From Patescibacteria group bacterium (lineage in GTDB: Bacteria; Patescibacteriota; Microgenomatia; UBA1400; Chisholmbacteraceae), in the NCBI GenBank assembly GCA_022564195.1, contig JADFLW010000005.1:6808-70807 (forward strand): a stretch of 64,000 bases of DNA, given 5' to 3'. Each line of letters opens with the position of its first letter. Position 1 is the stretch's first letter. This document shows, in pieces, positions 1 to 64,000 of this stretch. The notes under the pieces are model-generated. The model was not told the DNA's origin. It worked only from the letters and a program-made list of their open reading frames with translations, and made no database searches. Made by a program: the position numbers and the translations under genes.

Positions 1-300
1 CTCAACCAAATCTTCAAATTCACCAATTGCACAAAGAATTTCGGGAACGAGCGGCTCCAGGTGGGTGTCTTCAACGAGGGCACTAACAAGATCAGAGGCA
101 TCTTGAAATCTCTCCAGCGGAGGCACTTGGGAGTCCGGATGCTCTACCCCCACCAGTCTTCGAAGATCGACAACAAACGTTCTCCACGTAACCGGATCGC
201 CTTTGCTACGGACACCAAAATGCAAACCGTCATACACTCCCTGCAGCTCTTCGTTTAATGGGATGGGGGCGACGGTGGCGCGTGAGCGTTCAGTGGTTGC
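1..300 (-). CDS. hypothetical protein, partial. The gene starts at an ATG ending at position 300 and runs off the window at position 1.
   Basis: The minus-strand frame is open from ATG (MATTERSRATVAPIPLNEELQGVYDG...) through position 1. The ATG overlaps the 3' end of the upstream ORF (ATGGCAACCACTGA). No recognisable family. Confidence 0.4.
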
Positions 301-547
301 CATTTCCACTCTCTTTCTTCTGTCGAAAGGAAGCAACAATCCGTTCAATCACTGTTTCAAAAGGAACCTGCTTCAATCTCTTTTCAAGAAGCGCATGTTG
401 AGCCTGAAGAAATGCAAGAACGCTCTGTTGCTCTACCACAGAAGTGGTTTTAAGACGAGAAATGTACAAAGACTTTTGCCCAGGAGTAAGTAACGGGGAA
501 TTTTTAACAAGCTGAATGACCTCTAAGAGAAGATCGTGCTTGTTCAT
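290..547 (-). CDS. hypothetical small protein
   Basis: The ORF is MNKHDLLLEVIQLVKNSP.... The start is preceded by AAAGGAG with a 7-nt spacer, just 3' of a terminator hairpin. No family recognised. Confidence 0.4.
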   Translation of the reverse strand: MNKHDLLLEVIQLVKNSPLLTPGQKSLYISRLKTTSVVEQQSVLAFLQAQHALLEKRLKQVPFETVIERIVASFRQKKESGNGNH

Positions 548-570
548 AAAAATAACAACCAACTCCTTTC

Positions 571-595
571 AAAAACCCGCAGAGTTTCCTGCGGG
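571..595 (-). terminator. rho-independent terminator after RNR paralog 1
   Basis: On the minus strand the hairpin CCCGCAG-GAAACT-CTGCGGG is followed directly by TTTTT. Confidence 0.55.
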
Positions 596-632
596 CATTA
601 CACCATACGCCTAAAAAAACGCAATGTGTAAC

Positions 633-2900
633 CTATACTTCACATTTGCTGTAGCCACATTGTTGACAAGTCGAGCAGCCCTCGGCAAAATACATGGCGC
701 CCCCACATTCAGGACAAATGACGTCCTGAGTTTCCTCCGTAGGGTTGCCTTCTCTGGCTCGCAACGCCAATGGAACAACCGAAAGCTTGCTCTGAATTTT
801 TACTTCACGCTTTTCAGCTGCTACGGTATTGAGAATCTGTACTGCCTTGCTTTTATCCCGATAGATCGTGATCCCCTTACACCCTGTATCCCGAGCAAGC
901 ATATACGCGCGCTCCACATCCTCGATGGTTGCAGACTCAGGGAAATTAATGGTCTTGGACACCGCGTTGTCCGTGTATTTTTGAAACGCCGCTTGCATCC
1001 GCACATGCCAATCCGGCGGAATATCATGGGCTGTGCGGAAGACCTCTTTGATCCACGAAGGCACACCCTCAACATGGTCAACGCTTCCGGTCTTGGAAAC
1101 CTCATGCAGTACAGCATCAATCTGAGTCCGCTCCCCATCACCAAAAGCCTCATCAAGCGCTTGTTCAAATAAAGTATTCGTATATGTTAGTCCATGCTGA
1201 TCTACCACATTTTTCACATACGCCAAAGCGAAGACAGGCTCGATACCCGAGCTGCAATCGGCAAGCATACTGATCGTCCCTGTCGGAGCAATGGTGGTGA
1301 TCGCAATATTCCGCACCCGTGCCGACTTTCTCCCGCGCCTGCCAAGCACAGGATGACGACGGGCAAAACCACTTTGCTTCCACAACGGAAATCCCCCCTT
1401 TTCTCGCGCCAGCTTCGCACTCTCATCCCAGCCAACCTCTTGAATGAACTTCATCACCCTCGAAGCCAACCGCACCGCTCGCTCGCTATCGTAGCGAATG
1501 CGAAGCTTAAGCAACATATCTGCCCACCCCATCACTCCCAAGCCAATCCTCCGCACCCGATGTGCCATATTCTTAACCTGCGGGATAGGATATTCACTCG
1601 CATCAATTCCATCATCCAAAAATCGCACCGCTAGCCTCATCACCCGCTCAAGCTCCTCCCAATCAACACGCGGTTTCACTTGACCATTGCCGCCTGAAGT
1701 AACGAACCTCGATAAATTCAAAGAGCCCAAATTGCAAACATCAAACGGGTGAAGCGGTTGCTCACCACACACATTGGTCGCCTCAATCGGCCCCAGTGCC
1801 GCCAAAAGTGGGTTGTTGCGATTAATAGCATCCAAATAGATCATCCCTGGATCCCCGGTCTTCCATGCCAAGGCGACGGCCTGATCAAAGATCGTCCGGG
1901 CTCCAATAGTCTGCACCACATCTCCAGTCCGAGGGTTAATTAAATTCCATTCCCGATCGCCCTCCACCGCCTTCATGAACGCATCAGAAGCCCCCAGCGA
2001 AATGTTGAAATTAGCGACCTCCCCTTCTTGCGTTTTACAAGCAATGAATTCAAAAATATCCGGGTGGTCGGCATTGAGGATCCCCATGTTCGCACCACGG
2101 TGCCGACCACCAAGCATCACAATCTCTGTTGCCGCATCAAACGCCTTCATAAACGACACCGGTCCTGATGCAAATCCTCCACCACCAACAATATCGCCCT
2201 TCGGTCGCAAACGCGAAAAGTTGTATCCTGTCCCTCCACCCGATTGGTGAATGAGCGCCGTCCATTTGACCGCATCAAAAATCGCACCCATATCATCCTC
2301 AACTGGCAAAACGAAGCAATTCGCCAAAAGACCTCGTTTCCGCCCGGCACCGCGGAAATAGCAACCGGCCGGAACAAACGAAAAGGTGCCAATCATTTCC
2401 GCAAACCGCCCCTCCCAACCCTTTTTCTTCCGTTTCTCCGAAGATGCCACTGTCCGCGCCACCCGCTCAACCGCTTGCCGGGGCGTCTCAATCACATTCC
2501 CCTGTTCGTCTTTGAGAAGGTAGCGCCGCGCCATGGCTTTCAACGCATTCATCGGCATCCCTAAATCATCCTCAACCCCAATGACCTGCCGCGCTGCTCG
2601 AAGATCTGCCCGCTCTTTCCGATAGAGGATGTAGGCCTTGGCAGTCTGGTAGTACGAAGCGGCCATCAGCACTTGCTCAACGATATCCTGCACCTGCTCA
2701 ACAGTCGGTGTCACCTCACCGTTAGCTTTCTCCAAAATTGACATCACAATATCGGCAAGCCGCTTGGCTTCCTTCATCCCAAACTCACCGGTCGCTTTCC
2801 CAGCCTTGGAAATTACAGTGGTAATGTTCCCAGCATCGAGATCAACAATGCGCCCATCCCGTTTTTTTATTTTTTTGATCACAGAAGTCTTATTTCTCAT
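633..2900 (-). CDS. nrdJ: class II (adenosylcobalamin-dependent) ribonucleotide reductase, paralog 1, with N-terminal ATP cone
   Basis: N-terminal ATP-cone (KRDGRIVDLDAGNITTVISKA). RNR catalytic core (LANCFVL, NVCGEQPL, FDVCNLGSLNL). C-terminal Zn ribbon CPECGG...CSTCQQCGYSKC. Confidence 0.9.
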   Translation of the reverse strand: MRNKTSVIKKIKKRDGRIVDLDAGNITTVISKAGKATGEFGMKEAKRLADIVMSILEKANGEVTPTVEQVQDIVEQVLMAASYYQTAKAYILYRKERADLRAARQVIGVEDDLGMPMNALKAMARRYLLKDEQGNVIETPRQAVERVARTVASSEKRKKKGWEGRFAEMIGTFSFVPAGCYFRGAGRKRGLLANCFVLPVEDDMGAIFDAVKWTALIHQSGGGTGYNFSRLRPKGDIVGGGGFASGPVSFMKAFDAATEIVMLGGRHRGANMGILNADHPDIFEFIACKTQEGEVANFNISLGASDAFMKAVEGDREWNLINPRTGDVVQTIGARTIFDQAVALAWKTGDPGMIYLDAINRNNPLLAALGPIEATNVCGEQPLHPFDVCNLGSLNLSRFVTSGGNGQVKPRVDWEELERVMRLAVRFLDDGIDASEYPIPQVKNMAHRVRRIGLGVMGWADMLLKLRIRYDSERAVRLASRVMKFIQEVGWDESAKLAREKGGFPLWKQSGFARRHPVLGRRGRKSARVRNIAITTIAPTGTISMLADCSSGIEPVFALAYVKNVVDQHGLTYTNTLFEQALDEAFGDGERTQIDAVLHEVSKTGSVDHVEGVPSWIKEVFRTAHDIPPDWHVRMQAAFQKYTDNAVSKTINFPESATIEDVERAYMLARDTGCKGITIYRDKSKAVQILNTVAAEKREVKIQSKLSVVPLALRAREGNPTEETQDVICPECGGAMYFAEGCSTCQQCGYSKCEV

Positions 2901-2923
2901 ATGTATTGGAAATGAATCGTTGA

Positions 2924-3349
2924 CTACCGGTCTTCCTCGCCTCCGGCGAGCGGGTGTCCTCCTCGGTGTTTTGCCTTAATCCGATAGTACGCTCGATCCC
3001 TCTCTTCCAGTGTTTTTTCTTTTGAAAACAGGTGTTCAGGCCACTTCTCTTTGTTCTTAGCAAGTTTTTTCTCGAAAGCCTTAGAGACGTCGATGTTCAT
3101 GCTATCCGCAACCACTAACACCCACCATATAACATCAGCAAGCTCATCGCAAACGGGACCATAGAGTCGTGCTTCGCGCTTCACTTCTGCTCCCGTTTTC
3201 CACTGAAAGTGCTCAAGAAGCTCCGCTGCCTCCAACACCAAAGAAAGCGCCGCATCCTTAGGATTTTCCATGCCCGTCCAGCCTCGCTTCTTCCGAAACT
3301 CCAACACTTTTTGTTTGAGCTCTGAAATTGTTGTCTCCTGATCATTCAT
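2924..3349 (-). CDS. mazG: MazG-like nucleoside triphosphate pyrophosphohydrolase
   Basis: MazG/NTP-PPase motifs EEAAELLEHFQW and DELADVIWWVLVVADSMNIDV. Start chosen at MNDQETT, which has a perfect AGGAGG 7 nt upstream; the ORF extends to 3370. Confidence 0.8.
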   Translation of the reverse strand: MNDQETTISELKQKVLEFRKKRGWTGMENPKDAALSLVLEAAELLEHFQWKTGAEVKREARLYGPVCDELADVIWWVLVVADSMNIDVSKAFEKKLAKNKEKWPEHLFSKEKTLEERDRAYYRIKAKHRGGHPLAGGEEDR

Positions 3350-3384
3350 GAACATACCTCCTAACAACATTAACCGACCTCAGC

Positions 3385-3825
3385 TCAACCAGTGCTTTTA
3401 TAATCCTCAATTATCCTGTTATGATCCGCCGCGAGTCTTGGCAATTTGTCAAAGGAAAACCACTTTGCATCCAAGGCATCATCGCTCGCTCTTAACGCTT
3501 CTTCTGAAACCAAAACCTCGTAAACAATCGTCACCCGCTGAAAGGTGTCCCGCTTCGGGTCAGAATATATTCCCACAAACCGACCAAGCTTTCCAGTGAG
3601 TCCCGTCTCTTCCTCAAGCTCTCGCAGCACCGCCTCACGATCATCTTCATCCCAATCAAGCAAACCGCCAGGCAATGCCCAAAATCCTTTCTGCGGCTCA
3701 TTCCCGCGTTTAATCAACACCACTTTCCCATCACGCACAGCCACCGCATCAACGGCAATATTTCGCAAATATCTATGCCCACAATGCGGACACTTCTCCC
3801 CTCGCGTAAGAATCACTTTGCCCAT
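3385..3825 (-). CDS. NUDIX hydrolase with N-terminal zinc ribbon
   Basis: Nudix box GGLLDWDEDDREAVLRELEEETGL. N-terminal CPHCGH... Confidence 0.85.
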   Translation of the reverse strand: MGKVILTRGEKCPHCGHRYLRNIAVDAVAVRDGKVVLIKRGNEPQKGFWALPGGLLDWDEDDREAVLRELEEETGLTGKLGRFVGIYSDPKRDTFQRVTIVYEVLVSEEALRASDDALDAKWFSFDKLPRLAADHNRIIEDYKSTG

Positions 3826-3932
3826 GGACGATTAAACCGAACAATGACTGTAGCCGCATTCCGTACAAGCCCGCCTGCCAAAGCAAATTGACAAGCAAGT
3901 ACGCGACACAAAACTAAACTTTCGTTCAGACA

Positions 3933-6239
3933 TCACACAGCACAATAAGAGTATGCGCATTGCGGGCAGGTCGCGCATCCTTCCGCGAAGGTCATCGCAC
4001 TTCCACATTCAGGACAGACTCCTTCGAGCGCAGCAATCTTCTTCGTCTCCATTCTCTTGGATGCCGGGTGTTTTTCAGCGACGGTACTTAACACTTGATC
4101 CACCTTGCTCCCATCCCGATAAATCGTGATCCCTTTACATCCCAATCGCCATGCTAATAGATACGCGTCCTTCACATCCTTGCGCTTAGCGCTATGTTTA
4201 AAATTAATGGTCTTCGACACCGAATTATCACAATACTTCTGCCATGCAGCCTGAATTTTGACATGCCACGGCCAATCAACCTCATGGGTTGTCACAAACA
4301 CTTCAGCCATCTTCTTCGGTACACCTTTCAAACCACTGAGGCTCCCCTGCTTCTTAAGATGCGAAAGAATCCCTCGTTTCGTGAGCCCTTGAATTTCTCC
4401 ATTCTTAAGCTTAACATCCAAAACCTCCTCAAACACCGGATCCACGATTGTCATCGTCTTCGTCGCCCGATTCCTGCGATCATCCTCAAAGAACGTCCTC
4501 CGGGCAGTGACCAATGAGAATACTGGTTCAATACCTGCACTGCAGTTGGCAAAAAGGCTGATGGTGCCAGTCGGCGCGATCGTCAGCATCGTCGCATTCC
4601 GGTAGCGCTCTGCCGTACCCGCCCAGTAGCTGATATCAAAATTGGGAAAAACGCCACGCGCTTTTGCAAGCTCCATGGAAGCCGCTTCCGCTTCTCTTTT
4701 GATAAACTTTCCCAAGTGATCTGCCATCGCGACCGCTTCGCGGCTGCCATATGGAATGCCAAGCTTAAAAAGAAGATGGGCAAATCCCATCACCCCCAAA
4801 CCGATCTTGCGATTACCATGGCGCACCACCCGCTCAATTTCAGGAAGAATATAGGTATTCACCTCAATCATGTTATCCAAAAACCGAATCGCCGTGCGTA
4901 CCGTCTCCCCAAGATCATCCCAATCCACTTCCCAGCCAAATAGCCCGTGCGCATCGCGGCCTCGCTTGCCATTCTTCCGTTTGACATGCCTAGACAACAC
5001 GATGCTTGAAAGGTTACAACTCTCGTACGGCAAAAGCGGCTGCTCCCCGCATGGATTGGTGGCATCAAGCTTCCCTAGAGTGGGCGTGGGATTGTCCTGC
5101 TCCACGCGGTCCAAAAATATCATGCCCGGATCCCCGGTCTTGTGCGCCGCGGAAACAATCTCATCAAAAAGCCGACGGGCCTTCACAGTTACCGTGGTCT
5201 CACCGGTGCGCGGGTTCACCAAACGCCAGTCTTTGCCCTTCTCAACCGCTTCCATAAACGCATCCACCGCGCCCACCGAAATGTTGAAGTTCTTGATGTT
5301 CCCATCCTCTTCCTTCACCCGAATAAAATCATAAACATCAGGATGATCGGCATTAAGAATCGCCATGTTCCCACCCCGTCGCTTGGCACCCTGCAAGATC
5401 TTCGACAGAGCCGCCGAATACGCCTGTAAAAAGTCCACCGGTCCACTCGCCGCACCCGGAACGTTCTTCACCTTATCTCTGCACGGCCGGATCTTCGAAA
5501 AATTAAACCCAGTTCCACCGTTGTTTTTGTGAATGAGTGCCGCTTCCCCCAACGTTTTAAAAATGGAAGCAATGCTATCCTCAATCCCTAACACGAAACA
5601 GGCAGAAAGTTGCCCAGTCCCCCCATCATTGCCAGCCTCAAACATCGCCTTTCCGGAACAAACGAATTTCAATTTCACCATCCGCTCAAAAAATTCTCGC
5701 GCCATCCGCTCCACCTCTCCTTCGCTCTCCCAGCCAATCTCGGATTTTGCCATGTGCCGCGCCACCCGCCAAAGAAGCGCGCCCGGTGTCTCAATCACCC
5801 GACCTTGCATGTCGGTACGAAGATAACGCTTTTTGGCGACTTCCAACGAGTGCCCGGCCATCTCCGGCTCACGGATCTTCCACTCCGCTTCATCCGCTGC
5901 CTTTCTCGTGCTGTAGAGAATATAATACTTGGCCGTTGCGAAGTAGCCTGCTTGAGCTATAGCCGGCTCAACAATATTGCGGACTTCATCCACCGTGACC
6001 ATCCGGCGCCGACTAAAACCGTTCTGCAGTTTCGCCATCAGACCCTTGATAACTTTTGCCGCCTCTCGCTTCCCAAACTCTCCCGTGTCAGCTCCGGCGG
6101 CAATAACGCTGCGCTCGATCTTTGCCAGATCAAACGGCTCCTCCCGCCCATCCCGCTTTTTCACACCAAGAGAGCGCCTAGTCAGTTGCTCTCTTATGTC
6201 TTCAATTTGTTTTTTACCAAGAGCCAGGATTCCTTGCAT
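3933..6239 (-). CDS. nrdJ: class II ribonucleotide reductase, paralog 2, with ATP cone
   Basis: ATP cone (KKRDGREEPFDLAKIERSV). Core motifs LSACFVLGIED, NPCGEQPLLPYESCNLSS. C-terminal Zn ribbon CPECGSAMTFAEGCATCPQCAYSYC. Confidence 0.9.
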   Translation of the reverse strand: MQGILALGKKQIEDIREQLTRRSLGVKKRDGREEPFDLAKIERSVIAAGADTGEFGKREAAKVIKGLMAKLQNGFSRRRMVTVDEVRNIVEPAIAQAGYFATAKYYILYSTRKAADEAEWKIREPEMAGHSLEVAKKRYLRTDMQGRVIETPGALLWRVARHMAKSEIGWESEGEVERMAREFFERMVKLKFVCSGKAMFEAGNDGGTGQLSACFVLGIEDSIASIFKTLGEAALIHKNNGGTGFNFSKIRPCRDKVKNVPGAASGPVDFLQAYSAALSKILQGAKRRGGNMAILNADHPDVYDFIRVKEEDGNIKNFNISVGAVDAFMEAVEKGKDWRLVNPRTGETTVTVKARRLFDEIVSAAHKTGDPGMIFLDRVEQDNPTPTLGKLDATNPCGEQPLLPYESCNLSSIVLSRHVKRKNGKRGRDAHGLFGWEVDWDDLGETVRTAIRFLDNMIEVNTYILPEIERVVRHGNRKIGLGVMGFAHLLFKLGIPYGSREAVAMADHLGKFIKREAEAASMELAKARGVFPNFDISYWAGTAERYRNATMLTIAPTGTISLFANCSAGIEPVFSLVTARRTFFEDDRRNRATKTMTIVDPVFEEVLDVKLKNGEIQGLTKRGILSHLKKQGSLSGLKGVPKKMAEVFVTTHEVDWPWHVKIQAAWQKYCDNSVSKTINFKHSAKRKDVKDAYLLAWRLGCKGITIYRDGSKVDQVLSTVAEKHPASKRMETKKIAALEGVCPECGSAMTFAEGCATCPQCAYSYCAV

Positions 6240-6268
6240 ATAAGAGGCGTCCTATAATCACTACACTA

Positions 6269-8254
6269 TCAGGCTACATTGCAATAGCTGTAGGAGCAAT
6301 TCGGGCAGGTTGCACATCCATCCTGAAACACCATCGGCGTTCTGCAGTCCGGACAAATTCCCTCATCTCCGTTCACCACAACATAGCGATGTTCATGGAG
6401 TTCTTGCCGCACCTCACCGTTCACTTCTCCGTCGACAAGCTCGACTACTTCCGATGAGCCTCCAGAAGAAACCTTCCCAAGATTCAACACCTGCTGCGAA
6501 CGGCTTTTATCACGATAGATGGTAATGCCCATACAACCCGTGTCATAAGCCATAAGGTAGGCACGCCGGACATCCTCAACCGTTGCCGTCTCTGGCAAAT
6601 TAATGGTCTTGGAAACCGCGCTATCAAAGTATCGCTGCCATGCTGCCTGCATCTTGACATGCCACTTCCAACGAATATCATGGCTTGTTGCAAAAATTCG
6701 CTGAAGATCATCCGGTACTCCGTCGATATCCTGACAGCTTCCGGTCTGTGCAACCTCACTCAATATCCGTTCTCTACGCTTTCGACTCCTCACCCGGTTG
6801 GCAAGCTGTCGTTTAAACTCAGCGTTGAACTCGGTTAATTCGGTTTTACCGATATCCAAAATATTGCGTCTCGTGAAGCTCAATGCAAAAATCGGCTCGA
6901 TTCCAGAAGAGCAGGAAGCTAAAATACTGATAGTCCCGGTTGGCGCTATGGTCGTAACGGTGCTGTTGCGCATCGCAGGATATTTTTTCTCCCATCGACT
7001 ACCTTCAAAGGCAGAAAACGATCCGCGGGCGCGTCCCATTGCAACCGACGCATCCCGTGCCACGCGGTCTACGAACCGAGCGATCTTCCGCCCAATTGCC
7101 ACCCCTTCTGTTGAGTTGTAGGCAATACCAAGGCGAAACAGCAAATCGGCAAACCCCATCAGCCCCAAACCGATCTTGCGTGTTCTCTTCGACATCTCAT
7201 CAATTTCTGCCAAAGGATATTCACAAACATCAATGACATTATCCAAAAACCGAACCGCCAGCCTCGTTACTTCCTCCAATTTCTTCCAATCAACAAGCAT
7301 TTCAATATCTCTTTTCTCTTTACCCCTATGCTCTTTAGTCTTATTCTCTTTAGTCCTTTGAATAACAAATTTCGCCAAATTAATGGAACCTAAGTTGCAG
7401 CTTTGATAGGGCAGAAGTGGTTGCTCGCCACACGGATTGGTCGCCTCAATCTCTCCCAGGTGGCGGATAGGACAGGCTGCATTCATCCGGTCCAAGAAAA
7501 CCAGACCAGGATCCGCCACCTCCCACGCATATTCACAAATTTGTTCAAAGATCTCCCGTGCCCCAACCCGTCGGACGGTCTTGCCAGTGTGAGGCGCAAC
7601 CAAAGCGTAGGTCCCATCACGACGCAAGGCTTCCATAAAACTATCGGTGATGCCAACGGAAACGTTGAAGTTCCGGAGTCGTGTGCCACTGGCTTTCGCA
7701 ACGATGAACTCACGAATATCCGGATGGTCAACACGCAAGATCCCCATCATCGCCACCCTCCGACTCGACCCCTCGTTAATCACTTGAGCCATATGATCAA
7801 AAAGATCCATGTATGAAACAGGGCCTGAGGCAATCCCGCCCGTGCTCGACACCAAACTTCCCCGAGGCCGAAGACGAGAAAACGCGAAGCCGACACCCCC
7901 CCCTGTCCGCAATACAAGCGCTGCATCATGAAGAGTCTTGAAGATGCTCTCCAAGCCATCATCGATAGGAAGAACAAAACATGCCGAAAGCTGATTCACC
8001 CCATTACGACCCGCATGCATGAGTGTCGGGGAGTTGGGCAAAAATTCAAAACGTATCATCATCCGATAAAAGGCTCTGGCGTCAACCACCACATCCTCAC
8101 CATAGCTTCCACTCGCAGCCGCTATCGCATTGGCAACCCTGCGAAACATCTGCTCAGGAGTTTCAGTGACATTCCCTTTATCATCGCGCTTCAAATAATC
8201 GCGCATCTGAAGGACAGTTTTTGCGTTTTCCGATAGGCCTCTCATTACCAACAT
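6269..8254 (-). CDS. nrdJ: class II ribonucleotide reductase, paralog 3, lacking the ATP cone
   Basis: Core motifs LSACFVLPIDD, NPCGEQPLLPYQSCNLGSINL. C-terminal Zn ribbon CPDCRTPMVFQDGCATCPNCSYSYC. No N-terminal ATP-cone. Confidence 0.85.
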   Translation of the reverse strand: MLVMRGLSENAKTVLQMRDYLKRDDKGNVTETPEQMFRRVANAIAAASGSYGEDVVVDARAFYRMMIRFEFLPNSPTLMHAGRNGVNQLSACFVLPIDDGLESIFKTLHDAALVLRTGGGVGFAFSRLRPRGSLVSSTGGIASGPVSYMDLFDHMAQVINEGSSRRVAMMGILRVDHPDIREFIVAKASGTRLRNFNVSVGITDSFMEALRRDGTYALVAPHTGKTVRRVGAREIFEQICEYAWEVADPGLVFLDRMNAACPIRHLGEIEATNPCGEQPLLPYQSCNLGSINLAKFVIQRTKENKTKEHRGKEKRDIEMLVDWKKLEEVTRLAVRFLDNVIDVCEYPLAEIDEMSKRTRKIGLGLMGFADLLFRLGIAYNSTEGVAIGRKIARFVDRVARDASVAMGRARGSFSAFEGSRWEKKYPAMRNSTVTTIAPTGTISILASCSSGIEPIFALSFTRRNILDIGKTELTEFNAEFKRQLANRVRSRKRRERILSEVAQTGSCQDIDGVPDDLQRIFATSHDIRWKWHVKMQAAWQRYFDSAVSKTINLPETATVEDVRRAYLMAYDTGCMGITIYRDKSRSQQVLNLGKVSSGGSSEVVELVDGEVNGEVRQELHEHRYVVVNGDEGICPDCRTPMVFQDGCATCPNCSYSYCNVA

Positions 8255-8284
8255 CCTCCGAGTTTACCAAGCGAAGCCGCCTTG

Positions 8285-8740
8285 CTATGTGGACTGCTCC
8301 AGCTGTTTAATCTCCCGTTTGAAATCGTCAATATCTTGAAAATCCCGATACACGCTCGCAAACAGCAAATAGCCAACGGGGTCCAACTTGCGTAAACGGG
8401 TGATCACCAACTTCCCAACCTCCCAACTTTTTATTTCTTTATTCTTCCTGCGCCTAATCTTCCGCTCAACATCCTCAATGAGTTTCTCAATCTGCTCGAT
8501 GGATACTGGCCGTTTCCAAGTAGCCTTCATGAGTCCCTTTTTAATTTTCTCTCGATCAAATGGCTCGCGAGTTCCATCTTTCTTAAGAACGACAAGATCA
8601 ATGCCCTCAATCCGCTCGTACGTTGTGAACCGTTTCTCGCACACGTTGCATTCGCGTCGCCGCCTGATGCTTTCTTCATCCTCAGTCAGTCTGCTCTCCA
8701 AAACGCTGCTATCACGCTGCCCGCAATACGGACATTTCAT
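8285..8740 (-). CDS. nrdR: transcriptional repressor NrdR
   Basis: N-terminal Zn ribbon MKCPYCG...CNVCEKRF followed by an ATP-cone. 151 aa. Sits immediately upstream of RNR paralog 3. Confidence 0.9.
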   Translation of the reverse strand: MKCPYCGQRDSSVLESRLTEDEESIRRRRECNVCEKRFTTYERIEGIDLVVLKKDGTREPFDREKIKKGLMKATWKRPVSIEQIEKLIEDVERKIRRRKNKEIKSWEVGKLVITRLRKLDPVGYLLFASVYRDFQDIDDFKREIKQLEQST

Positions 8741-8786
8741 GAACCTACTACTCCTACCGTAAAAAATGTTATGTAAGAATAAAAAA

Positions 8787-8802
8787 ACACTAGATGTAGT
8801 GC
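8787..8802 (-). promoter_or_regulatory. NrdR box (operator) upstream of nrdR
   Basis: ACACTAGATGTAGTGC matches the 16-bp palindromic NrdR-box consensus acaCwAtATaTwGtgt. It lies about 45 nt upstream of the nrdR start, next to SD GGTAGGAG. Confidence 0.55.
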
Positions 8803-9006
8803 TTAAATAAACGCTATGCCACTACCCCTAGGCTGTCAACCATCAATTACTGTATCAAAGGAGATCGTCCAGAGTACAGGGGTCGGATGAGCAAACAGTG
8901 ACGAGTCTCCGTCCACATCCCTTCCTCAATCCCACAAACCACCGCGACCCAATTGAAACATTTTGTACTCAATAAAGATAAAATTACCCATAAAAAAGTG
9001 AAGTCT

Positions 9007-9027
9007 CCCCGGCCTAAGAGGCCGGGG
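9007..9027 (-). terminator. GC-rich hairpin, possible terminator, in the 470-bp non-coding region
   Basis: CCCCGGC-CTAAGAG-GCCGGGG is a perfect 7-bp GC stem. On the minus strand a T6 run lies 9 nt downstream, so the terminator assignment is weak. Confidence 0.3.
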
Positions 9028-9210
9028 CTTCTATCAATTGATAGACTGAAACTCCGTACCGAAAGCCCCAAGAAAACTATCATTCATCCCCGCGTTGAAG
9101 CTCCTCTGCCTAACTTTCCTAAAGCGCAAATCCCCGGAGCGTGGGCTTTCGCAAAGGGGACTAACAGCACGAGGCTTTCTGGTACTGGAGTAAAAAGAAA
9201 TACGGAAATT

Positions 9211-10524
9211 TTAATCAAACGTAACTTCGCAATGTTTGCAAATATCACAAGGCCCAACCATCGTATTCTCAGCGCGACAAACACGACAGGTGCCCGAATG
9301 ATAGGTCCATGACTTCTCACTGCTTCCAAACGATACTCCATCTAATGCAAGAACGGTAAACCCGTCCAAGGAAAACCCAATCGACGCAATCATTCCCGGC
9401 GGGCAACCACCACCCCCGACTCTCTGCGTTTCAAGATCTCCATAGCGATTAAGGAGATGTGCTTGTAGTCGTCCCGCTTCTATTACAACTGAATCCGCCG
9501 CGACACCCCCTTCGAAGCCCCTTAAGTGAAAACTCCTATTAACGTCCCGCCTCCATCGACAATCTTCCGTCAACTGATGAGCAGTGAGAATCTGCCCGCA
9601 CTCCGCAAAGACTTTGACAGCCCGCCGTGCAAAACTGTACGCCAGCTCTAATTCCGAGAGGCCCTTCTGATCCAAGCCCATTGAATGGGTACGCAGTTCC
9701 TCTCGTAAAGCTTCTGCTAAAAATGCAGCCGATTCCCGTAGCTGCGGCTCATAGGATGCAAAAGTTTCGGGAGCGAGACTCGAACCGAAACCAACACCAG
9801 AAACAACAAATCGATCATCGCTGTTGGCAATTTCATCAATCCGCGCAACAACATCATCAGCCGTTTGCATTATTGGGTTGTCCGAAATATCAATAGGACT
9901 TGAAACAAAAAACTCTGGAGTACTCTGCGAATCAGGAGGAGCGGCAACCCACTCAGCGAAACCAGACAGTTGAGCATGACCCTCAAGCGACAGCGCATTC
10001 TTATAAAACATCACACGGACTCGCCTACCTGCTCCTGGATCTCCTTCGACTCGATACACATACGTCAAGCTCACGCCGGTATAACCATCCTCTGCCGGTC
10101 CTGGAGGATAACTAAGAACGAATGTCGAACCATCGGGACAATCAAGGCATCTGCGTCGAAGCTCCCGCATGCCAACAAGCTCTGCGAGTTCTCGCTCGTA
10201 CGGCTTGCCAGCCGCCCTTCTCTTCTTTACTCCATTCAATGTAATGCGAGTGATGTCACCGAACGCTCGATGGTCAGCGGTAGTTAAAATCAGCCGTTCG
10301 TTTTCTCCTTCGCTAAACTCAAACTCAAAACTGCCTCGCCGCAGAACATCTTCTCCAACGGCGGTGGAAAAGTTAGCATAAAGACGTCGCTCAATGCTCT
10401 CTGTTACTCCACCAACGCGCAGGGCGGCATCAAACTCATCACGAAAATCAAAATGGGGATTAGTTACTTCAAGAACATTCATCCCCTCATGAAGATAAAC
10501 ACCTCTGCGTTCTGCTGCAGCCAT
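9211..10524 (-). CDS. hypothetical cytoplasmic protein with C-terminal Cys-rich zinc-ribbon
   Basis: 437 aa with no recognisable domain. C-terminus is CRVCRAENTMVGPCDICKHCEV. Start has GGAGA SD. Preceded by copy A of the duplicated element. Confidence 0.6.
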   Translation of the reverse strand: MAAAERRGVYLHEGMNVLEVTNPHFDFRDEFDAALRVGGVTESIERRLYANFSTAVGEDVLRRGSFEFEFSEGENERLILTTADHRAFGDITRITLNGVKKRRAAGKPYERELAELVGMRELRRRCLDCPDGSTFVLSYPPGPAEDGYTGVSLTYVYRVEGDPGAGRRVRVMFYKNALSLEGHAQLSGFAEWVAAPPDSQSTPEFFVSSPIDISDNPIMQTADDVVARIDEIANSDDRFVVSGVGFGSSLAPETFASYEPQLRESAAFLAEALREELRTHSMGLDQKGLSELELAYSFARRAVKVFAECGQILTAHQLTEDCRWRRDVNRSFHLRGFEGGVAADSVVIEAGRLQAHLLNRYGDLETQRVGGGGCPPGMIASIGFSLDGFTVLALDGVSFGSSEKSWTYHSGTCRVCRAENTMVGPCDICKHCEVTFD

Positions 10525-10556
10525 AAAAAATCTCCTGTACCCGACAGGAGGAATAC

Positions 10557-10580
10557 AAAGAAAACCTTCCCGAAGGAAGG
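10557..10580 (-). terminator. intrinsic terminator-like hairpin at the gene-proximal end of copy A
   Basis: The minus strand reads GGCCTTCCTTCGGGAAGG followed by TTTTCTTTG. The 3' arm of the hairpin contains GGAAGG. Confidence 0.5.
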
Positions 10581-10593
10581 CCTAATCTTAAAC

Positions 10594-10624
10594 TAGACGC
10601 TTAACGCTAGGCGCTAGACGCTAA
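10594..10624 (-). repeat. heptad tandem array TAGACGC-TTAACGC-TAGGCGC-TAGACGC-TAA, array 1 of copy A
   Basis: Four tandem 7-nt units TWRRCGC read on the plus strand. Duplicated at 10689-10719 and in copy B. Confidence 0.7.
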
Positions 10625-10688
10625 TTTATGCTCCTGCTCGGAAGAAAAGTTCCTCAAGCAACGTTCCTGACTCCTTAGTTCCTAACCC

Positions 10689-10719
10689 TAGACGCTTAAC
10701 GCTAGGCGCTAGACGCTAA
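10689..10719 (-). repeat. heptad tandem array, array 2 of copy A
   Basis: The same 31-nt sequence as 10594-10624. Confidence 0.7.
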
Positions 10720-10747
10720 ATTACAGTTGCGGCACAGCCCCAGGTTC

Positions 10748-10779
10748 CTCGCCTTCGCCGGAGCTCCGGCGAAGGCGAG
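10748..10779. repeat. perfect 32-bp palindrome CTCGCCTTCGCCGGAGCTCCGGCGAAGGCGAG
   Basis: The sequence equals its own reverse complement, with 16-bp arms. It lies about 25 nt 3' of the membrane-protein stop codon. It is flanked by a GGTTCC direct repeat. The equivalent segment in copy B is degenerate. Confidence 0.7.
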
Positions 10780-10803
10780 CCACTGGGTTCCGCTGCTACG
10801 AGG

Positions 10804-11391
10804 TCAAATAGTTATCAAACGTACAATGTCTAGTTTTCGTATCGATTGCCGGTTTAAAAAAGTGCGCCATATCTTGCTTCTAACAAACATCCGCAAAAAC
10901 TCCACCACGACAAACCCTGCCGGAACAAACAACAACGTGCTTGCCATCTGCATCCTAAGAAACGGCAACCCGTTGATGTATGACAGCAAAAGTCCCGAAA
11001 AATCTCGAGAATACATTCCCCAACCGTCAAGCAGCCACACCCCAAAGTTCGTCCACGAATAGAAGAACAGCGTTGCGCCCACACCCACGCCCGTCGCCAA
11101 AACCACGCGTTTCGCGCCGCCTGGGTTCCTCCGTCTCCCAAACACACCACTTGCGACCACTGCCGGAATCAGGAATCCGCTCCAGGTGAACAAGAAGATG
11201 TTCGTATTACCAAGAATCGTGTCAGAAAGCACCATCACCAAGAACACCAACCATAACGCCCACCGTCGCCCCAAATAAAAACTTGTTAAAAGCATCACCA
11301 TGGTTACCAACTCCACATTAGGTCCCAAATCAAAAACAACCCGTTCCAAAAAGGCCAACAAAACCAAAGTGATAAAGAAAAGTATTCGCAT
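10804..11391 (-). CDS. polytopic membrane protein, possibly an ECF-transporter S-component-like substrate-capture protein
   Basis: About 195 aa with 5-6 predicted TM helices (MRILFFITLVLLAFL..., LFTWSGFLIPAVVASGVF, ASTLLFVPAGFVVVEFL). Start chosen to give a 4-nt gap after the upstream stop. The ORF is open to 11481. Confidence 0.5.
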   Translation of the reverse strand: MRILFFITLVLLAFLERVVFDLGPNVELVTMVMLLTSFYLGRRWALWLVFLVMVLSDTILGNTNIFLFTWSGFLIPAVVASGVFGRRRNPGGAKRVVLATGVGVGATLFFYSWTNFGVWLLDGWGMYSRDFSGLLLSYINGLPFLRMQMASTLLFVPAGFVVVEFLRMFVRSKIWRTFLNRQSIRKLDIVRLITI

Positions 11392-11395
11392 TAAA

Positions 11396-11815
11396 TTATT
11401 TCGGCTCAATATATCTCCACTCAATGAGATCGCCATCGCGTACAACTTTCTTATCCGCCGCAACATCCCCTGACTCTCCATTCACAATGTAAATCCAGGC
11501 CCGCTCAGCCAAGCTCTCCTTTCCTCCAATTGCCTTCACAAAAATCCCAAAATCATACTGCTGCGAATCAATAGCAAGTCCTTCCTCACGAGCAACATGC
11601 TCCAACGCTCCATACACCGTACTTTCTGCAGGCACCCCAGAATAAGTAGAAATATTCCCGTCGCCAAAATCCAAAACCAGTGTTACACCTTGACGAACCT
11701 GTTCAACGGCAGCAGGAGGTGGAACCTCCATCCCAATCCCAGGCTGTCGACGCAACGCCCGCCACCCACCTCCGACAAGAACAAGAACAAAAAGAGCCAA
11801 AAGAAATTTTTTCAT
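11396..11815 (-). CDS. secreted DUF4430-like (transcobalamin-like beta-grasp) protein, putative cobalamin-binding
   Basis: Signal peptide MKKFLLALFVLVLVGGG. The C-terminal motif WIYIVNGE...WRY is typical of DUF4430. The family link is from memory, not a search. Confidence 0.5.
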   Translation of the reverse strand: MKKFLLALFVLVLVGGGWRALRRQPGIGMEVPPPAAVEQVRQGVTLVLDFGDGNISTYSGVPAESTVYGALEHVAREEGLAIDSQQYDFGIFVKAIGGKESLAERAWIYIVNGESGDVAADKKVVRDGDLIEWRYIEPK

Positions 11816-11816
11816 A

Positions 11817-11839
11817 ATAAAAACCTTCCCGAAGGAAGG
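11817..11839 (-). terminator. terminator-like hairpin of copy B, overlapping the ribosome-binding site of the DUF4430 gene
   Basis: The minus strand reads GGCCTTCCTTCGGGAAGG-TTTTATT-ATG. GGAAGG in the 3' arm sits 7 nt from the start codon. Confidence 0.5.
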
Positions 11840-12050
11840 CCTAATCTTAAACTAGACGCTTAACGCTAGGCGCTAGACGCTAATTTATGCTCCTGCTCGG
11901 AAGAAAAGTTCCTCAAGCAACGTTCCTGACTCCTTAGTTCCTAACCCTAGACGCTTAACGCTAGGCGTTAGACGCTAAATTACAGTTGCGGCACAGCACC
12001 GGATTCCTCACTCCACCGAAGCTCCGGCGAAGACGAGCCACCGGTTTCCG
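11817..12050 (-). repeat. copy B of the ~234-bp duplicated element
   Basis: See copy A. Its terminal hairpin and T-tract abut the ATG of the DUF4430 gene. Confidence 0.75.
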
Positions 12051-12157
12051 CTGCTTAAAGTCCACTTGTCAATGAAATCACGATAACAACACTATCAACA
12101 CGCTGTCAATAGACAGTTCCGTCCTTCGCTTCCTCTAGCTCTCTTCTTACGCTTGCT

Positions 12158-12865
12158 CTATTCCTCCTCTAGCTCTCCCTCAACCCCTTCCATCTCGGTC
12201 TCCTCTTGTCCATTTCCTGCCTCTAGAGCATCTTCAGAATCGCCCACTGCACCCTCATCTTCTTGAACCTGCTCCCCGACCACCTCCACAGCACGTTGGT
12301 ATCCACTCCTACTCTTTTCCAGAGACTCCTCCACGCTTGATTTTGCTTCATCAGGAACCCTGGCTAGAATACCAATGAGCACCTTCTCGTGTTTCCTGGA
12401 AGCACGCACGAATCGCTCATAAAACTCCTGGGTATCCTTACCAGCCTCGGTCGAGCGCTCCGCTTCCCCGACGGCTCGCTCAAGATAGATCTCCGCCTTC
12501 GTAACAGTCGATGAAGCCAAGCCAGCCTTGCCTTTCTCCGCCAGATCCAAAGCGGAAGCTATGCGCTTATCTCCAAAGTGAAGCATCAACTCAGCTCGAG
12601 CCAGGGCATCCCGCGTCAGCCAAAGCTGGATGCGATCACGAATCATCTTCAGAAAATACAACGGGTGATCAGGCAAAATTCCAGGGTACGGCAATGGATA
12701 CTCATCTGCCGCTTCTGCCAAGCGCTCTTCCACCACAACCTCCTGAGACTCCGCTTCGCTTTGAGCGGCAAGGGTAACAAGTGCAGGCCTTGAACGCCAA
12801 ATGGAAACGCCGGCCACAGAAACACCAAACAGGAAGACAAAAAGTACAAGCACGTTTCGCTTCAT
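12158..12865 (-). CDS. secreted or membrane-anchored DUF5667-like protein with an acidic C-terminus
   Basis: N-terminal anchor MKRNVLVLFVFLFGVSVAGV, an alpha-helical region and an acidic tail EETEMEGVEGELEEE. Resembles CPR-type DUF5667 proteins. Confidence 0.5.
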   Translation of the reverse strand: MKRNVLVLFVFLFGVSVAGVSIWRSRPALVTLAAQSEAESQEVVVEERLAEAADEYPLPYPGILPDHPLYFLKMIRDRIQLWLTRDALARAELMLHFGDKRIASALDLAEKGKAGLASSTVTKAEIYLERAVGEAERSTEAGKDTQEFYERFVRASRKHEKVLIGILARVPDEAKSSVEESLEKSRSGYQRAVEVVGEQVQEDEGAVGDSEDALEAGNGQEETEMEGVEGELEEE

Positions 12866-12896
12866 GCTACTCTCACCTCCAATCTGCTCTCTTGGG

Positions 12897-14132
12897 TTAT
12901 TCTCGAACCCCCAAATACTCAACGATCACTCGTGCATAAATCTCAGTTACTTTCCGTAAACTCTCAAGATCCACCCATTCATTCACACCATGATGGCCCT
13001 CGCCATCTGGACCAAACCCACTCACCGTAGGAATATCATGCGTGACCAACATCCATGCATCATTCCATGGTCCCGAACCCTCAATCTTTGGTGCAAACCC
13101 CAAAACCTCCTTTGTGTGTGTAGAAAGAAGCTCCACAATTTCTTCCTTACGATCAATCTCAACTGAAGGAACAAAGAGAAGATCTTCAAACTCATACCGA
13201 AGCCCAGGAATTCCAGCAAGTTTCTCACGGATCCAAATCTTCACCTGTTTATCGCTATTCCCTGGCATGAGACGGACATCACCATAAGCAACGCACTTAT
13301 CCGGTACACTACTGATAGAAACACCTCCAGAGATCTTGGTCGGAAAGGTTAAAACCGGAGATCGTCTTTGAAAAGCTCGCGCTGGCTTAAAGGGGATCTC
13401 AAGATTCTCCAAAGCAATAATCACTCGCGCCATATCAAGAATCGCGTTGCGCCCCATCTCCTTGCGCTCCCAAGCCCGACGCCCAGTATGAATCGCCTCC
13501 CCAAAGACAGTCAGCTTAAACCGGTAACCTCCTCTGGTACCAATCGAGATTGTATCAGTTCCAGGCTCTCCTATAATGGCAACGCGGGCGCGAATACCCT
13601 GCCCAAGCAGATAGCTTGTTCCAAACTCACTGCATCCACCCGGTTCTTCATCTACGGTAAATTCAAGGACGAGCCTTCCATCCAAGGCAACACCCGAATC
13701 CAAAAGCGCTTTCACCGCATAAACATAAGCCGAAAGAGCACCTTTCATATCAGCCGCGCCAACCCCATACAGTTTTCCATCACGCACAGCACCGGAGTGC
13801 GGATCAAGCGTATATCCCTCCCCAGCAGGTGCCGTGTCCATATGACCATTGAGAATCATACTCTTACGAAACCGCCGAGGTCCCCAATAACACACCACAT
13901 TTGGACGCTTCTTCGAAACTCCCAAGCGCCGGGGCGGTAGTCCAAATGAGCGCAATCGTTCATAAATAAGCTCCGAAACACCCAATTCGATCGGCGTCTT
14001 GGGGCTTGACTGCTCGGGGGTATACGGATTTTCGCTGTCTTCGCGCACGAGAGCCGAGGCAAAACTTGTCTGCTCGCTAAAGTTTTTTGAAACGACTGCG
14101 GAAATACGTTGGAAAAGCCGTGAAGAAATCAT
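12897..14132 (-). CDS. M20-family metallopeptidase (ArgE/DapE/CPG2-like)
   Basis: Motifs NGHMDTAP, GVGAADMKG and a TVDEEPGG-like segment are the metal-binding residues of the M20 family. Confidence 0.8.
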   Translation of the reverse strand: MISSRLFQRISAVVSKNFSEQTSFASALVREDSENPYTPEQSSPKTPIELGVSELIYERLRSFGLPPRRLGVSKKRPNVVCYWGPRRFRKSMILNGHMDTAPAGEGYTLDPHSGAVRDGKLYGVGAADMKGALSAYVYAVKALLDSGVALDGRLVLEFTVDEEPGGCSEFGTSYLLGQGIRARVAIIGEPGTDTISIGTRGGYRFKLTVFGEAIHTGRRAWERKEMGRNAILDMARVIIALENLEIPFKPARAFQRRSPVLTFPTKISGGVSISSVPDKCVAYGDVRLMPGNSDKQVKIWIREKLAGIPGLRYEFEDLLFVPSVEIDRKEEIVELLSTHTKEVLGFAPKIEGSGPWNDAWMLVTHDIPTVSGFGPDGEGHHGVNEWVDLESLRKVTEIYARVIVEYLGVRE

Positions 14133-14196
14133 GACGTAATGGTGATTCTACCATCAATAAGAAAAAAATCCAATCCACTAGAGGAAAAAGACAGAA

Positions 14197-14874
14197 TCAG
14201 ATAAATAACCCCGCCGCCATCGCCCAAAACGTATGAGAGAGAATGGGAGCAAAGATATTTCGGGTCCGAAGCATTAAAACCGCATTACCAAAGCCGACGA
14301 GGAAAAACAAGACAAGCTGAATGACAACAAATAAAAGTTGAGTATTCGACTCCACGAAAAGAATCGGGAGATGAAGCAAAGTGAACAAAAGCGAAGCCAG
14401 GCCAACGCTTCCCCACTCATCTTTCAAGACGTGCATAAACCGCAAAAGCATAAACCCAGAAAAAACGATCTGCTCCCAAAACGCGGTGATGAAAGAAAGC
14501 GTAAAGACGCTCAGTAAACGAAGGGGGGCAACGGAAAATCCACTCACGAACGTACCCCCAGAAAAGACAAGAATCCCTAATCGAACGGCGAGGATGTACA
14601 CCGCGCCCAGCGTCAAACCATAATAAAGCGAAAGAGAAAAACCCGTCTTGCGAAACCCAAAAGCCCGCAACACCTCTCTCCATCGTTTACCTTCGCCTGC
14701 AAGAACGGAAAACACTGGAGGCAGAAAGATAAGCGGCTTAAAAAGAAGCTCTTCAATGAAGACGGGAAACCGAAAAAGCAACCGGTAGAGTCCCCACAGA
14801 ATAAAGATCACCACGTAGACCATCAAGGTCCGTCGAAGAATTTCAATTCTTTTTTCTTGAGATGCTTCGCTCAT
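14197..14874 (-). CDS. CPBP-family intramembrane metalloprotease (CAAX protease/Abi)
   Basis: Multi-TM protein. Has an EExxxR-like WEQIVFSGF motif and FTLLHLP, both typical of the CPBP family. Confidence 0.7.
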   Translation of the reverse strand: MSEASQEKRIEILRRTLMVYVVIFILWGLYRLLFRFPVFIEELLFKPLIFLPPVFSVLAGEGKRWREVLRAFGFRKTGFSLSLYYGLTLGAVYILAVRLGILVFSGGTFVSGFSVAPLRLLSVFTLSFITAFWEQIVFSGFMLLRFMHVLKDEWGSVGLASLLFTLLHLPILFVESNTQLLFVVIQLVLFFLVGFGNAVLMLRTRNIFAPILSHTFWAMAAGLFI

Positions 14875-14903
14875 CGGTCTCCCAACAATCGAAAAAAGGC
14901 TTT

Positions 14904-15695
14904 ATGCTAGCGCTTTCGCGCACAACCATTCTACAGGATCTTAAAGAAGCACCAATGCAACAAAAAACCAGAGCGGTTCTAAATTTTCAAGTTGGTGTAT
15001 TGGTGTATGATGGTACAACCAAAGCGCTCCGTCACCAAGAACATATGCCCAAAAACCTCAAATACCGCAACGTCACTGTCTCGGGTCTCCCAACAGCTGG
15101 TTCGTCCACGCTCGGAATGGCGCTTGCGAAAGTATTGGGCTGGGAGTATTTCTCAGGGGGTGATTTCATGCGCCAGTACGCGATCAACAAAGGTCTATTT
15201 GACTCGAGCACCACAGCCCACCACGATGCCACCATTTACAGTGACAAGTTCGATCGGCAGGTCGATTTCGGAATGCGAAAGACACTAAAGTCCAAAAGAG
15301 GAAAAATCTTAGACTCATGGATTTCAAGCTTCATGGCGCAAGGAATTGACGGGACGTTGAAGATCTTAGTCTTCTGCTCTAACGATGCGCTGCGGATCGA
15401 TCGCATTGTCAACAGAGACAACTTGACGGTGGAAGAAGCCAAAATGCATATCTTTGAGAGAGAGAAAAAGAACGTGGAAAAATGGAGCAGGATGTACGCA
15501 AAGCAATGGAAAGAATGGGTGGTGGACACCGGACTAGTGGACGAATCAAAGCCCACCTGGTTTTGGTACCCGAAACTTTTTGACCTTACCATAGACACTT
15601 ACCACAACAGCAAACAAGAAACACTCAAAAAGGCACTGGAAAAGCTCGGCTTCAAAAAAACAATCGATTACCAAGGGATCTTTGCCGCACAATAG
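14904..15695 (+). CDS. cytidylate-kinase-like (AAA_18 / Cytidylate_kin2) protein with a degenerate P-loop
   Basis: VTVSGLPTAGSSTLGMALAKVLGWEYFSGGDFMR aligns with the Cmk N-terminus. The Walker-A Lys-Ser/Thr is replaced (GLPTAGSST). The ORF is open from 14862 and overlaps the CPBP gene. Confidence 0.55.
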   Translation: MLALSRTTILQDLKEAPMQQKTRAVLNFQVGVLVYDGTTKALRHQEHMPKNLKYRNVTVSGLPTAGSSTLGMALAKVLGWEYFSGGDFMRQYAINKGLFDSSTTAHHDATIYSDKFDRQVDFGMRKTLKSKRGKILDSWISSFMAQGIDGTLKILVFCSNDALRIDRIVNRDNLTVEEAKMHIFEREKKNVEKWSRMYAKQWKEWVVDTGLVDESKPTWFWYPKLFDLTIDTYHNSKQETLKKALEKLGFKKTIDYQGIFAAQ

Positions 15696-15810
15696 TCCTG
15701 CGCTGAATCCGAAAAGTTCGAATCGGCTGCTCTTCCCAAAACCAACAATCAACACATCCGCAAAAAATACTGCGCGAAGTTCTCTGCTTTGGCTCACAAC
15801 CAACGGCAAA

Positions 15811-15828
15811 GAACACACCTGGTACAAT
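15811..15828 (+). promoter_or_regulatory. putative extended -10 promoter (TGgTACAAT) 7 nt upstream of the PBP ATG, implying a leaderless transcript
   Basis: CTGGTACAAT ends at 15828 and the ATG is at 15836. No convincing -35. Confidence 0.3.
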
Positions 15829-15835
15829 AAGGAAC

Positions 15836-18241
15836 ATGGCAAAGAAACGCCGCACAAAATCAAAAAAGAAAACAGCCAAAAGCAGCCGCGCTCGACGCGA
15901 TCTTTCTCACTCTCGTCGTGACGCAAAAGGACGTTTCGCTTCAAAATCCAAAAGACAAAAAAACATCCTTCAATTACAGAGCTTCCTAAAAGAATACTGG
16001 TATGTGTTCGCGTCACTCGCCCTCATCGGCAGCGTAAGCTACGTCTTAATTTTCAACGATCTTCCTTCACCCCGCAAACTCCGACAGGACGACGCCTTCT
16101 CTGCCTCCACCAGAATCTTCGATCGCAATGGAAATCTTCTATTTGAAATTTTTGCCGAACGCAACCGCACTCCTGTCTCGTTGAACGAACTCCCGGACTA
16201 CGTGAGCCGTAGCCACATCGCAATTGAGGACAAAAATTTCTTCCAGCACCACGGGTTCGCCACAGAGGGATTGTTAAGAGCAACGTTCAACACGCTCTTT
16301 CGCAGGAAACTGCAAGGCGGGTCAACGATCACCCAACAACTGATAAAAACCGCCCTCCTGACACCGGAGCGCACAATTAGAAGAAAAATCCGCGAGGCAA
16401 TCCTAGCCCTTCTGACAGAACTCATCTACTCCAAAGACCAAATCCTGGAAATGTACTTAAATCACGTCCCGTATGGTGGGACGGCATGGGGAATAGAAGC
16501 CGCAGCCCAAACCTACTTCGAAAAACCTGCCAGCAAACTAACACTGGCTGAAGCGGCGATGCTTGCCGGCCTCCCAGCCGCACCAACGCGTTACTCCCCA
16601 TTTGGCGTCAACCCGGATCTGGCAAAACGACGACAGACACTCGTCCTCTCTCGAATGGTCGAAGACGGCTACATCAGCAAAGAGGAGGCAAGAAACGCCG
16701 AACAAGAAAAACTTCAATTCACAACCCCCACAGTTGACATCAAAGCCCCACACTTTGTGCTGTGGGTCAAAGAACTGCTTGTTGAAAAATACGGAGAACA
16801 TCTCGTCGAACGCGGGGGGCTGAAGGTCACGACAACCCTGGACCTTGAGCTCCAAGAGTACGCCCATGCATCAGTGGCTGCAGAAATTAAAGAGTTAGAA
16901 GGAATGAGAGTCGGGAATGGCGCGGCACTGATCACAAAGCCTAAAACGGGAGAGATCCTGGCAATGGTAGGATCGAAAGACTTCTTCGATTTTGAAATTG
17001 ACGGGCAAGTCAATGTCACCCTTCGCCCACGCCAACCGGGAAGCGCCATCAAACCAATAAACTATGCAACGGCGTTTGAGACCGGCCGCTTAACCCCCGC
17101 TTCTTTGCTTCTGGACATTCCAAGCTGCTTCTTCGTCCCTGGACAGCCATTGTACTGCCCGAGAAATTACGACTACGCCTTTCATGGTCCAGTGCAAGCC
17201 CGCTTCGCCCTAGGAAATTCATACAACATCCCAGCTGTCAAGGTTCTTGCAGTCAACTCCGTAGAAAGTATGATCGCTACAGCCAGCGCCATGGGAATCA
17301 CAGGCTGGAAGAATCCCGATCAATACGGACTCTCTTTAACGCTAGGGGGTGGGGAGGTTCGTATGACAGACATGGCAGTGGCATTTGGCGTGTTTGCAAA
17401 TCAGGGAGTGACAGTCCCGCTCCAACCGATATTAAAAGTGGAAGATCAGCAAAGAAACATTTTAGAGGAGTACAAACCGCACCAGATAGAGGAACGAGTT
17501 GCAAACCTGAATAAAGAAAATACGCTGACACAAAAAGAACAAGAAGACGAGACAGGGCCAAAAAGAGCGCTCTCCCGAGAAACTGCCTACCTCATCTCCC
17601 ATATACTATTAGATAACAATGCACGCACGGCAGCGTTCGGAGCATCGTCTCAGCTTGTGATTCCCGGAAAAGTCGTATCGGTAAAAACCGGAACCAGCAA
17701 TGATCTTCGAGACAACTGGACCATCGGTTTCACGCCCCATGTCTTAGTCTCAACTTGGGTGGGAAATAACGATAACACGCCAATGCACCCCTACCTCGTA
17801 TCCGGCATCACAGGTGCTGCACCAATCTGGCACGAACTCATGGAAAAAGCACTCGAGAACCAAGAACCCGAATGGCCAGAAAAACCAGATGGTATCATCG
17901 GCATGAATGTCTGCACGCTGACAGGTCTCCTTCCCAACCCAGAAAACCCGTGCACCACCAGACATGAATTTTTTATCAAAGGGCTTGCGCCCAAGGGAGT
18001 CGACCAAAGCCGCCGTGGAATCTGGATTAAAAAAGACACGAATCTGCCGCCCGAAGAAGGAGATTTTGAGAACCTAGAACTCAGGGAACATCTCGTAGTC
18101 TCCGACCCCTTCGTCAAAGACTTCTGCCTGGACTGTCCATGGCCACAAGAAATCGACGAAAACGGTCAGCCAACCGGAAAGATCCGCTACCCACAAATAA
18201 CAATCAATCCTGCCTCGACATCGATAGAGGGCGTATTTTAG
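15836..18241 (+). CDS. class A penicillin-binding protein (PBP1A-type transglycosylase/transpeptidase), paralog 1
   Basis: GT51 motifs IAIEDKNFFQHHGF and GGSTITQQLIK. Transpeptidase motifs QPGSAIKP (SxxK), SYN and KTGTS. N-terminal TM helix. Confidence 0.9.
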   Translation: MAKKRRTKSKKKTAKSSRARRDLSHSRRDAKGRFASKSKRQKNILQLQSFLKEYWYVFASLALIGSVSYVLIFNDLPSPRKLRQDDAFSASTRIFDRNGNLLFEIFAERNRTPVSLNELPDYVSRSHIAIEDKNFFQHHGFATEGLLRATFNTLFRRKLQGGSTITQQLIKTALLTPERTIRRKIREAILALLTELIYSKDQILEMYLNHVPYGGTAWGIEAAAQTYFEKPASKLTLAEAAMLAGLPAAPTRYSPFGVNPDLAKRRQTLVLSRMVEDGYISKEEARNAEQEKLQFTTPTVDIKAPHFVLWVKELLVEKYGEHLVERGGLKVTTTLDLELQEYAHASVAAEIKELEGMRVGNGAALITKPKTGEILAMVGSKDFFDFEIDGQVNVTLRPRQPGSAIKPINYATAFETGRLTPASLLLDIPSCFFVPGQPLYCPRNYDYAFHGPVQARFALGNSYNIPAVKVLAVNSVESMIATASAMGITGWKNPDQYGLSLTLGGGEVRMTDMAVAFGVFANQGVTVPLQPILKVEDQQRNILEEYKPHQIEERVANLNKENTLTQKEQEDETGPKRALSRETAYLISHILLDNNARTAAFGASSQLVIPGKVVSVKTGTSNDLRDNWTIGFTPHVLVSTWVGNNDNTPMHPYLVSGITGAAPIWHELMEKALENQEPEWPEKPDGIIGMNVCTLTGLLPNPENPCTTRHEFFIKGLAPKGVDQSRRGIWIKKDTNLPPEEGDFENLELREHLVVSDPFVKDFCLDCPWPQEIDENGQPTGKIRYPQITINPASTSIEGVF

Positions 18242-18283
18242 CTTGGTAATGAGAACATAATGCTATAGTATGAATAACAACCT

Positions 18284-18598
18284 ATGCGCAAGGGCCATCT
18301 CCCCCGCCTCCCCGCTGCCATATTGCTCTTTGGCCAAAAAGCCCTATCAACACAACGCTGCATCGATTTTACGAATGAGCTAGAAAATAGCCTTACGCTT
18401 TTCGAATTAAGCTTCCTAGCAAAGTACTTCTCCCAAATCGTTGCAGTAACTGCTGCCCTGCTTAGCTATCTCCTCTTTACCAAGGCGTATGCAAAACCAA
18501 AACGCTTCCTCGCACTGACGACTCCCCCCGTGGCGTACATCGTAACCCTAAGGCTCTTCGACTACCTGATTAAAGACGTCTTCAGCTACTGCTTCTGA
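18284..18598 (+). CDS. hypothetical small protein (weak)
   Basis: 104-aa ORF with one hydrophobic segment and no family match. It could be non-coding. Confidence 0.2.
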   Translation: MRKGHLPRLPAAILLFGQKALSTQRCIDFTNELENSLTLFELSFLAKYFSQIVAVTAALLSYLLFTKAYAKPKRFLALTTPPVAYIVTLRLFDYLIKDVFSYCF

Positions 18599-18704
18599 AT
18601 TGAAGCTCGCATCCTGCCTAGTGGGACGGATTCTTCTCATCGAGGTTTTCCGCAGCGGGAATGAGCAAACAGGACCGCTCAAGCCCTTCTGCTACAATAA
18701 CGTT

Positions 18705-19979
18705 ATGCCTGCCGAAAACCTGAAAGAGGCAATCGCTCCAGAATCTCCTCAAGAAACTCTTCCATTAGACAATCAGAAGAGCCTACGACAACGAGGGCCC
18801 TTCCTTGTCTTCCCACTGCTGATGACAATTGCAATCATTGCGGTGCTCTATACAAACACAATCTCCACAAACCTTGAATTCATCACTCCTCTGCCTGACG
18901 ATTCTCAAGTCCTCTCCGCTCAAACACCCAGCCCGTCCGAGCCGAAGGAAATCATAGGGTTCCTTCCATTCTGGAATATCAATGAAGAAGAACGTCAACG
19001 CTACCACCTCCTGACCCAAGTCGCCTTTTTCGCACTTGAAATTGATGCCGAAGGAAACATCAAGAAGATAAAGGACGATAACACCGAAGAACCGGGGTGG
19101 ACTACCTACAAAAGCCAAGCTTTCGGGACCATGTACCGCAAAGCCAAAGATTCAGGAGCAAAAGTCGTCTTGACGATTCAGGCATTGGGTCCCGAGGTGA
19201 TCACAAGCGTGTTGAACGATCCCCAAAAAAGGAAAAGAGCAATCCATCAAACACTCGAAATTATTGCGGTCAAAAACCTTGACGGCGTGAACGTCGACTT
19301 TGAGCTTAGCGGCTCACCAGCATACAGAACAAGAAAAAACTTCACGCAATTCATACAAGAGCTAAGAACAGCGCTCACAGCCCAAAACCCCCACCTCACA
19401 TTGAGTGTCGATGTATTTGCGGATGCGGCGGCGAAGGTGCGTTTATGGGAGATTCCGAAAATTGCCAAATTCGCAGATCACATCATCATCATGGCCTACG
19501 ACTTCCATCGCATGTCTTCACAAGTCGCAGGTCCCATCGCCCCAATCCGCGGTGCTCCGAAGCACTGGGAGTACGACATATCAAAGACCCTAACCGATTT
19601 CAGCAAATCCATGCCCTTAGAAAAAATTATTCTCGGCGTACCGTACTATGGCTACGAATGGCAAACCAGCTCAGAGGCAGCCTATGCATCCACGTATCCA
19701 AGATCAGGATCATTAGCAACATATAAACGCGTCCAATCACTCATTGCCCAAAAGCAGACCAAGCTCCACTGGGACGAAGTGGCTCTATCACCAAGGCTGA
19801 CGTACGTTGAAAATGGGAAGACCTACCAAATCTACTATGAAAACGAAACTTCTCTTGGCCTGAAATACGATTTAGTGAACGAAGCCGGTCTAGCTGGAAT
19901 AGCAATCTGGGCACTGGGATATGATGGCGAACATCCGAACCTTTGGAATCTCCTGTCTGAAAAGTTCCCAAAAAATTAA
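18705..19979 (+). CDS. membrane-anchored glycoside hydrolase family 18 (chitinase-like) protein
   Basis: GH18 catalytic motif LDGVNVDFE (DxxDxDxE) and IIMAYDFH. TM helix FLVFPLLMTIAIIAVLY. Start set at ATG MPAENLK. The upstream ORF-track start is a TTG. Confidence 0.75.
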   Translation: MPAENLKEAIAPESPQETLPLDNQKSLRQRGPFLVFPLLMTIAIIAVLYTNTISTNLEFITPLPDDSQVLSAQTPSPSEPKEIIGFLPFWNINEEERQRYHLLTQVAFFALEIDAEGNIKKIKDDNTEEPGWTTYKSQAFGTMYRKAKDSGAKVVLTIQALGPEVITSVLNDPQKRKRAIHQTLEIIAVKNLDGVNVDFELSGSPAYRTRKNFTQFIQELRTALTAQNPHLTLSVDVFADAAAKVRLWEIPKIAKFADHIIIMAYDFHRMSSQVAGPIAPIRGAPKHWEYDISKTLTDFSKSMPLEKIILGVPYYGYEWQTSSEAAYASTYPRSGSLATYKRVQSLIAQKQTKLHWDEVALSPRLTYVENGKTYQIYYENETSLGLKYDLVNEAGLAGIAIWALGYDGEHPNLWNLLSEKFPKN

Positions 19980-20017
19980 AAACACCTCCTCTTTAAGCGA
20001 AAAGCCCTCTCTCCCTA

Positions 20018-20044
20018 TGATCACCGAGCCCTCTGCATTATAAT
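20018..20044 (+). promoter_or_regulatory. putative promoter (TGATCA-15nt-TATAAT) 8 nt upstream of the PBP paralog 2 ATG
   Basis: TATAAT at 20039-20044 and ATG at 20053, so the transcript is leaderless or near-leaderless. Confidence 0.3.
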
Positions 20045-20052
20045 ATGCGCAA

Positions 20053-22539
20053 ATGGCGGGAAATCAATCGGGCTCAAGCCCGCTCCTAAAGCTTAAGAAA
20101 CTCCTCATCATACTAGGTCAGCCACTACTTCATCTCATATTTTTATTCCTCTACGCAGTTGCCGTCACTAGTGCAGTTGCGCTTCGCTCAACAGTTCAAT
20201 CAATTAAATTCATCTTGTTTGGCTTCTCTCAAGCAAACACGAAAACCCAAATACTTTTATCTCTCATTCGCCATTGGCTAAAACGCAAAGCAGGAAAGCT
20301 CACCATCACGCTTCAAGCACCAGCAAGACAAGCGCTCTTTCTTCTAAAACCGAAAATCCGACGAAAACCACTTCCCAAAAAAACGGCCATCCTCCTAACG
20401 ACACTTGCAGCAGCAACTGCAGTGGTATCGGTCGCAGTTTCTCTCCTTGTCAAAGACCTTCCCAACCCTAACAGGCTAATCACTCGCGACCAAATCGTTT
20501 CTACAAAAATCTACGATCGTAATGGGCGCTTGCTGTTTAAAATCTTCAAAAATGAAAACCGCACACTCGTCGATTTGGAAAACATCCCACCACACTTCAT
20601 TGAAGCAACAATCGCAATTGAAGATAAAAATTTCTACAGACACGCAGGCTATTCGTACAGGGGGATACTCCGGGCACTACGCACGACGCTGCTTCGGGGC
20701 CGCACCGAAGGCGGCTCAACCATAACCCAACAACTCGTCAAGAATGCCCTACTCACAAGAGAAAAAACCCTAAAAAGAAAAATGAAAGAAATCCTTCTAG
20801 CAATCCTGGTAGAAACACGGTTCAGCAAAGATGAGATTCTTTCGATGTATTTCAACGAAGTAGCGTATGGCGGAGCAGCGTATGGAACCGAAGAAGCGGC
20901 ACAAATGTACTTTGGTAAACCAGCTGCCCAGCTTAGTCTAGCAGAAGCTGCCCTCATTGCTGGGTTGCCGGCAGCTCCAACCCGCTATTCTCCGTTCGGA
21001 ACGCATCCAGAGCTCGCAAAATTCCGGCAACACGAGGTGCTGCGAAGAATGGTGGAAGACGGATACCTCACGGCTGAACAAGCCGAGCAAACAAAAGCGG
21101 AAAAGTTAACATTCGCTCCCCAAAAAACAGCCATCAAAGCTCCTCATTTCGTAATGTATGTGAAAGAACTGCTCGTTGAAAAATTCGGCGAGCAACTCGT
21201 AGAACAAGGCGGGCTGGAGGTGACAACCTCCCTGGATCTCAACATCCAGAACTTTGCACAGAAAGCCGTCACCGAAGAAGTCGACCGTCTTACCGACATC
21301 AACATAACCAACGGGGCAAGCCTCGTTACCATCCCCGCCACGGGAGAGATTCTGGCGATGGTCGGCTCACGCAACTTCTTCGATTTTGAAAGAGACGGAC
21401 AGGTCAATGTCACGCTCCGTCCACGACAGCCCGGCAGCGCCATCAAACCGGTAAACTACACGGTGGCTTTAGAGAATGGTTTCACTGCAAGCACAATACT
21501 CTCTGATACACCCATCACCTACCGAGTTCCGGGTCAACCTCCCTACTCTCCCCGAAACTACGATGGCACCTTTCATGGAAAACTCACATTGCGTGACGCC
21601 CTCGCAAACTCCTATAACGTCCCCGCCGTCAAAACCCTCTCCGTCTTTGGGGTTGACAAGATGATTGAAAAGGGACAGCTAATGGGAATCTCCACCTGGA
21701 ATGACAGATCCAGGTACGGGCTATCCCTAACGCTAGGGGGTGGAGAGGTAATAATGACAGACCTTGCCTTGGTCTATGGAGTACTTGCCAACCGCGGAGC
21801 CAGAGTGGATCTTCATCCAATCCTTCAAGTGAGTGATTATCGCGGAAGGCTGCTCTACAGATACACCTGTCCGCCAGATGGAAGGCCCGTGAAACCCATG
21901 ATCGCTCAAGCGGCTGCAGAAGAAGAGGCTAGCTGCAACAAAAGGCAAGTGACAAGTCCTGAGGTAACATTCATCCTTACCAACATCCTCTCAGACAACA
22001 ACGCACGCGCCCCTGCCTTCGGCAGACACTCGGTGCTGAACATCCCACCTCATGAAGTAGCAGTCAAAACCGGAACCACACAGAACCTACGAGACAACTG
22101 GACTATTGGATTTACCAAGAACGTACTCGTAGCCACCTGGGTTGGCAACAACGATAATACCCCCATGAGCTATGTTGCCTCAGGAATCACTGGGGCATCG
22201 CCAATCTTCAACACCATAATGAGCGGCCTCCTTGCCAACAAGCCGCCACACCGCTTCGAGCCCCTTGAAACGATAATGCGAGTAGCGATTTGTCCCACGA
22301 CCGGCACGCTCCCTTGCGAATCCTGTCCCGGACGATTCGAGTACTTCGTGCCCGGGACAGAACCAACCAAAGCCTGCATCCCAAAAAGGGCAGGGACAGA
22401 AGAAAACCGTAAAGATTCCACGCCAGAAGCACGGAAAAGGCAAGAAAGAAGAGTGGTTCGACACGAAAGCTTCGATACGATCGTAAATGAAATTCTGTTT
22501 ACTCGCCAAGAGGCATTATCGAGTGAAGATCCACGTTGA
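20053..22539 (+). CDS. class A penicillin-binding protein, paralog 2
   Basis: ATIAIEDKNFYRHAGYS, GGSTITQQLVK, QPGSAIKPVNY, SYN, KTGTT. N-terminal TM helix. Acidic/basic C-terminal tail. Confidence 0.9.
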   Translation: MAGNQSGSSPLLKLKKLLIILGQPLLHLIFLFLYAVAVTSAVALRSTVQSIKFILFGFSQANTKTQILLSLIRHWLKRKAGKLTITLQAPARQALFLLKPKIRRKPLPKKTAILLTTLAAATAVVSVAVSLLVKDLPNPNRLITRDQIVSTKIYDRNGRLLFKIFKNENRTLVDLENIPPHFIEATIAIEDKNFYRHAGYSYRGILRALRTTLLRGRTEGGSTITQQLVKNALLTREKTLKRKMKEILLAILVETRFSKDEILSMYFNEVAYGGAAYGTEEAAQMYFGKPAAQLSLAEAALIAGLPAAPTRYSPFGTHPELAKFRQHEVLRRMVEDGYLTAEQAEQTKAEKLTFAPQKTAIKAPHFVMYVKELLVEKFGEQLVEQGGLEVTTSLDLNIQNFAQKAVTEEVDRLTDINITNGASLVTIPATGEILAMVGSRNFFDFERDGQVNVTLRPRQPGSAIKPVNYTVALENGFTASTILSDTPITYRVPGQPPYSPRNYDGTFHGKLTLRDALANSYNVPAVKTLSVFGVDKMIEKGQLMGISTWNDRSRYGLSLTLGGGEVIMTDLALVYGVLANRGARVDLHPILQVSDYRGRLLYRYTCPPDGRPVKPMIAQAAAEEEASCNKRQVTSPEVTFILTNILSDNNARAPAFGRHSVLNIPPHEVAVKTGTTQNLRDNWTIGFTKNVLVATWVGNNDNTPMSYVASGITGASPIFNTIMSGLLANKPPHRFEPLETIMRVAICPTTGTLPCESCPGRFEYFVPGTEPTKACIPKRAGTEENRKDSTPEARKRQERRVVRHESFDTIVNEILFTRQEALSSEDPR

Positions 22540-22752
22540 GGGACCAAAAAACCAGCGTAGCCAATCAACCATCTGCCTCTGCATCCAGAAGATAAGCGAC
22601 AACCCAACGGTAAGAAGCAGTAAAACGATGATCGCCCGCCTTCCCCCTCCTGAGCCAGATTCCTTCCTCTTCCGCCCCTCACGCTCATCATTCACCTTAC
22701 TCCCGAGAACACCTTTCGGCGGTAAAGCTTCTCTGTCGTGGTATTCAGCCAT
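22516..22752 (-). CDS. hypothetical small membrane protein (weak)
   Basis: MAEYHDREALPPKG...AIIVLLLLTVGLSLIFW has one TM helix. It overlaps the PBP 3' end. No family. Confidence 0.25.
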   Translation of the reverse strand: MAEYHDREALPPKGVLGSKVNDEREGRKRKESGSGGGRRAIIVLLLLTVGLSLIFWMQRQMVDWLRWFFGPSTWIFTR

Positions 22753-22792
22753 AAATACACCGATATTTGTAGACTGGAGGAGCTCACTTGTT

Positions 22793-23494
22793 TCAAGTGA
22801 GCTCGTGAACCCTCTGCAGTATTTTGTCAACAACCGCAGAAACAGTCAAATCAGTGGTATCCAACACCCATGCGTCTTGAACGACATGCAACGGATCCAC
22901 CTTCCTATTGCTGTCTCTCTCGTCCCGCTTCTTCAGATCACCAAGCACCTGTTTGTAGTCAACGTCCTCGCCTCGCTCCAACAATTGTTGATGTCGCCTC
23001 TTGGCCCTCTCCGGCTCTCTTGCAGTGAGAAAGACCTTAAGTTGTGCGTCAGGAAGGACCCTGAACGTCGTATCCCTTCCCTCCATCACGACATTTTTCG
23101 TGCGAGCGATCTCCTGTTGCTTGATAACTAAAGCCTCGCGCACTTCCTTATGCACTGCGACAACCGAAGACCCCTTACTCACTTCTTCACTCAGTATCTC
23201 CCACGACACATCCTTCCCATTAAGTAGCAGTGTCGTCGGTCGCCTGTCCACTTCCCTTCCGACTGGATTGCTCATCCCAATCTGAGCTTCTGATACCAAT
23301 CTCGCCACGGCCTTGGCATCGCTCAAAGGAACCCCAGCATTCATTGCCGCAAGCGCCGCGGCTCGATACATTGCTCCGGTGTACACGTATAGCCAACCCA
23401 GTCGCTCCGCAACCAATCTCGCCACGGTCGACTTCCCAGAACCCACTGGTCCATCAATGGCAATCTGAAAATAGCGCTTCATTGCGTGTCCCAT
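22793..23494 (-). CDS. cmk: cytidylate kinase
   Basis: IAIDGPVGSGKSTVARLVAERLGWLYVYTGAMYR is the canonical Cmk P-loop and substrate-binding N-terminus. Confidence 0.85.
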   Translation of the reverse strand: MGHAMKRYFQIAIDGPVGSGKSTVARLVAERLGWLYVYTGAMYRAAALAAMNAGVPLSDAKAVARLVSEAQIGMSNPVGREVDRRPTTLLLNGKDVSWEILSEEVSKGSSVVAVHKEVREALVIKQQEIARTKNVVMEGRDTTFRVLPDAQLKVFLTAREPERAKRRHQQLLERGEDVDYKQVLGDLKKRDERDSNRKVDPLHVVQDAWVLDTTDLTVSAVVDKILQRVHELT

Positions 23495-23692
23495 TCTTCC
23501 TCAAAAAGAGGAAAGTAGCATTCGCTAAACAAGAAAGATTGTAGGCGGTACGAACTCCTACCGCAAGGATACCCCTATGGGGGTAAGACGCCACAAGACA
23601 CGCTGACATTCTAATTGAAATAAAAAAAACACCACATGCCATAAAACGGGAAGTGGAAAGCAAGATCGAGGACAAAACAGCAAGAGATGGAC

Positions 23693-23875
23693 CTACTTCT
23701 TCCCTTGGACTCCAAACCCTGACAACTTAAAAAGTCCCAGAAGAATGAAAATAATCGGCCAAAAACGCCATGTATCAGGCGGCAATATACCAAGGTTGAC
23801 GAAAAGAATCAGCGTTCCCACGAGGATGAGAAAAACTGGCCAAAAGACTCCGCCTTCATCCATGCTTCCAATCAT
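23693..23875 (-). CDS. small two-TM membrane protein
   Basis: 60 aa with a repeated FWP(V/I)(F/I)(L/F)IL(V/L)G pattern. Confidence 0.4.
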   Translation of the reverse strand: MIGSMDEGGVFWPVFLILVGTLILFVNLGILPPDTWRFWPIIFILLGLFKLSGFGVQGKK

Positions 23876-23905
23876 GAACGTTCACCTCCTTTCAGTGAGC
23901 AGAAC

Positions 23906-24256
23906 TCATGTTGAGCGCTTCCATATCCGCTCATGACGATCGATTTCTTGAGTTAAAAAGTAAGAAAGCACGGTACGAATGAGCACAATCACCCCTAAGT
24001 TCATGAGTTCTTCAAGGGCCGGATTCAGAATGGACTGAATCAAATCAGCGGCAATTAAAAATTCAACAGCAAGAACAATCCGTTGACCAAATTCTACACG
24101 TATGCGCTCAAACTTAACTCGATCTCCTTGTCCCTGAAGATGATGCCACTCCGAAACCATAAGACGCAACACGACCACAATTCCACCCCACACCATCAAA
24201 GCCACGGCTATAACCTCAAAAAAACCCTGAAAACGAACGGAAAGCCCTACAAACAT
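23906..24256 (-). CDS. DUF1622-family membrane protein
   Basis: VEFLIAADLIQSI core and two TM helices. Confidence 0.55.
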   Translation of the reverse strand: MFVGLSVRFQGFFEVIAVALMVWGGIVVVLRLMVSEWHHLQGQGDRVKFERIRVEFGQRIVLAVEFLIAADLIQSILNPALEELMNLGVIVLIRTVLSYFLTQEIDRHERIWKRST

Positions 24257-24693
24257 CGCAGTTTGAAGCTCCGAGGGCTCTTAGCCCTCGGATTCTCCCT
24301 ATCGGTAGCTCCAGGTAAACTCTTCTTCTCTAGCTTCAATCCCGCTCGGTTGCTGCTATCCCTCAGCGGGTTAACAACCCACGGTTTCCCGCAGCGGGAA
24401 TGAAACGACACCTTAAGCGTAGCAAAGCGACAAGAGTCCGTCAATAGACCAGAAGAGTGAAGGCCCCACTAAAAATTTTGTGCTTCGAATTTGATTGCGA
24501 AGCATACCCCAAGCCTCGCCCCGCCGGTATAGCCTTTGGCGACGCAAGGCCGCGCTTGGGGAACCGCTGAGCAATGGGGGTTCCAAGGGGGACTCCCCCT
24601 GGCTCCAACGTTACGTCGGAGGGGGTGTCAAGGAGCAGAGCGACCGCCAAGGGGTTCCACCCCTTAAACGAACGAGCAGTGCGAGAGAGTTTA
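24257..24693 (-). other. 437-bp hairpin-rich non-coding region (candidate structured RNA or leader)
   Basis: No credible ORF. Perfect stems: CCGAGGG-CTCTTAG-CCCTCGG (24266-24286), TTCCCGC-AGC-GGGAA, TGCTTCG...CGAAGCA, GGGGGACTCCCCC, AAGGGG-TTCCA-CCCCTT. Confidence 0.3.
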
Positions 24694-25326
24694 TTAAAGT
24701 TGATACTTGTATTTGATGTCCGCTCTATTTTGGCAAACATCACACCTCTTGGAATCATGCGCCTGCATCTTCCGTTCAAACAAACCAATGACATCCAACG
24801 CTTCTTTGGGTGTTTTGACAATCCGATACACCCGCTCTTCGGTCCCTCGCATTAAAAAATTTCTCGTCAAAGTGCTCATCACCTCATTCCAAAAGTCGCC
24901 AAAAAGAACAAACGGCTTGTGGTGTCCATAATAGAGTCGAGCCAGGACCCAAGCCGCGCCGAACTCACTGATCGTCCCAGTTCCACCACGAAAAATGACA
25001 TAAACATCCGCAACCTCCAAGAGTTTGAACATCCGCTCAACATAATTACCGGTAACGATTTCCCGATCAACGATATTCTGGACATAGCGCCCTTCGAACC
25101 CTGGCGCATCCTTTGGATAAAAGGTTACCGCCAAAGTATTCCCGCCAACGGATTCTGCACCACGAGTTGAAGCTTCCATCACACCAGGCCCCCCACCATT
25201 GACTATGGTAAAGCCCTGTTGAGCAAAAAGTTTGGCGGTATTGTATGCTTGTTTGTAAAGCACACTCTCAGGCTCAGCGTCTGCATAGCCGAAAAACGCC
25301 ACTTTTTGAATAAATCGCCTCTTCAT
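24694..25326 (-). CDS. LOG-family protein (cytokinin riboside 5'-monophosphate phosphoribohydrolase-like, TIGR00730)
   Basis: Motifs VNGGGPGVMEA and FRGGTGTISEF. Start MKRRF has SD GGGAGG 7 nt upstream. Confidence 0.8.
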   Translation of the reverse strand: MKRRFIQKVAFFGYADAEPESVLYKQAYNTAKLFAQQGFTIVNGGGPGVMEASTRGAESVGGNTLAVTFYPKDAPGFEGRYVQNIVDREIVTGNYVERMFKLLEVADVYVIFRGGTGTISEFGAAWVLARLYYGHHKPFVLFGDFWNEVMSTLTRNFLMRGTEERVYRIVKTPKEALDVIGLFERKMQAHDSKRCDVCQNRADIKYKYQL

Positions 25327-25367
25327 GAAACAACCTCCCAAAGCTTCCGAAAATGATCAATGACCAG

Positions 25368-26339
25368 TCAAGAAGCGGTAACCAAATTCTCCGGCTCCTT
25401 TCCCGCCAGTACCGCTAAAATGTTAGACACCGTCATCCGCACCATCTCCTCTCGCGCTTCCACCGTTGCACTGGCAATATGGGGGGTCAACACCACATTG
25501 TCCATCGTTGTAAGCCGCTCATTCACTTGAGGTTCAAACTCAAATACATCCAAGCCCGCCCCAGCAATCTTCCCCGACTCAATCGCCTCCACAAGCGCCA
25601 CTTCATCAACGAGCGCTCCCCGAGCAGTGTTAATTAAGTAGGCTGCCGGCTTCATCTTCGCCAACTGATCCCGCCCAATCAAGTGTCTTGTCTCATTCGT
25701 TAAGGGAACATGAAGTGAAACCACATCAGCACGAGACAACAGCTCATTCAAAGACACGTAGTCTGCCTCAAACTCTTTTTCAAACTCCTCATTTCGATGT
25801 CGAGTATGATACACCAGGCTCATCTCAAACCCACGCCGTGCCCGCTGCGCCACCAATGTACCGATCCTTCCCAGCCCAACAATACCCATCACTTTCCCTT
25901 CAAGTTGCATACCTAAAAACAGGCCTGGTCCCCAAGCCCGATATTTTCCCGCCCGCGTATAAGTGTCCGCCTCAACCACCCGCCTCACCACTGAAAGAAC
26001 GAGCGCCCACGTATGCTCCACCACCGCCTCCGTCAACACACCAGGAGTGTTGGTCACCACAATCCCCCGCCGACTCGCCTCACCAACATCGATATTGTCA
26101 TAACCAACCGCGTAATTCGCGACGACTTGAAGCGTATCTCCAGCAGCCTCAAACACCTCTGAATCAATCTTGTCAGTCAAAAGCGGCAAGATCGCCTCTA
26201 CTCCCCGAACCTTCTCCAACAATATCTCCCGGGGAATCGCTCCGCCATCAGTGCTCTGATACACCTCCACTTCATGAACGCGCTTGAGTGTATCAAGTGC
26301 TGTACCAGGCAACTCCCGTGTCACATACACCTTCGCCAT
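25368..26339 (-). CDS. D-isomer-specific 2-hydroxyacid dehydrogenase (glycerate dehydrogenase / hydroxypyruvate reductase-like)
   Basis: NAD-binding GIVGLGRIGTLVA and a catalytic R/E/H-containing C-terminal domain. Confidence 0.85.
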   Translation of the reverse strand: MAKVYVTRELPGTALDTLKRVHEVEVYQSTDGGAIPREILLEKVRGVEAILPLLTDKIDSEVFEAAGDTLQVVANYAVGYDNIDVGEASRRGIVVTNTPGVLTEAVVEHTWALVLSVVRRVVEADTYTRAGKYRAWGPGLFLGMQLEGKVMGIVGLGRIGTLVAQRARRGFEMSLVYHTRHRNEEFEKEFEADYVSLNELLSRADVVSLHVPLTNETRHLIGRDQLAKMKPAAYLINTARGALVDEVALVEAIESGKIAGAGLDVFEFEPQVNERLTTMDNVVLTPHIASATVEAREEMVRMTVSNILAVLAGKEPENLVTAS

Positions 26340-26342
26340 ACG

Positions 26343-27317
26343 CTACGCCCTCTCCTCAACTTGACATTCCGGACATTCAACCAACCGCTGCTCCAGCGCC
26401 TCTCGCGTCAACAGCCCCTCGCGCGCGCCAATGTGCTCTACCACCGAAGCCGCATTCGCAGAACCCCAGCGCATCGCCTCAGCCACCCCCACCCCAGAAA
26501 TCAGACCCGCCACAAATCCAGTCGAATACGCATCGCCCGCACCGGTCCGCTCCACAAACCTCTTCTCTGGGAATATGCCACAGAACCTCACCACCTCACC
26601 ATCAAACGTCCACGAGCCATCCCTACCATCAGTAACCACCACGATCTTCGGACCCAGCTCTCCCAACCCTCGCAACAACGCTTGGAACTCGCCTTGAGTT
26701 CCTAAAATCTCTTCCGCTTCTTTCTTATTCACCAATACCAGCTCAGCGGCCTGAAGAACAGGGAAAAATACCTCTTTTCCTTCACGAATCTGGTGAGAAC
26801 CCGGCTGAAATGCGAGCTTCGCTCCGCTCTCTCGAATGTATCCGGGAATCTGCTCGTGAAGCTTCTCGTGTCCCTTGCCGATCGAGGTGAAGTACACCCA
26901 ACCGGTTTTCTCGAGATTAGGCAAATCGTAGACTCGACCCTCGTGGTACACCAAAATCGTCCGCTCACCCTGAAAGTTAATCACCGCAGAAAAATTGGAT
27001 CGCTTTCCCTTATCAGTAATCACATAATCGCCGGCCACTCCCTCTTTTGTGAAAACTTCCCGCATCTCCTTCCCGTCCGAGTCATCTCCCAACAATGTAT
27101 ACAGTGCTACTTTCAACCCTAATCGCGCCGAACCAATCGCATTGTTCGCCGCATTCCCCACCGCCGCCAATCGCGTCACCTTCGTCACAGGGATCTTATC
27201 CGCATAATTAATCACCAACTTGCACTCTTTGGGATCGATCTCACAATTCACACTCGCCTCCTCAATCTCCAAAAACACATCAATGGTGCTGTCACCAATC
27301 GAAATAAGATCAAACAT
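26343..27317 (-). CDS. PfkB-family carbohydrate or nucleoside kinase (ribokinase-like)
   Basis: C-terminal PfkB signature DTTGAGDAYSTGFVAGL. N-terminal GG-like sugar-binding region. Confidence 0.8.
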   Translation of the reverse strand: MFDLISIGDSTIDVFLEIEEASVNCEIDPKECKLVINYADKIPVTKVTRLAAVGNAANNAIGSARLGLKVALYTLLGDDSDGKEMREVFTKEGVAGDYVITDKGKRSNFSAVINFQGERTILVYHEGRVYDLPNLEKTGWVYFTSIGKGHEKLHEQIPGYIRESGAKLAFQPGSHQIREGKEVFFPVLQAAELVLVNKKEAEEILGTQGEFQALLRGLGELGPKIVVVTDGRDGSWTFDGEVVRFCGIFPEKRFVERTGAGDAYSTGFVAGLISGVGVAEAMRWGSANAASVVEHIGAREGLLTREALEQRLVECPECQVEERA

Positions 27318-28279
27318 TAGAATAGCTCCTTTGCCGCCGCCACGATGTTCTTGGCTTTCAGGCCAAATTTTTGAAGTAACTCATCAGGCTCTCCGCTCTC
27401 CCCAAATCGATCTCTCACCCCCACCCGCCGCATCGGCACGGGGTGCTGCTCAACCAAAAGTTCTGCGACCGCTCCCCCCAAACCTCCAGTTATCTGGTGT
27501 TCCTCGACCGTCACCACCCGGCCCGTTTTCTTGGCACTCATAAGAATAGTATCCTGATCAATCGGTTTAACCGTGTGACAATCAATCACTTCCCCATCCA
27601 CCTCTTCAGCTGCCATGAGTGCTTCGTAAACCAACGGCCCACAGGCCACAATCGTCACTCGTTTACCCATCCGAAACACCTCGGCTCTCCCAATCTGAAA
27701 TGGCGTCATTTTCGTCGTAAAAACTGGTGTCTTCTCCCGTGCAAAGCGAATGTACGTCGGCTTCCCATTCTCCGCTGCTGCTGCCGTCGCCTTCCTGCTT
27801 TCATGGTAATCACATGGTGCAATCACAATCATATTTGGCAGCGCCCGCATAATTGCTATGTCCTCCAGTATCTGGTGTGTCGCCCCATCGGGCCCCACCG
27901 ACACGCCGGTGTGCGCCCCACCAATGTTCACCGGCCGGTCGTTGTAGCAAATGGTTGTACGAATCTGCTCCCAATTCCTTCCGGGAGAAAAGGCCCCATA
28001 TGAACTGACAAAGGGTATCTTGCCCACCGCCGCCATCCCGCTCGCCACCGTCACCAAATTCTGCTCCGCCACCCCAATCTCTATAAACCGCTCCGGAAAC
28101 TTATCCTTGAACATTTTGGTGCGGGTGCTATCCGTTAAATCCGCACACAACGCCACCACATCTTTATTTTTTTTGCCTGCCTCCACCAACCCCTCACCAT
28201 AACCATTCCGTGTCGGCACTTTCTCAATCTTCTCCGAAAATAGATCTTTGACCAAATGCGCCTTCTTATTAATCATCAC
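27317..28279 (-). CDS. tkt: transketolase, C-terminal (pyrimidine-binding) subunit
   Basis: PTRNGYGEGLVEAGKKNKDVVALCADLTDSTRT matches the second half of a split transketolase. Confidence 0.85.
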   Translation of the reverse strand: MMINKKAHLVKDLFSEKIEKVPTRNGYGEGLVEAGKKNKDVVALCADLTDSTRTKMFKDKFPERFIEIGVAEQNLVTVASGMAAVGKIPFVSSYGAFSPGRNWEQIRTTICYNDRPVNIGGAHTGVSVGPDGATHQILEDIAIMRALPNMIVIAPCDYHESRKATAAAAENGKPTYIRFAREKTPVFTTKMTPFQIGRAEVFRMGKRVTIVACGPLVYEALMAAEEVDGEVIDCHTVKPIDQDTILMSAKKTGRVVTVEEHQITGGLGGAVAELLVEQHPVPMRRVGVRDRFGESGEPDELLQKFGLKAKNIVAAAKELF

Positions 28280-28346
28280 TCACCATTTCTATGTATCCCA
28301 TCTGCCCCTAGAAGGAGCACATTAAAAGGCTCATGGCTTACAAATA

Positions 28347-29204
28347 TTATTCATGCTCCGAAACAATCTTCCCTCCCAGCGTTCGCAAGTTATGAATATC
28401 CTCTAATGCCTGCATCGCCTCTCCTGGTCCCATCGGCGGCTTCCCATGCCAAGCAAAGTCTTTCTCCATAAACTCAACTCCCTTTCCCGGAATCGTGTGA
28501 GCCAGAACCAACGTTGGCTTTTCCGCAATCGCATCTGCCTCATTGACCGCATCAATCACCTGCTCAATATTGTGACCATCAATCTCAATCACGTGCCAAT
28601 TAAACGCCTCGTATTTCTCCTTAAGCGGTTCGAGCGGCATGATATCTTCCGTATTCCCATCAATCTGGATGTTATTCCGATCCATGATTGCCGTGAGGTT
28701 GCTCAAGCGATACTTCCCGGCAAACATCACTCCCTCCCACGTGTTTCCAGCATCCTGCTCGCCGTCGCTCTGCAGCACAAACACCCGATTTTTCTTCTCA
28801 TCCATCCGAAGCGCATAAGCCATCCCCGCCGCTTGACTCGTACCAGAACCCAGCGGCCCACTGGTAGTCTCGAGTCCGGGCAAGGCTGTTCTGTGTGGAT
28901 GCCCCTGCAATCGCGTACCAAGTTTCCTCAGTGTCATCAGCTCCTTGGTCGGAAAAAATCCTGCATGCGCCATCGCGACATATAAAATCGGACAGATGTG
29001 ACCATTCGACAGCACCACATAATCCCTCTCCTCCCACTTGGGGTTCTTAGGATCGTATTTCACCAACCCGCCAAAATACAGCGCCGTAAACACATCCGCC
29101 ATCCCCAGCGGCCCCGCCGAATGTCCACTGCCAGCCTCAACCAGCATCTTGATAAGATCTTCTCGTATAGCGTTGGCTTTATCTTGCAACTCCTCAATAG
29201 TCAT
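28347..29204 (-). CDS. tkt: transketolase, N-terminal (TPP-binding) subunit
   Basis: GSGHSAGPLGMADVFTALYF and GHPHRTALPGLETTSGPLGSG are TPP-binding motifs. Confidence 0.85.
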   Translation of the reverse strand: MTIEELQDKANAIREDLIKMLVEAGSGHSAGPLGMADVFTALYFGGLVKYDPKNPKWEERDYVVLSNGHICPILYVAMAHAGFFPTKELMTLRKLGTRLQGHPHRTALPGLETTSGPLGSGTSQAAGMAYALRMDEKKNRVFVLQSDGEQDAGNTWEGVMFAGKYRLSNLTAIMDRNNIQIDGNTEDIMPLEPLKEKYEAFNWHVIEIDGHNIEQVIDAVNEADAIAEKPTLVLAHTIPGKGVEFMEKDFAWHGKPPMGPGEAMQALEDIHNLRTLGGKIVSEHE

Positions 29205-29262
29205 AAATCTAACCCCACATCAGCATACCCAAAAAACGCAACCCGTGTAAAGCCTCGCTTCT

Positions 29263-29943
29263 TCATGAAACAGCCTCCAAAAGCTCCTCTAGTGCCTTCC
29301 TAATATCTTTACTTTTCCATAAAAAACTTCCCACCGCAAACTCAGAAGCACCTGCAGCCCTACTCAACACAATATGCTTCGGATCTTCGCCTCCATCCAT
29401 CACAATCTCCCCATCAAAACCGGACTGTTTAAGCTTCCTAATTTTTTCTGAAATCATATGATGGAAGTGCTGTCCCGAAAATCCAGCCCGGACACTCATC
29501 AACAATATGCAATCGAGTTTTGAATATAAATTTTTCCTCAACGAAGAGATTGGTGTATATAAATCCAGTGCTAATCCCGCCTGGCAACCAAAATGCTCCG
29601 CTTCTTTAACAAAATCCTCTTGACTCCCCATCCGCTCAACCTGCCCAATCACCCGCACATCCGAAGTTGTCTTGTGAAGCTCAGAGCACTCTAACACATA
29701 ATCCACCGGCTCTTCCGTCATAAAATGAAAATCCAGATTGAGAACGCCAAAATCAATATCCACCAAATCAGAGGGCATCGCCGTCAAGTTATCAGCATAC
29801 TCTCCATCAATCACATCAATCTGCACCCGTGAAATGAGCCCTACACCTTCTGGTGCAGGGCCAAATTTCCTCACTCTTTCAATCTTTTTCTGCACTTCCT
29901 CAACAGATTCCTCCAATATTGCTGGGATAATATGACGCCTCAT
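29263..29943 (-). CDS. rpe: ribulose-phosphate 3-epimerase-like TIM-barrel protein
   Basis: IDVIDGEYADN aligns with the metal-binding motif of Rpe. The gene sits inside the pentose-phosphate cluster. Divergent, so confidence is moderate. Confidence 0.55.
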   Translation of the reverse strand: MRRHIIPAILEESVEEVQKKIERVRKFGPAPEGVGLISRVQIDVIDGEYADNLTAMPSDLVDIDFGVLNLDFHFMTEEPVDYVLECSELHKTTSDVRVIGQVERMGSQEDFVKEAEHFGCQAGLALDLYTPISSLRKNLYSKLDCILLMSVRAGFSGQHFHHMISEKIRKLKQSGFDGEIVMDGGEDPKHIVLSRAAGASEFAVGSFLWKSKDIRKALEELLEAVS

Positions 29944-29992
29944 GATTGCAAAGATTACGCCTCAAGCAACATCACTCCGTAGAGGCTCAAGA

Positions 29993-30442
29993 TTACTGCC
30001 CACGCTCCACCTCATCAATCTTTCCAAGCCTCCTCTTATGTCGCTCCTCTTCAGAAAAAGGGGTCTCCAAAAAAACCTTGACAATACGTTTCGCTACAGC
30101 TTCATCAACAAGGTCTCCACCCAGAGACAATACATTGGCATTGTTCTTTTCTCTGGCCTTCTTCGCCATCTCCTCGTTCAAACAAACTGCTGCCCGAACA
30201 CCTCGAACCTTATTAGCCGCAATCGCTTCACCACTCCCGCTTCTCCCCAGAACAACTCCCAAAGACCCCTTCTCACTGGAAACTCGCCGCGCTACGGGAA
30301 TAATAAAGTCCGGATAGTCGTCACTCGGGTCAAATCTTGTCGCACCCATATCCTCAAATGCATACCCCCATTCCTGAAGCCAGGATTTAATCCGCTCTTT
30401 CAACTCATACCCACCGTGGTCAGAACCAAGATAAACCTTCAT
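29993..30442 (-). CDS. rpiB: ribose-5-phosphate isomerase B
   Basis: MKVYLGSDHGGYELKERI and GVVLGRSGSGEAIAANK are RpiB/LacAB family motifs. Confidence 0.85.
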   Translation of the reverse strand: MKVYLGSDHGGYELKERIKSWLQEWGYAFEDMGATRFDPSDDYPDFIIPVARRVSSEKGSLGVVLGRSGSGEAIAANKVRGVRAAVCLNEEMAKKAREKNNANVLSLGGDLVDEAVAKRIVKVFLETPFSEEERHKRRLGKIDEVERGQ

Positions 30443-30596
30443 TCAGCCAAAATCTAAGCCGCTACTTAAGTAAAGGAGTTCCATAAGCAGTTACAGCAAT
30501 GATACTTAAGTTGAGTCTAGTGAAGTAAGAACACCAAATCAAGAGGGGCAAACCGCGCAAGTTTGCTTGCGAACAACTCTACGGAACAAGTCTGAA

Positions 30597-31679
30597 CTAC
30601 TGATAAAGTTCGGTGTCGGAATGGAAAGCCTTCCAAGCAAACCAAAACAGCCTAGTTGTCACAATTTCATCGCCCGTTGCCAAATTCTCGACAGTCACCG
30701 TGCCCTGATTGTAGGTAATACGCAATCTCACCCCACCCAAGCTATCGCTAATGACCCCATCTGCGTCTGCCTGCAAGACATCCTCTGGATATGCCGTGAA
30801 ACGACCATTGACCTCGACACCAAAAACAACCGCCTTCGGATGAAGTGTTGTATCCACGCCTCCCTCGACAGGAAAGAGCAGCGAAGAGCTCTGCTCGTAA
30901 TCACCGTAGGGGTAGCGGCCGTAATCTCTAGAGAAACCGGTGTTGCGAGACAAGACCGTAGTTTTCGGGTGGAGTCCCCTCCATTCTCCCCAACGCAGAG
31001 TATCCATGGGAATCTGCCTCAAGCGCTTGCCAAAAAGTTCTCCAACTATGGCCTCTCCCGTGATCTGTTGCCAAAGACTTTCAGCTGGCTTTTCATCTGT
31101 TTTCCTATCATACATAATAAGGTCGTTATTATGCAGCTTCCCAGAAATCCCGAACTCCAACACCTGACCATCAACCTTCCGATCAAACGTCAAGGCACTT
31201 CCACACAGCGGACAAAAGGTAATGGCCACTGGATCGCCAGCAACCACATCGTTGACAATCTCGTGCCAATTGAGTATCCGCTGCGGATAGGCACGTTGCT
31301 CGCCCTTATAGTCAAGAGCAAACACCACATCCTCATCCTCAAGCCAGGCACTCGCCTCTTTCGCAGACTCAAACTGAGGATCATCAATCGAGGGGATGCA
31401 ATCCTTAATTGGGCAGCCTTGCATGAGTTGCTTGTAATTCTCGTAGCCCGGAGTGTTTTCATCAAAAGAGAATCCACCCCCTCCAGTCAAAACATCCACA
31501 GCTCTCCCCCCCAGTTCACGTACAGTTTCAGCTGGTCGAAGTGGGTTAAAAAGCCCAATTCTCCAGAAAAAACCCAAGACGAGAAAAACCAAAAGCAAAG
31601 GGATAAACCAACGGTGTCGAAAAGCTCTCTTAAGCGTCTTCGGAACATTCATTGCCCCACCTTTATACACGACCAACAC
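30597..31679 (-). CDS. DUF3179-domain protein, membrane-anchored
   Basis: N-terminal TM helix. The DUF3179-like core is ITFCPLCGSALTFDRKVDGQVLEFGISGKLHNNDLIMYDRKTDEKPAESLWQQITGEA. Confidence 0.6.
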   Translation of the reverse strand: MLVVYKGGAMNVPKTLKRAFRHRWFIPLLLVFLVLGFFWRIGLFNPLRPAETVRELGGRAVDVLTGGGGFSFDENTPGYENYKQLMQGCPIKDCIPSIDDPQFESAKEASAWLEDEDVVFALDYKGEQRAYPQRILNWHEIVNDVVAGDPVAITFCPLCGSALTFDRKVDGQVLEFGISGKLHNNDLIMYDRKTDEKPAESLWQQITGEAIVGELFGKRLRQIPMDTLRWGEWRGLHPKTTVLSRNTGFSRDYGRYPYGDYEQSSSLLFPVEGGVDTTLHPKAVVFGVEVNGRFTAYPEDVLQADADGVISDSLGGVRLRITYNQGTVTVENLATGDEIVTTRLFWFAWKAFHSDTELYQ

Positions 31680-31723
31680 TAAAACATTCTAAATGAAGCG
31701 ACGAATCAGTTCTGTGAGATACA

Positions 31724-32278
31724 TTACTTAATCAATCTAGCCGTTTTCTCTTCAATCTCCTCCGTCGTCTTCGGACCGCTCTTGATCTCCTGCACCACGC
31801 CCTGCTTATCGATAAACACAGCAACAGGCATCCCGATCCCCCCAGCGGCCCGGTAAAGGCTGCCGTCTCCATCTTGAATTAAAAGATACGAAACACCGCG
31901 CTCTCGAGAAAATCGCTCACCAACAGCAACCGACTCTGTATCAGTCCTGTGCACGCCGATCATAACTAAGTCATCGCCATATTGATCCTGGGCTTTCTGC
32001 AGCAGCGGCATCTCCTCAATACAGAACGGGCACCACCCTGCCCAAAAATCCAAGATCACTGCTCGCTCTCCATAAAACTGAGAAACATCAACCTCATCAC
32101 CCTCAAAACTTGTTGCAACCACCTTCGGCGCCGACTCTCCTTTGACAAAACGCCCATCAACCTGAGCCACCGCCGCCTGCTCAGCGCCGCCCGAATCCCC
32201 CTGACGCACCGCGTGGGTACACCCCGCCAAAACCAAAGCAAAAATAACAAGAATGAAAAATCTTTTAAGAGACACCAT
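31724..32278 (-). CDS. TlpA/ResA-like thiol-disulfide oxidoreductase (secreted thioredoxin fold)
   Basis: ILDFWAGWCPFCIEEMP contains the CxxC motif. N-terminal signal peptide. SD GGAGGTG. Confidence 0.8.
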   Translation of the reverse strand: MVSLKRFFILVIFALVLAGCTHAVRQGDSGGAEQAAVAQVDGRFVKGESAPKVVATSFEGDEVDVSQFYGERAVILDFWAGWCPFCIEEMPLLQKAQDQYGDDLVMIGVHRTDTESVAVGERFSRERGVSYLLIQDGDGSLYRAAGGIGMPVAVFIDKQGVVQEIKSGPKTTEEIEEKTARLIK

Positions 32279-32315
32279 TCCTTTTCACCTCCAACTTACC
32301 ATGAAAATACCCCTT

Positions 32316-32334
32316 TCGAACGCTAGACGCGAAC
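32316..32334 (-). repeat. short heptad-motif copy (AACGC-TAGACGC-GAACTTA) between ccdA and the TlpA-like gene
   Basis: Two TAGACGC-like units sit directly 3' of the ccdA stop codon. This is the weakest copy. Confidence 0.35.
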
Positions 32335-33105
32335 TTATCGAATCTCGTATCCGAGACTAAACGCAATCTCGAAAAGCAGCGAATTCAATCGATTATAGGT
32401 CAGCTTATCAGAAATAAATCCAACCGTGTTGTTGAACAGCAAAAACCCGATGATGAAAAGCAGCACTCCCGACACCTTGCTCATCACACCCACGTATCTG
32501 TTGATGGACTTCAAGACACCGGGAACCTGAGCGATAACAAGGGAGATAATCAAGAACGGAATCGAAATCCCCAAAGAATAGACAAACAGCATCGCGGCCC
32601 CTGTAGTGGCGGTTTGGGAGACAGCCGCAAGTGTCAAGATCGCTCCCAGCACCGCCCCCACACATGGAGTCCAGGCCGTTGCAAACACAATCCCAATCAA
32701 GAACGCTCTCCCGTGCCCCAACCGCTCAGCCCATGCCGGAAGACGAAGCTGCTTCCCACTCGCAAGGCTCGGAATCTTCAATATGCCCATGAAATTGAGG
32801 GCAAACAACATCACCAAAATTCCCCCAACACGCGAAATCACCACATCCTGCTGTCGCAAAACCGACCCCAAAGAAGCAGCCGTCGTCCCCAAAATCACAA
32901 ACACCAACGAAAAGCCCAAGATATAAAACAACGAGGTCACCAGAACCTTCCGTCGATGTTGACCAAGTCCCTTCTCTCTCTTCAGTTGATCAATCGACAC
33001 GCCGCTGATGTAACCCACATATGCCGGCAGCAGCGGCACCACACATGGTGCAAAGAACGACACAACCCCACTGCTGAAAGCAACGATCAAATTGAGCTCT
33101 TGCAT
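32335..33105 (-). CDS. ccdA: cytochrome c-type biogenesis / thiol-disulfide transfer membrane protein CcdA (DsbD transmembrane domain)
   Basis: FFAPCVVPLLPAYVGYISG and a second TM Cys (TPCVGAVLGAIL). 6 TM helices. Confidence 0.85.
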   Translation of the reverse strand: MQELNLIVAFSSGVVSFFAPCVVPLLPAYVGYISGVSIDQLKREKGLGQHRRKVLVTSLFYILGFSLVFVILGTTAASLGSVLRQQDVVISRVGGILVMLFALNFMGILKIPSLASGKQLRLPAWAERLGHGRAFLIGIVFATAWTPCVGAVLGAILTLAAVSQTATTGAAMLFVYSLGISIPFLIISLVIAQVPGVLKSINRYVGVMSKVSGVLLFIIGFLLFNNTVGFISDKLTYNRLNSLLFEIAFSLGYEIR

Positions 33106-33108
33106 ACT

Positions 33109-34083
33109 CTAGCTCCCAAAGGTAAACGCATGAACGCGCACCCCTTCGTCAAACTCCATTTCAAGAACATAACGCCCAAATTCCCCCTGCCATATAGGAT
33201 AAAGGTCATCTGTACCAATCGTCAACTCCTCTTGCGCTTTGCCGTCAACCACCACACGAACCTCCCGTTCCATGCTATCAGGAGCGCTCATGACAAGGTT
33301 CACCTCAGAAGCCTTAAAATCGAGCCTCAGTCGAGCGCCCTTCCCCGCAGAGGAAAAGTCTCCGGCAACCTGCCAGTCTCCGAGAAGCTCGACACGATTC
33401 CTCCCTGTCCCAAGATGTCCAGAACCTCGTCCTTTGGTATTCACATAGAGCTCTGGCGTCTGTCCCATCCCAAACCCAACAGAACCCGTCTGTGGCTCTT
33501 GGGTCACTGCCACATCAGCAATACCCAGAAGCTCTTGGATCCGCCGCTCGGTCTCCTCATACGCCCCCTCACCGATACGGTCATAGACGATTTTCCCTTC
33601 CTGATCCACAAGATACTTGTGCGGCCAAAAGTGATTCTTGTATGCCCGCCAAATGACAAAGTCGTTATCCTGGACGACTGGCCAAGCGACGCCGTACTTC
33701 TGCGTCGCCTCCCTGACATTCTCGGTATCCTTCTCAAACTCAAATTCCGGAGAGTGTACCCCAACAATCACAAGCCCGCGGTCCTTATATTTGTTCCACC
33801 AAGCCCGAAGATACGGAAAGGTTCGCTGACAGTTGATACAGCTGTACGTCCAAAAATCAACAAGCACTACCTTTCCGCGAAGATCCTCTATATCCAAAGG
33901 CTCAGAATTGAGCCACGTCCCACCTCCGGAGAATCCGGGGGCAGCCGCAGTACGCAAAACATCCGTCCTGCTTTCGCCAAAGGGAACAAACCTCATCACA
34001 CCTCCTCCTTGATCCCGTAGCCCTCTGTACCAAAGGAAAGAAACAAGAATGACCCCAACCAAGAAAATGCCAAGAATCCTCAT
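33109..34083 (-). CDS. membrane-anchored redoxin/TlpA-family thioredoxin-fold protein with an extra C-terminal domain
   Basis: VVLVDFWTYSCINCQRTFPYL contains CxxC. Followed by an unassigned domain of about 150 aa. Confidence 0.7.
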   Translation of the reverse strand: MRILGIFLVGVILVSFLWYRGLRDQGGGVMRFVPFGESRTDVLRTAAAPGFSGGGTWLNSEPLDIEDLRGKVVLVDFWTYSCINCQRTFPYLRAWWNKYKDRGLVIVGVHSPEFEFEKDTENVREATQKYGVAWPVVQDNDFVIWRAYKNHFWPHKYLVDQEGKIVYDRIGEGAYEETERRIQELLGIADVAVTQEPQTGSVGFGMGQTPELYVNTKGRGSGHLGTGRNRVELLGDWQVAGDFSSAGKGARLRLDFKASEVNLVMSAPDSMEREVRVVVDGKAQEELTIGTDDLYPIWQGEFGRYVLEMEFDEGVRVHAFTFGS

Positions 34084-34143
34084 TTGAAAACCATGTTCAT
34101 GATGTACGGTACAACAGAAAGATTTGAACAGATGTAATCTGAA

Positions 34144-34812
34144 TCACGTCTCTACAGAAAAACGAGAAGGATCAATCAGCAAATGCCTTCCCTCCCGCGT
34201 AATGACTCCCTCCTTTTCAAGAAGACCGAGCATCTTAGTCACGGTCTCTCGAGAAGCGCCGATCATATTCGCCAAATCCTCATGAGTGAAGCGCTTCTCA
34301 ATGCGCAACTGCTTCCCCGTCTTTACTCCGTATTTCCTGGACAGCTGCCTCAGAAGATGCGAGAGTTTATCCCGAACCGAACCAGTTGCAAGCACCGAAA
34401 TCTGCTCCCGAGCCTCAAAAAGCTGCAGCAAAAGTCCTTCGACCACTTGCCGTGCGAGCTTCGGATGAGCAGCAACCATCTCAAACAATCGGTCTTTTGT
34501 TGCGACACAAAGATACGTATCCTCACTTGCTTCAAGAAAAAAGCTTGATTCTTCGCCAAACCCAACTGCAGCAAAAAAACTCATCGGCCCCAATGTGTCG
34601 ATAATAACTTTCCGTCCATCTTCAGTAATGTGATAGACCTCAACCAACCCCCTTTTGATGAAAAAGATTTTGTCTTGATCCTCAGGATCAAACACAATCT
34701 GCATCTTCCCCACTTCTCGTTCATCCAAGAATTGTGCCAGCTTCTGAATCCGCTCAAAGGGGAGACCCTCAAAAAGTGGAAATTGCTTTAAATACCAAAT
34801 CTTCCCCTGCAT
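34144..34812 (-). CDS. Crp/Fnr-family transcriptional regulator
   Basis: N-terminal cNMP-binding fold and C-terminal HTH HEDLANMIGASRETVTKMLGLLEKEGVI. Confidence 0.8.
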   Translation of the reverse strand: MQGKIWYLKQFPLFEGLPFERIQKLAQFLDEREVGKMQIVFDPEDQDKIFFIKRGLVEVYHITEDGRKVIIDTLGPMSFFAAVGFGEESSFFLEASEDTYLCVATKDRLFEMVAAHPKLARQVVEGLLLQLFEAREQISVLATGSVRDKLSHLLRQLSRKYGVKTGKQLRIEKRFTHEDLANMIGASRETVTKMLGLLEKEGVITREGRHLLIDPSRFSVET

Positions 34813-35057
34813 TAGAAAAGCCTCCCTTTAAAGTACCTCACGTATAGTCGCCATACAAGAATGGCAACAACAAACCAAAGGAATAGATGAACAACAAAAT
34901 CAATCGGGGAAAACCTTCGGGGAATAAAATGCAGGAAGCTCACACGACAATAAATCGCCTGAAAAAACCCAGAAGATACACCGGTAGTAAGTAAGGCATA
35001 GCACTTGCTGAAACTGTATGCCGCAAGAATGATGGCAAAAACGATAACGTACTTCAT
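34812..35057 (-). CDS. hypothetical small membrane protein (weak)
   Basis: 81 aa with two hydrophobic helices. No family. Confidence 0.3.
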   Translation of the reverse strand: MKYVIVFAIILAAYSFSKCYALLTTGVSSGFFQAIYCRVSFLHFIPRRFSPIDFVVHLFLWFVVAILVWRLYVRYFKGRLF

Positions 35058-35084
35058 AAAGCAAAATGTGCAGCCAACGAGCGC

Positions 35085-35396
35085 CTAGTCAAAGCCCAAC
35101 TCCGCCCTCACTTCCTCGCTCATCATCTCCTGCGCCCACGGTGGATCGAATGTCAACTCAATCGAAACATCCGTCACCTCCTCGATATCACGAATCGCAT
35201 CACCAACAAGTTGATCCAAAACACCTGCAAGCGGACACCCCGGAGTGGTGAGCGTCATCAGGATATAAACTTTGACTTTTGACTTTTGACTTTTGACTTT
35301 TACTTTATACACAAGCCCTAAATCGACGATATTAACACCCAACTCCGGATCAATCACAGTCTTAAGCTGCGAGTACACTGCTTGCGTATTCACCAT
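35085..35396 (-). CDS. DUF59 / MIP18-family Fe-S assembly protein (SufT-like)
   Basis: LKTVIDPELGVNIVDLGLVY...LTTPGCPLAG...ELTFDPPW. Carries a KVKVKSQKSKVKV low-complexity insert. The ORF is open to 35483. Confidence 0.7.
   Translation of the reverse strand: MVNTQAVYSQLKTVIDPELGVNIVDLGLVYKVKVKSQKSKVKVYILMTLTTPGCPLAGVLDQLVGDAIRDIEEVTDVSIELTFDPPWAQEMMSEEVRAELGFD
35270..35304. repeat. tandem heptamer repeat (TTTTGAC)x4-5 inside the DUF59 gene
   Basis: The plus strand reads TTTGAC TTTTGAC TTTTGAC TTTTGAC TTTTAC. It encodes the KVKSQKSKVKV insert. Confidence 0.65.
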
Positions 35397-35515
35397 ACCC
35401 CGATTATACATAATCATCCAAACCAAACGGGACACATCTCTGCAACAAATGAAAAGCCCCGCAGGTGCGGGGCTTTTTCCCACGTTCTACACAAACGTTT
35501 TGAAAAGGGTGCCGA

Positions 35516-35713
35516 TTAGGACTTCTTCAATACCGGCATTCCCGTCCGCTTTGTCTCCATGACTTCGAACCCACTAGGAACGCTATCAAGCGAACCGCTG
35601 CGGACATCGCGGGCAAAGTAATAAATGGTCTGCCGACGACCATTCTTCAGGGTCACATCCTTACTATGAAGATAATATGTCTGACCCTTAGAATTCTTAA
35701 AGGTAAACGCCAC
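35516..35713 (-). CDS. conserved-looking small hypothetical protein (65 aa)
   Basis: MAFTFKNSKGQTYYLHSKDVTLKNGRRQTIYYFARDV... has a non-random composition. Family not recognised. Confidence 0.4.
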   Translation of the reverse strand: MAFTFKNSKGQTYYLHSKDVTLKNGRRQTIYYFARDVRSGSLDSVPSGFEVMETKRTGMPVLKKS

Positions 35714-36073
35714 TGCTCCTCACCGCCCTCCATGAGCAGGAGATAAGAAGTAATCTCTTCATATGCTCCAGAGAAGTATATCAGGGCACCAGAGAAAATT
35801 GCAAGAGGCAACTCTGGAAACGAAAAAAAATAAAAAAACGAACACCTCAGAAGATGCACGAGACCCCCCATGCAAGAACTGACTCGTGACAAACGGCATG
35901 AAACTGAAAAAGTTAGAAAAGGAAATCCGAGCCGGAACTAAAGCGTATTGGAAGATAAATGCATCAAGGTCAGGGGCGGTAAGCTCGAGCAAAATAACCA
36001 CCACATTGGTGATAATAAGCCCGTAAGTCACAGGGGGGGAACCGATGTGACGGCGCACTGTCTCGAAGAGGAA

Positions 36074-36268
36074 TCACGATCGAAACTCTGCCTCAAGAAG
36101 CAAATACACCGCCCACACCGCTAGAACAATACCAATCAACAACCATTGGGTGCTCGCAAGATAGATGTCCGTCCCCAAAGCCCCAAAAACGGAAAAAACG
36201 ACTGCCGCAAAAGACCCCGCCACCAAGACTTTTGAAACCATTGGCTTATCTTTGTCGCGCAGAAACAT
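36074..36268 (-). CDS. small two-TM membrane protein
   Basis: 64 aa with hydrophobic helices VLVAGSFAAVVFSVFGAL and LLIGIVLAVWAVYLLL. Confidence 0.35.
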   Translation of the reverse strand: MFLRDKDKPMVSKVLVAGSFAAVVFSVFGALGTDIYLASTQWLLIGIVLAVWAVYLLLEAEFRS

Positions 36269-36422
36269 AAACGTTCACCACCTTTCTTAACAGACACCTC
36301 CAATTCAATCACTCTCCCTCCCACCTGTCAATCGACCCAGGCTCCAAAGCCACGATTGAGCCCAATACCGAAAGGCGCTCCCTCGGAGCGCCTCACTACT
36401 CGTCAGTAGGACGATCGATAAA

Positions 36423-36947
36423 TCAAAATCTCCCTTCCAAAATGTGTGTCTCTGGTTTCCCGTCATCAATACGCTCCACAGTAACAACCACTTGCGAGTG
36501 GTCGCGGAGATCCTGATCGGATGAAAACTCCAAAAGGTACCCACCCTTCGATACACGAAGTTTCCCAGTACTAAGAACGGAAAAGTTCTCGTCCCCCTCC
36601 GAACCACGGACCAACCATCCTTCATAGAACGTCCCCGCTTGCAAATCTGGAAGAGCAGCCAAAATCGTGTGGGTGAAGCGTCCATCTTCATGCTTTCTCG
36701 TTGCCAGTCCACTGGCCTCTCCCCCACTCACGTCTCGTAGAGACGTACGTTCAACGTCTTCTGGGATAGTAACGCCCAGCTGAGAAGAGAGCTCGCTAAC
36801 CACATCTTCAATACGAACTCCCTCTCCTTCACCAACCTCACCTTCTTCCTTCTCTTCACCTGAACGAAGAAATAACACAAGCCCCACAATGACTAAAAGA
36901 ACAACGAATGCTCCAAATAAGCGCTGTCTCTGCATCAAACAGCTCAC
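36423..36947 (-). CDS. secreted or membrane-anchored hypothetical protein
   Basis: Signal/anchor LFGAFVVLLVIVGLVLFL followed by an acidic linker and a beta-rich C-terminal domain. No family. Confidence 0.5.
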   Translation of the reverse strand: MSCLMQRQRLFGAFVVLLVIVGLVLFLRSGEEKEEGEVGEGEGVRIEDVVSELSSQLGVTIPEDVERTSLRDVSGGEASGLATRKHEDGRFTHTILAALPDLQAGTFYEGWLVRGSEGDENFSVLSTGKLRVSKGGYLLEFSSDQDLRDHSQVVVTVERIDDGKPETHILEGRF

Positions 36948-37292
36948 CCCCCTCCAAAAGAAAATCCGCCGTCAAGGCAGGATCCTGGACAAGTATAGCA
37001 CAGGCTTCAAGAAAAAAACCAGCTCTCAACCAAAGAATACACCAACGCTCTCGAACCGACCGAATCAGCGATTTAATTAACTAAACTTCTCATTGATTCT
37101 CGTAAAGGGTTGACAAAGGAAACATCTACTGTTACGTTTAAGGCATCAATGTATCAGACTGCCAAGTCCTCCAAATCAACAGGAACTTCAATACAATCTT
37201 TCAAAACACCGATTCTTCTAAAGCCTCTCGATGCAACCTACATAAGAAAACTTTTCATATCCGCAGTAATCATCACCGCGTTGCTGCTCGCC

Positions 37293-37334
37293 AAAAAAGC
37301 CGGCGCATAAGCCCTTCTGAGTAACAAAAGGGCT
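37293..37334 (-). terminator. terminator-like hairpin 3' of the ferredoxin gene
   Basis: AGCCCTT-CTGAGTAACAA-AAGGGCT. On the minus strand GCGCCGGC then T6 follow. Confidence 0.4.
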
Positions 37335-37365
37335 CCGATTTCTCGGAACCCTATCTCCCAGATTC

Positions 37366-37396
37366 TAAACGCTAGCCGCTATACGCTAAACGCTAA
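37366..37396 (-). repeat. heptad tandem array TAAACGC-TAGCCGC-TATACGC-TAAACGC-TAA immediately 3' of the ferredoxin stop codon
   Basis: Four tandem TANNCGC units. Same orientation and periodicity as the arrays in the duplicated element. Abuts the minus-strand TGA at 37399-37401. Confidence 0.55.
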
Positions 37397-37398
37397 TT

Positions 37399-37668
37399 TC
37401 ACTTAGGCCAAATTTGCTCTCCCGTCTCATCATCAGTCACGATGATAGCCGCCGTCGGGCAGCTCTGTGCCGCCAAGAGCAAATCCTCATCGCTGTCCAG
37501 CTTCTGCGCAAGAACAATCGCCTTGTTCTCGTCATCGAGTTTAAACGTAAGAGGTGCAATCGCGACACAACTAGCAGCACCTATACATTTATCACGAATC
37601 ACCTTAACGGTATATCGCCCCTTTCCAGTATTTTGGCCCGCTCCCGTCTGCATTTGATCGTCTGCCAC
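37399..37668 (-). CDS. single-cluster [4Fe-4S]/[3Fe-4S] ferredoxin
   Basis: CIGAASC...CP and SCPTAAI Cys motifs. 89 aa. Confidence 0.8.
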   Translation of the reverse strand: MADDQMQTGAGQNTGKGRYTVKVIRDKCIGAASCVAIAPLTFKLDDENKAIVLAQKLDSDEDLLLAAQSCPTAAIIVTDDETGEQIWPK

Positions 37669-37738
37669 AGCACCTCCTTATAGCCACAAAACCAGTCTAA
37701 ACCATCTAAAGATAGGTTGTAAAGGATGAAAAATGACG

Positions 37739-38464
37739 TTAAAAAAACTTCTCCGTATGAATATGTTCACGCGAGACGTTCTTTTTCGTGAGAAACTTCG
37801 TCATATCATCAATCATCTGCCCATTCCCACAAAGGTACGCACCAACTTTTGAAAAATCCGTATGGTGCGCAGCCACACAATGCGAAACATACCCGCTGCA
37901 GAGCGGCCACTGTCGCGGCGGGCGGGAGAGTACCAAGTCAAAATGGAAATTGGGAAAAACTTGCGCCAACTGCCGAAAGTCCCCTTCCCAAAAAAGATCT
38001 TCCACATACCGCAAACCCCAATGAAGATGGATTTCTCGTTTGTCCCTCTTCGTCTGAAGAAGATCCAAGAGTTGACTTCGAATCGGCGAAATACCACTGC
38101 CGGTAGCAACAAATAAGAGCTTTTGTTCCTGACGACCAATGTCACTGGTAGGATCAGCGACCGCAAAATGTCCAGCAGGTCCCATGAACTCCACCTTATC
38201 TCCAGGCGCCAATGAGGCGAGAAACAACGACCCATCACCCCCTGGAGAAATATCCACAAGGGTCTCAACAGAATGGTTCTGAGCCGGAGGTGAAGAAATG
38301 GAGTAATTCCTGCGCTCCTCCATCCCCGGAACCTTCATGATGAGATACTGGCCGGCCTGAAACTCAATTCTCGGTGGATGAATGAGTTCAAAATCAACAT
38401 ACTGGAACTTGCTAGCCAGAAGCTGATGCTCCCGAACCTTCACTTGAAAAGTGTCCAAAGCCAT
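37739..38464 (-). CDS. FNR-like FAD/NAD(P)-binding oxidoreductase (ferredoxin reductase-type)
   Basis: RRNYSISS (RxYS FAD-binding) and LFVATGSGISP (NAD(P)-binding GxGxxP). Confidence 0.75.
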   Translation of the reverse strand: MALDTFQVKVREHQLLASKFQYVDFELIHPPRIEFQAGQYLIMKVPGMEERRNYSISSPPAQNHSVETLVDISPGGDGSLFLASLAPGDKVEFMGPAGHFAVADPTSDIGRQEQKLLFVATGSGISPIRSQLLDLLQTKRDKREIHLHWGLRYVEDLFWEGDFRQLAQVFPNFHFDLVLSRPPRQWPLCSGYVSHCVAAHHTDFSKVGAYLCGNGQMIDDMTKFLTKKNVSREHIHTEKFF

Positions 38465-38532
38465 AACGTACCTATTCTAAAGAAAACACTCCGAAATTCC
38501 AAGAAATAGAAACGGAAACCACAGGCCACAAG

Positions 38533-39150
38533 CTATTGACCATCAGCCAACTCCACAGGCCCTTCTCGTAAAATCTTAAACGGCTCCTTGGTGGTGTCAA
38601 CGACCGTCGAAGGCATAAACTTCCCAGCTTCAGAAGGGGAAGCTCCAGCACCCCCCACCGAAGGCCTGATAACGTAGTCCACAACATCTAAGAGTCTTCG
38701 ATCAATCATCTCAAACCGCCGTGGAGCACCAGCGCCCGCATAGTTTGCCGATCCCGCCACAATGCCCGCACCCAATCTATTCAAAATTGCCAAGGTGAGT
38801 TCATGATCGGGAGCACGCAGCCCAACGGTATTCCTACCACCACGCACAATCTCCGGAACCATGCCCTTGAGCGCCCGAACAACAATTGTTAGCCCACCAG
38901 GCCAATGTTGCTTAGCAAGTACCGCTGCTGCTCGAGTAAATTTTCCAAGCTCCGCAGCCATCGCTAAGCCACTGACTAACACCGCTGTGGGCTTGTCAAG
39001 ACGGCGGCCCTTGATTGCATACAACCGGGAAAGCCCATCCAAGCGGGTAACCACGGCGCCAACGCCCCATACCGTGTCCGTCGGAAAGAGAACAACTCCT
39101 CCTTCACGAAGTGCCCCTACTGCTTCTTTAACTGCTTGTGATTCAACCAT
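38533..39150 (-). CDS. tsaC: L-threonylcarbamoyladenylate synthase (TsaC/YrdC/Sua5 family)
   Basis: GGVVLFPTDTVWGVGA and the YrdC fold motifs. The ORF is open to 39213 but would overlap sufU. Confidence 0.8.
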   Translation of the reverse strand: MVESQAVKEAVGALREGGVVLFPTDTVWGVGAVVTRLDGLSRLYAIKGRRLDKPTAVLVSGLAMAAELGKFTRAAAVLAKQHWPGGLTIVVRALKGMVPEIVRGGRNTVGLRAPDHELTLAILNRLGAGIVAGSANYAGAGAPRRFEMIDRRLLDVVDYVIRPSVGGAGASPSEAGKFMPSTVVDTTKEPFKILREGPVELADGQ

Positions 39151-39155
39151 AAACA

Positions 39156-39524
39156 CTACTTCGCTACCTCGCCCAAAGCGCGCTTCAGCGCCCGCAACGG
39201 CAACATAACACATTTCATCCGCATCGAAGAAACGTCAACGCCCAGCAAATCGAGCATGAACCCTTCATCCAATCGCAACGCCTCTTCCACCCTCTTATCC
39301 TTTAGCTCCACGGTAAGCATGCTGGTCGCCGCAATGGAAAGCGCGCATCCCACACCTTTGAAGCGAACCTCAGCAATGGTTAAATCTCTCAACCTGAGCT
39401 GCAGCTCAATAAGATCGCCACAACTCGCATTGGCCTCACGAGCCTTGGTGCTCACAACTGCTAGCTCTCCAAAATTTTGCGGATGCTTGTAGTGCTCCAA
39501 AATCTCTTCCCTATAAAGATCCAT
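39156..39524 (-). CDS. sufU: SufU/IscU-like Fe-S cluster scaffold / sulfur-transfer protein
   Basis: NASCGDLIEL, GVGCALS and a C-terminal Cys are the three conserved Cys of NifU-N-like scaffolds. Confidence 0.8.
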   Translation of the reverse strand: MDLYREEILEHYKHPQNFGELAVVSTKAREANASCGDLIELQLRLRDLTIAEVRFKGVGCALSIAATSMLTVELKDKRVEEALRLDEGFMLDLLGVDVSSMRMKCVMLPLRALKRALGEVAK

Positions 39525-39529
39525 AGAAA

Positions 39530-40831
39530 CTAACGAAAAACCTTCCGTACCTTTTTAACTCCCTCAACCAATGCATCAATTTCCTCCTCAGTGTTATAAA
39601 GATAGAAGCTGGCTCTCACCGTTGCCGCCGTTCCAAGTCTTTTTGTAAGCGGCATCGCACAATGATGGCCGCTGCGAACCGCAATCCCAAACGAGTCCAA
39701 AACTTGCGCTGCATCATGCGCATGAACTCCAACAACGTTGAAGGTAACAATGCCCACTCGTTCCTCCACATTTCGCAGACCATAAAATTCAATGATCCCC
39801 TCCTCCTCAAGCTCCTCAATCAAAGGCATGGCGTAAGAGGTAAGCTGCTTCTCATGATCACGAATCGTTGCCATGCCAATTGAGCGAAGGTAATCGACAG
39901 CCGCACCCATCCCGATCATTCCGGCCATATTCGGCGTACCGGCCTCAAACTTCCACGGCAACCTATTCCATACCGTTTCCGAAAGCTCAACCTCCGAAAT
40001 CATATCTCCACCAAAAAGAAATGGCGGCATGCGTTCCAACAGATCTCTCCTGCCCCACAAGATCCCAATCCCTGAAGGGCCCAACATCTTATGTCCTGAG
40101 AAAACAAGAAAATCGGCTCCAAGGTTCGCGACATCAACTGGCATATGCGGCACCGACTGCGAACCATCAACCAAAATGATCGCGTTTGGAGCTCTTTTAC
40201 GTACGAGAGAGACAATTTCATGGGTAGGCGAAATCGTCCCCAACACATTGGAAACCTGCGTCACTGCCACAAGCTTCACCCGCTTATCCAAAAGCGCCTC
40301 AAGCGATCCAACCACTACCTCCTTTTCCTTCTTCGCTCCACGATCCACCAGGCTACCAGCCTCAGACAGAACTAGCCTCCCCTCACGAGAGACATCCACA
40401 ACTTTCAAGGAAGCTCTCTTTTTCTTGGCAAGCTGCTGCCAGCCAACCAGGTTGGAGTGATGCTCCAAAAAGGTGATTACCACCCCATCACCACGACGAA
40501 TGTGCTCTTCACCCCATGAGTAAAGAACCAAATTCACCGCCTCTGTCGCATTGCGAACGAAAATGATTTCCTCCTGATTGGAAGCCCCAATGAACGCAGC
40601 AACTTTGCCCCGAGCTTCTTCAACCATATCCGTCGCCTCCGCAGCAAGCGTATGGACCCCACGGTGAACATTGGAGTTATGCCGCTCGTAATAGTCGACA
40701 ATCGCAGAAATAACCTGTTGCGGTTTCTGCGTGGTCGCAGCATTATCCAAATAGACCAACGGCTTTCCATGTATTGCTCTTGACAAAATTGGAAAATCCT
40801 TTCGGATTTTCCCAACATCGAGTTTCTTCAT
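39530..40831 (-). CDS. sufS: cysteine desulfurase SufS (class V aminotransferase)
   Basis: PLP-Lys region SGHKMLGPSGIGILWG. HHSNLV. C-terminal catalytic Cys region HHCAMPL. Confidence 0.9.
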   Translation of the reverse strand: MKKLDVGKIRKDFPILSRAIHGKPLVYLDNAATTQKPQQVISAIVDYYERHNSNVHRGVHTLAAEATDMVEEARGKVAAFIGASNQEEIIFVRNATEAVNLVLYSWGEEHIRRGDGVVITFLEHHSNLVGWQQLAKKKRASLKVVDVSREGRLVLSEAGSLVDRGAKKEKEVVVGSLEALLDKRVKLVAVTQVSNVLGTISPTHEIVSLVRKRAPNAIILVDGSQSVPHMPVDVANLGADFLVFSGHKMLGPSGIGILWGRRDLLERMPPFLFGGDMISEVELSETVWNRLPWKFEAGTPNMAGMIGMGAAVDYLRSIGMATIRDHEKQLTSYAMPLIEELEEEGIIEFYGLRNVEERVGIVTFNVVGVHAHDAAQVLDSFGIAVRSGHHCAMPLTKRLGTAATVRASFYLYNTEEEIDALVEGVKKVRKVFR

Positions 40832-40837
40832 AGTCTA

Positions 40838-41377
40838 CTAGGGGCGGATTCGCGCACGAACTGCGTCCAAAAACCCATCGACAATCATCTCTTCAGCAAC
40901 AGCCCGCGAAAGCCCCCGACTCATCAAATAGAAAATCTGTTCCTCGTCAATTTTTCCGACGGTCGCGGCGTGTGAGGCCCGCACATCATCCGCCTCAATC
41001 TCAAGATTCGGGATTGCATCTGCACGAGCCGCATCTGAGAGAAGAAGGATATTCTCAGCTAAAAACGTATTAGTCTTCTGCGCCCTCTTGAGTATTCTAA
41101 TCATGCCGGACAAAACCACCTTCGCTCGATCCCTGGCAACCGCTCGCACGAGCGTATTGGCAGTTGTATCCGGAGCCTTATGGACTATAGTGATCTCGAC
41201 ATTGACCACATCATCCCCACGAGCAACCAAGGCCCCAAGAATCTCCGCTCGTGCTCCTGGACCAACAAGCTCAACCAGGTATTCACCCGAACCGTCAATT
41301 ACGATTTGCTTCTCCTCATCTCTCCGAATGGTATACTTCTGCTTCTTCATAAGTATCACGAGCGGGGAGGTCAACAA
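40838..41377 (-). CDS. sufD: short SufD-like Fe-S assembly protein (about 179 aa, beta-helix core only)
   Basis: C-terminal GKIDEEQIFYLMSRGLSRAVAEEMIVDGF parallels the SufB C-terminus. Much shorter than a typical SufD. Confidence 0.55.
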   Translation of the reverse strand: MLTSPLVILMKKQKYTIRRDEEKQIVIDGSGEYLVELVGPGARAEILGALVARGDDVVNVEITIVHKAPDTTANTLVRAVARDRAKVVLSGMIRILKRAQKTNTFLAENILLLSDAARADAIPNLEIEADDVRASHAATVGKIDEEQIFYLMSRGLSRAVAEEMIVDGFLDAVRARIRP

Positions 41378-41498
41378 ATTTGCGCAAGGAGCCCAGACCA
41401 GGCTGCCAGCCTGGCAAGCCCTACAAGTACTGCAGGCTCCCCGATGACAATCGTTGGCGACTGAGCAAATTTCGGTTGACCAACCTCAGCTCGCCCCC

Positions 41499-42929
41499 TC
41501 ACCCAACACTCCCCTCCATCTCCAGATCAATCAGTCGGTTCATTTCCACCGCATACTCCAAAGGCAGCTTCTTAATAAGCGGCTCAACAAATCCGGAAAC
41601 AATCATCTTGCTCGCCTCCTCCTCATTCAAACCCCGACTCATAAGGTAGAACAGTTGTTCCTCGCCGATTTTTGAAACCGTCGCCTCATGCTCAAACACC
41701 ACATCACTGCATAAAATCCGATTCGTCGGATAGGTATCGCTCCGGCTCTCGGGGTCCAAAAGCAACGCGTCACAAACGACTTTACTTTTCGCTCCACGGG
41801 CGTTGGGTCCAATCGATACCAAGCCACGATAACTGGTCCGTCCTCCGTCGTGACTTATGGATTTGCTAATAATCGTACTCGTGGTATGTGGCGCTAAATG
41901 TATCGCCTTGCTTCCCGTATCCTGATGCTGTCCTGATCCCGCCATCGCCATCGACAGCGTCTCCCCGCGCGCACCTCGACCAGCCAGGATAAACGACGGA
42001 TACTTCATGGTAAGCCTGCTTCCCATGTTGAAGTCGGTCCAAATCATCTCTCCCTCCTCATCTACCCAAGTCCGTTTCGTCACCAAGTTATAGACGGTCT
42101 TGTACCAGTTCTGCACCGTGGTGTACTGCACCCGAGCCCCTTTCTTGACAAAGATTTCTACCACGGCTACGTGCAGCGAATTACTCGAATACGCGGGAGC
42201 GGTACAACCCTCCACGTAGTGCATGCTACTGCCCTCATCAGCAATAATCAAAGTCCGCTCAAACTGACCCGCGTTCGGAGCGTTAATCCGAAAATACGCC
42301 TGAAGCGGCAATTTCACCTCCACCCCAGGAGGAATATACACAAAGCTCCCTCCACTCCACACCGCGCTGTTTAACGCCGCAAACTTATTATCTCCAGGAG
42401 GGATCAGTTTCCCAAAATATTCTCGGACTAAATCAGGATATTCCTGCAATCCCTCATCCATTCCCAAAAACACCACTCCCTGTTTCTTAAACACCTCCTT
42501 CAGCGACCCATAGACGATTTCTGAATCGTACTGGGCCTTAACTCCAGCCAATGACTTCCGCTCGGCCTCCGGAATCCCCAACCGATCAAAGGTGTCTTTG
42601 ATGTCAGCGGGCACATCCTCCCAACGCCTCTCCTGCTTCTCGGTCGGCCGTAAGTAATAGTAAATGCTATCGAAGTCAATCTCACCCAAATTCCCGCCCC
42701 AGGTGGGTGTCGGCTTGCTCTCAAAAATTGCCAGTGCTTTGAGACGAAACTCACGCATCCACGTCGGCTCAGATTTATAACCTGAGATTTGCTCCACCAC
42801 CCGCGCCGATAGTCCCGGACGGCTCTTAAACACATAGTCACGAGTGGGCTTGGCAAAACCATATTTATACGTATCGCCGATCTGTTTCGGATCAGGCTTC
42901 GAAATCTTAATCGGGGCAAATCTACTCAT
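41499..42929 (-). CDS. sufB: Fe-S cluster assembly protein SufB
   Basis: FEHEATVSKIGEEQLFYLMSRGLNEEEASKMIVSGF and a full-length (476 aa) beta-helix. Confidence 0.9.
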   Translation of the reverse strand: MSRFAPIKISKPDPKQIGDTYKYGFAKPTRDYVFKSRPGLSARVVEQISGYKSEPTWMREFRLKALAIFESKPTPTWGGNLGEIDFDSIYYYLRPTEKQERRWEDVPADIKDTFDRLGIPEAERKSLAGVKAQYDSEIVYGSLKEVFKKQGVVFLGMDEGLQEYPDLVREYFGKLIPPGDNKFAALNSAVWSGGSFVYIPPGVEVKLPLQAYFRINAPNAGQFERTLIIADEGSSMHYVEGCTAPAYSSNSLHVAVVEIFVKKGARVQYTTVQNWYKTVYNLVTKRTWVDEEGEMIWTDFNMGSRLTMKYPSFILAGRGARGETLSMAMAGSGQHQDTGSKAIHLAPHTTSTIISKSISHDGGRTSYRGLVSIGPNARGAKSKVVCDALLLDPESRSDTYPTNRILCSDVVFEHEATVSKIGEEQLFYLMSRGLNEEEASKMIVSGFVEPLIKKLPLEYAVEMNRLIDLEMEGSVG

Positions 42930-43743
42930 AGCCTCTATATCCTTTCTTCTCGAGCTCCCGAGCTAACTCTCTTCCTCCGCTCCTGACAATCCTCCCCTTG
43001 ATCATCACGTGTACAAAGTCTGGTTTAATAAATCGAAGTATACGCTGATAATGGGTGATGAGTATGACGCCCATGTTTTTGTGTTCACGAACCACTTCAT
43101 TCACCCCGGAGGCAACGATCTTCAACGCATCAATGTCCAGCCCGCTATCCGTCTCGTCCAAAATCGCATACTTCGGCCTCAGCGTTGCCATTTGCAGAAT
43201 CTCCATGCGTTTCTTTTCTCCTCCACTGAACCCCTCATTGAGCGACCGCTTCAAAAGCTCCGCGGCCACCCCAAGCTTGTCAGCTTCCTGAATAAGCTTC
43301 TTACGAAACTCCAAAACACTGAGCCCCTGCGAAGCTTTACGCAAAGTGGGGCTCATCTCGGTTTTTTTTACCCCGTTATTCCCTCCTCGGCGGGATTTTA
43401 CGGGACCGTTCAAAGCCTCGGAGGCCTTACGAAGAAAGTTCTGCACACTCACTCCTTCGACAACAACCGGATATTGAAACGCTAAAAACAACCCCGCCTT
43501 CGCCCGCTGATCCGGCGTCTTATCAAGCAAGCTTTTCCCATCCAACTTCACCTCAAGCTTCTTACGTTGTTTGTTGGCTACTTTGTAGCCAGGGTGCCCC
43601 ATCAGCGCATAGGCAAGGGTCGATTTCCCGCTCCCATTCGGACCCATGATCGCATGCACCTCTCCTGGCCGCACCACAAGATCAACCCCCTTCAAAATGG
43701 CCTTTCCCGCGACAGTGACATGAAGATTCTTGATAGTTAACAT
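42922..43743 (-). CDS. sufC: Fe-S cluster assembly ATPase SufC
   Basis: Walker A GPNGSGKST, ABC signature FSGGEKKR, Walker B ILDETDSGLD. Confidence 0.9.
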   Translation of the reverse strand: MLTIKNLHVTVAGKAILKGVDLVVRPGEVHAIMGPNGSGKSTLAYALMGHPGYKVANKQRKKLEVKLDGKSLLDKTPDQRAKAGLFLAFQYPVVVEGVSVQNFLRKASEALNGPVKSRRGGNNGVKKTEMSPTLRKASQGLSVLEFRKKLIQEADKLGVAAELLKRSLNEGFSGGEKKRMEILQMATLRPKYAILDETDSGLDIDALKIVASGVNEVVREHKNMGVILITHYQRILRFIKPDFVHVMIKGRIVRSGGRELARELEKKGYRGYE

Positions 43744-43750
43744 ATTGTTT

Positions 43751-43806
43751 CTACGCCCTAAACCCTAGACGCTTGTCCTGAGCGAAGTCGAAGGGCTAGA
43801 CGCTAA
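43751..43806 (-). repeat. heptad array (CTACGCC-CTAAACC-CTAGACGC...CTAGACGC-TAAATTC) split by a 23-nt GC-rich insert, between the exonuclease stop and the sufC start
   Basis: TAGACGC units flank the insert TTGTCCTGAGCGAAGTCGAAGGG. The array abuts the minus-strand TGA at 43809-43811. The sufC ATG is 8 nt beyond it. Confidence 0.5.
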
Positions 43807-43808
43807 AT

Positions 43809-44402
43809 TCATACCCCTAATGACATTTGTACTCTAGCCTCATCATCTTTATAGGAAAAATCAACGGGAACCGTAATCACCCGATTCCACTTATTGATAA
43901 ATTTCAAATGCTTGTGCTTCTTACCATAATCATATACATCACGGGTAATCCGAACATCATCAAGGCAGTATTGTGCCAGCTCATCAAGTTTTCCTTGTTC
44001 ATAGTAGGTGAGCGCATCAAGACCAGAACCGGACTTCTGTGTTCCGAGCGTCTCTTTCGCAATCGCATCCAAGCTCACCCGATGTCCTGTATTCCCCTTC
44101 ACTTCTTCCAAAATGTCCAAAACCGGAAATGAGGAAAGATCACCTTGGTAGTAGGCAGAAAGCACTGGAAAATCAAATCCAATAATGTTGAATCCGACAA
44201 TCCGATCCGCCTGCTCCAAAATCGGCCAAAGATCAGCAAGCTCGTCCTCAAAAAACCCCAAGAACTCGCCCCTTTCGCGATTGCTGTCAGAAACATTTCT
44301 CCGACAAATCCCAACGAAGCTTACGCCCAATTTCCCGGGATCGTACACGCCCGTCTCGGCAAACGCCTTTTTTGTCTCAACATCCAGAATAACTTCTCGC
44401 AT
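43809..44402 (-). CDS. DEDD-family 3'-5' exonuclease (DnaQ/RNase T-like)
   Basis: Exo I ILDVETKK, Exo II IVGFNIIGFDFPVL, Exo III YCLDDVRITRDVY. Confidence 0.75.
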   Translation of the reverse strand: MREVILDVETKKAFAETGVYDPGKLGVSFVGICRRNVSDSNRERGEFLGFFEDELADLWPILEQADRIVGFNIIGFDFPVLSAYYQGDLSSFPVLDILEEVKGNTGHRVSLDAIAKETLGTQKSGSGLDALTYYEQGKLDELAQYCLDDVRITRDVYDYGKKHKHLKFINKWNRVITVPVDFSYKDDEARVQMSLGV

Positions 44403-44411
44403 GCCTCCCCC

Positions 44412-44816
44412 TCACTCCTGGCTGCTTGAAATAAGATCAGCAAGCGTAAACTGCTTCACCGTTTCCACAAGAGGAACCGCCATCTTCTCTATCAAATCCT
44501 TCTCGCAGTACGGTTCGCACGTACACTCTTCGCGCGGGCAAGCAACGGGAGCCACAGGCCCTTCCAAAGCCTCAAGCACATCTCCGACACTGATCGCCGA
44601 AGGATCGCGTGTCAAAAAATAGCCTCCACCAGCGCCTTCTTTGCTTCCTAAAATCCCTGTCTCGACTAGCTGCGGAGCAATTTGTGAAAGATACTTATAG
44701 GGCATCTTCTGGGTTTCGGCGATCGCCTTCAGTGAGACGACTGTTCCAACACCCTCCTGGGAAAGGGCGGCAAGAAGTAACAATCCGTAATCTGCTTTCT
44801 TCGAAATTCTGAGCAT
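44412..44816 (-). CDS. Rrf2-family transcriptional regulator (IscR-like) with a Cys cluster
   Basis: N-terminal wHTH KADYGLLLLAALS...LKAIAE and a Cys cluster CPREECTCEPYC. Confidence 0.8.
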   Translation of the reverse strand: MLRISKKADYGLLLLAALSQEGVGTVVSLKAIAETQKMPYKYLSQIAPQLVETGILGSKEGAGGGYFLTRDPSAISVGDVLEALEGPVAPVACPREECTCEPYCEKDLIEKMAVPLVETVKQFTLADLISSSQE

Positions 44817-44822
44817 GAGTAA

Positions 44823-44852
44823 TTAACTCCTACACAATCACTAGGAGTTTAA
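44823..44852 (-). promoter_or_regulatory. inverted repeat TTAACTCCTA-N9-TAGGAGTTTAA immediately 5' of the Rrf2 gene (candidate operator / SD-sequestering hairpin)
   Basis: 10-bp arms. The repeat contains the GGAG Shine-Dalgarno 11 nt upstream of the ATG. Confidence 0.4.
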
Positions 44853-44929
44853 CACGAAGCCACCTGATCGTCAACGAGCTTACTTAAAGCGAGACTCGCG
44901 TTTCCCAAACCCGACTCTATGCACGAGGA

Positions 44930-45142
44930 TTACGAAGCGGTATATCCCAACTCCCCGATGGTTTTTATGATCTCTTCCTTAGTTACCTTGTCAGCATCAA
45001 ACTCAATGGTCCCCTTCTTTCCTTCGTAATCCACTTCTGCGGAGTTCACTCCCTCCATTTGCGTAGTCAGCATCTGTATGCCTATTGCACAAGCCCCGCA
45101 ATGCATCCCCTCTATGTGTAAATCAAGTTTTACCATGTTCAC
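44930..45142 (-). CDS. copZ: copper chaperone CopZ (heavy-metal-associated domain)
   Basis: GMHCGACAIGI contains the MxCxxC motif. 70 aa. Confidence 0.8.
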   Translation of the reverse strand: MNMVKLDLHIEGMHCGACAIGIQMLTTQMEGVNSAEVDYEGKKGTIEFDADKVTKEEIIKTIGELGYTAS

Positions 45143-45187
45143 TCACCTCCAGACCATGAAAACTTGGCCTTTGTTCATACTATACCA

Positions 45188-47707
45188 TTATTGAGCATTA
45201 GTCTGCCCACCTGCCGGCGTGGGCACCTGTGCTTCGGCGCTCAGCCGCTCCATAGGCGGTACATACCGCCTCAAAAGCATTGAGTTCAACACAACAGAAA
45301 TTGAGCTAAATGCCATGGCAAATCCCGCAATCTCCGGCCGCAGGGTTGCTTGAGAAAAGTTGAAAAAGATCTGCCCCGCACCACCGAAGTTCTCGGCTAT
45401 GTTTACCACCCAAGCAGCGGGCACCCCAAAAGAGCTCTGAGTAACCAAAAGGTGCATCCCACCAGCGATTGGAATTGCAAGGACGTTGTAGACAAACGCC
45501 CAGAAAAGATTCTGCCACACCTTTTTAATGGTCTTTCCAGAAAGCTGGATGGCGGAAGCGACATCGCGTAAATCGTCTTTGACTAAAATGATCTCGCCCG
45601 TTTCAATGGCAACATCGGTTCCTGAGCCAATGGCAATACCGATATCGGCCTGGGCCAGAGCCGGTGAGTCATTAATACCGTCTCCCACCATGGCCACCGA
45701 CTTACCTTCCTCCTGCAGCTTTTTAATCTCTTGAGCCTTCTCTTGGGGCAAAACTTGAGCCAGTGCCCGATCAATACCAACTTGACGCGCAATTGCTTGT
45801 GCTGTTTTCGGATTATCACCGGTAATCATAATAATCTCTTTCCCCATCCTTTTGAGCTCGGCTATGGCTTCCTTGGCATAAGGCTTCAATGTGTCGGCCA
45901 AGGCGATGACTGCGACTAATGTATTATCGACGGCTGCATAGACAACGGTTTTAGCCTCGTTTTGAAGCTTTTCTGTCAGCTCGTCTTGCTCTTTGATAGA
46001 AATTCCCAAAGAATCCATATAGCCTGTGTTCCCGACCACTACTTCGCGCCCCTCAACCTTGCCATAAACTCCCTGTCCCGCTTCAGCTTTAAAGTCGTGA
46101 ACTTCAGGCAAGGTCTTAAATTGTGACTCTCCTTTCTCAACAATAGCCCGGGCCAGTGGGTGCTCAGATCCTACCTCTACTGCTGCCAAAAGCTTTAAGG
46201 TTTCCTTCTCACCAAGATCTCCAACTTTGACGAAATCCGTAACAACCGGCTTACCGATGGTTAAGGTGCCGGTCTTATCAAACACGATAACTTCTGTTTT
46301 GTATGCTTTCTCCAGCGCTTCTCCCCCCTTGAGGATAATGCCGAATTTTGTCGCGCGGCCAATCCCGACCATCAGGGCCATGGGTGTTGCAAGGCCCATG
46401 GCGCAGGGGCAGGAGATAACCAAAACCGCTATCATCCGTAAAAGCCCTGCGCGAAACGGCAGAGCTGCGACGAAAAACCAACCGACAAATACGATGACAG
46501 AAAGCACCACCACAGATGGCACGAAGGACTCACTGATCTTGTCTACCACATTTTGTATCGGGGCGCGTGATGCCTGCGCCTCCTCTACCATCCGGATGAT
46601 TTGATAAAGCAAAGTATTTTTACCAACTTTGGTGGCCTTGAATTTGATCAAGCCCTCTTGGTTGACGGTTGCACCGATCACCTCATCCCCTACAGTTTTT
46701 TTCACTGGAAATGATTCTCCAGTCACCACCTTCTCATCGATATGCGACGTGCCCTCTAAAATAATGCCATCGACTGGGAACTTCCCTCCTGGCCTCACCA
46801 CAACCGTCTCTCCAGCTTGAATCTGGTCAATGGGAACCGTCACCTCTTTGCCGTCGCGCAGAACATGAGCCTCTTTAGCCTCAAGTTTCAAAAGCTCCTT
46901 GATAGCCGTCGATGCCCGTCCCTTAGCCCTTGCCTCAAAGAAGCGCCCTAAAAGTATGAAAAACAAAAGCGCCGCGGATGATTCCCAGAACGGATGATCA
47001 ATGTTAAAGAAGAGAAATCCAATAGCACTGTAGAAATAGGCGGCAGATGTGCCGAGTGCCACCAAAACGTCCATGTTTGCAGAGCCAACACGGATGGCAG
47101 TATACGAATTTCGGTAAAACTGCCAGGCGATCACAAATTGGATGGGCGTGGAAAGAACCCAGTAGAAATAATTAAGATCAATGCGAAGCGGTGGGTTCGC
47201 AACATCAACAAAGGAGCCGATCAAAAACTTCAACGGTTGAGCAACCACCCAGAAAAAATAATTGGTGATAAATGACCCATACGCGAAAAAACCGCTTCCG
47301 GAAAGGCTCGGGGTTGCGATATTAAGAAAACTAAAAAACTCATGCACATGCGTCACGTTAAACATGTGGATGAGCATGTAGTAGAGAATGATAGGAGACG
47401 CCAAGACCAATGCGGCAATAACCCTGCGTCTTGCTTCTTCAATTTTGCGCGCCTCTCTAACCTCTTCTTCCTCAGGGCTCGTCGCCCCTGCCTCATCGGG
47501 CCGGATCATATCATAGCCGAGCTTATTAATGAGCTCATCAATTTTTTCAAGGGAGATTTTTTCCTCGTCGAATTCAACTGCCGTCTTCTCCGATCCATAA
47601 TTTGTTTTTATAGAAGTGACCCCTTCCTCTCTCCCAACTAGCTTATCAATCAGCGTCGAGCACGACCCACAATGCATTCCTTTAATCTTAAGCACCAGTT
47701 TAGTCAT
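45188..47707 (-). CDS. copA: copper-translocating P1B-type ATPase CopA
   Basis: N-terminal [11 protein letters not shown], membrane CPC (ISCPCAMGL), [17 protein letters not shown]. Confidence 0.9.
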
Positions 47708-47713
47708 ACGATG

Positions 47714-48151
47714 TTATTCCGTCTCTGATATAAGACTCCGCACGTGTATCCTGCCTATCATATCGAAGTGTGTCCGTTCCACCCCATCGACGACTCCTTG
47801 ACCGCAGGGGACAGAGCAAAAAAATGGGAACTCGCCCTCTTGCGTTACAACAAACTCCACTATAATCGTCTCGTTCGCCGGCATTCGCTGGGCGATCCCA
47901 AACGCATCAATAGCCAGGCCGTGGTCGTAATCGTCTTCATTGATTAATGTAAGAATAATCTTATCTCCCCTGATGGCCTCAATCTCCTCTGGTTCAAATA
48001 TCCACTGGTTTTTTTTGGCAACTACAGTGATCTCACGCACTTCACCAGTGACCTCAGGCTGTAATTCTTCTGGCAACAAATAAGTGCGATAGGCAATACC
48101 GCCAATCAGAATCAATGCAATAATGCCACCAATAATAAAATACTTATTCAT
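47714..48151 (-). CDS. membrane-anchored cupredoxin-like copper-binding protein (CuA/COX2-like motif)
   Basis: N-terminal TM helix. FFCSVPCGQGVVDGVERTHFDM fits the C-x3-C-G-...-H-x2-M pattern. Confidence 0.6.
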   Translation of the reverse strand: MNKYFIIGGIIALILIGGIAYRTYLLPEELQPEVTGEVREITVVAKKNQWIFEPEEIEAIRGDKIILTLINEDDYDHGLAIDAFGIAQRMPANETIIVEFVVTQEGEFPFFCSVPCGQGVVDGVERTHFDMIGRIHVRSLISETE

Positions 48152-50360
48152 GAGAAGCTGGCGCTTTTACTTGTAAATACCTATGCACTCCCCAACTTAA
48201 TGCTCCCATCAAAATCAACGAAATGATTAAAAGCCCCCACCACTGGGCAGATTTTGAAACGGCTCTTCCTCCACTTTCTTCAACCTGAATCCAGAAACCG
48301 GCCGTCAAGGCCTCATCCTCCGGAAGATCAATGCCCTCCGGCCTGAATTGGGCAAACGCCTTATAGAGTCCTATCTCTGGAAATGCAACATGGAATGAGA
48401 GTCCTTCATGATCCTCATCCGCCTGGTCGTCATCGTGGACATCATCTCCATTAGCATAAACCACTGGAATAAAAACCCTCCCTTCAGGACTTGCCCCTCG
48501 AAGTCCCGCTGAGCGGGACGAAGTGGGGTGAGTGTGTATCAGCGTCTCTAGGTCGCCCTTTATAATGACAAGGTGCATATCTGCTCCCAGAAACGGCTCT
48601 AACTCCGCTATTCCACCAGTCGCCGTGCTTACTCTGAATACGAGATCAGCTTCCCGCCCTTGCACGATCGGCTCGTCGTGTTCAAAAGCGATCTGATAAT
48701 TGCCAATCTCGTTGTTTCCTACAACCAGATTTTTGCCAAACGTTCTCGCCTCGGAGGTTTTTGTGTCTCCCTCCCCCTTGATAGAAACTTCAGGGTGACC
48801 AAAGGTATACGTCTTCCCAGCCCGCCTTACATCTGTCCAGAGCTTGTATAACCCGGGTTGTTCAAATTGATGTTCAACCGACCAGAGTCCCGCTGAGCCA
48901 GTTGCCTCTTTGGGATGAATATGCAAAAACTCCTCTAAATCGTCGCGCGCGCCAACAACGTGCATCAACTTCTCGTGCTCAATCTCAAGATCCGTCACAG
49001 GCTTATTGCCAGGCTTTTCATTGACAAAAAAATCAATCCGAGTAACAGCACTAGTTGACGCTGGAACAGGGGAGAAATTGAGATTTACGACCAAACCCTC
49101 ACGGACATTCAGCTCTTCAAGAACTCCGGCTCCTCCATGCTCATGCTCGCCTTCACCCTCATCATGTGCGTGTCCATCCGCCTCCTCGTGCTCATCTTGA
49201 GGTTCAGGAACCGCACCAGCTTCCTGTCCTAAATGGACGTTCGTTCCAGTTGCAAAGGTCCACCCAGTAGACACTCCGACAAAACTAAAAATGACGGCAA
49301 ACATCGCGAGCAGCGTTAAGATCGTCTTTCTTCCCGGCTTTTGTTTAATAATGTATGCAATGATCGTCAAATCAATCAGTGCTAGCATGAACCCATTTCC
49401 GTATTTGACAAAATCAGGCAGACCAATAAGTCTGTGTTCATGCTTGAGGACGATCTCGCCGAATTGTTCACCGCCAACACTGACGACAAACTGCTCCCAT
49501 TGACTATGAATACCAGAAGCAATAAACCAATCGTGACCGAATAAGCCGAAGGTTAAGATGAAGGCACCAATAACAATCAGCATCCAGCCCGTGTAATTCT
49601 CAATCGCATCTTTTCTCTTTGCAATACCCCCCGTGGCATTGACTCCCAATATTCCCAAGATTGCAAGGAAGATGAGGGGAACTGCCCGACCTGCGCCGTG
49701 GACAAATCCCAAAAACCAGCCATTGAAGAGATCGCCGACGCTCGCAATGTACCCAAGGAGCACATAGAATGCGGGGTTGGGACACCCGACCCCGGCGTTA
49801 CCGAGAAAAAGGCCCAAAAGAAAAGTTTTTACATAGTCTCCCCGCCTTTGAATAAAAGCAGGGAAATTCCCGCTGTAGCTTGGCAGTCTGAACTTCAACA
49901 GGCGAATTTCTGATAAGCCAAAAATAAACGCCGCCGCCCCACCCACCATAAGCATCATCTGTGTTGCTGCAGTCAAACCCAAAATCTTTCCAATTGCTGC
50001 GATAAATACTCCGTAGAAACTCAAGGTAAGGGTCAACCCAAGCCCAAAGAACAAAGCCATAAGGAATCCTTTTTTAGGATCCTTCCCCATTGCCATCGGA
50101 ACAATGACAAAAGCCATCGGCAGGGTGCAGGGGAGAAATATCATCGAAAGACCCGCTGCAAAAGCGAGAGTCAAGCCTACCGTCTGCTCCGGAGTAGTGG
50201 CCAACCAAAAAAGACCGACAACAAAAATCAAGAAAAGGACAAAACCAAGCGTTGCAAGGCGGACCTTAACTTTGCGGGCGCCTACTAGATCTTTACTAGC
50301 CGGAGCGTCTTTAGGCGGTTCCACTTGCTGATGTATCGGCTTCGCTAACTGTTCATGCAT
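48144..50360 (-). CDS. DsbD_2 / CcdA-like (PF13386) membrane domain fused to a His-rich linker and two tandem periplasmic His-motif domains; putative copper handling
   Basis: TM Cys motifs FLPCTLPM and GVGCPNPAF. His-rich HEEADGHAHDEGEGEHEHGG. Two repeats carry HIHPKE and HTHPTS. Confidence 0.6.
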   Translation of the reverse strand: MHEQLAKPIHQQVEPPKDAPASKDLVGARKVKVRLATLGFVLFLIFVVGLFWLATTPEQTVGLTLAFAAGLSMIFLPCTLPMAFVIVPMAMGKDPKKGFLMALFFGLGLTLTLSFYGVFIAAIGKILGLTAATQMMLMVGGAAAFIFGLSEIRLLKFRLPSYSGNFPAFIQRRGDYVKTFLLGLFLGNAGVGCPNPAFYVLLGYIASVGDLFNGWFLGFVHGAGRAVPLIFLAILGILGVNATGGIAKRKDAIENYTGWMLIVIGAFILTFGLFGHDWFIASGIHSQWEQFVVSVGGEQFGEIVLKHEHRLIGLPDFVKYGNGFMLALIDLTIIAYIIKQKPGRKTILTLLAMFAVIFSFVGVSTGWTFATGTNVHLGQEAGAVPEPQDEHEEADGHAHDEGEGEHEHGGAGVLEELNVREGLVVNLNFSPVPASTSAVTRIDFFVNEKPGNKPVTDLEIEHEKLMHVVGARDDLEEFLHIHPKEATGSAGLWSVEHQFEQPGLYKLWTDVRRAGKTYTFGHPEVSIKGEGDTKTSEARTFGKNLVVGNNEIGNYQIAFEHDEPIVQGREADLVFRVSTATGGIAELEPFLGADMHLVIIKGDLETLIHTHPTSSRSAGLRGASPEGRVFIPVVYANGDDVHDDDQADEDHEGLSFHVAFPEIGLYKAFAQFRPEGIDLPEDEALTAGFWIQVEESGGRAVSKSAQWWGLLIISLILMGALSWGVHRYLQVKAPASHE

Positions 50361-50574
50361 ACGTTAATTCACGCTCTCTACCCACCACTTTCGTGTTGGG
50401 ATACGATATAGAGATAAACGTTTCAAGGAGATAGTGGCAGGAGAGGACTGGTTAAACATTGACAGGCGACACATCCTTTTCTGGGTATTTTAAGTGTATC
50501 ACAGTCCGGTCTAATCTTGTCAAGAAGTCTGAACAGCCACAGCCAACTGATGTCATAAGTTGCCTTCAGCGGAA

Positions 50575-50865
50575 CTACGTTCCTCCCGTCGAAAGCTCCT
50601 GTAATTTCTCCACGAACTTCTTGCGATCAAACCCTCCGGTGGCCCAAAGCTCATCATTGAGAATGATTCCCGGAGAGGCAAGAATCATGTACTTCATTGC
50701 CAGCTGCTGACCTTCAGGGGTCGACACATCAGATTTGCGAAACTTCACATTGGGCCAATCGTTTTCAATAGAATGCCAAAACTCCTCAAACGCCTTACAG
50801 ATCTGGCACCCGGGAGCAGTGACCTCTTGAAGGGTAACTTCCTTCTTGGTCCCACCATCCGCCAT
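50575..50865 (-). CDS. thioredoxin-fold protein with CQIC active site
   Basis: APGCQICKAFEEFW contains CxxC. About 96 aa. Confidence 0.55.
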   Translation of the reverse strand: MADGGTKKEVTLQEVTAPGCQICKAFEEFWHSIENDWPNVKFRKSDVSTPEGQQLAMKYMILASPGIILNDELWATGGFDRKKFVEKLQELSTGGT

Positions 50866-50902
50866 AATATGTACAGTATAGAACAAATTTCAGACGAATA
50901 TT

Positions 50903-51859
50903 TTATGGAAGCGAAACACGCATTCCCGAAACCGCGATCAATCCATCTGAAACCAAACTTCCCACCAGCTTGTCAAACCTATCTCTATCCGATAACCCAT
51001 ACTTTCTCCCCATTAGTGTGCGTAATTGATTCTTAGGAACGGACTGCTGTCTGACAACATCCACAATCCTCCCCCGAAAATACCGATCCGTCTCTTTAAA
51101 TTTTATCCTTCTCAGTTTACGAGTTTTAACCTTTACGCTGTGGTTTTGCGTTTTGAGATTTGAACTTTGAGTTTGTAACTGATACCACTTGCACATCTCC
51201 CTCAACGGACACTGCTCACACTTCGGATTCTTGGCTGTACACACCAGCGCCCCAAAATCCATCATCGCCTGATTCCACACATCACCTTTTCCCTTTGGAA
51301 CCACCGCATCCGCAAGTTCAAGCAGCTCTTTCTCTCTAAAGCCATTAAATTCTCGCAAAGAACTCACACCTAGAAAAACCCGCAGAAGTACCCTCTTGGT
51401 ATTCGTCTCCAAAACCCCCACATCCTCTCCGTATGCAAAGGTCCGGATCGCCCGTGCCGTGTACCGCCCAACACCGGGAAGCTTCATCAACTCATCATCG
51501 GTCCGAGGAAATGTATCACCAAACTCCGAAGTTATTTTCTTCGCGGCTTCATGCAAATACACCGCCCTCCGGTTATATCCCAATCCCGCCCAAGCTTTAA
51601 TCACAGAAGCCAGTCTCGCCCTCGCCAGAGAACCAACCGTCGGCCAGCGCCGAATCCACGTTTTATAGTAGGGAAGCACCCGATCCACTTGCGTCTGCTG
51701 CAGCATCACCTCAGAAACCAACACCCGATATGGATCGCGCCCCCACTTCGTCTTCCCTCTTCTCCATGGCAACATCCGCCCATGTGTGCGATACCACTCA
51801 AGAATCTTCTTCTGAAAATGTTTAGTCGAGGATTTGGACAACTTGGAGGAGGCCCGCAT
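50903..51859 (-). CDS. mutY: A/G-specific adenine DNA glycosylase MutY-like (HhH-GPD with [4Fe-4S])
   Basis: VSEVMLQQTQV, HhH LPGVGRYTA, and the cluster C-x6-C-x2-C-x5-C (CTAKNPKCEQCPLREMC). Confidence 0.75.
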   Translation of the reverse strand: MRASSKLSKSSTKHFQKKILEWYRTHGRMLPWRRGKTKWGRDPYRVLVSEVMLQQTQVDRVLPYYKTWIRRWPTVGSLARARLASVIKAWAGLGYNRRAVYLHEAAKKITSEFGDTFPRTDDELMKLPGVGRYTARAIRTFAYGEDVGVLETNTKRVLLRVFLGVSSLREFNGFREKELLELADAVVPKGKGDVWNQAMMDFGALVCTAKNPKCEQCPLREMCKWYQLQTQSSNLKTQNHSVKVKTRKLRRIKFKETDRYFRGRIVDVVRQQSVPKNQLRTLMGRKYGLSDRDRFDKLVGSLVSDGLIAVSGMRVSLP

Positions 51860-51895
51860 ACTGAGGAGTATAGCCGAAATCAGTGGTGGACTTCA

Positions 51896-52618
51896 TCAAG
51901 CCACTGAATTCGCTGGCTTGATGATTTTGCGGCCTTCGGAGGAAACAACCACTGGAGCAATAGGATAGGAATTGAGCTGCAAAGCCATGGTAACGTCTTG
52001 AGCTCCTCTCTGCAGAGTATCCCGAAACAAAACAGCAGTTGGACATTCGGCAATGCGCTCGCGCATTTCATCAAAGTTGAATGGGATGTTCTCCAACGCT
52101 GATTGGATTGCTTGTGCACACAACTCGTCCTCTACCCCCTTCGTGCCGAGTCGCCCCAGAGGGATCAAGGTAACAATTCCATGTTCATGCCCTTGAATGT
52201 ACTCCACAACGGCGCCCATGTTAACAAAAGAAGCAAGAATGATATCCCAAGCCTTTCCGGCCTCTAAAATCGCCCGCGATGTATTATTTGAGCGAAAGAC
52301 AACTCTTTTTCCGGAAAAATCTTTGTCATAGACCTCTGAAGGCGAATTGTTGTAGTCAAACACATCATGAACGCGTCCACCCTCGATCTCGCCAACTGAC
52401 ATGTAGCCCTGTGATTTATACTTCTCCGCATCCTCGACGGTCCGTACTGGAATAACTTCGGTCGCCCCTTGATGAAACAAAATTGGAATTGTGGTGCATG
52501 ATCGAAGAACATCAACAATAACAACAAGCCCCTTTGCTTCCCTGGAACATTCAACTAAACTGCAAATTGTAATATTCATGAGCCTCCGGACACCTAGAGT
52601 CGTAAGCCTACAACTCAA
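51896..52618 (-). CDS. comB: 2-phosphosulfolactate phosphatase (ComB) family protein
   Basis: VIVDVLRSCTTI...GEIEGG...FDYNNSP matches the ComB family pattern. Confidence 0.6.
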   Translation of the reverse strand: MSCRLTTLGVRRLMNITICSLVECSREAKGLVVIVDVLRSCTTIPILFHQGATEVIPVRTVEDAEKYKSQGYMSVGEIEGGRVHDVFDYNNSPSEVYDKDFSGKRVVFRSNNTSRAILEAGKAWDIILASFVNMGAVVEYIQGHEHGIVTLIPLGRLGTKGVEDELCAQAIQSALENIPFNFDEMRERIAECPTAVLFRDTLQRGAQDVTMALQLNSYPIAPVVVSSEGRKIIKPANSVA

Positions 52619-53365
52619 TTATAAAGCATCTTCTTCTATTCTTCTCAGCCCCTCCAAACTCTCTTCACAAAAATCCAAGGGAATAGCGTCAAATTGATAT
52701 TTTCTCTTTTCATACACTTCCACACTCTCCGACATCACACAGTCTTCGCTATCAACATGCTCAAGACCAAGAAGATGGCCGAACTCGTGCTTGAGCGTTG
52801 ACTGCTCAATGAGAGAACGAACATTTGCCTTTTGAGATAACTCATAGATCCGATCCTTGAAAATGAAAATCTCATTTGCGGTCAATGACAAACCAGTGTT
52901 AGACGAAGCGTCAAGTGAGCTCGAAATATAGACAATGTGAAGATAACTTCTGCTCTCTCCGGAAACACGACTCCGCGTACTTCGCGCGAGCGAACGCAGC
53001 GCTTTGTCTGGAAGCCCTTCAATATCGAGAATCTCTCCTTGCTCAGTGACGACAACCTCTACGTCTTTACGCAAAGTCTCCAAAACCAGATTTGCAATCC
53101 ACTCTTCTATGCGCTCATCTGGGTTCCTACCAACTTGATAGTCAATCTCCACAAGAACGGTGTCCTTCTCAGGAGAAAAATATTCAAATCGCCCGTCTCC
53201 CGGCCTATTCAAAAAAAACAAGGACCTCGCGACCGACGATTGAAGAAATAAAGGCCGATACTGTTGATTAACCGAATTCGAAGGATCGGCAAGCCGAAAG
53301 CTGCGCAACAAAAAAACGTACGCCAAAGCAACGATGACAAAAAGCAGGGTAAATATCTTCGACAT
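52619..53365 (-). CDS. membrane-anchored zinc metalloprotease with an archaemetzincin-like extended motif
   Basis: HEFGHLLGLEHVDSEDCVM is HExxHxxGxxH followed by C-x-M. N-terminal signal anchor. Confidence 0.55.
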   Translation of the reverse strand: MSKIFTLLFVIVALAYVFLLRSFRLADPSNSVNQQYRPLFLQSSVARSLFFLNRPGDGRFEYFSPEKDTVLVEIDYQVGRNPDERIEEWIANLVLETLRKDVEVVVTEQGEILDIEGLPDKALRSLARSTRSRVSGESRSYLHIVYISSSLDASSNTGLSLTANEIFIFKDRIYELSQKANVRSLIEQSTLKHEFGHLLGLEHVDSEDCVMSESVEVYEKRKYQFDAIPLDFCEESLEGLRRIEEDAL

Positions 53366-53386
53366 GGCCCAAGCTTCCCATACCCC

Positions 53387-54388
53387 TCAGTCCCTTAGTC
53401 TTCCAGAACGCCCCGCAGAAACGAGCTGCGCCCTTCGGTAAAACTCCTCTTGTGCCGCCGCCACATTGACCTGCTCCCCACCCCAGGTCTTAAGCGCCTC
53501 GCCTTGCAGCGCCCGCCCAAAGGAATAGGAAAGCTCCCACGGCTGTTTACCGATCGAATTTAACGCATTCAAATTGACTGTCGCATCCTCGGGAGTCAAT
53601 CCCCCAGACAGAAACATAATCCCCGGCACCGCAGAAGGCACCGTCGTGCGGAACGTACGTATCGTCGCCCTCGCCACCACCTCAGGACTCACCTGCTGCG
53701 CCGCCGCCAAACCAGAAGCCACCATACTCGGCTTCAAAAGCATTCCCCCCAACAGCACGCGATATTTCTTAAGTTCCGCAAACACCGCCTTGAGCGTCTG
53801 TGCTGTCGCGTGCTCGTGCCGCGTAATCGTGTGCTTCCCCTCCATCAACACCTCCGGCTCCACAATCGGAACCAAACCCGCCTCCTGCGACAGGGCCGCA
53901 AATCGGGCCAGAGCATGCGCATTCGCATCAATGCACGCTTGCGTGGGAATCCCTCTTCCAACGGTAATCACCGCCCGCCACTTCGTGAAGCCCACCCCGA
54001 GTTTGACGTACTCCTCAAGCCTCTCTCGCAACCCGTCCAACCCCTCTGTCACTTTTTCTTGAGGAAAGCCCACCAATGGGTGGACACCCTTATCCACTTT
54101 AATCCCCGGAATGATCCCTCTAAGCCGTAAAAGTTTCGGAAATGGCGTCCCACTCTTCGCCTTCTGGCGAATCGTCTCATCAAATAAAATCACACCACTG
54201 ATGAATTCCCCGATGCCTTTCGTGGCAAACAAAAGCTCCCGCCAATCTCTACGATTCCGCTGGGTCGATGGGACATTGATGCTGTCAAGCCGCTTTTTGA
54301 TCGTTCCACTGCTCTCATCAGCCGCCAAAATCCCCTTGCCTGGGGCTACCAATTTTTTTGCGACAGAAACAAGCTTGGTTCTATTCAT
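53387..54388 (-). CDS. fba: class I fructose-bisphosphate aldolase
   Basis: GKGILAADESSGT and a Schiff-base Lys region typical of class I FBA. Confidence 0.85.
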   Translation of the reverse strand: MNRTKLVSVAKKLVAPGKGILAADESSGTIKKRLDSINVPSTQRNRRDWRELLFATKGIGEFISGVILFDETIRQKAKSGTPFPKLLRLRGIIPGIKVDKGVHPLVGFPQEKVTEGLDGLRERLEEYVKLGVGFTKWRAVITVGRGIPTQACIDANAHALARFAALSQEAGLVPIVEPEVLMEGKHTITRHEHATAQTLKAVFAELKKYRVLLGGMLLKPSMVASGLAAAQQVSPEVVARATIRTFRTTVPSAVPGIMFLSGGLTPEDATVNLNALNSIGKQPWELSYSFGRALQGEALKTWGGEQVNVAAAQEEFYRRAQLVSAGRSGRLRD

Positions 54389-54399
54389 TGAAGCGGTCT

Positions 54400-55368
54400 T
54401 TATAGTCTAAACTCTATCTCTTTTTTGTCAAATACGTGAGTTGTATCCAAAAAGCGAATTTTTCCAGTTTGGGTACTCATTAATAGGCTGTGAGTTCTGG
54501 CACCTCCTCCGAAAAATCTGACGCCACGAAGTACGTCGCCGTTGGTAACGCCTGTTGCACAAAAAATAATTGTTTTTCCGCTAGCCAAATCGCCATCCTT
54601 ATAAATTTTTTTGGGGTCGCCACCCATTTTTTTTAATCTCTTTACCTCATCAGCATTTTTTGGCCAAAACCGTGCTTGCATCTCTCCTTTTATTATTCTT
54701 ATTGCAGCTGCAGTCATAACCCCCTCAGGTGCTGCCCCAATTCCCATAACAGCATGCACTCCTGTACCTCTTGCGGCAACTGCAACTCCGGGCATAAGGT
54801 CGCCGTCCGGGACGAATTTGACTCTAGCTCCTGCCTTTCTTATCCCTTCAACCAGCTCTTCGTTTCTTTCGCGGTCCAGTACTACGACTACCAGATCCCG
54901 TATGTCTCTTTCTAAAGACTCTGCAATAGCTTTGAGATTCTCTGCTGGCGGTGCGTCTAAGTGAACCTTGCCTGCTGCCTCAGGACCTACGACCAATTTC
55001 TCCATATACATGTCTGGCGCGTGGAAAAGCCCACCGCGTTCAGATGCGGCAAGTACCGAAATTGCTCTGGGGCCAAGAGTCGCGGTTGCGTTCGTATTCT
55101 CCAGAGGGTCGACTGCGATATCGACTGCCCGTCCTTCACCGGTTCCCAACTTTTCGCCGATATAAAGCATCGGTGCTTTGTCACGCTCGCCCTCCCCGAT
55201 CACCACTTTGCCTTTAAAATCGACGCCGCTGAAGAATTTGCGCATTGCGCGTACTGAAGCCCTGTCGGCAACTTTCTTATCACCAAAGCCTGCAGCACGG
55301 GCTGCAGCTATTGCCCCGACTTCTGTGGCGTGGCTTAACTGAAGCGCTAAAGAATACTCCATAGGCAA
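54400..55368 (-). CDS. glpX: class II fructose-1,6-bisphosphatase GlpX
   Basis: ATEVGAIAAARAAGFGDKKVADRASVRAM and VVIGEGERDKAPMLYIGEKLGTG match GlpX. Confidence 0.85.
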   Translation of the reverse strand: MPMEYSLALQLSHATEVGAIAAARAAGFGDKKVADRASVRAMRKFFSGVDFKGKVVIGEGERDKAPMLYIGEKLGTGEGRAVDIAVDPLENTNATATLGPRAISVLAASERGGLFHAPDMYMEKLVVGPEAAGKVHLDAPPAENLKAIAESLERDIRDLVVVVLDRERNEELVEGIRKAGARVKFVPDGDLMPGVAVAARGTGVHAVMGIGAAPEGVMTAAAIRIIKGEMQARFWPKNADEVKRLKKMGGDPKKIYKDGDLASGKTIIFCATGVTNGDVLRGVRFFGGGARTHSLLMSTQTGKIRFLDTTHVFDKKEIEFRL

Positions 55369-55702
55369 ATATTAACATAAATAAATTAACCCCTGACGTT
55401 ATTCTGATTTTCTGATAATCTGATTTTCAGAATTGTATGCAGTTCACTACGATTATCCGTCAACGAGGCCAGTTAACCATTCCACACCCAATAAGAGATA
55501 ATTATAGCTGGTTAAAACCGGGGTCTGTAGTTTTGATTTCAACAGAAGGACCTCGTAAAATTACTATTACCCCCTATCGCCCAAGAGAGACCACAACTAG
55601 CAAGTAAAAATCAAAGGAGTAAAAGTTGTTGCCTTAAAAGATTACAAGTAGATTCTAGGGGGTTTTGAAGAACGAAAAAGAGAAAGAAAAGTGTAGAAGC
55701 TA

Positions 55703-56134
55703 TTATTCTTTAGAAAGCTCTCGGTCAATATCAGAAAGCTCCGCGTCGATTCCCTCAAACGAGGTCGCTTGAAGATCAGCCTCAATATCCGCAATCTCAT
55801 CGGAATCGGATGTCTGTTCGTACTGAGCCGTGAGGGCATCTTCTTCAACTGGAGTTGGAGTTGGCACCACCACCTCCTCACGTTCTGCCTGTCTAGTCTG
55901 TCGAGCTCGCCCCCCTGAAATAATGCCCGCAACAACCGCGCCAAGAGCCAGCACCAATATAACAATCGCAATAAGCGCCATCCTCTTCCTAGGTGTCTCT
56001 TGTGGTTCGGGTGGCGCCTGATCTTTCTCTGCGGCTGGCGGACTCTCTTGACCTTGCGGCTGACTCTCAGTCCCGCTCGATTCCGCAGGCTTCTGCTCTT
56101 GCTTTTCTTCTGGCTTTGCTTCTTCCTCTACCAT
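55703..56134 (-). CDS. acidic low-complexity membrane-anchored hypothetical protein
   Basis: PE/Q-rich N-terminus, one TM helix LIAIVILVLALGAVVAGII, acidic C-terminus. Confidence 0.4.
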   Translation of the reverse strand: MVEEEAKPEEKQEQKPAESSGTESQPQGQESPPAAEKDQAPPEPQETPRKRMALIAIVILVLALGAVVAGIISGGRARQTRQAEREEVVVPTPTPVEEDALTAQYEQTSDSDEIADIEADLQATSFEGIDAELSDIDRELSKE

Positions 56135-56145
56135 ACAACCTCCTT

Positions 56146-56817
56146 CTACTCAGCAGTCGAAGAGGGGGTGGCTTCTCCCACCCCCGTCTGTGGTCCCTTC
56201 ATCTGCCGAATGATCTCCACAAACTGCTTATGAATGTCTTTAAGCATATCCCGAGTCTCGAGCACGGTATCACGAACAATCCCAAATGCTGCCTTTGGAT
56301 CATCAGACGCCAACACCTCTTCAACCTTCGCCTCCAATCCATCCAACAAGCCTTCGGCCACACTCAAATCATCTCGAACGTCGGCCAAATCCTCACGCAA
56401 GCCAGAAACATCAATCTCTCGTGCTTCCATCTTGTCAAGACGCGATTCAATCCGATCCGCAATCCGCCCCAGCCTGACAGTGGCGGCCTCAAAGCGCCGG
56501 AGCATCCGTTTAAAAAACCTACGAATCAGTACCTTCCTATGCTCCGCAACCCGTCTGCGGATTTCGGCCACACGCGTCGCAATCTTCTCTCTGCGAAGCT
56601 CGACTCGATCCTGAATCGCATCACGACGCTGCTCGATTCGCTGCCGAACCGCCTCTCTCCGTTCCTCTGCCCGCTGTCGCACATCGGTTGCTCTATCAAC
56701 CACATCCGACACATCCGAATCACTATCAAGAGTCACGTGGGAACTAGCATAAACGCTACCAATACTCAGAGAGAAAACGAGAAGCATCACAGCGAGCAAG
56801 AACCGCATACGTTTCAT
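56146..56817 (-). CDS. secreted coiled-coil hypothetical protein (DUF5667-like)
   Basis: Signal MKRMRFLLAVMLLVFSLSIGSVYA, then R/E-rich heptad-like helices. Confidence 0.45.
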   Translation of the reverse strand: MKRMRFLLAVMLLVFSLSIGSVYASSHVTLDSDSDVSDVVDRATDVRQRAEERREAVRQRIEQRRDAIQDRVELRREKIATRVAEIRRRVAEHRKVLIRRFFKRMLRRFEAATVRLGRIADRIESRLDKMEAREIDVSGLREDLADVRDDLSVAEGLLDGLEAKVEEVLASDDPKAAFGIVRDTVLETRDMLKDIHKQFVEIIRQMKGPQTGVGEATPSSTAE

Positions 56818-56900
56818 ACTACTCACGACATCAAAGAATGTCAACCCAGATGAATATGAAAAAAAAATGAAGCAATAAACCAGTGGAACAATGCTGTCTT

Positions 56901-57233
56901 CTACTTCCCCACCACCCTCTTCGCCTGCCCTGAGCTTGTCGAACGGGTCCGTTCTTCAACTTTGTCTACCTTCTCTAAGACCCTCGCCAGCACCATCTCG
57001 ATAAGCCCAGCGTCCTTTGGGGCTTTCTTGCGCTTGACAATTTCATTGACAGTCTCAAGTTCCGCATCAACCAAAAGCTGCCGCAGCAAATTGCGCTTCA
57101 GCCGCAGAAGCTCCGACGGAAGCATCCGGGGAACAAGCCTTTTCCAACGCTTCTTCTCCTCAGAAGCAAGACCAGCAATCTCTACCAACTGCTCAACTTC
57201 CTCACGCTGTTTGTACAATCTCGAAACTGCCAT
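56901..57233 (-). CDS. hypothetical protein
   Basis: 110 aa, helical and charged. No family. Confidence 0.35.
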   Translation of the reverse strand: MAVSRLYKQREEVEQLVEIAGLASEEKKRWKRLVPRMLPSELLRLKRNLLRQLLVDAELETVNEIVKRKKAPKDAGLIEMVLARVLEKVDKVEERTRSTSSGQAKRVVGK

Positions 57234-57267
57234 AGAGTCTTCCTCTCAATGCTCCTTTATGCCCCTC

Positions 57268-59001
57268 CTAGCCCTGACTTGGCTCTTTCATCCCCTCCTT
57301 GGCTGCGCTTTTCAGCTCATTCCAAGTTTCCATGATGAGCATCCACCAAAAAAACCGCATAAAGGTTCTCTTTCTCTCCACGCTCAAACCCTTCTCCATC
57401 GATGCTTGAGCCGCCCTATTAAACGCCGCTCGCAACTCAGGAAGTTTGAGATCTTCTGGAGAATCTTCCTTATATCCATGAGACCGTAGCTCTTTCCTGA
57501 GCCGCCGATAAAACACTTTACGCATCTTGCTGGCCTTTCCGCTATCCTTCACATCCTTAGAAAAAACCTCTTCTGCAAATTCCTGAAGACCCTTCTTTCC
57601 CTCTGCCAGCCCGTCCAGATCTTGCTCCATCTCCTCAGGAGTCTTCTCAATCTGCCGAAGCCATCCTTGAACCTCTTTATCTTCAAGCGTCGCTTCCCAG
57701 TCTCTTCCTTTCTCTGGGGCTTCCGCCGCCCTATATGCTTCAGTCCCAGCTTCCGTCGTCGCGGTCCTCTCTGCTTCCTCTTTTGACTTTCCTGCATCCC
57801 TTAATTCTTGAACACGAGATTTACTGACTTCCACTTCTTCCGTGGGCACCCTTCCTAGTTCAACCCCTCGAGCTGCTTTCTTCTCTGCCCGCTCAGCGAC
57901 TTTCCGAGGCTCCACTCCGAAAATCTCCCTGAGCAGCTCTTCTTGCTCAGGACTAAACTCGCCAGCCTCCAACCGATCAACCAACCCACGGAGCTTTCCA
58001 ACCAGCTCATCACTCTCATCCAAGGCCTCCAGTTCTTCTTGAGGCAACTCTGCTTCCTCCTCTTTCGCCCGCTCCCCGGCCTCCTCCGGTGTCTCCTCTG
58101 CAGCAGCTTCAGCCTCAATGCCCTCTTTCTCCATCCGTTGTGTAACATCCCTTTCAACTTCCCCACGCTCCTCTTCGACCTTCACTGCCATAAGGATGAC
58201 AGGATCTGCTTCTTCTCGCTCCATTCGCAATCGCGCCTGCGAATACATTGTGGTCGGCCGAAGCTCAGAGAATCCCAACCACCTCCAGGCATCTTCAAGG
58301 CCGTTAGCAACCATCCTGCGCAAGGTCTGCTCTGGAGCGTCTCTTCCGACCGCCTCAATCACTCGCTCCTGAAGACTCTTTCTCCCAGATTTGACAGAGT
58401 CAAAGTAGTCGATCAGGCGATTGGTCTCCCGACGCCGATCAAGCAAATTCCGTACTTCTCTAGCCTTCTTATCCCCAACTTCAGTACCTAACTTTGAAAT
58501 CTCCGGCTCCAAAGCCCTCCTCGCCTCCATATAGTCCGCATAGCCCCTAGGGCGCTCCATTCTATCTACAAGCACCCTGATGCTTCCGGGAAGCTTCTCC
58601 GAATTCCGCTGAAGGAGAAATCCCATCCCATACATTCGCGCTTCCATATCGCCAGGAGTGTTCTTCTCACGACCGACGCCCTCGGAGAGAGTATCGATTT
58701 GGAGCTTGATCTGATCTGCATCATTCCTATCAGGGTTCTGAAGAATCTTCGCGTGAAGCTCCTCTGCATCAGCCAACAAAAGTTCATCTGCCCGATCCAC
58801 ATGCTTCCAATCAACACGAAAGGCCTCACCCGTCTCTCTTTTTGCCGTTCGAGGAGACACCTCTTCCTCACGCTCCACCTCCACTCGCATCCGCTCTCGT
58901 GCTTTGAAAAGCTTCTCACTGGCAGCAGACCCTTTTCTCTCTGGCTTTGGTTGTGTCTCAGTTTGATCTTCATCCATAAAAGTATGAGCCGATTTTACCA
59001 T
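57268..59001 (-). CDS. large acidic coiled-coil hypothetical protein
   Basis: 577 aa, E/K/R-rich. No recognisable catalytic motifs. Confidence 0.5.
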   Translation of the reverse strand: MVKSAHTFMDEDQTETQPKPERKGSAASEKLFKARERMRVEVEREEEVSPRTAKRETGEAFRVDWKHVDRADELLLADAEELHAKILQNPDRNDADQIKLQIDTLSEGVGREKNTPGDMEARMYGMGFLLQRNSEKLPGSIRVLVDRMERPRGYADYMEARRALEPEISKLGTEVGDKKAREVRNLLDRRRETNRLIDYFDSVKSGRKSLQERVIEAVGRDAPEQTLRRMVANGLEDAWRWLGFSELRPTTMYSQARLRMEREEADPVILMAVKVEEERGEVERDVTQRMEKEGIEAEAAAEETPEEAGERAKEEEAELPQEELEALDESDELVGKLRGLVDRLEAGEFSPEQEELLREIFGVEPRKVAERAEKKAARGVELGRVPTEEVEVSKSRVQELRDAGKSKEEAERTATTEAGTEAYRAAEAPEKGRDWEATLEDKEVQGWLRQIEKTPEEMEQDLDGLAEGKKGLQEFAEEVFSKDVKDSGKASKMRKVFYRRLRKELRSHGYKEDSPEDLKLPELRAAFNRAAQASMEKGLSVERKRTFMRFFWWMLIMETWNELKSAAKEGMKEPSQG

Positions 59002-59057
59002 CCCTAGAAGGCAAGATCAAACAGCCACCCCTGAACAATCAATGCTAAAATACCCAT

Positions 59058-59753
59058 ATGACACTCCCGGTGTTGGAAAAAATCTTTGGCCGCGCAGAAA
59101 CCCACCCTGCTCGAGCATTAGAAAAGCGTTTAGAGAAATTGCTCCGCGACATCCAAAAGCCAAAAATCGCCCACCCCTCCAAGTTCTGGATCGCCAAAGA
59201 GGTCCAGAAGGCATCCGCACCAAGGCTCTTAACCATCCCCTTTGAAAAAGAAAGGGAGTTCGCGGTCGTCTGGGCACAGAACCGAGTGCCGTACGGCCTC
59301 ATGCTCTTCGCCCAAAGCCAATACCCAACCGTCGACTATGACCTCTGGGCCTACACCCGAGTAAAACACCGCGGCCACAACATCGCCAAACTCACCTTGG
59401 CAGAAGGTACCCGCCAACTTGCGCTCGAAAGAAGAGATGTTGTGTTAACTGCGGAAATCCTCATTGAAAACGAGCGAATCCGCCAAAGTGCAGTCCGCTG
59501 GCTCAAGGTTCTTGGCTTCATCGCTTCAGAAGGCCAAGAAGAAACCACCTACAAGCGCCTCTTCATGGCCGCCTATACAAGAGAGCTACTCCAGAAAGCA
59601 TTACTTGCCCTTCCCACTGAGTTTCAAAAACCGGAGAAAAAAACGCCGCCTATGCCACCCGACATTCTCGCTCAGTTTACAAGCAAACTGACGAACAGCT
59701 TCGACGAGGGAGGTTCCGATCTCCTCGAGAGAAGAAGAACTTCAGTGAGATGA
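59058..59753 (+). CDS. hypothetical protein, divergently transcribed from the preceding gene
   Basis: 231 aa with no family. 56-nt divergent spacer. Confidence 0.45.
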   Translation: MTLPVLEKIFGRAETHPARALEKRLEKLLRDIQKPKIAHPSKFWIAKEVQKASAPRLLTIPFEKEREFAVVWAQNRVPYGLMLFAQSQYPTVDYDLWAYTRVKHRGHNIAKLTLAEGTRQLALERRDVVLTAEILIENERIRQSAVRWLKVLGFIASEGQEETTYKRLFMAAYTRELLQKALLALPTEFQKPEKKTPPMPPDILAQFTSKLTNSFDEGGSDLLERRRTSVR

Positions 59754-59761
59754 ATCAAGAA

Positions 59762-60823
59762 TCATGAATAGACTTCGGCATGCTCCTGCAGCGTTTGCCC
59801 AAACAGACCCACCTCTGGATCGAGGCTCATCACTTGCCGCATCCCTGCCACAAATCCCCGATCACGCATCTCTTCCCTTCGACCTTCGTCTTCTCGTCCT
59901 TCCTCTAGAAGATACTTAATACGGTCCAAATACCCCTTACCAAGCAATGCAACAGGCCGATACGGCTTGACAAGCGTTTCACCAAGAATCCAAGAGAGAT
60001 TGTCGACCTTATCAATCAAATACTGGTAGTCTCCAGCAACCCTCCTTTCACGACCCTCGATATAGACATTCCGAAGCAGCCGATTATCCACCTCATCCCC
60101 TACCTCGAAAAGGCCTTTTCGGTCAGACGCCCGTGCGAAAGCCAATGCCCCACTCATCTGAGAATATTTGAGGGTGATATTGCCGCCAACCTCCATCTCC
60201 CGCCTCATTGCATGGCGCTTGGCAGCATAAAGGTTCTGCATGGTAATCAGCTTGTTATCCCTCTCCAGAGAATCCTTTCCGAGACTGGCTTTCGCCAACC
60301 ACAGGATCATCAAGAGTTTTACTTCAAGCTTCACCGACTCAGGATCCAAACCAACCTCCGAAAGCTTAGCCATTGTTTCCTGCTGAAGGGACAAACGCTC
60401 TTCATCAGAGATGCTTGAAAGCTCACGTTCTTGAAAGAAGTGAATAAGGTATCGAGTGCGCTCTAAAACTGCATCAACTTGCCTCTGTTCTACCTTCTCT
60501 TGACCCTCCAGGATGTAACCCGCCTGCCGAATGGCACTCTCAACACTCTCAACCTGCACAATCTCACGACTCCTCACGTCTTTAGTCTTCAAACCTCTCC
60601 TCATCTGAACCCTATCCGGCTGTCGTCTCCTCGATAGTGAAGTGAACTCCCCTGAGCGAGCTGTCCCCCTCCCTACTTCTCTCCAACGTTTAAACAAGAT
60701 AGTCCCATCATCATCAACCCGCGCCGCACTCCCAAAGAGCGGTTCAGCCCGCGCAAAACGCTCCAGTTTCTCAAGCGCAGCTTCGCTCCGGCGATCAACA
60801 AAATACTTCTCTCTTCTGGTCAT
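59762..60823 (-). CDS. hypothetical protein
   Basis: 353 aa with no family recognised. Confidence 0.5.
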   Translation of the reverse strand: MTRREKYFVDRRSEAALEKLERFARAEPLFGSAARVDDDGTILFKRWREVGRGTARSGEFTSLSRRRQPDRVQMRRGLKTKDVRSREIVQVESVESAIRQAGYILEGQEKVEQRQVDAVLERTRYLIHFFQERELSSISDEERLSLQQETMAKLSEVGLDPESVKLEVKLLMILWLAKASLGKDSLERDNKLITMQNLYAAKRHAMRREMEVGGNITLKYSQMSGALAFARASDRKGLFEVGDEVDNRLLRNVYIEGRERRVAGDYQYLIDKVDNLSWILGETLVKPYRPVALLGKGYLDRIKYLLEEGREDEGRREEMRDRGFVAGMRQVMSLDPEVGLFGQTLQEHAEVYS

Positions 60824-60918
60824 TGCGTCCCAATTGTACCATCAAGACGAAGCCAGAACGAAAAGGAGGCTCGTGCAAAGCCTCCTTAGAAAATGATCTG
60901 TCCAAAAACCATGCAACA

Positions 60919-61368
60919 CTACAAATCCCCGCAAGATGTAAACACGGCGATCTCCTCTGCCGATTTGTGGACGTTAACCGCAAGAGGTTTTCCCGACTCT
61001 AGTGTTTCCATATCGATATCCAAGGTTGTCTCAGATGCGCCATCAACGACATTCGTAAGCGGATAGACGACCGAGCCAATCCCTGGACAGCTCCCATCAT
61101 GGATATGCGCCGGTTGAGGCACAGCGCTCGCCGGACCTTCCAACGCCAGCATCACCATGACTTTTCCGTCAACCTCTTCGATCGTCGCCGTTCCGCTTTG
61201 ACCAGAGTCATTCACCTCCGAAAGCTCGACAACCATCTTCTCCAACATCGCTCCATCTTCGGGAGCCGTAGTTGTCGTTGTCGTCCCTGGACTGGCTGCA
61301 TGTAAGCATCCCGCGAGAACAAGCGCCGCACCGACAACAAAGAGAAATTTCTTTCCTAATGGAATCAT
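60919..61368 (-). CDS. CHRD-domain lipoprotein
   Basis: Lipobox LVLAGC. T-rich linker. The AHIHDGSC and VNVHKSAEE pattern resembles CHRD. The ORF is open to 61494 but would overlap the Ldt gene. Confidence 0.5.
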   Translation of the reverse strand: MIPLGKKFLFVVGAALVLAGCLHAASPGTTTTTTAPEDGAMLEKMVVELSEVNDSGQSGTATIEEVDGKVMVMLALEGPASAVPQPAHIHDGSCPGIGSVVYPLTNVVDGASETTLDIDMETLESGKPLAVNVHKSAEEIAVFTSCGDL

Positions 61369-61414
61369 TATTTCCACCTCCTTCCTGTTTACCCCGTCCG
61401 CCGGGGTCAACCGG

Positions 61415-62059
61415 CTAACTTGCCGGTTCTTTCCCGTAAATAACAACTGGCGTTTCCAAGCTTTCTGTCCAGTGAAAAAGCAGCCCCGCATCATCCGGCC
61501 GCAGATTCACACATCCATGACTCATCGTATTCCCGAAGTTGTTGTGCCAATAGGCCCCATGGATGCCATAGCCGCGCCACTTGGGCACCTGGTCATTGAA
61601 GAAATACATGATGTAGGGGACGTTCGGCAGGTAGTAATAGGTCCCTAAATCTTTTGATCCGCCTTCCATCTTGGAGGATCTAAGCTTAATCCAGATTCGA
61701 AACTCGCCGGTTGGGGTCGGCCACCACGGCTTGCCTGAAGAGATGACAAAGTCATACACCTTCCGATCCCCCTCAAACGCATAGATCCGCTGCCGGGCCA
61801 AATCAATCTCAATTCTCTTCGCAGCATCTGTTGTGCCGAGAACTGCTCCCGCAAGTTCTCCGTCTTCCGAGGGCGGAGGCACCGGAATGCGCCGATCCTC
61901 AAAAAACGCCAGCCTCTCCGAAGGATCGTATTCCCCAGAGAGCGCCGTCGGATCAAGCCGGTTCTGACAAGAAAGCTCCTGCGGTCTCCGAGCTCCGACA
62001 ACCAACCAGGTCGTCAGAATAAAAACGCCAACAAACAGCAACTCGCGCCAATGTTTCAT
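61415..62059 (-). CDS. L,D-transpeptidase (YkuD domain)
   Basis: Catalytic GYGIHGAYWHNNFGNTMSHGCVNL is the H...SHGC motif. Signal/anchor at the N-terminus. Confidence 0.8.
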   Translation of the reverse strand: MKHWRELLFVGVFILTTWLVVGARRPQELSCQNRLDPTALSGEYDPSERLAFFEDRRIPVPPPSEDGELAGAVLGTTDAAKRIEIDLARQRIYAFEGDRKVYDFVISSGKPWWPTPTGEFRIWIKLRSSKMEGGSKDLGTYYYLPNVPYIMYFFNDQVPKWRGYGIHGAYWHNNFGNTMSHGCVNLRPDDAGLLFHWTESLETPVVIYGKEPAS

Positions 62060-62167
62060 GAGTGTAAGTGTATCATGGACAACCGAAGCGTACTCCCCTG
62101 ACCTCTATCGCTCCTCCATCGATGCTTCCACTCTCTCCATTAAGGATGAAGGAGAACTTGTTTTAGA

Positions 62168-62800
62168 CTACAATCTCTCCATTAGGTATTCGTCAAAATA
62201 GATATCCACAACAGGTGCTTTGTAGTCTTCTTTGTGTCGCTTCACAACTTTAAAGTCGCTGCCAAAGAGCGCAAGGATATCTTTTTCAGAAAAGTACCAA
62301 ATTTTCCAGCTACCTACTAATTGGTCGATAAAATAATCTTTCTTGCGATTCGGAGTACGCTTTGAAAAACATCTAAGAAAAAAGAGACTGCTAGTTTGTG
62401 TATGTTTGGCGATTTCTCCAGCATATGTCTGCTGCTTTTTTCTGGCGATACCGTGTAAGTTGGCAAAATCCAGAACAAAATCAAACTTGCGGTTTTTTAA
62501 AAATGATAAGTCCGTAGCGTCTTTGGCATAAAAATCAATCTCAACTCGTGCTTGTTTAGCAAGACTGCGAGCGTGTTTGACGGCTGTCTGGGAAATATCT
62601 ACCGCGACAACTTTACATCCCTTTTCTGCTAAATAAGCTGCTTTTTCTCCAGTACCACACCCCAACTCAAGTGTAGTACCGACAGGAATGGTACCGTTAT
62701 CGACAAGTTGATAAAACCAAGTGGCGGAAGCAGTCCTCCAAGGTATCCTCCCCAGAGGAACATCTTTATAGATTCTCTCCCAAACATTCTTATGAACCAC
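62168..62800 (-). CDS. class I SAM-dependent methyltransferase
   Basis: Motif I LELGCGTGEKAAYLAEKGCKVVAVDIS. Confidence 0.75.
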   Translation of the reverse strand: MVHKNVWERIYKDVPLGRIPWRTASATWFYQLVDNGTIPVGTTLELGCGTGEKAAYLAEKGCKVVAVDISQTAVKHARSLAKQARVEIDFYAKDATDLSFLKNRKFDFVLDFANLHGIARKKQQTYAGEIAKHTQTSSLFFLRCFSKRTPNRKKDYFIDQLVGSWKIWYFSEKDILALFGSDFKVVKRHKEDYKAPVVDIYFDEYLMERL

Positions 62801-63019
62801 AACCCAAGTATATCAGGTTCCAGCGTCCACTTGGGGTATTGAAAATTTGAGATTGCAAACCCTGAGTTAGTGGTTCGACTTCGCTCACCACCATGACCGA
62901 ATGGTCGAAGGGCTGAAAATGTGTGGCTCGCTAAGTGGAATAACTTACGAACTACGAGGCTAGTTGAGAATACGTAATGAGGAGTGCTAAAATATCGCGA
63001 GAAGACATTGGAGGCCTCA

Positions 63020-63757
63020 ATGTTATTTTTTCTAGATCCCAAAAAGCTGATTGGGAGAGCGTTCATCAAATTTGCCGCAAAGCTTTCCTATAAATCAAGT
63101 GTTTTACAAAACTCAAAAGTCTGGTTTGGCAAGCAATTTATTTTGGCATGTATCTATGGCGGCGAAGCAGAATTTCTTAAAAAAAGTGGTAAGGAGCCAG
63201 CGACTATTTTATTTCGCCCAGCATCAGAAGTCGAAAACCTGGAGCTCTGGGAATGCAGTCCTAGTGTCAAAAATTGCGACAAAACCAAGAATTACAACAA
63301 AAGCAAAGCTAAATTAAAAAAACTTCTAGGGGGCTCTATCTATGCATTTATCACAAACAATTTTGATAAACATACTTATTATATTGTCAAAGGGAAGCTT
63401 AAGGGGATACCTATCCATTCAACAAGTGTTGTAAGCAAACTGCACAAAGATAGTACTAAGAAAATAAACAAGGATCTCAAAAAGGAGAAAGACTTTTTCC
63501 GATGGAGTAACAGCAAGGGCTCTAAATTCTGGATCTCATTTTTGCTCATAGCAGAAGGTAAAAATATGCTCACGGCTGTCTACACATTCAAAAATTTCTG
63601 GAACTTCCCATCACTAAAAAACATCCCTTACCATTACCACAAAGAGCATCCCGTACCAAAGTTTAAAAAGGGAAAAACCTACAAAGCAATGTACATGCCG
63701 GTAGACAAAGAAGGCTGGATACCATTTATGTCGGAAGTGAAGTGGAAAGAGGACTGA
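63020..63757 (+). CDS. lysine-rich hypothetical protein in an AT-rich segment
   Basis: The ORF is open from 62984. High K content and low GC relative to the rest of the window. Confidence 0.4.
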   Translation: MLFFLDPKKLIGRAFIKFAAKLSYKSSVLQNSKVWFGKQFILACIYGGEAEFLKKSGKEPATILFRPASEVENLELWECSPSVKNCDKTKNYNKSKAKLKKLLGGSIYAFITNNFDKHTYYIVKGKLKGIPIHSTSVVSKLHKDSTKKINKDLKKEKDFFRWSNSKGSKFWISFLLIAEGKNMLTAVYTFKNFWNFPSLKNIPYHYHKEHPVPKFKKGKTYKAMYMPVDKEGWIPFMSEVKWKED

Positions 63758-63835
63758 AAGTCCTGAGTAAGCCGAAGGATTGAGATGTCGCCTTACAAAG
63801 CTCAAGAATTTTACGACTATATTAAATTCGGCTAA

Positions 63836-64000
63836 TGAAAAGGCTCATATTTGTCTACAATGCTAACTCTGGCCTGTTTAATGCAATCGCCGACACAGCC
63901 CACAAAACTCTCTCCCCTGAAACCTACCAATGCAATCTCTGCCGCCTCACCTACGGCTTGATTTCAGAAAAAAAGGAATGGGCAGAGTTTATAAAAAGCT
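63836..64000 (+). CDS. hypothetical CxxC-containing protein, 5' partial (runs off the window)
   Basis: MKRLIFVYNANSGLFNAIADTAHKTLSPETYQCNLCRLTYGLISEKKEWAEFIKS is open to the window end. Confidence 0.4.

Follow-up and report, generated by a model that had tools for sequence, protein, structure and literature searches.

ECF-CbrT of Lactobacillus delbrueckii (PDB 6FNP) is built around CbrT, a small six-helix membrane protein of the S-component type that is encoded in the gene cluster nrdJ-cbrS-cbrT-pduO and strictly requires a shared EcfAA'T module (PMC5997447). BtuM of Thiobacillus denitrificans (PDB 6FFV, 8C7P, 8OVV) is also a small membrane protein without an ATPase partner nearby; its invariant Cys80 ligates cobalt and removes cyanide (PMC6072759), and it sits with BtuB in Gram-negative bacteria, without a transcobalamin-like partner. 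On the capture side, bacterial transcobalamin-like SLBB proteins (DUF4430) occur in ECF/CbiO-CbiQ operons (Burroughs et al., 2007, PMC1796856), and transcobalamin proteins bear DUF4430 at their C terminus (PMC4350170). The SLBB/ECF operons, for which B12 scavenging has been predicted, include genes for an ATPase and a T component of their own, in most cases together with an alpha/alpha-toroid (transcobalamin-alpha-like) partner. The animal carriers transcobalamin, intrinsic factor and haptocorrin are soluble and consist of an alpha and a beta domain, which hold B12 sandwiched between them. Tight B12 binding by transcobalamin requires the alpha domain besides the beta domain. In the type II ABC importer BtuCDF, an extracytoplasmic B12-binding protein, BtuF, delivers its ligand to a membrane translocator, and the system is under cobalamin-riboswitch control in many bacteria.

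The locus described here lies in a 64-kb stretch of Patescibacteria DNA (the window), in which a first-pass annotation had proposed a possible corrinoid-capture pair next to B12-dependent ribonucleotide reductases (RNRs). Both open reading frames of the pair were found where they had been placed, on the minus strand, and all points of the proposal that could be checked were borne out; it is supported by the predicted folds, the riboswitches and the gene context, from which we infer corrinoid binding and transport. By analogy, the pair is best read as a distant counterpart, devoid of an ECF module, of the Lactobacillus nrdJ-cbrS-cbrT-pduO system. The features on which the argument draws are the following:

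633..2900, minus strand: NrdJ paralog c (TIGR02504, 681.5 bits)
3933..6239, minus strand: NrdJ paralog b (TIGR02504, 628.5 bits)
6269..8254, minus strand: NrdJ paralog a, class II (adenosylcobalamin-dependent) RNR (TIGR02504, 684.6 bits)
8285..8740, minus strand: NrdR repressor gene (Pfam Zn_ribbon_NrdR and ATP-cone)
9211..10524, minus strand: riboswitch-controlled gene for a 437-aa protein, no Pfam or NCBIfam match
10532..10583, minus strand: putative expression platform of riboswitch copy 2, two hairpins (terminator-like sites)
10639..10816, minus strand: riboswitch copy 2 (putative cobalamin aptamer), serving as 5' leader to the 437-aa gene (Rfam RF00174)
10804..11391, minus strand: DUF6580 membrane protein gene, 195 aa, six predicted TM helices (Pfam PF20221)
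11396..11815, minus strand: DUF4430 gene, 139 aa (Pfam PF14478)
11821..11842, minus strand: putative expression-platform hairpin AGGCCTTCC-TTCG-GGAAGGTTT followed by a U-run (terminator-like site, read directly from the sequence)
11899..12073, minus strand: riboswitch copy 1 (putative cobalamin aptamer), serving as 5' leader to the DUF4430-DUF6580 operon (Rfam RF00174)
12080..12109, minus strand: sigma-70-like promoter, TTGACA-18-TATCGT with TG before it (consensus scan, 10 of 12 matches; a pattern match only)

The 139-aa protein had been taken for a secreted DUF4430 protein, and the Pfam search of both proteins that had been recommended placed it in this family well above the cutoff (PF14478, E = 6.1e-12, 46.3 bits against 23.8); no NCBIfam model matched it, the DUF6580 protein or the 437-aa protein. 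The W-Y-VNGE...WRY motif ascribed to its end is present in the translation, which closes with ...AWIYIVNGESGDVAADKKVVRDGDLIEWRYIEPK. The protein consists of a membrane anchor or signal, a flexible linker and a beta-grasp domain (residues 44-139), and a hydrophobic N-terminal helix at residues 3-21 is predicted to place it outside the cytoplasm as a secreted or anchored protein. In the AF2 model, whose domain core has a pLDDT above 92, strands at 44-49 and 55-61 are followed by a helix (67-78), a hairpin (82-87/90-96) and strands at 106-111 and 130-136, so the model shows, behind the helix, the inserted beta-hairpin by which the transcobalamin-like SLBB clade is defined (PMC1796856). The best 19 Foldseek matches were 3U7Z and the beta domains of transcobalamin, intrinsic factor and haptocorrin (E from 1e-6 to 1e-4), including transcobalamin 5NO0 and 5NP4 (TM 0.72-0.73, rmsd 2.6 Å), intrinsic factor 2PMV and haptocorrin 4KKI, and the model superposes on the animal carrier beta domains at 2.4-2.8 Å over about 97 residues; a sequence search of solved structures gave 3U7Z at an insignificant level. 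These matches indicate that the protein is predicted to adopt the fold of the cobalamin-binding beta domain of the animal carriers, with which it also shares family PF14478. Unlike in those carriers, the beta domain of the window protein stands alone, tethered to the membrane and paired with a membrane protein. Bacteroides BtuH was dropped as a comparison for DUF4430, being a DUF4465 protein according to the published papers.

The partner gene begins at ATG 11391, four nucleotides after the DUF4430 stop, which is the conserved start of the DUF6580 gene and was also picked by the gene caller on an identical public contig; the longest ORF around it (11481..10804) would encode 225 aa, and the other alternative start, 11436, 210 aa. 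The expectation of a membrane protein of about 195 aa with five to six TM helices was borne out, since the product has 195 aa and its AF2 model (pLDDT 88) shows six TM helices, with both termini inside according to the model and the positive-inside rule. Its likeness to an ECF S-component held for the predicted fold; its Pfam family is DUF6580 (PF20221, 86.3 bits against 27, E = 3.5e-24). No Pfam S-component family (PF12822, PF07155 and others) reached its gathering score for the protein, PF12822 giving 15.4 bits against 30.7 (E = 0.019), and a Kerfeldbacteria homolog scored 20.1 bits against the same family. Homologs at E<=1e-3 numbered 664, with PF20221 in all among the matches listed. Foldseek matches of the model comprised RibU, FolT, ThiT, CbiM, BioY, PanT and BtuM (TM 0.46-0.59), and the best 13 PDB matches were all of the S-component type (probability 0.69-1.0, TM 0.45-0.64); because the E-values were all at least 0.095 and not significant singly, the predicted six-helix, S-component-like fold rests on the consistency of the matches. 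Structure prediction, as recommended at the outset, thus gave a transcobalamin-beta-like fold for the DUF4430 protein and an S-component-like fold for its partner. The invariant polar residues of the family (E16, R17, D21, N25, E27, D57, N62, T69, W70, N115, W119, D122, W124, Y127, Y138 and N140) sit in or beside outward-facing loops. DUF6580 is an uncharacterised family, and a literature search found nothing on it.

CbrT (6FNP_A) was the only sequence match of DUF6580 among solved structures, at an insignificant level (phmmer/hmmsearch E = 3.6 and 1.1), and hhalign aligned the two with a probability of 61% (E = 8e-5, 129 columns, 29% identity). Both are small six-helix proteins of the S-component type with the L1 motif D-x-(G)-P-N-V-x-x-V-T in common, and the nrdJ-cbrS-cbrT-pduO context of CbrT resembles the NrdJ, PduO or CobA, DUF4430 and DUF6580 neighbourhood of relatives of the window. 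However, CbrT falls in PF12822 (E = 2e-11) whereas the window protein belongs to PF20221 and stays under the PF12822 cutoff; in TM1, the positions aligned with the A-x-x-x-A of CbrT are occupied by non-conserved hydrophobic residues; and the surroundings of DUF6580, in the window as in 80 loci, revealed no module of the EcfAA'T type that CbrT requires. Of all solved structures, BtuM gave the best TM-scores against the DUF6580 model (0.58-0.59, rmsd 4.2 Å) and shares with it the small size and the lack of an ATPase partner nearby, but its invariant cobalt-ligand cysteine is absent from DUF6580: the window protein has no cysteine and no histidine, and an alignment of 32 homologs contains no conserved cysteine column. 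Moreover, DUF6580 pairs with DUF4430 and BtuM does not have such a partner. A BtuM-type mechanism was rejected for lack of the cysteine, and a cobalt transporter of the CbiMNQO type on account of missing CbiN/Q/O and B12 synthesis genes and of the transcobalamin-like partner. As in the SLBB/ECF operons, a secreted or tethered DUF4430 beta-grasp protein stands beside an S-component-type protein, and B12 scavenging is predicted; the window cassette differs in comprising the beta-like protein and DUF6580 only, with no adjoining ATPase or T genes. The delivery logic is also like that of BtuCDF, from which the pair differs by its unrelated folds and by the lack of an accompanying ATPase gene. Nothing was found in the literature on Patescibacteria together with the energy-coupling factor.

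The cassette had been described as bracketed by a duplicated RNA-like element. The sequence bears out this duplication, with 98% identity between 10561-10750 and 11820-12009 and 87% between 10753-10797 and 12011-12055. Judging by its sequence, the element is a cobalamin riboswitch just below the Rfam threshold, which the first-pass annotation had not recognised; no other single finding speaks as strongly for a corrinoid role. Copy 1, just downstream of the sigma-70-like promoter, matched the full RF00174 model (1-189) with 28.9 bits (E = 5.1e-5) and copy 2, at 10791..10663, with 22.8 bits (E = 0.0029), both against a gathering score of 31.5. These detections were made in Rfam E-value mode on a 1.75-kb region, and a gathering-mode scan of the whole window returned no match, both copies being under the RF00174 (clan CL00101) threshold. 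All core nucleotides are nonetheless present in the leaders (GGAA..GGUG, the B12-box-like GCCGCAACUG, and AGUCAGGA), copy 1 containing CTGTGCCGCAACTGT...AGTCAGGAA; its leader folds with z = -4.0 relative to shuffled sequences, and a P3-like stem shows compensatory changes between the copies (ACCGG/CCGGU versus CCCAG/CUGGG). In copy 1, the 3' arm GGAAGG of the 11821..11842 hairpin lies 8 nt ahead of ATG 11815 and doubles as its ribosome-binding site, and this hairpin may act both as terminator and as ribosome-binding-site sequestrator. The second hairpin of copy 2 (CTCCTGT-CGGGT-ACAGGAG plus U-run) carries an AGGAG ribosome-binding site 8 nt before ATG 10524. Odd 7-nt tandem arrays were also observed inside the riboswitch leader. 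The literature search found nothing on Patescibacteria and cobalamin riboswitches.

Copy 2 precedes the 437-aa gene, which probably belongs, as the third gene, to the B12 regulon. Its product ends in a cysteine-rich, zinc-ribbon-like tail and is tied by bridging sequences to a family of about 300 aa that also follows DUF6580 behind a riboswitch; direct hhalign comparison of the two families gave a probability of 58%, the link resting on the bridging sequences. A third family of 700-836 aa (X) was compared with the 300-aa family (probability 52%) and gave no match with the 437-aa family. When profiles of the 437-aa and 300-aa families were run against solved structures, zinc ribbons were all that came up.

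The three RNRs that had been pointed out would create a demand for the cofactor in the window: all three NrdJ paralogs exceed the curated cutoff of TIGR02504 (adenosylcobalamin-dependent RNR; 399.95 bits), and the nearest starts 2.55 kb from the pair, paralog a being a presumed consumer of the imported cofactor. The view that the segment lacks visible cobalamin biosynthesis also held, as none was found among the approximately 55 larger ORFs scanned; the same scan revealed no ECF A or T genes, and SufC was the only ABC ATPase. No adenosyltransferase gene was found in the 64-kb window, and no transcobalamin alpha-like gene in the window either.

Comparison of 80 genomes carrying DUF6580 adds, at the level of sequence and gene order, independent support for a corrinoid role through the conserved pair, the riboswitches and the NrdJ and adenosyltransferase neighbours. 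In 70 of 79 assessable loci, among them those of a DPANN archaeon and of cultured Promicromonospora, the gene immediately preceding DUF6580 is that for DUF4430; the Promicromonospora DUF4430 ortholog is a lipoprotein (lipobox LAGC). The pair is also carried by complete CPR chromosomes, such as OZ246402.1 and JACPKY010000002.1. Actinobacterial orthologs were found with Pfam and an iterated HMM and were missed by a CPR-only HMM. NrdJ is encoded within 6 kb of DUF6580 in 30 of the 80 loci, and a corrinoid adenosyltransferase in 19 (PduO-type in 18, CobA-type in L053). A 15-mer of the riboswitch core, derived from Rfam-confirmed matches, precedes the operon in 31 loci; over 889 kb it occurs 37 times on the cassette strand and a single time on the opposite one. 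Cobalamin or AdoCbl-II matches at gathering score were obtained in nine loci, directly upstream of DUF4430 in seven (L003, L004, L008, L015, L019, L020 and L034) and at the operon start in two (L023 and L048). The arrangement of one riboswitch before DUF4430 and another after DUF6580 recurs with divergent sequences, at gathering score, in L004, L015 and L019, and no riboswitch was found in the Promicromonospora loci. Since cobalamin riboswitches in these lineages often score below the Rfam threshold, their B12 regulons are under-annotated. DUF6580 without DUF4430 directly follows NrdJ in several lineages (L049, L060, L064). No ECF energising module occurs consistently within 6 kb of DUF6580 in the 80 loci, and an alpha-toroid gene in the cassette was identified only in L023, in a search that was not systematic.

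Taken together, the DUF4430-DUF6580 pair is quite probably a B12-repressed unit for corrinoid capture and uptake that feeds NrdJ. At low intracellular (adenosyl)cobalamin, the leader would permit transcription and translation of both genes; the DUF4430 domain, attached to the outside of the membrane through its linker of about 20 residues, would catch free corrinoid, binding it on its nucleotide side like the transcobalamin beta domain, and hand it to an outward-facing pocket of DUF6580, which would move it across the membrane by S-component toppling. A corrinoid adenosyltransferase, whose gene would lie outside this window and adjoins the cassette in relatives, would then produce AdoCbl for the three NrdJ enzymes, and high AdoCbl would close the riboswitch. 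Energy coupling independent of an ECF module, as for BtuM or solitary BioY and possibly with DUF4430 as an obligatory partner, is slightly favoured on analogy; a less probable but plausible arrangement is that the pair shares, like CbrT, an ECF module whose genes lie elsewhere. Some observations count against B12 uptake, namely the sub-threshold riboswitches of the window, the score of DUF6580 below the Pfam threshold for ECF S-components and its insignificant Foldseek E-values, the 61% probability for CbrT, the missing alpha-like and adenosyltransferase genes in the window, the riboswitch-free Promicromonospora loci and the heme uptake reported for a related ECF and transcobalamin-like operon of L. 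sakei.

The last of these observations leads to the idea that the pair handles something other than a corrinoid, for instance heme, a further tetrapyrrole or a cobalt chelate, and is linked to B12 only indirectly. The L. sakei operon (Lsa1836-1840) combines an ECF S/A/T module with transcobalamin alpha- and beta-like proteins and is reported for heme uptake (bioRxiv 10.1101/864751), 3U7Z, the closest solved bacterial DUF4430 structure, was deposited as a 'putative metal binding protein', and Burroughs et al. (PMC1796856) point out that the ligand of some SLBB proteins of archaea may be a different metabolite. Nevertheless, this explanation appears improbable given the cobalamin riboswitches before the cassette in 31 loci, the conserved neighbours, which are NrdJ and corrinoid adenosyltransferases rather than heme or metal genes, and the DUF4430 fold matches, which are cobalamin carriers. 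Another explanation is that the duplicated leader is a degenerate or non-functional riboswitch remnant, perhaps a repeat that recombination has spread, with the pair expressed regardless of B12. Scores under the Rfam gathering threshold for both copies, the 7-nt arrays and the 98% identity of the 3' 190 nt, which suggests recent duplication or gene conversion, are compatible with such a remnant; it is nonetheless very unlikely, as every conserved core nucleotide is kept, stem changes between the copies are compensatory, the fold is far more stable than that of shuffled sequences (z = -4), and the two-riboswitch layout recurs at gathering score with divergent sequences in three other loci.

It is also conceivable that DUF6580 is not a translocator, serving instead as a membrane receptor or anchor that holds DUF4430 as a surface B12 reservoir, or as an MreD-like structural protein, with uptake left to another system. 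Such a role would fit the lack of an energising module near DUF6580 and the surface B12 reservoirs described in Bacteroides (BtuJ1), and a DUF6580 homolog is publicly annotated 'Rod s...', presumably rod shape-determining protein MreD, which is also among the weak Foldseek matches of the model (9DVB_D, TM 0.33/0.45). The S-component and BtuM matches are clearly better (TM 0.5-0.6, probability 0.95-1.0), neither the window nor the loci showed another B12 transporter, and the occurrence of DUF6580 without DUF4430 directly after NrdJ in several lineages argues that DUF6580 is not there merely to hold DUF4430, which together make a non-transporting role unlikely. A more ambitious version of the uptake reading, which we regard as rather doubtful, is that DUF6580 would form a new family of ECF-module-free cobalamin transporters with an obligatory tethered transcobalamin-beta-like partner, through which B12 would mainly enter the cells of CPR bacteria, and likewise those of some DPANN archaea and Actinomycetota; DUF6580 would replace the alpha domain, so that B12 would be sandwiched between DUF4430 and DUF6580, and the co-travelling, riboswitch-controlled superfamily of 437-aa and 300-aa zinc-ribbon proteins and the 'X' family would be new B12-handling proteins.

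CPR and DPANN genomes are tiny and encode the synthesis of almost no cofactors, and many of these organisms need a B12-requiring ribonucleotide reductase for DNA synthesis; to our knowledge, no route of B12 acquisition has been described for them. The B12 regulon of these lineages would include at least two further unknown protein families. Since DUF6580 is uncharacterised and its role in B12 uptake is likely, this Pfam domain of unknown function gains a testable function, and the pair offers a candidate S-component-type protein that would use an external binding protein. Promicromonospora provides a cultured host in which the idea is genetically testable. Overall, the cassette represents a concrete two-gene candidate for the route by which CPR and DPANN organisms may take up B12.

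The DUF4430 and DUF6580 genes lie on the minus strand of the window, in the order promoter, riboswitch, DUF4430, DUF6580, second riboswitch, 437-aa gene, NrdR and three genes for NrdJ (class II, adenosylcobalamin-dependent RNR), the last two of which (b and c) are split by NUDIX and MazG-like genes. The features are as follows.

12109..12080, minus strand: promoter-like site just upstream of riboswitch copy 1
12073..11899, minus strand: putative cobalamin riboswitch copy 1 (RF00174 full model, 28.9 bits, E=5.1e-5)
11842..11821, minus strand: GC-rich hairpin and U-run, holding the ribosome-binding site GGAAGG, 8 nt ahead of the DUF4430 start codon
11815..11396, minus strand: DUF4430 gene, 139 aa (Pfam PF14478, E=6.1e-12, above the gathering score)
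11391..10804, minus strand: DUF6580 gene, 195 aa from the ATG at 11391 (Pfam PF20221, E=3.5e-24)
10791..10663, minus strand: putative cobalamin riboswitch copy 2 (RF00174, 22.8 bits, E=0.0029)
9211-10524, minus strand: 437-aa orphan gene (leader 10525-10816) with a Cys-rich C terminus and its own riboswitch copy
10593-10623, 10688-10718, 11852-11882 and 11942-11977, unit read on the plus strand: 7-nt tandem-repeat arrays, two per leader

The 139-aa DUF4430 protein proposed in the first-pass annotation was confirmed as a minus-strand ORF, with a hydrophobic N-terminal segment, MKKFLLALFVLVLVGGGW, and a C-terminal end reading AWIYIVNGESGDVAADKKVVRDGDLIEWRYIEPK. Its proposed partner, a membrane protein of about 195 aa (the size of an ECF S-component) with five to six TM helices, was borne out in its size and in six predicted TM helices; the Pfam search suggested for both proteins assigned it to DUF6580, and the general ECF S-component family PF12822 reached 15.4 bits against a threshold of 30.7. 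The longest ORF for this gene spans 11481..10804 (225 aa), but the ATG at 11391, four bases beyond the DUF4430 stop, is preferred on the basis of a 32-homolog alignment and of the start called on a public contig of identical sequence. The nearby adenosylcobalamin-dependent RNRs also held, as all three exceed the TIGR02504 curated cutoff on the same strand downstream, an unusual number for a small CPR genome. These paralogs stand in a row (633-8740, minus strand) behind NrdR, share only about 42% identity, and one has no ATP-cone. The sole ABC ATPase in the window is SufC. Elsewhere, two class A penicillin-binding proteins with transglycosylase and transpeptidase domains (15836-18241 and 20053-22539, both plus strand) are encoded close together, with a GH18 chitinase-like gene (18600-19979) between them.

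The duplicated RNA-like element said to bracket the cassette can be identified from sequence as a probable cobalamin riboswitch, both copies scoring below the RF00174 gathering score of 31.5. A gathering-mode Rfam scan of the whole window gave no match, and the copies were found by an E-value-mode scan of 10450-12200. The conserved core (GGAA-N-GGUG, GCUGUGCCGCAACUGUAA, GGAGUCAGGAAC) is intact, one stem carries compensatory changes between copies (ACCGG/CCGGU vs CCCAG/CUGGG), and the leader fold is much more stable than shuffled sequences (z=-4.0). Over their 3' 190 nt (10561-10750 and 11820-12009) the leaders are 98% identical, while the 5' aptamer stems differ by compensatory changes; this pattern points to gene conversion or to a strongly constrained expression platform. 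In each leader, one repeat array (CTAGACG, about 4.4 copies) falls within the aptamer's variable P6 region and the other in the expression platform.

The DUF4430 model (core pLDDT above 92) shows a beta-grasp fold whose helix is followed by an inserted beta-hairpin, a defining feature of the transcobalamin-like SLBB clade (PMC1796856). Its best 19 Foldseek matches (E 1e-6 to 1e-4) were 3U7Z, a protein from Ruminococcus, and beta domains from transcobalamin, intrinsic factor and haptocorrin, and the matches included 5NP4, an isolated human beta domain with bound cyanocobalamin. The DUF6580 model (pLDDT 88, pTM 0.81) matched RibU, FolT, ThiT, CbiM, BioY, PanT and BtuM with TM-scores of 0.45-0.64, the highest query-normalised values (0.58-0.59) being with B12-bound BtuM; since all E-values were at least 0.095, assignment to the S-component fold rests on the consistency of these matches. 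Among solved structures, its sequence matched only CbrT (6FNP_A), the B12 S-component of ECF-CbrT, at E=3.6 and 1.1, and hhalign aligned the two over 129 columns (probability 61%, E=8e-5), with a common L1 motif, D-x-(G)-P-N-V-x-x-V-T. By the positive-inside rule both termini are inside, a topology that would place the invariant polar residues in or beside outward loops. The window protein has neither Cys nor His, so cobalt ligation by cysteine in the manner of BtuM was ruled out.

One genome per species was scanned for related loci, which yielded 215 with DUF6580; the comparison uses 80 of these (handles of the type L001), drawn from Woese-, Gottesman-, Ames-, Chisholm- and Kerfeldbacteria, further CPR MAGs, the DPANN archaeon Iainarchaeum and cultured Promicromonospora. 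An iterated HMM identified DUF4430 as the adjoining upstream gene, in the same orientation, at 70 of the 79 loci that could be assessed, frequently with an overlap of 1-4 nt; the partner in Promicromonospora soli is a lipoprotein (Pfam DUF4430, E=9e-17). In the 27 loci covered by a gathering-score Rfam scan, a cobalamin or AdoCbl-II riboswitch lay right before DUF4430 in L003, L004, L008, L015, L019, L020, L023 and L034; in L048 one preceded an X-family gene at the head of a longer operon, and L004, L015 and L019 have a second one right after DUF6580. A 15-mer core probe (CTGTRCCGCAACNGT, at most one mismatch) occurred 37 times on the cassette strand vs once on the opposite strand in 889 kb: directly upstream of DUF4430 at 22 loci (L023 included), 2.2-2.8 kb upstream at nine and just downstream of DUF6580 at six. 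NrdJ lies within 6 kb in 30 of the 80 loci; a common arrangement is NrdR-NrdJ-adenosyltransferase-(riboswitch)-...-DUF4430-DUF6580. The adenosyltransferase is PduO-type (PF01923, E~1e-55) at 18 loci and CobA-type (PF02572, E=8.6e-55) at the archaeal one, a non-orthologous replacement that occupies the same position. ABC-ATPase-like ORFs occur near just 7 of 80 cassettes, in no consistent arrangement.

Several further observations concern these loci. Riboswitches of L002, L006, L052, L054 and the window often fall below the Rfam gathering score with the conserved core present, so B12 regulons in CPR genomes are probably under-annotated. Group I introns lie near the cassette (L001:8337-8557, L004:4142-4328, L015:7705-7948, L048:10928-11131), a LOOT RNA at L006:11250-11361, and an intein with a LAGLIDADG endonuclease in the L064 NrdJ (L064:2274-5846). 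Many 'uncultured Gammaproteobacteria' TPA MAG records (L008, L009, L013-L017 and others) have CPR-type gene content and synteny, and their organism labels look unreliable.

Accessory families accompany the cassette, including the following.

L024:2933-5419, L025:2963-5473, L037:3284-5479, L048:3137-5560 and six more loci: X-family genes
L023:3803-6483: riboswitch, DUF4430 (200 aa), alpha/alpha-toroid (444 aa) and DUF6580, in that order

The 437-aa protein has no Pfam or NCBIfam match, just five close clusters, and 82 relatives among 1.84 billion representatives searched with a profile. Because several of these (P0209, P0165, P0163) also match a family of about 300 aa with a C-terminal zinc ribbon (E=2e-23 to 6e-13), the two appear to form one riboswitch-controlled superfamily; the 300-aa member follows DUF6580 behind a second riboswitch at seven loci (L004, L007, L015, L016, L019, L026, L057), and a gene like the 437-aa one occurs on the other strand in L044, where it has a riboswitch core of its own. 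The 437-aa protein is possibly a new B12-handling protein. X-family proteins (700-836 aa, no Pfam match) are encoded at nine loci between the riboswitch and the DUF4430-DUF6580 pair, with NrdR-NrdJ-PduO upstream, and at a tenth (L034) after DUF6580; by profile comparison they are weakly similar (probability 52%) to the N-terminal portion of the 300-aa family. In L023, a Prenyltrans-like toroid protein with a signal peptide is encoded between DUF4430 and DUF6580, which looks like a transcobalamin split into beta and alpha genes adjoining the membrane protein gene.

Alternative readings of the pair are disfavoured. Heme has been claimed for an L. sakei operon of ECF and transcobalamin-like genes (bioRxiv 10.1101/864751), so another ligand can be envisaged, but the riboswitch and NrdJ/adenosyltransferase context of the cassette argues against it. 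Likewise, the Foldseek fold ranking and the lineages with DUF6580 after NrdJ and no DUF4430 (L049, L060, L064) speak against a non-transporting receptor or an MreD-like protein. A dead riboswitch is made less likely by the compensatory changes and by divergent loci that repeat the layout with two riboswitches. As for energy coupling, the A-x-x-x-A motif of CbrT is absent from DUF6580 at the aligned TM1 positions. Given this absence, the distance of DUF6580 from the PF12822 family and the lack of a linked ECF gene, a solitary BtuM-like or a DUF4430-dependent mode is favoured. DUF6580 may instead use a shared ECF module encoded elsewhere in the genome. CbrT on its own does not transport (PMC5997447).

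The best-supported reading is that the pair is a B12-repressed unit for corrinoid capture and uptake. The analysis shows the protein families, their folds, the order of the genes, leaders that resemble riboswitches and a conserved context. From there we infer the ligand, its hand-off and translocation, and the direction of regulation: the tethered, transcobalamin-beta-like DUF4430 protein would bind external corrinoid and pass it to the pocket that the S-component-like DUF6580 exposes to the outside, and DUF6580 would carry it into the cell; an adenosyltransferase would then convert it to AdoCbl for the three NrdJ enzymes, and AdoCbl would turn the operon off via the riboswitch. Scavenging of B12 had been predicted in 2007 for transcobalamin-like proteins that bacteria encode next to CbiO/CbiQ-type transporters (PMC1796856), and ECF-CbrT (PMC5997447) and BtuM (PMC6072759) are characterised S-component-type B12 transporters. 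The order NrdJ/adenosyltransferase/DUF4430/DUF6580 in relatives parallels the nrdJ-cbrS-cbrT-pduO cluster of L. delbrueckii, which gave the first indication of CbrT (PMC5997447). Unlike CbrT, itself a PF12822 member, the window DUF6580 protein falls below the threshold of that family, and it lacks the Cys that defines BtuM; it was therefore assigned neither to the ECF S-components of Pfam nor to BtuM. A literature search found no paper on DUF6580. Its place as a membrane partner family, the minimal cassette with a beta domain only and no ECF module, and the riboswitch control are new, as is the spread of the cassette through CPR, DPANN and some Actinomycetota.
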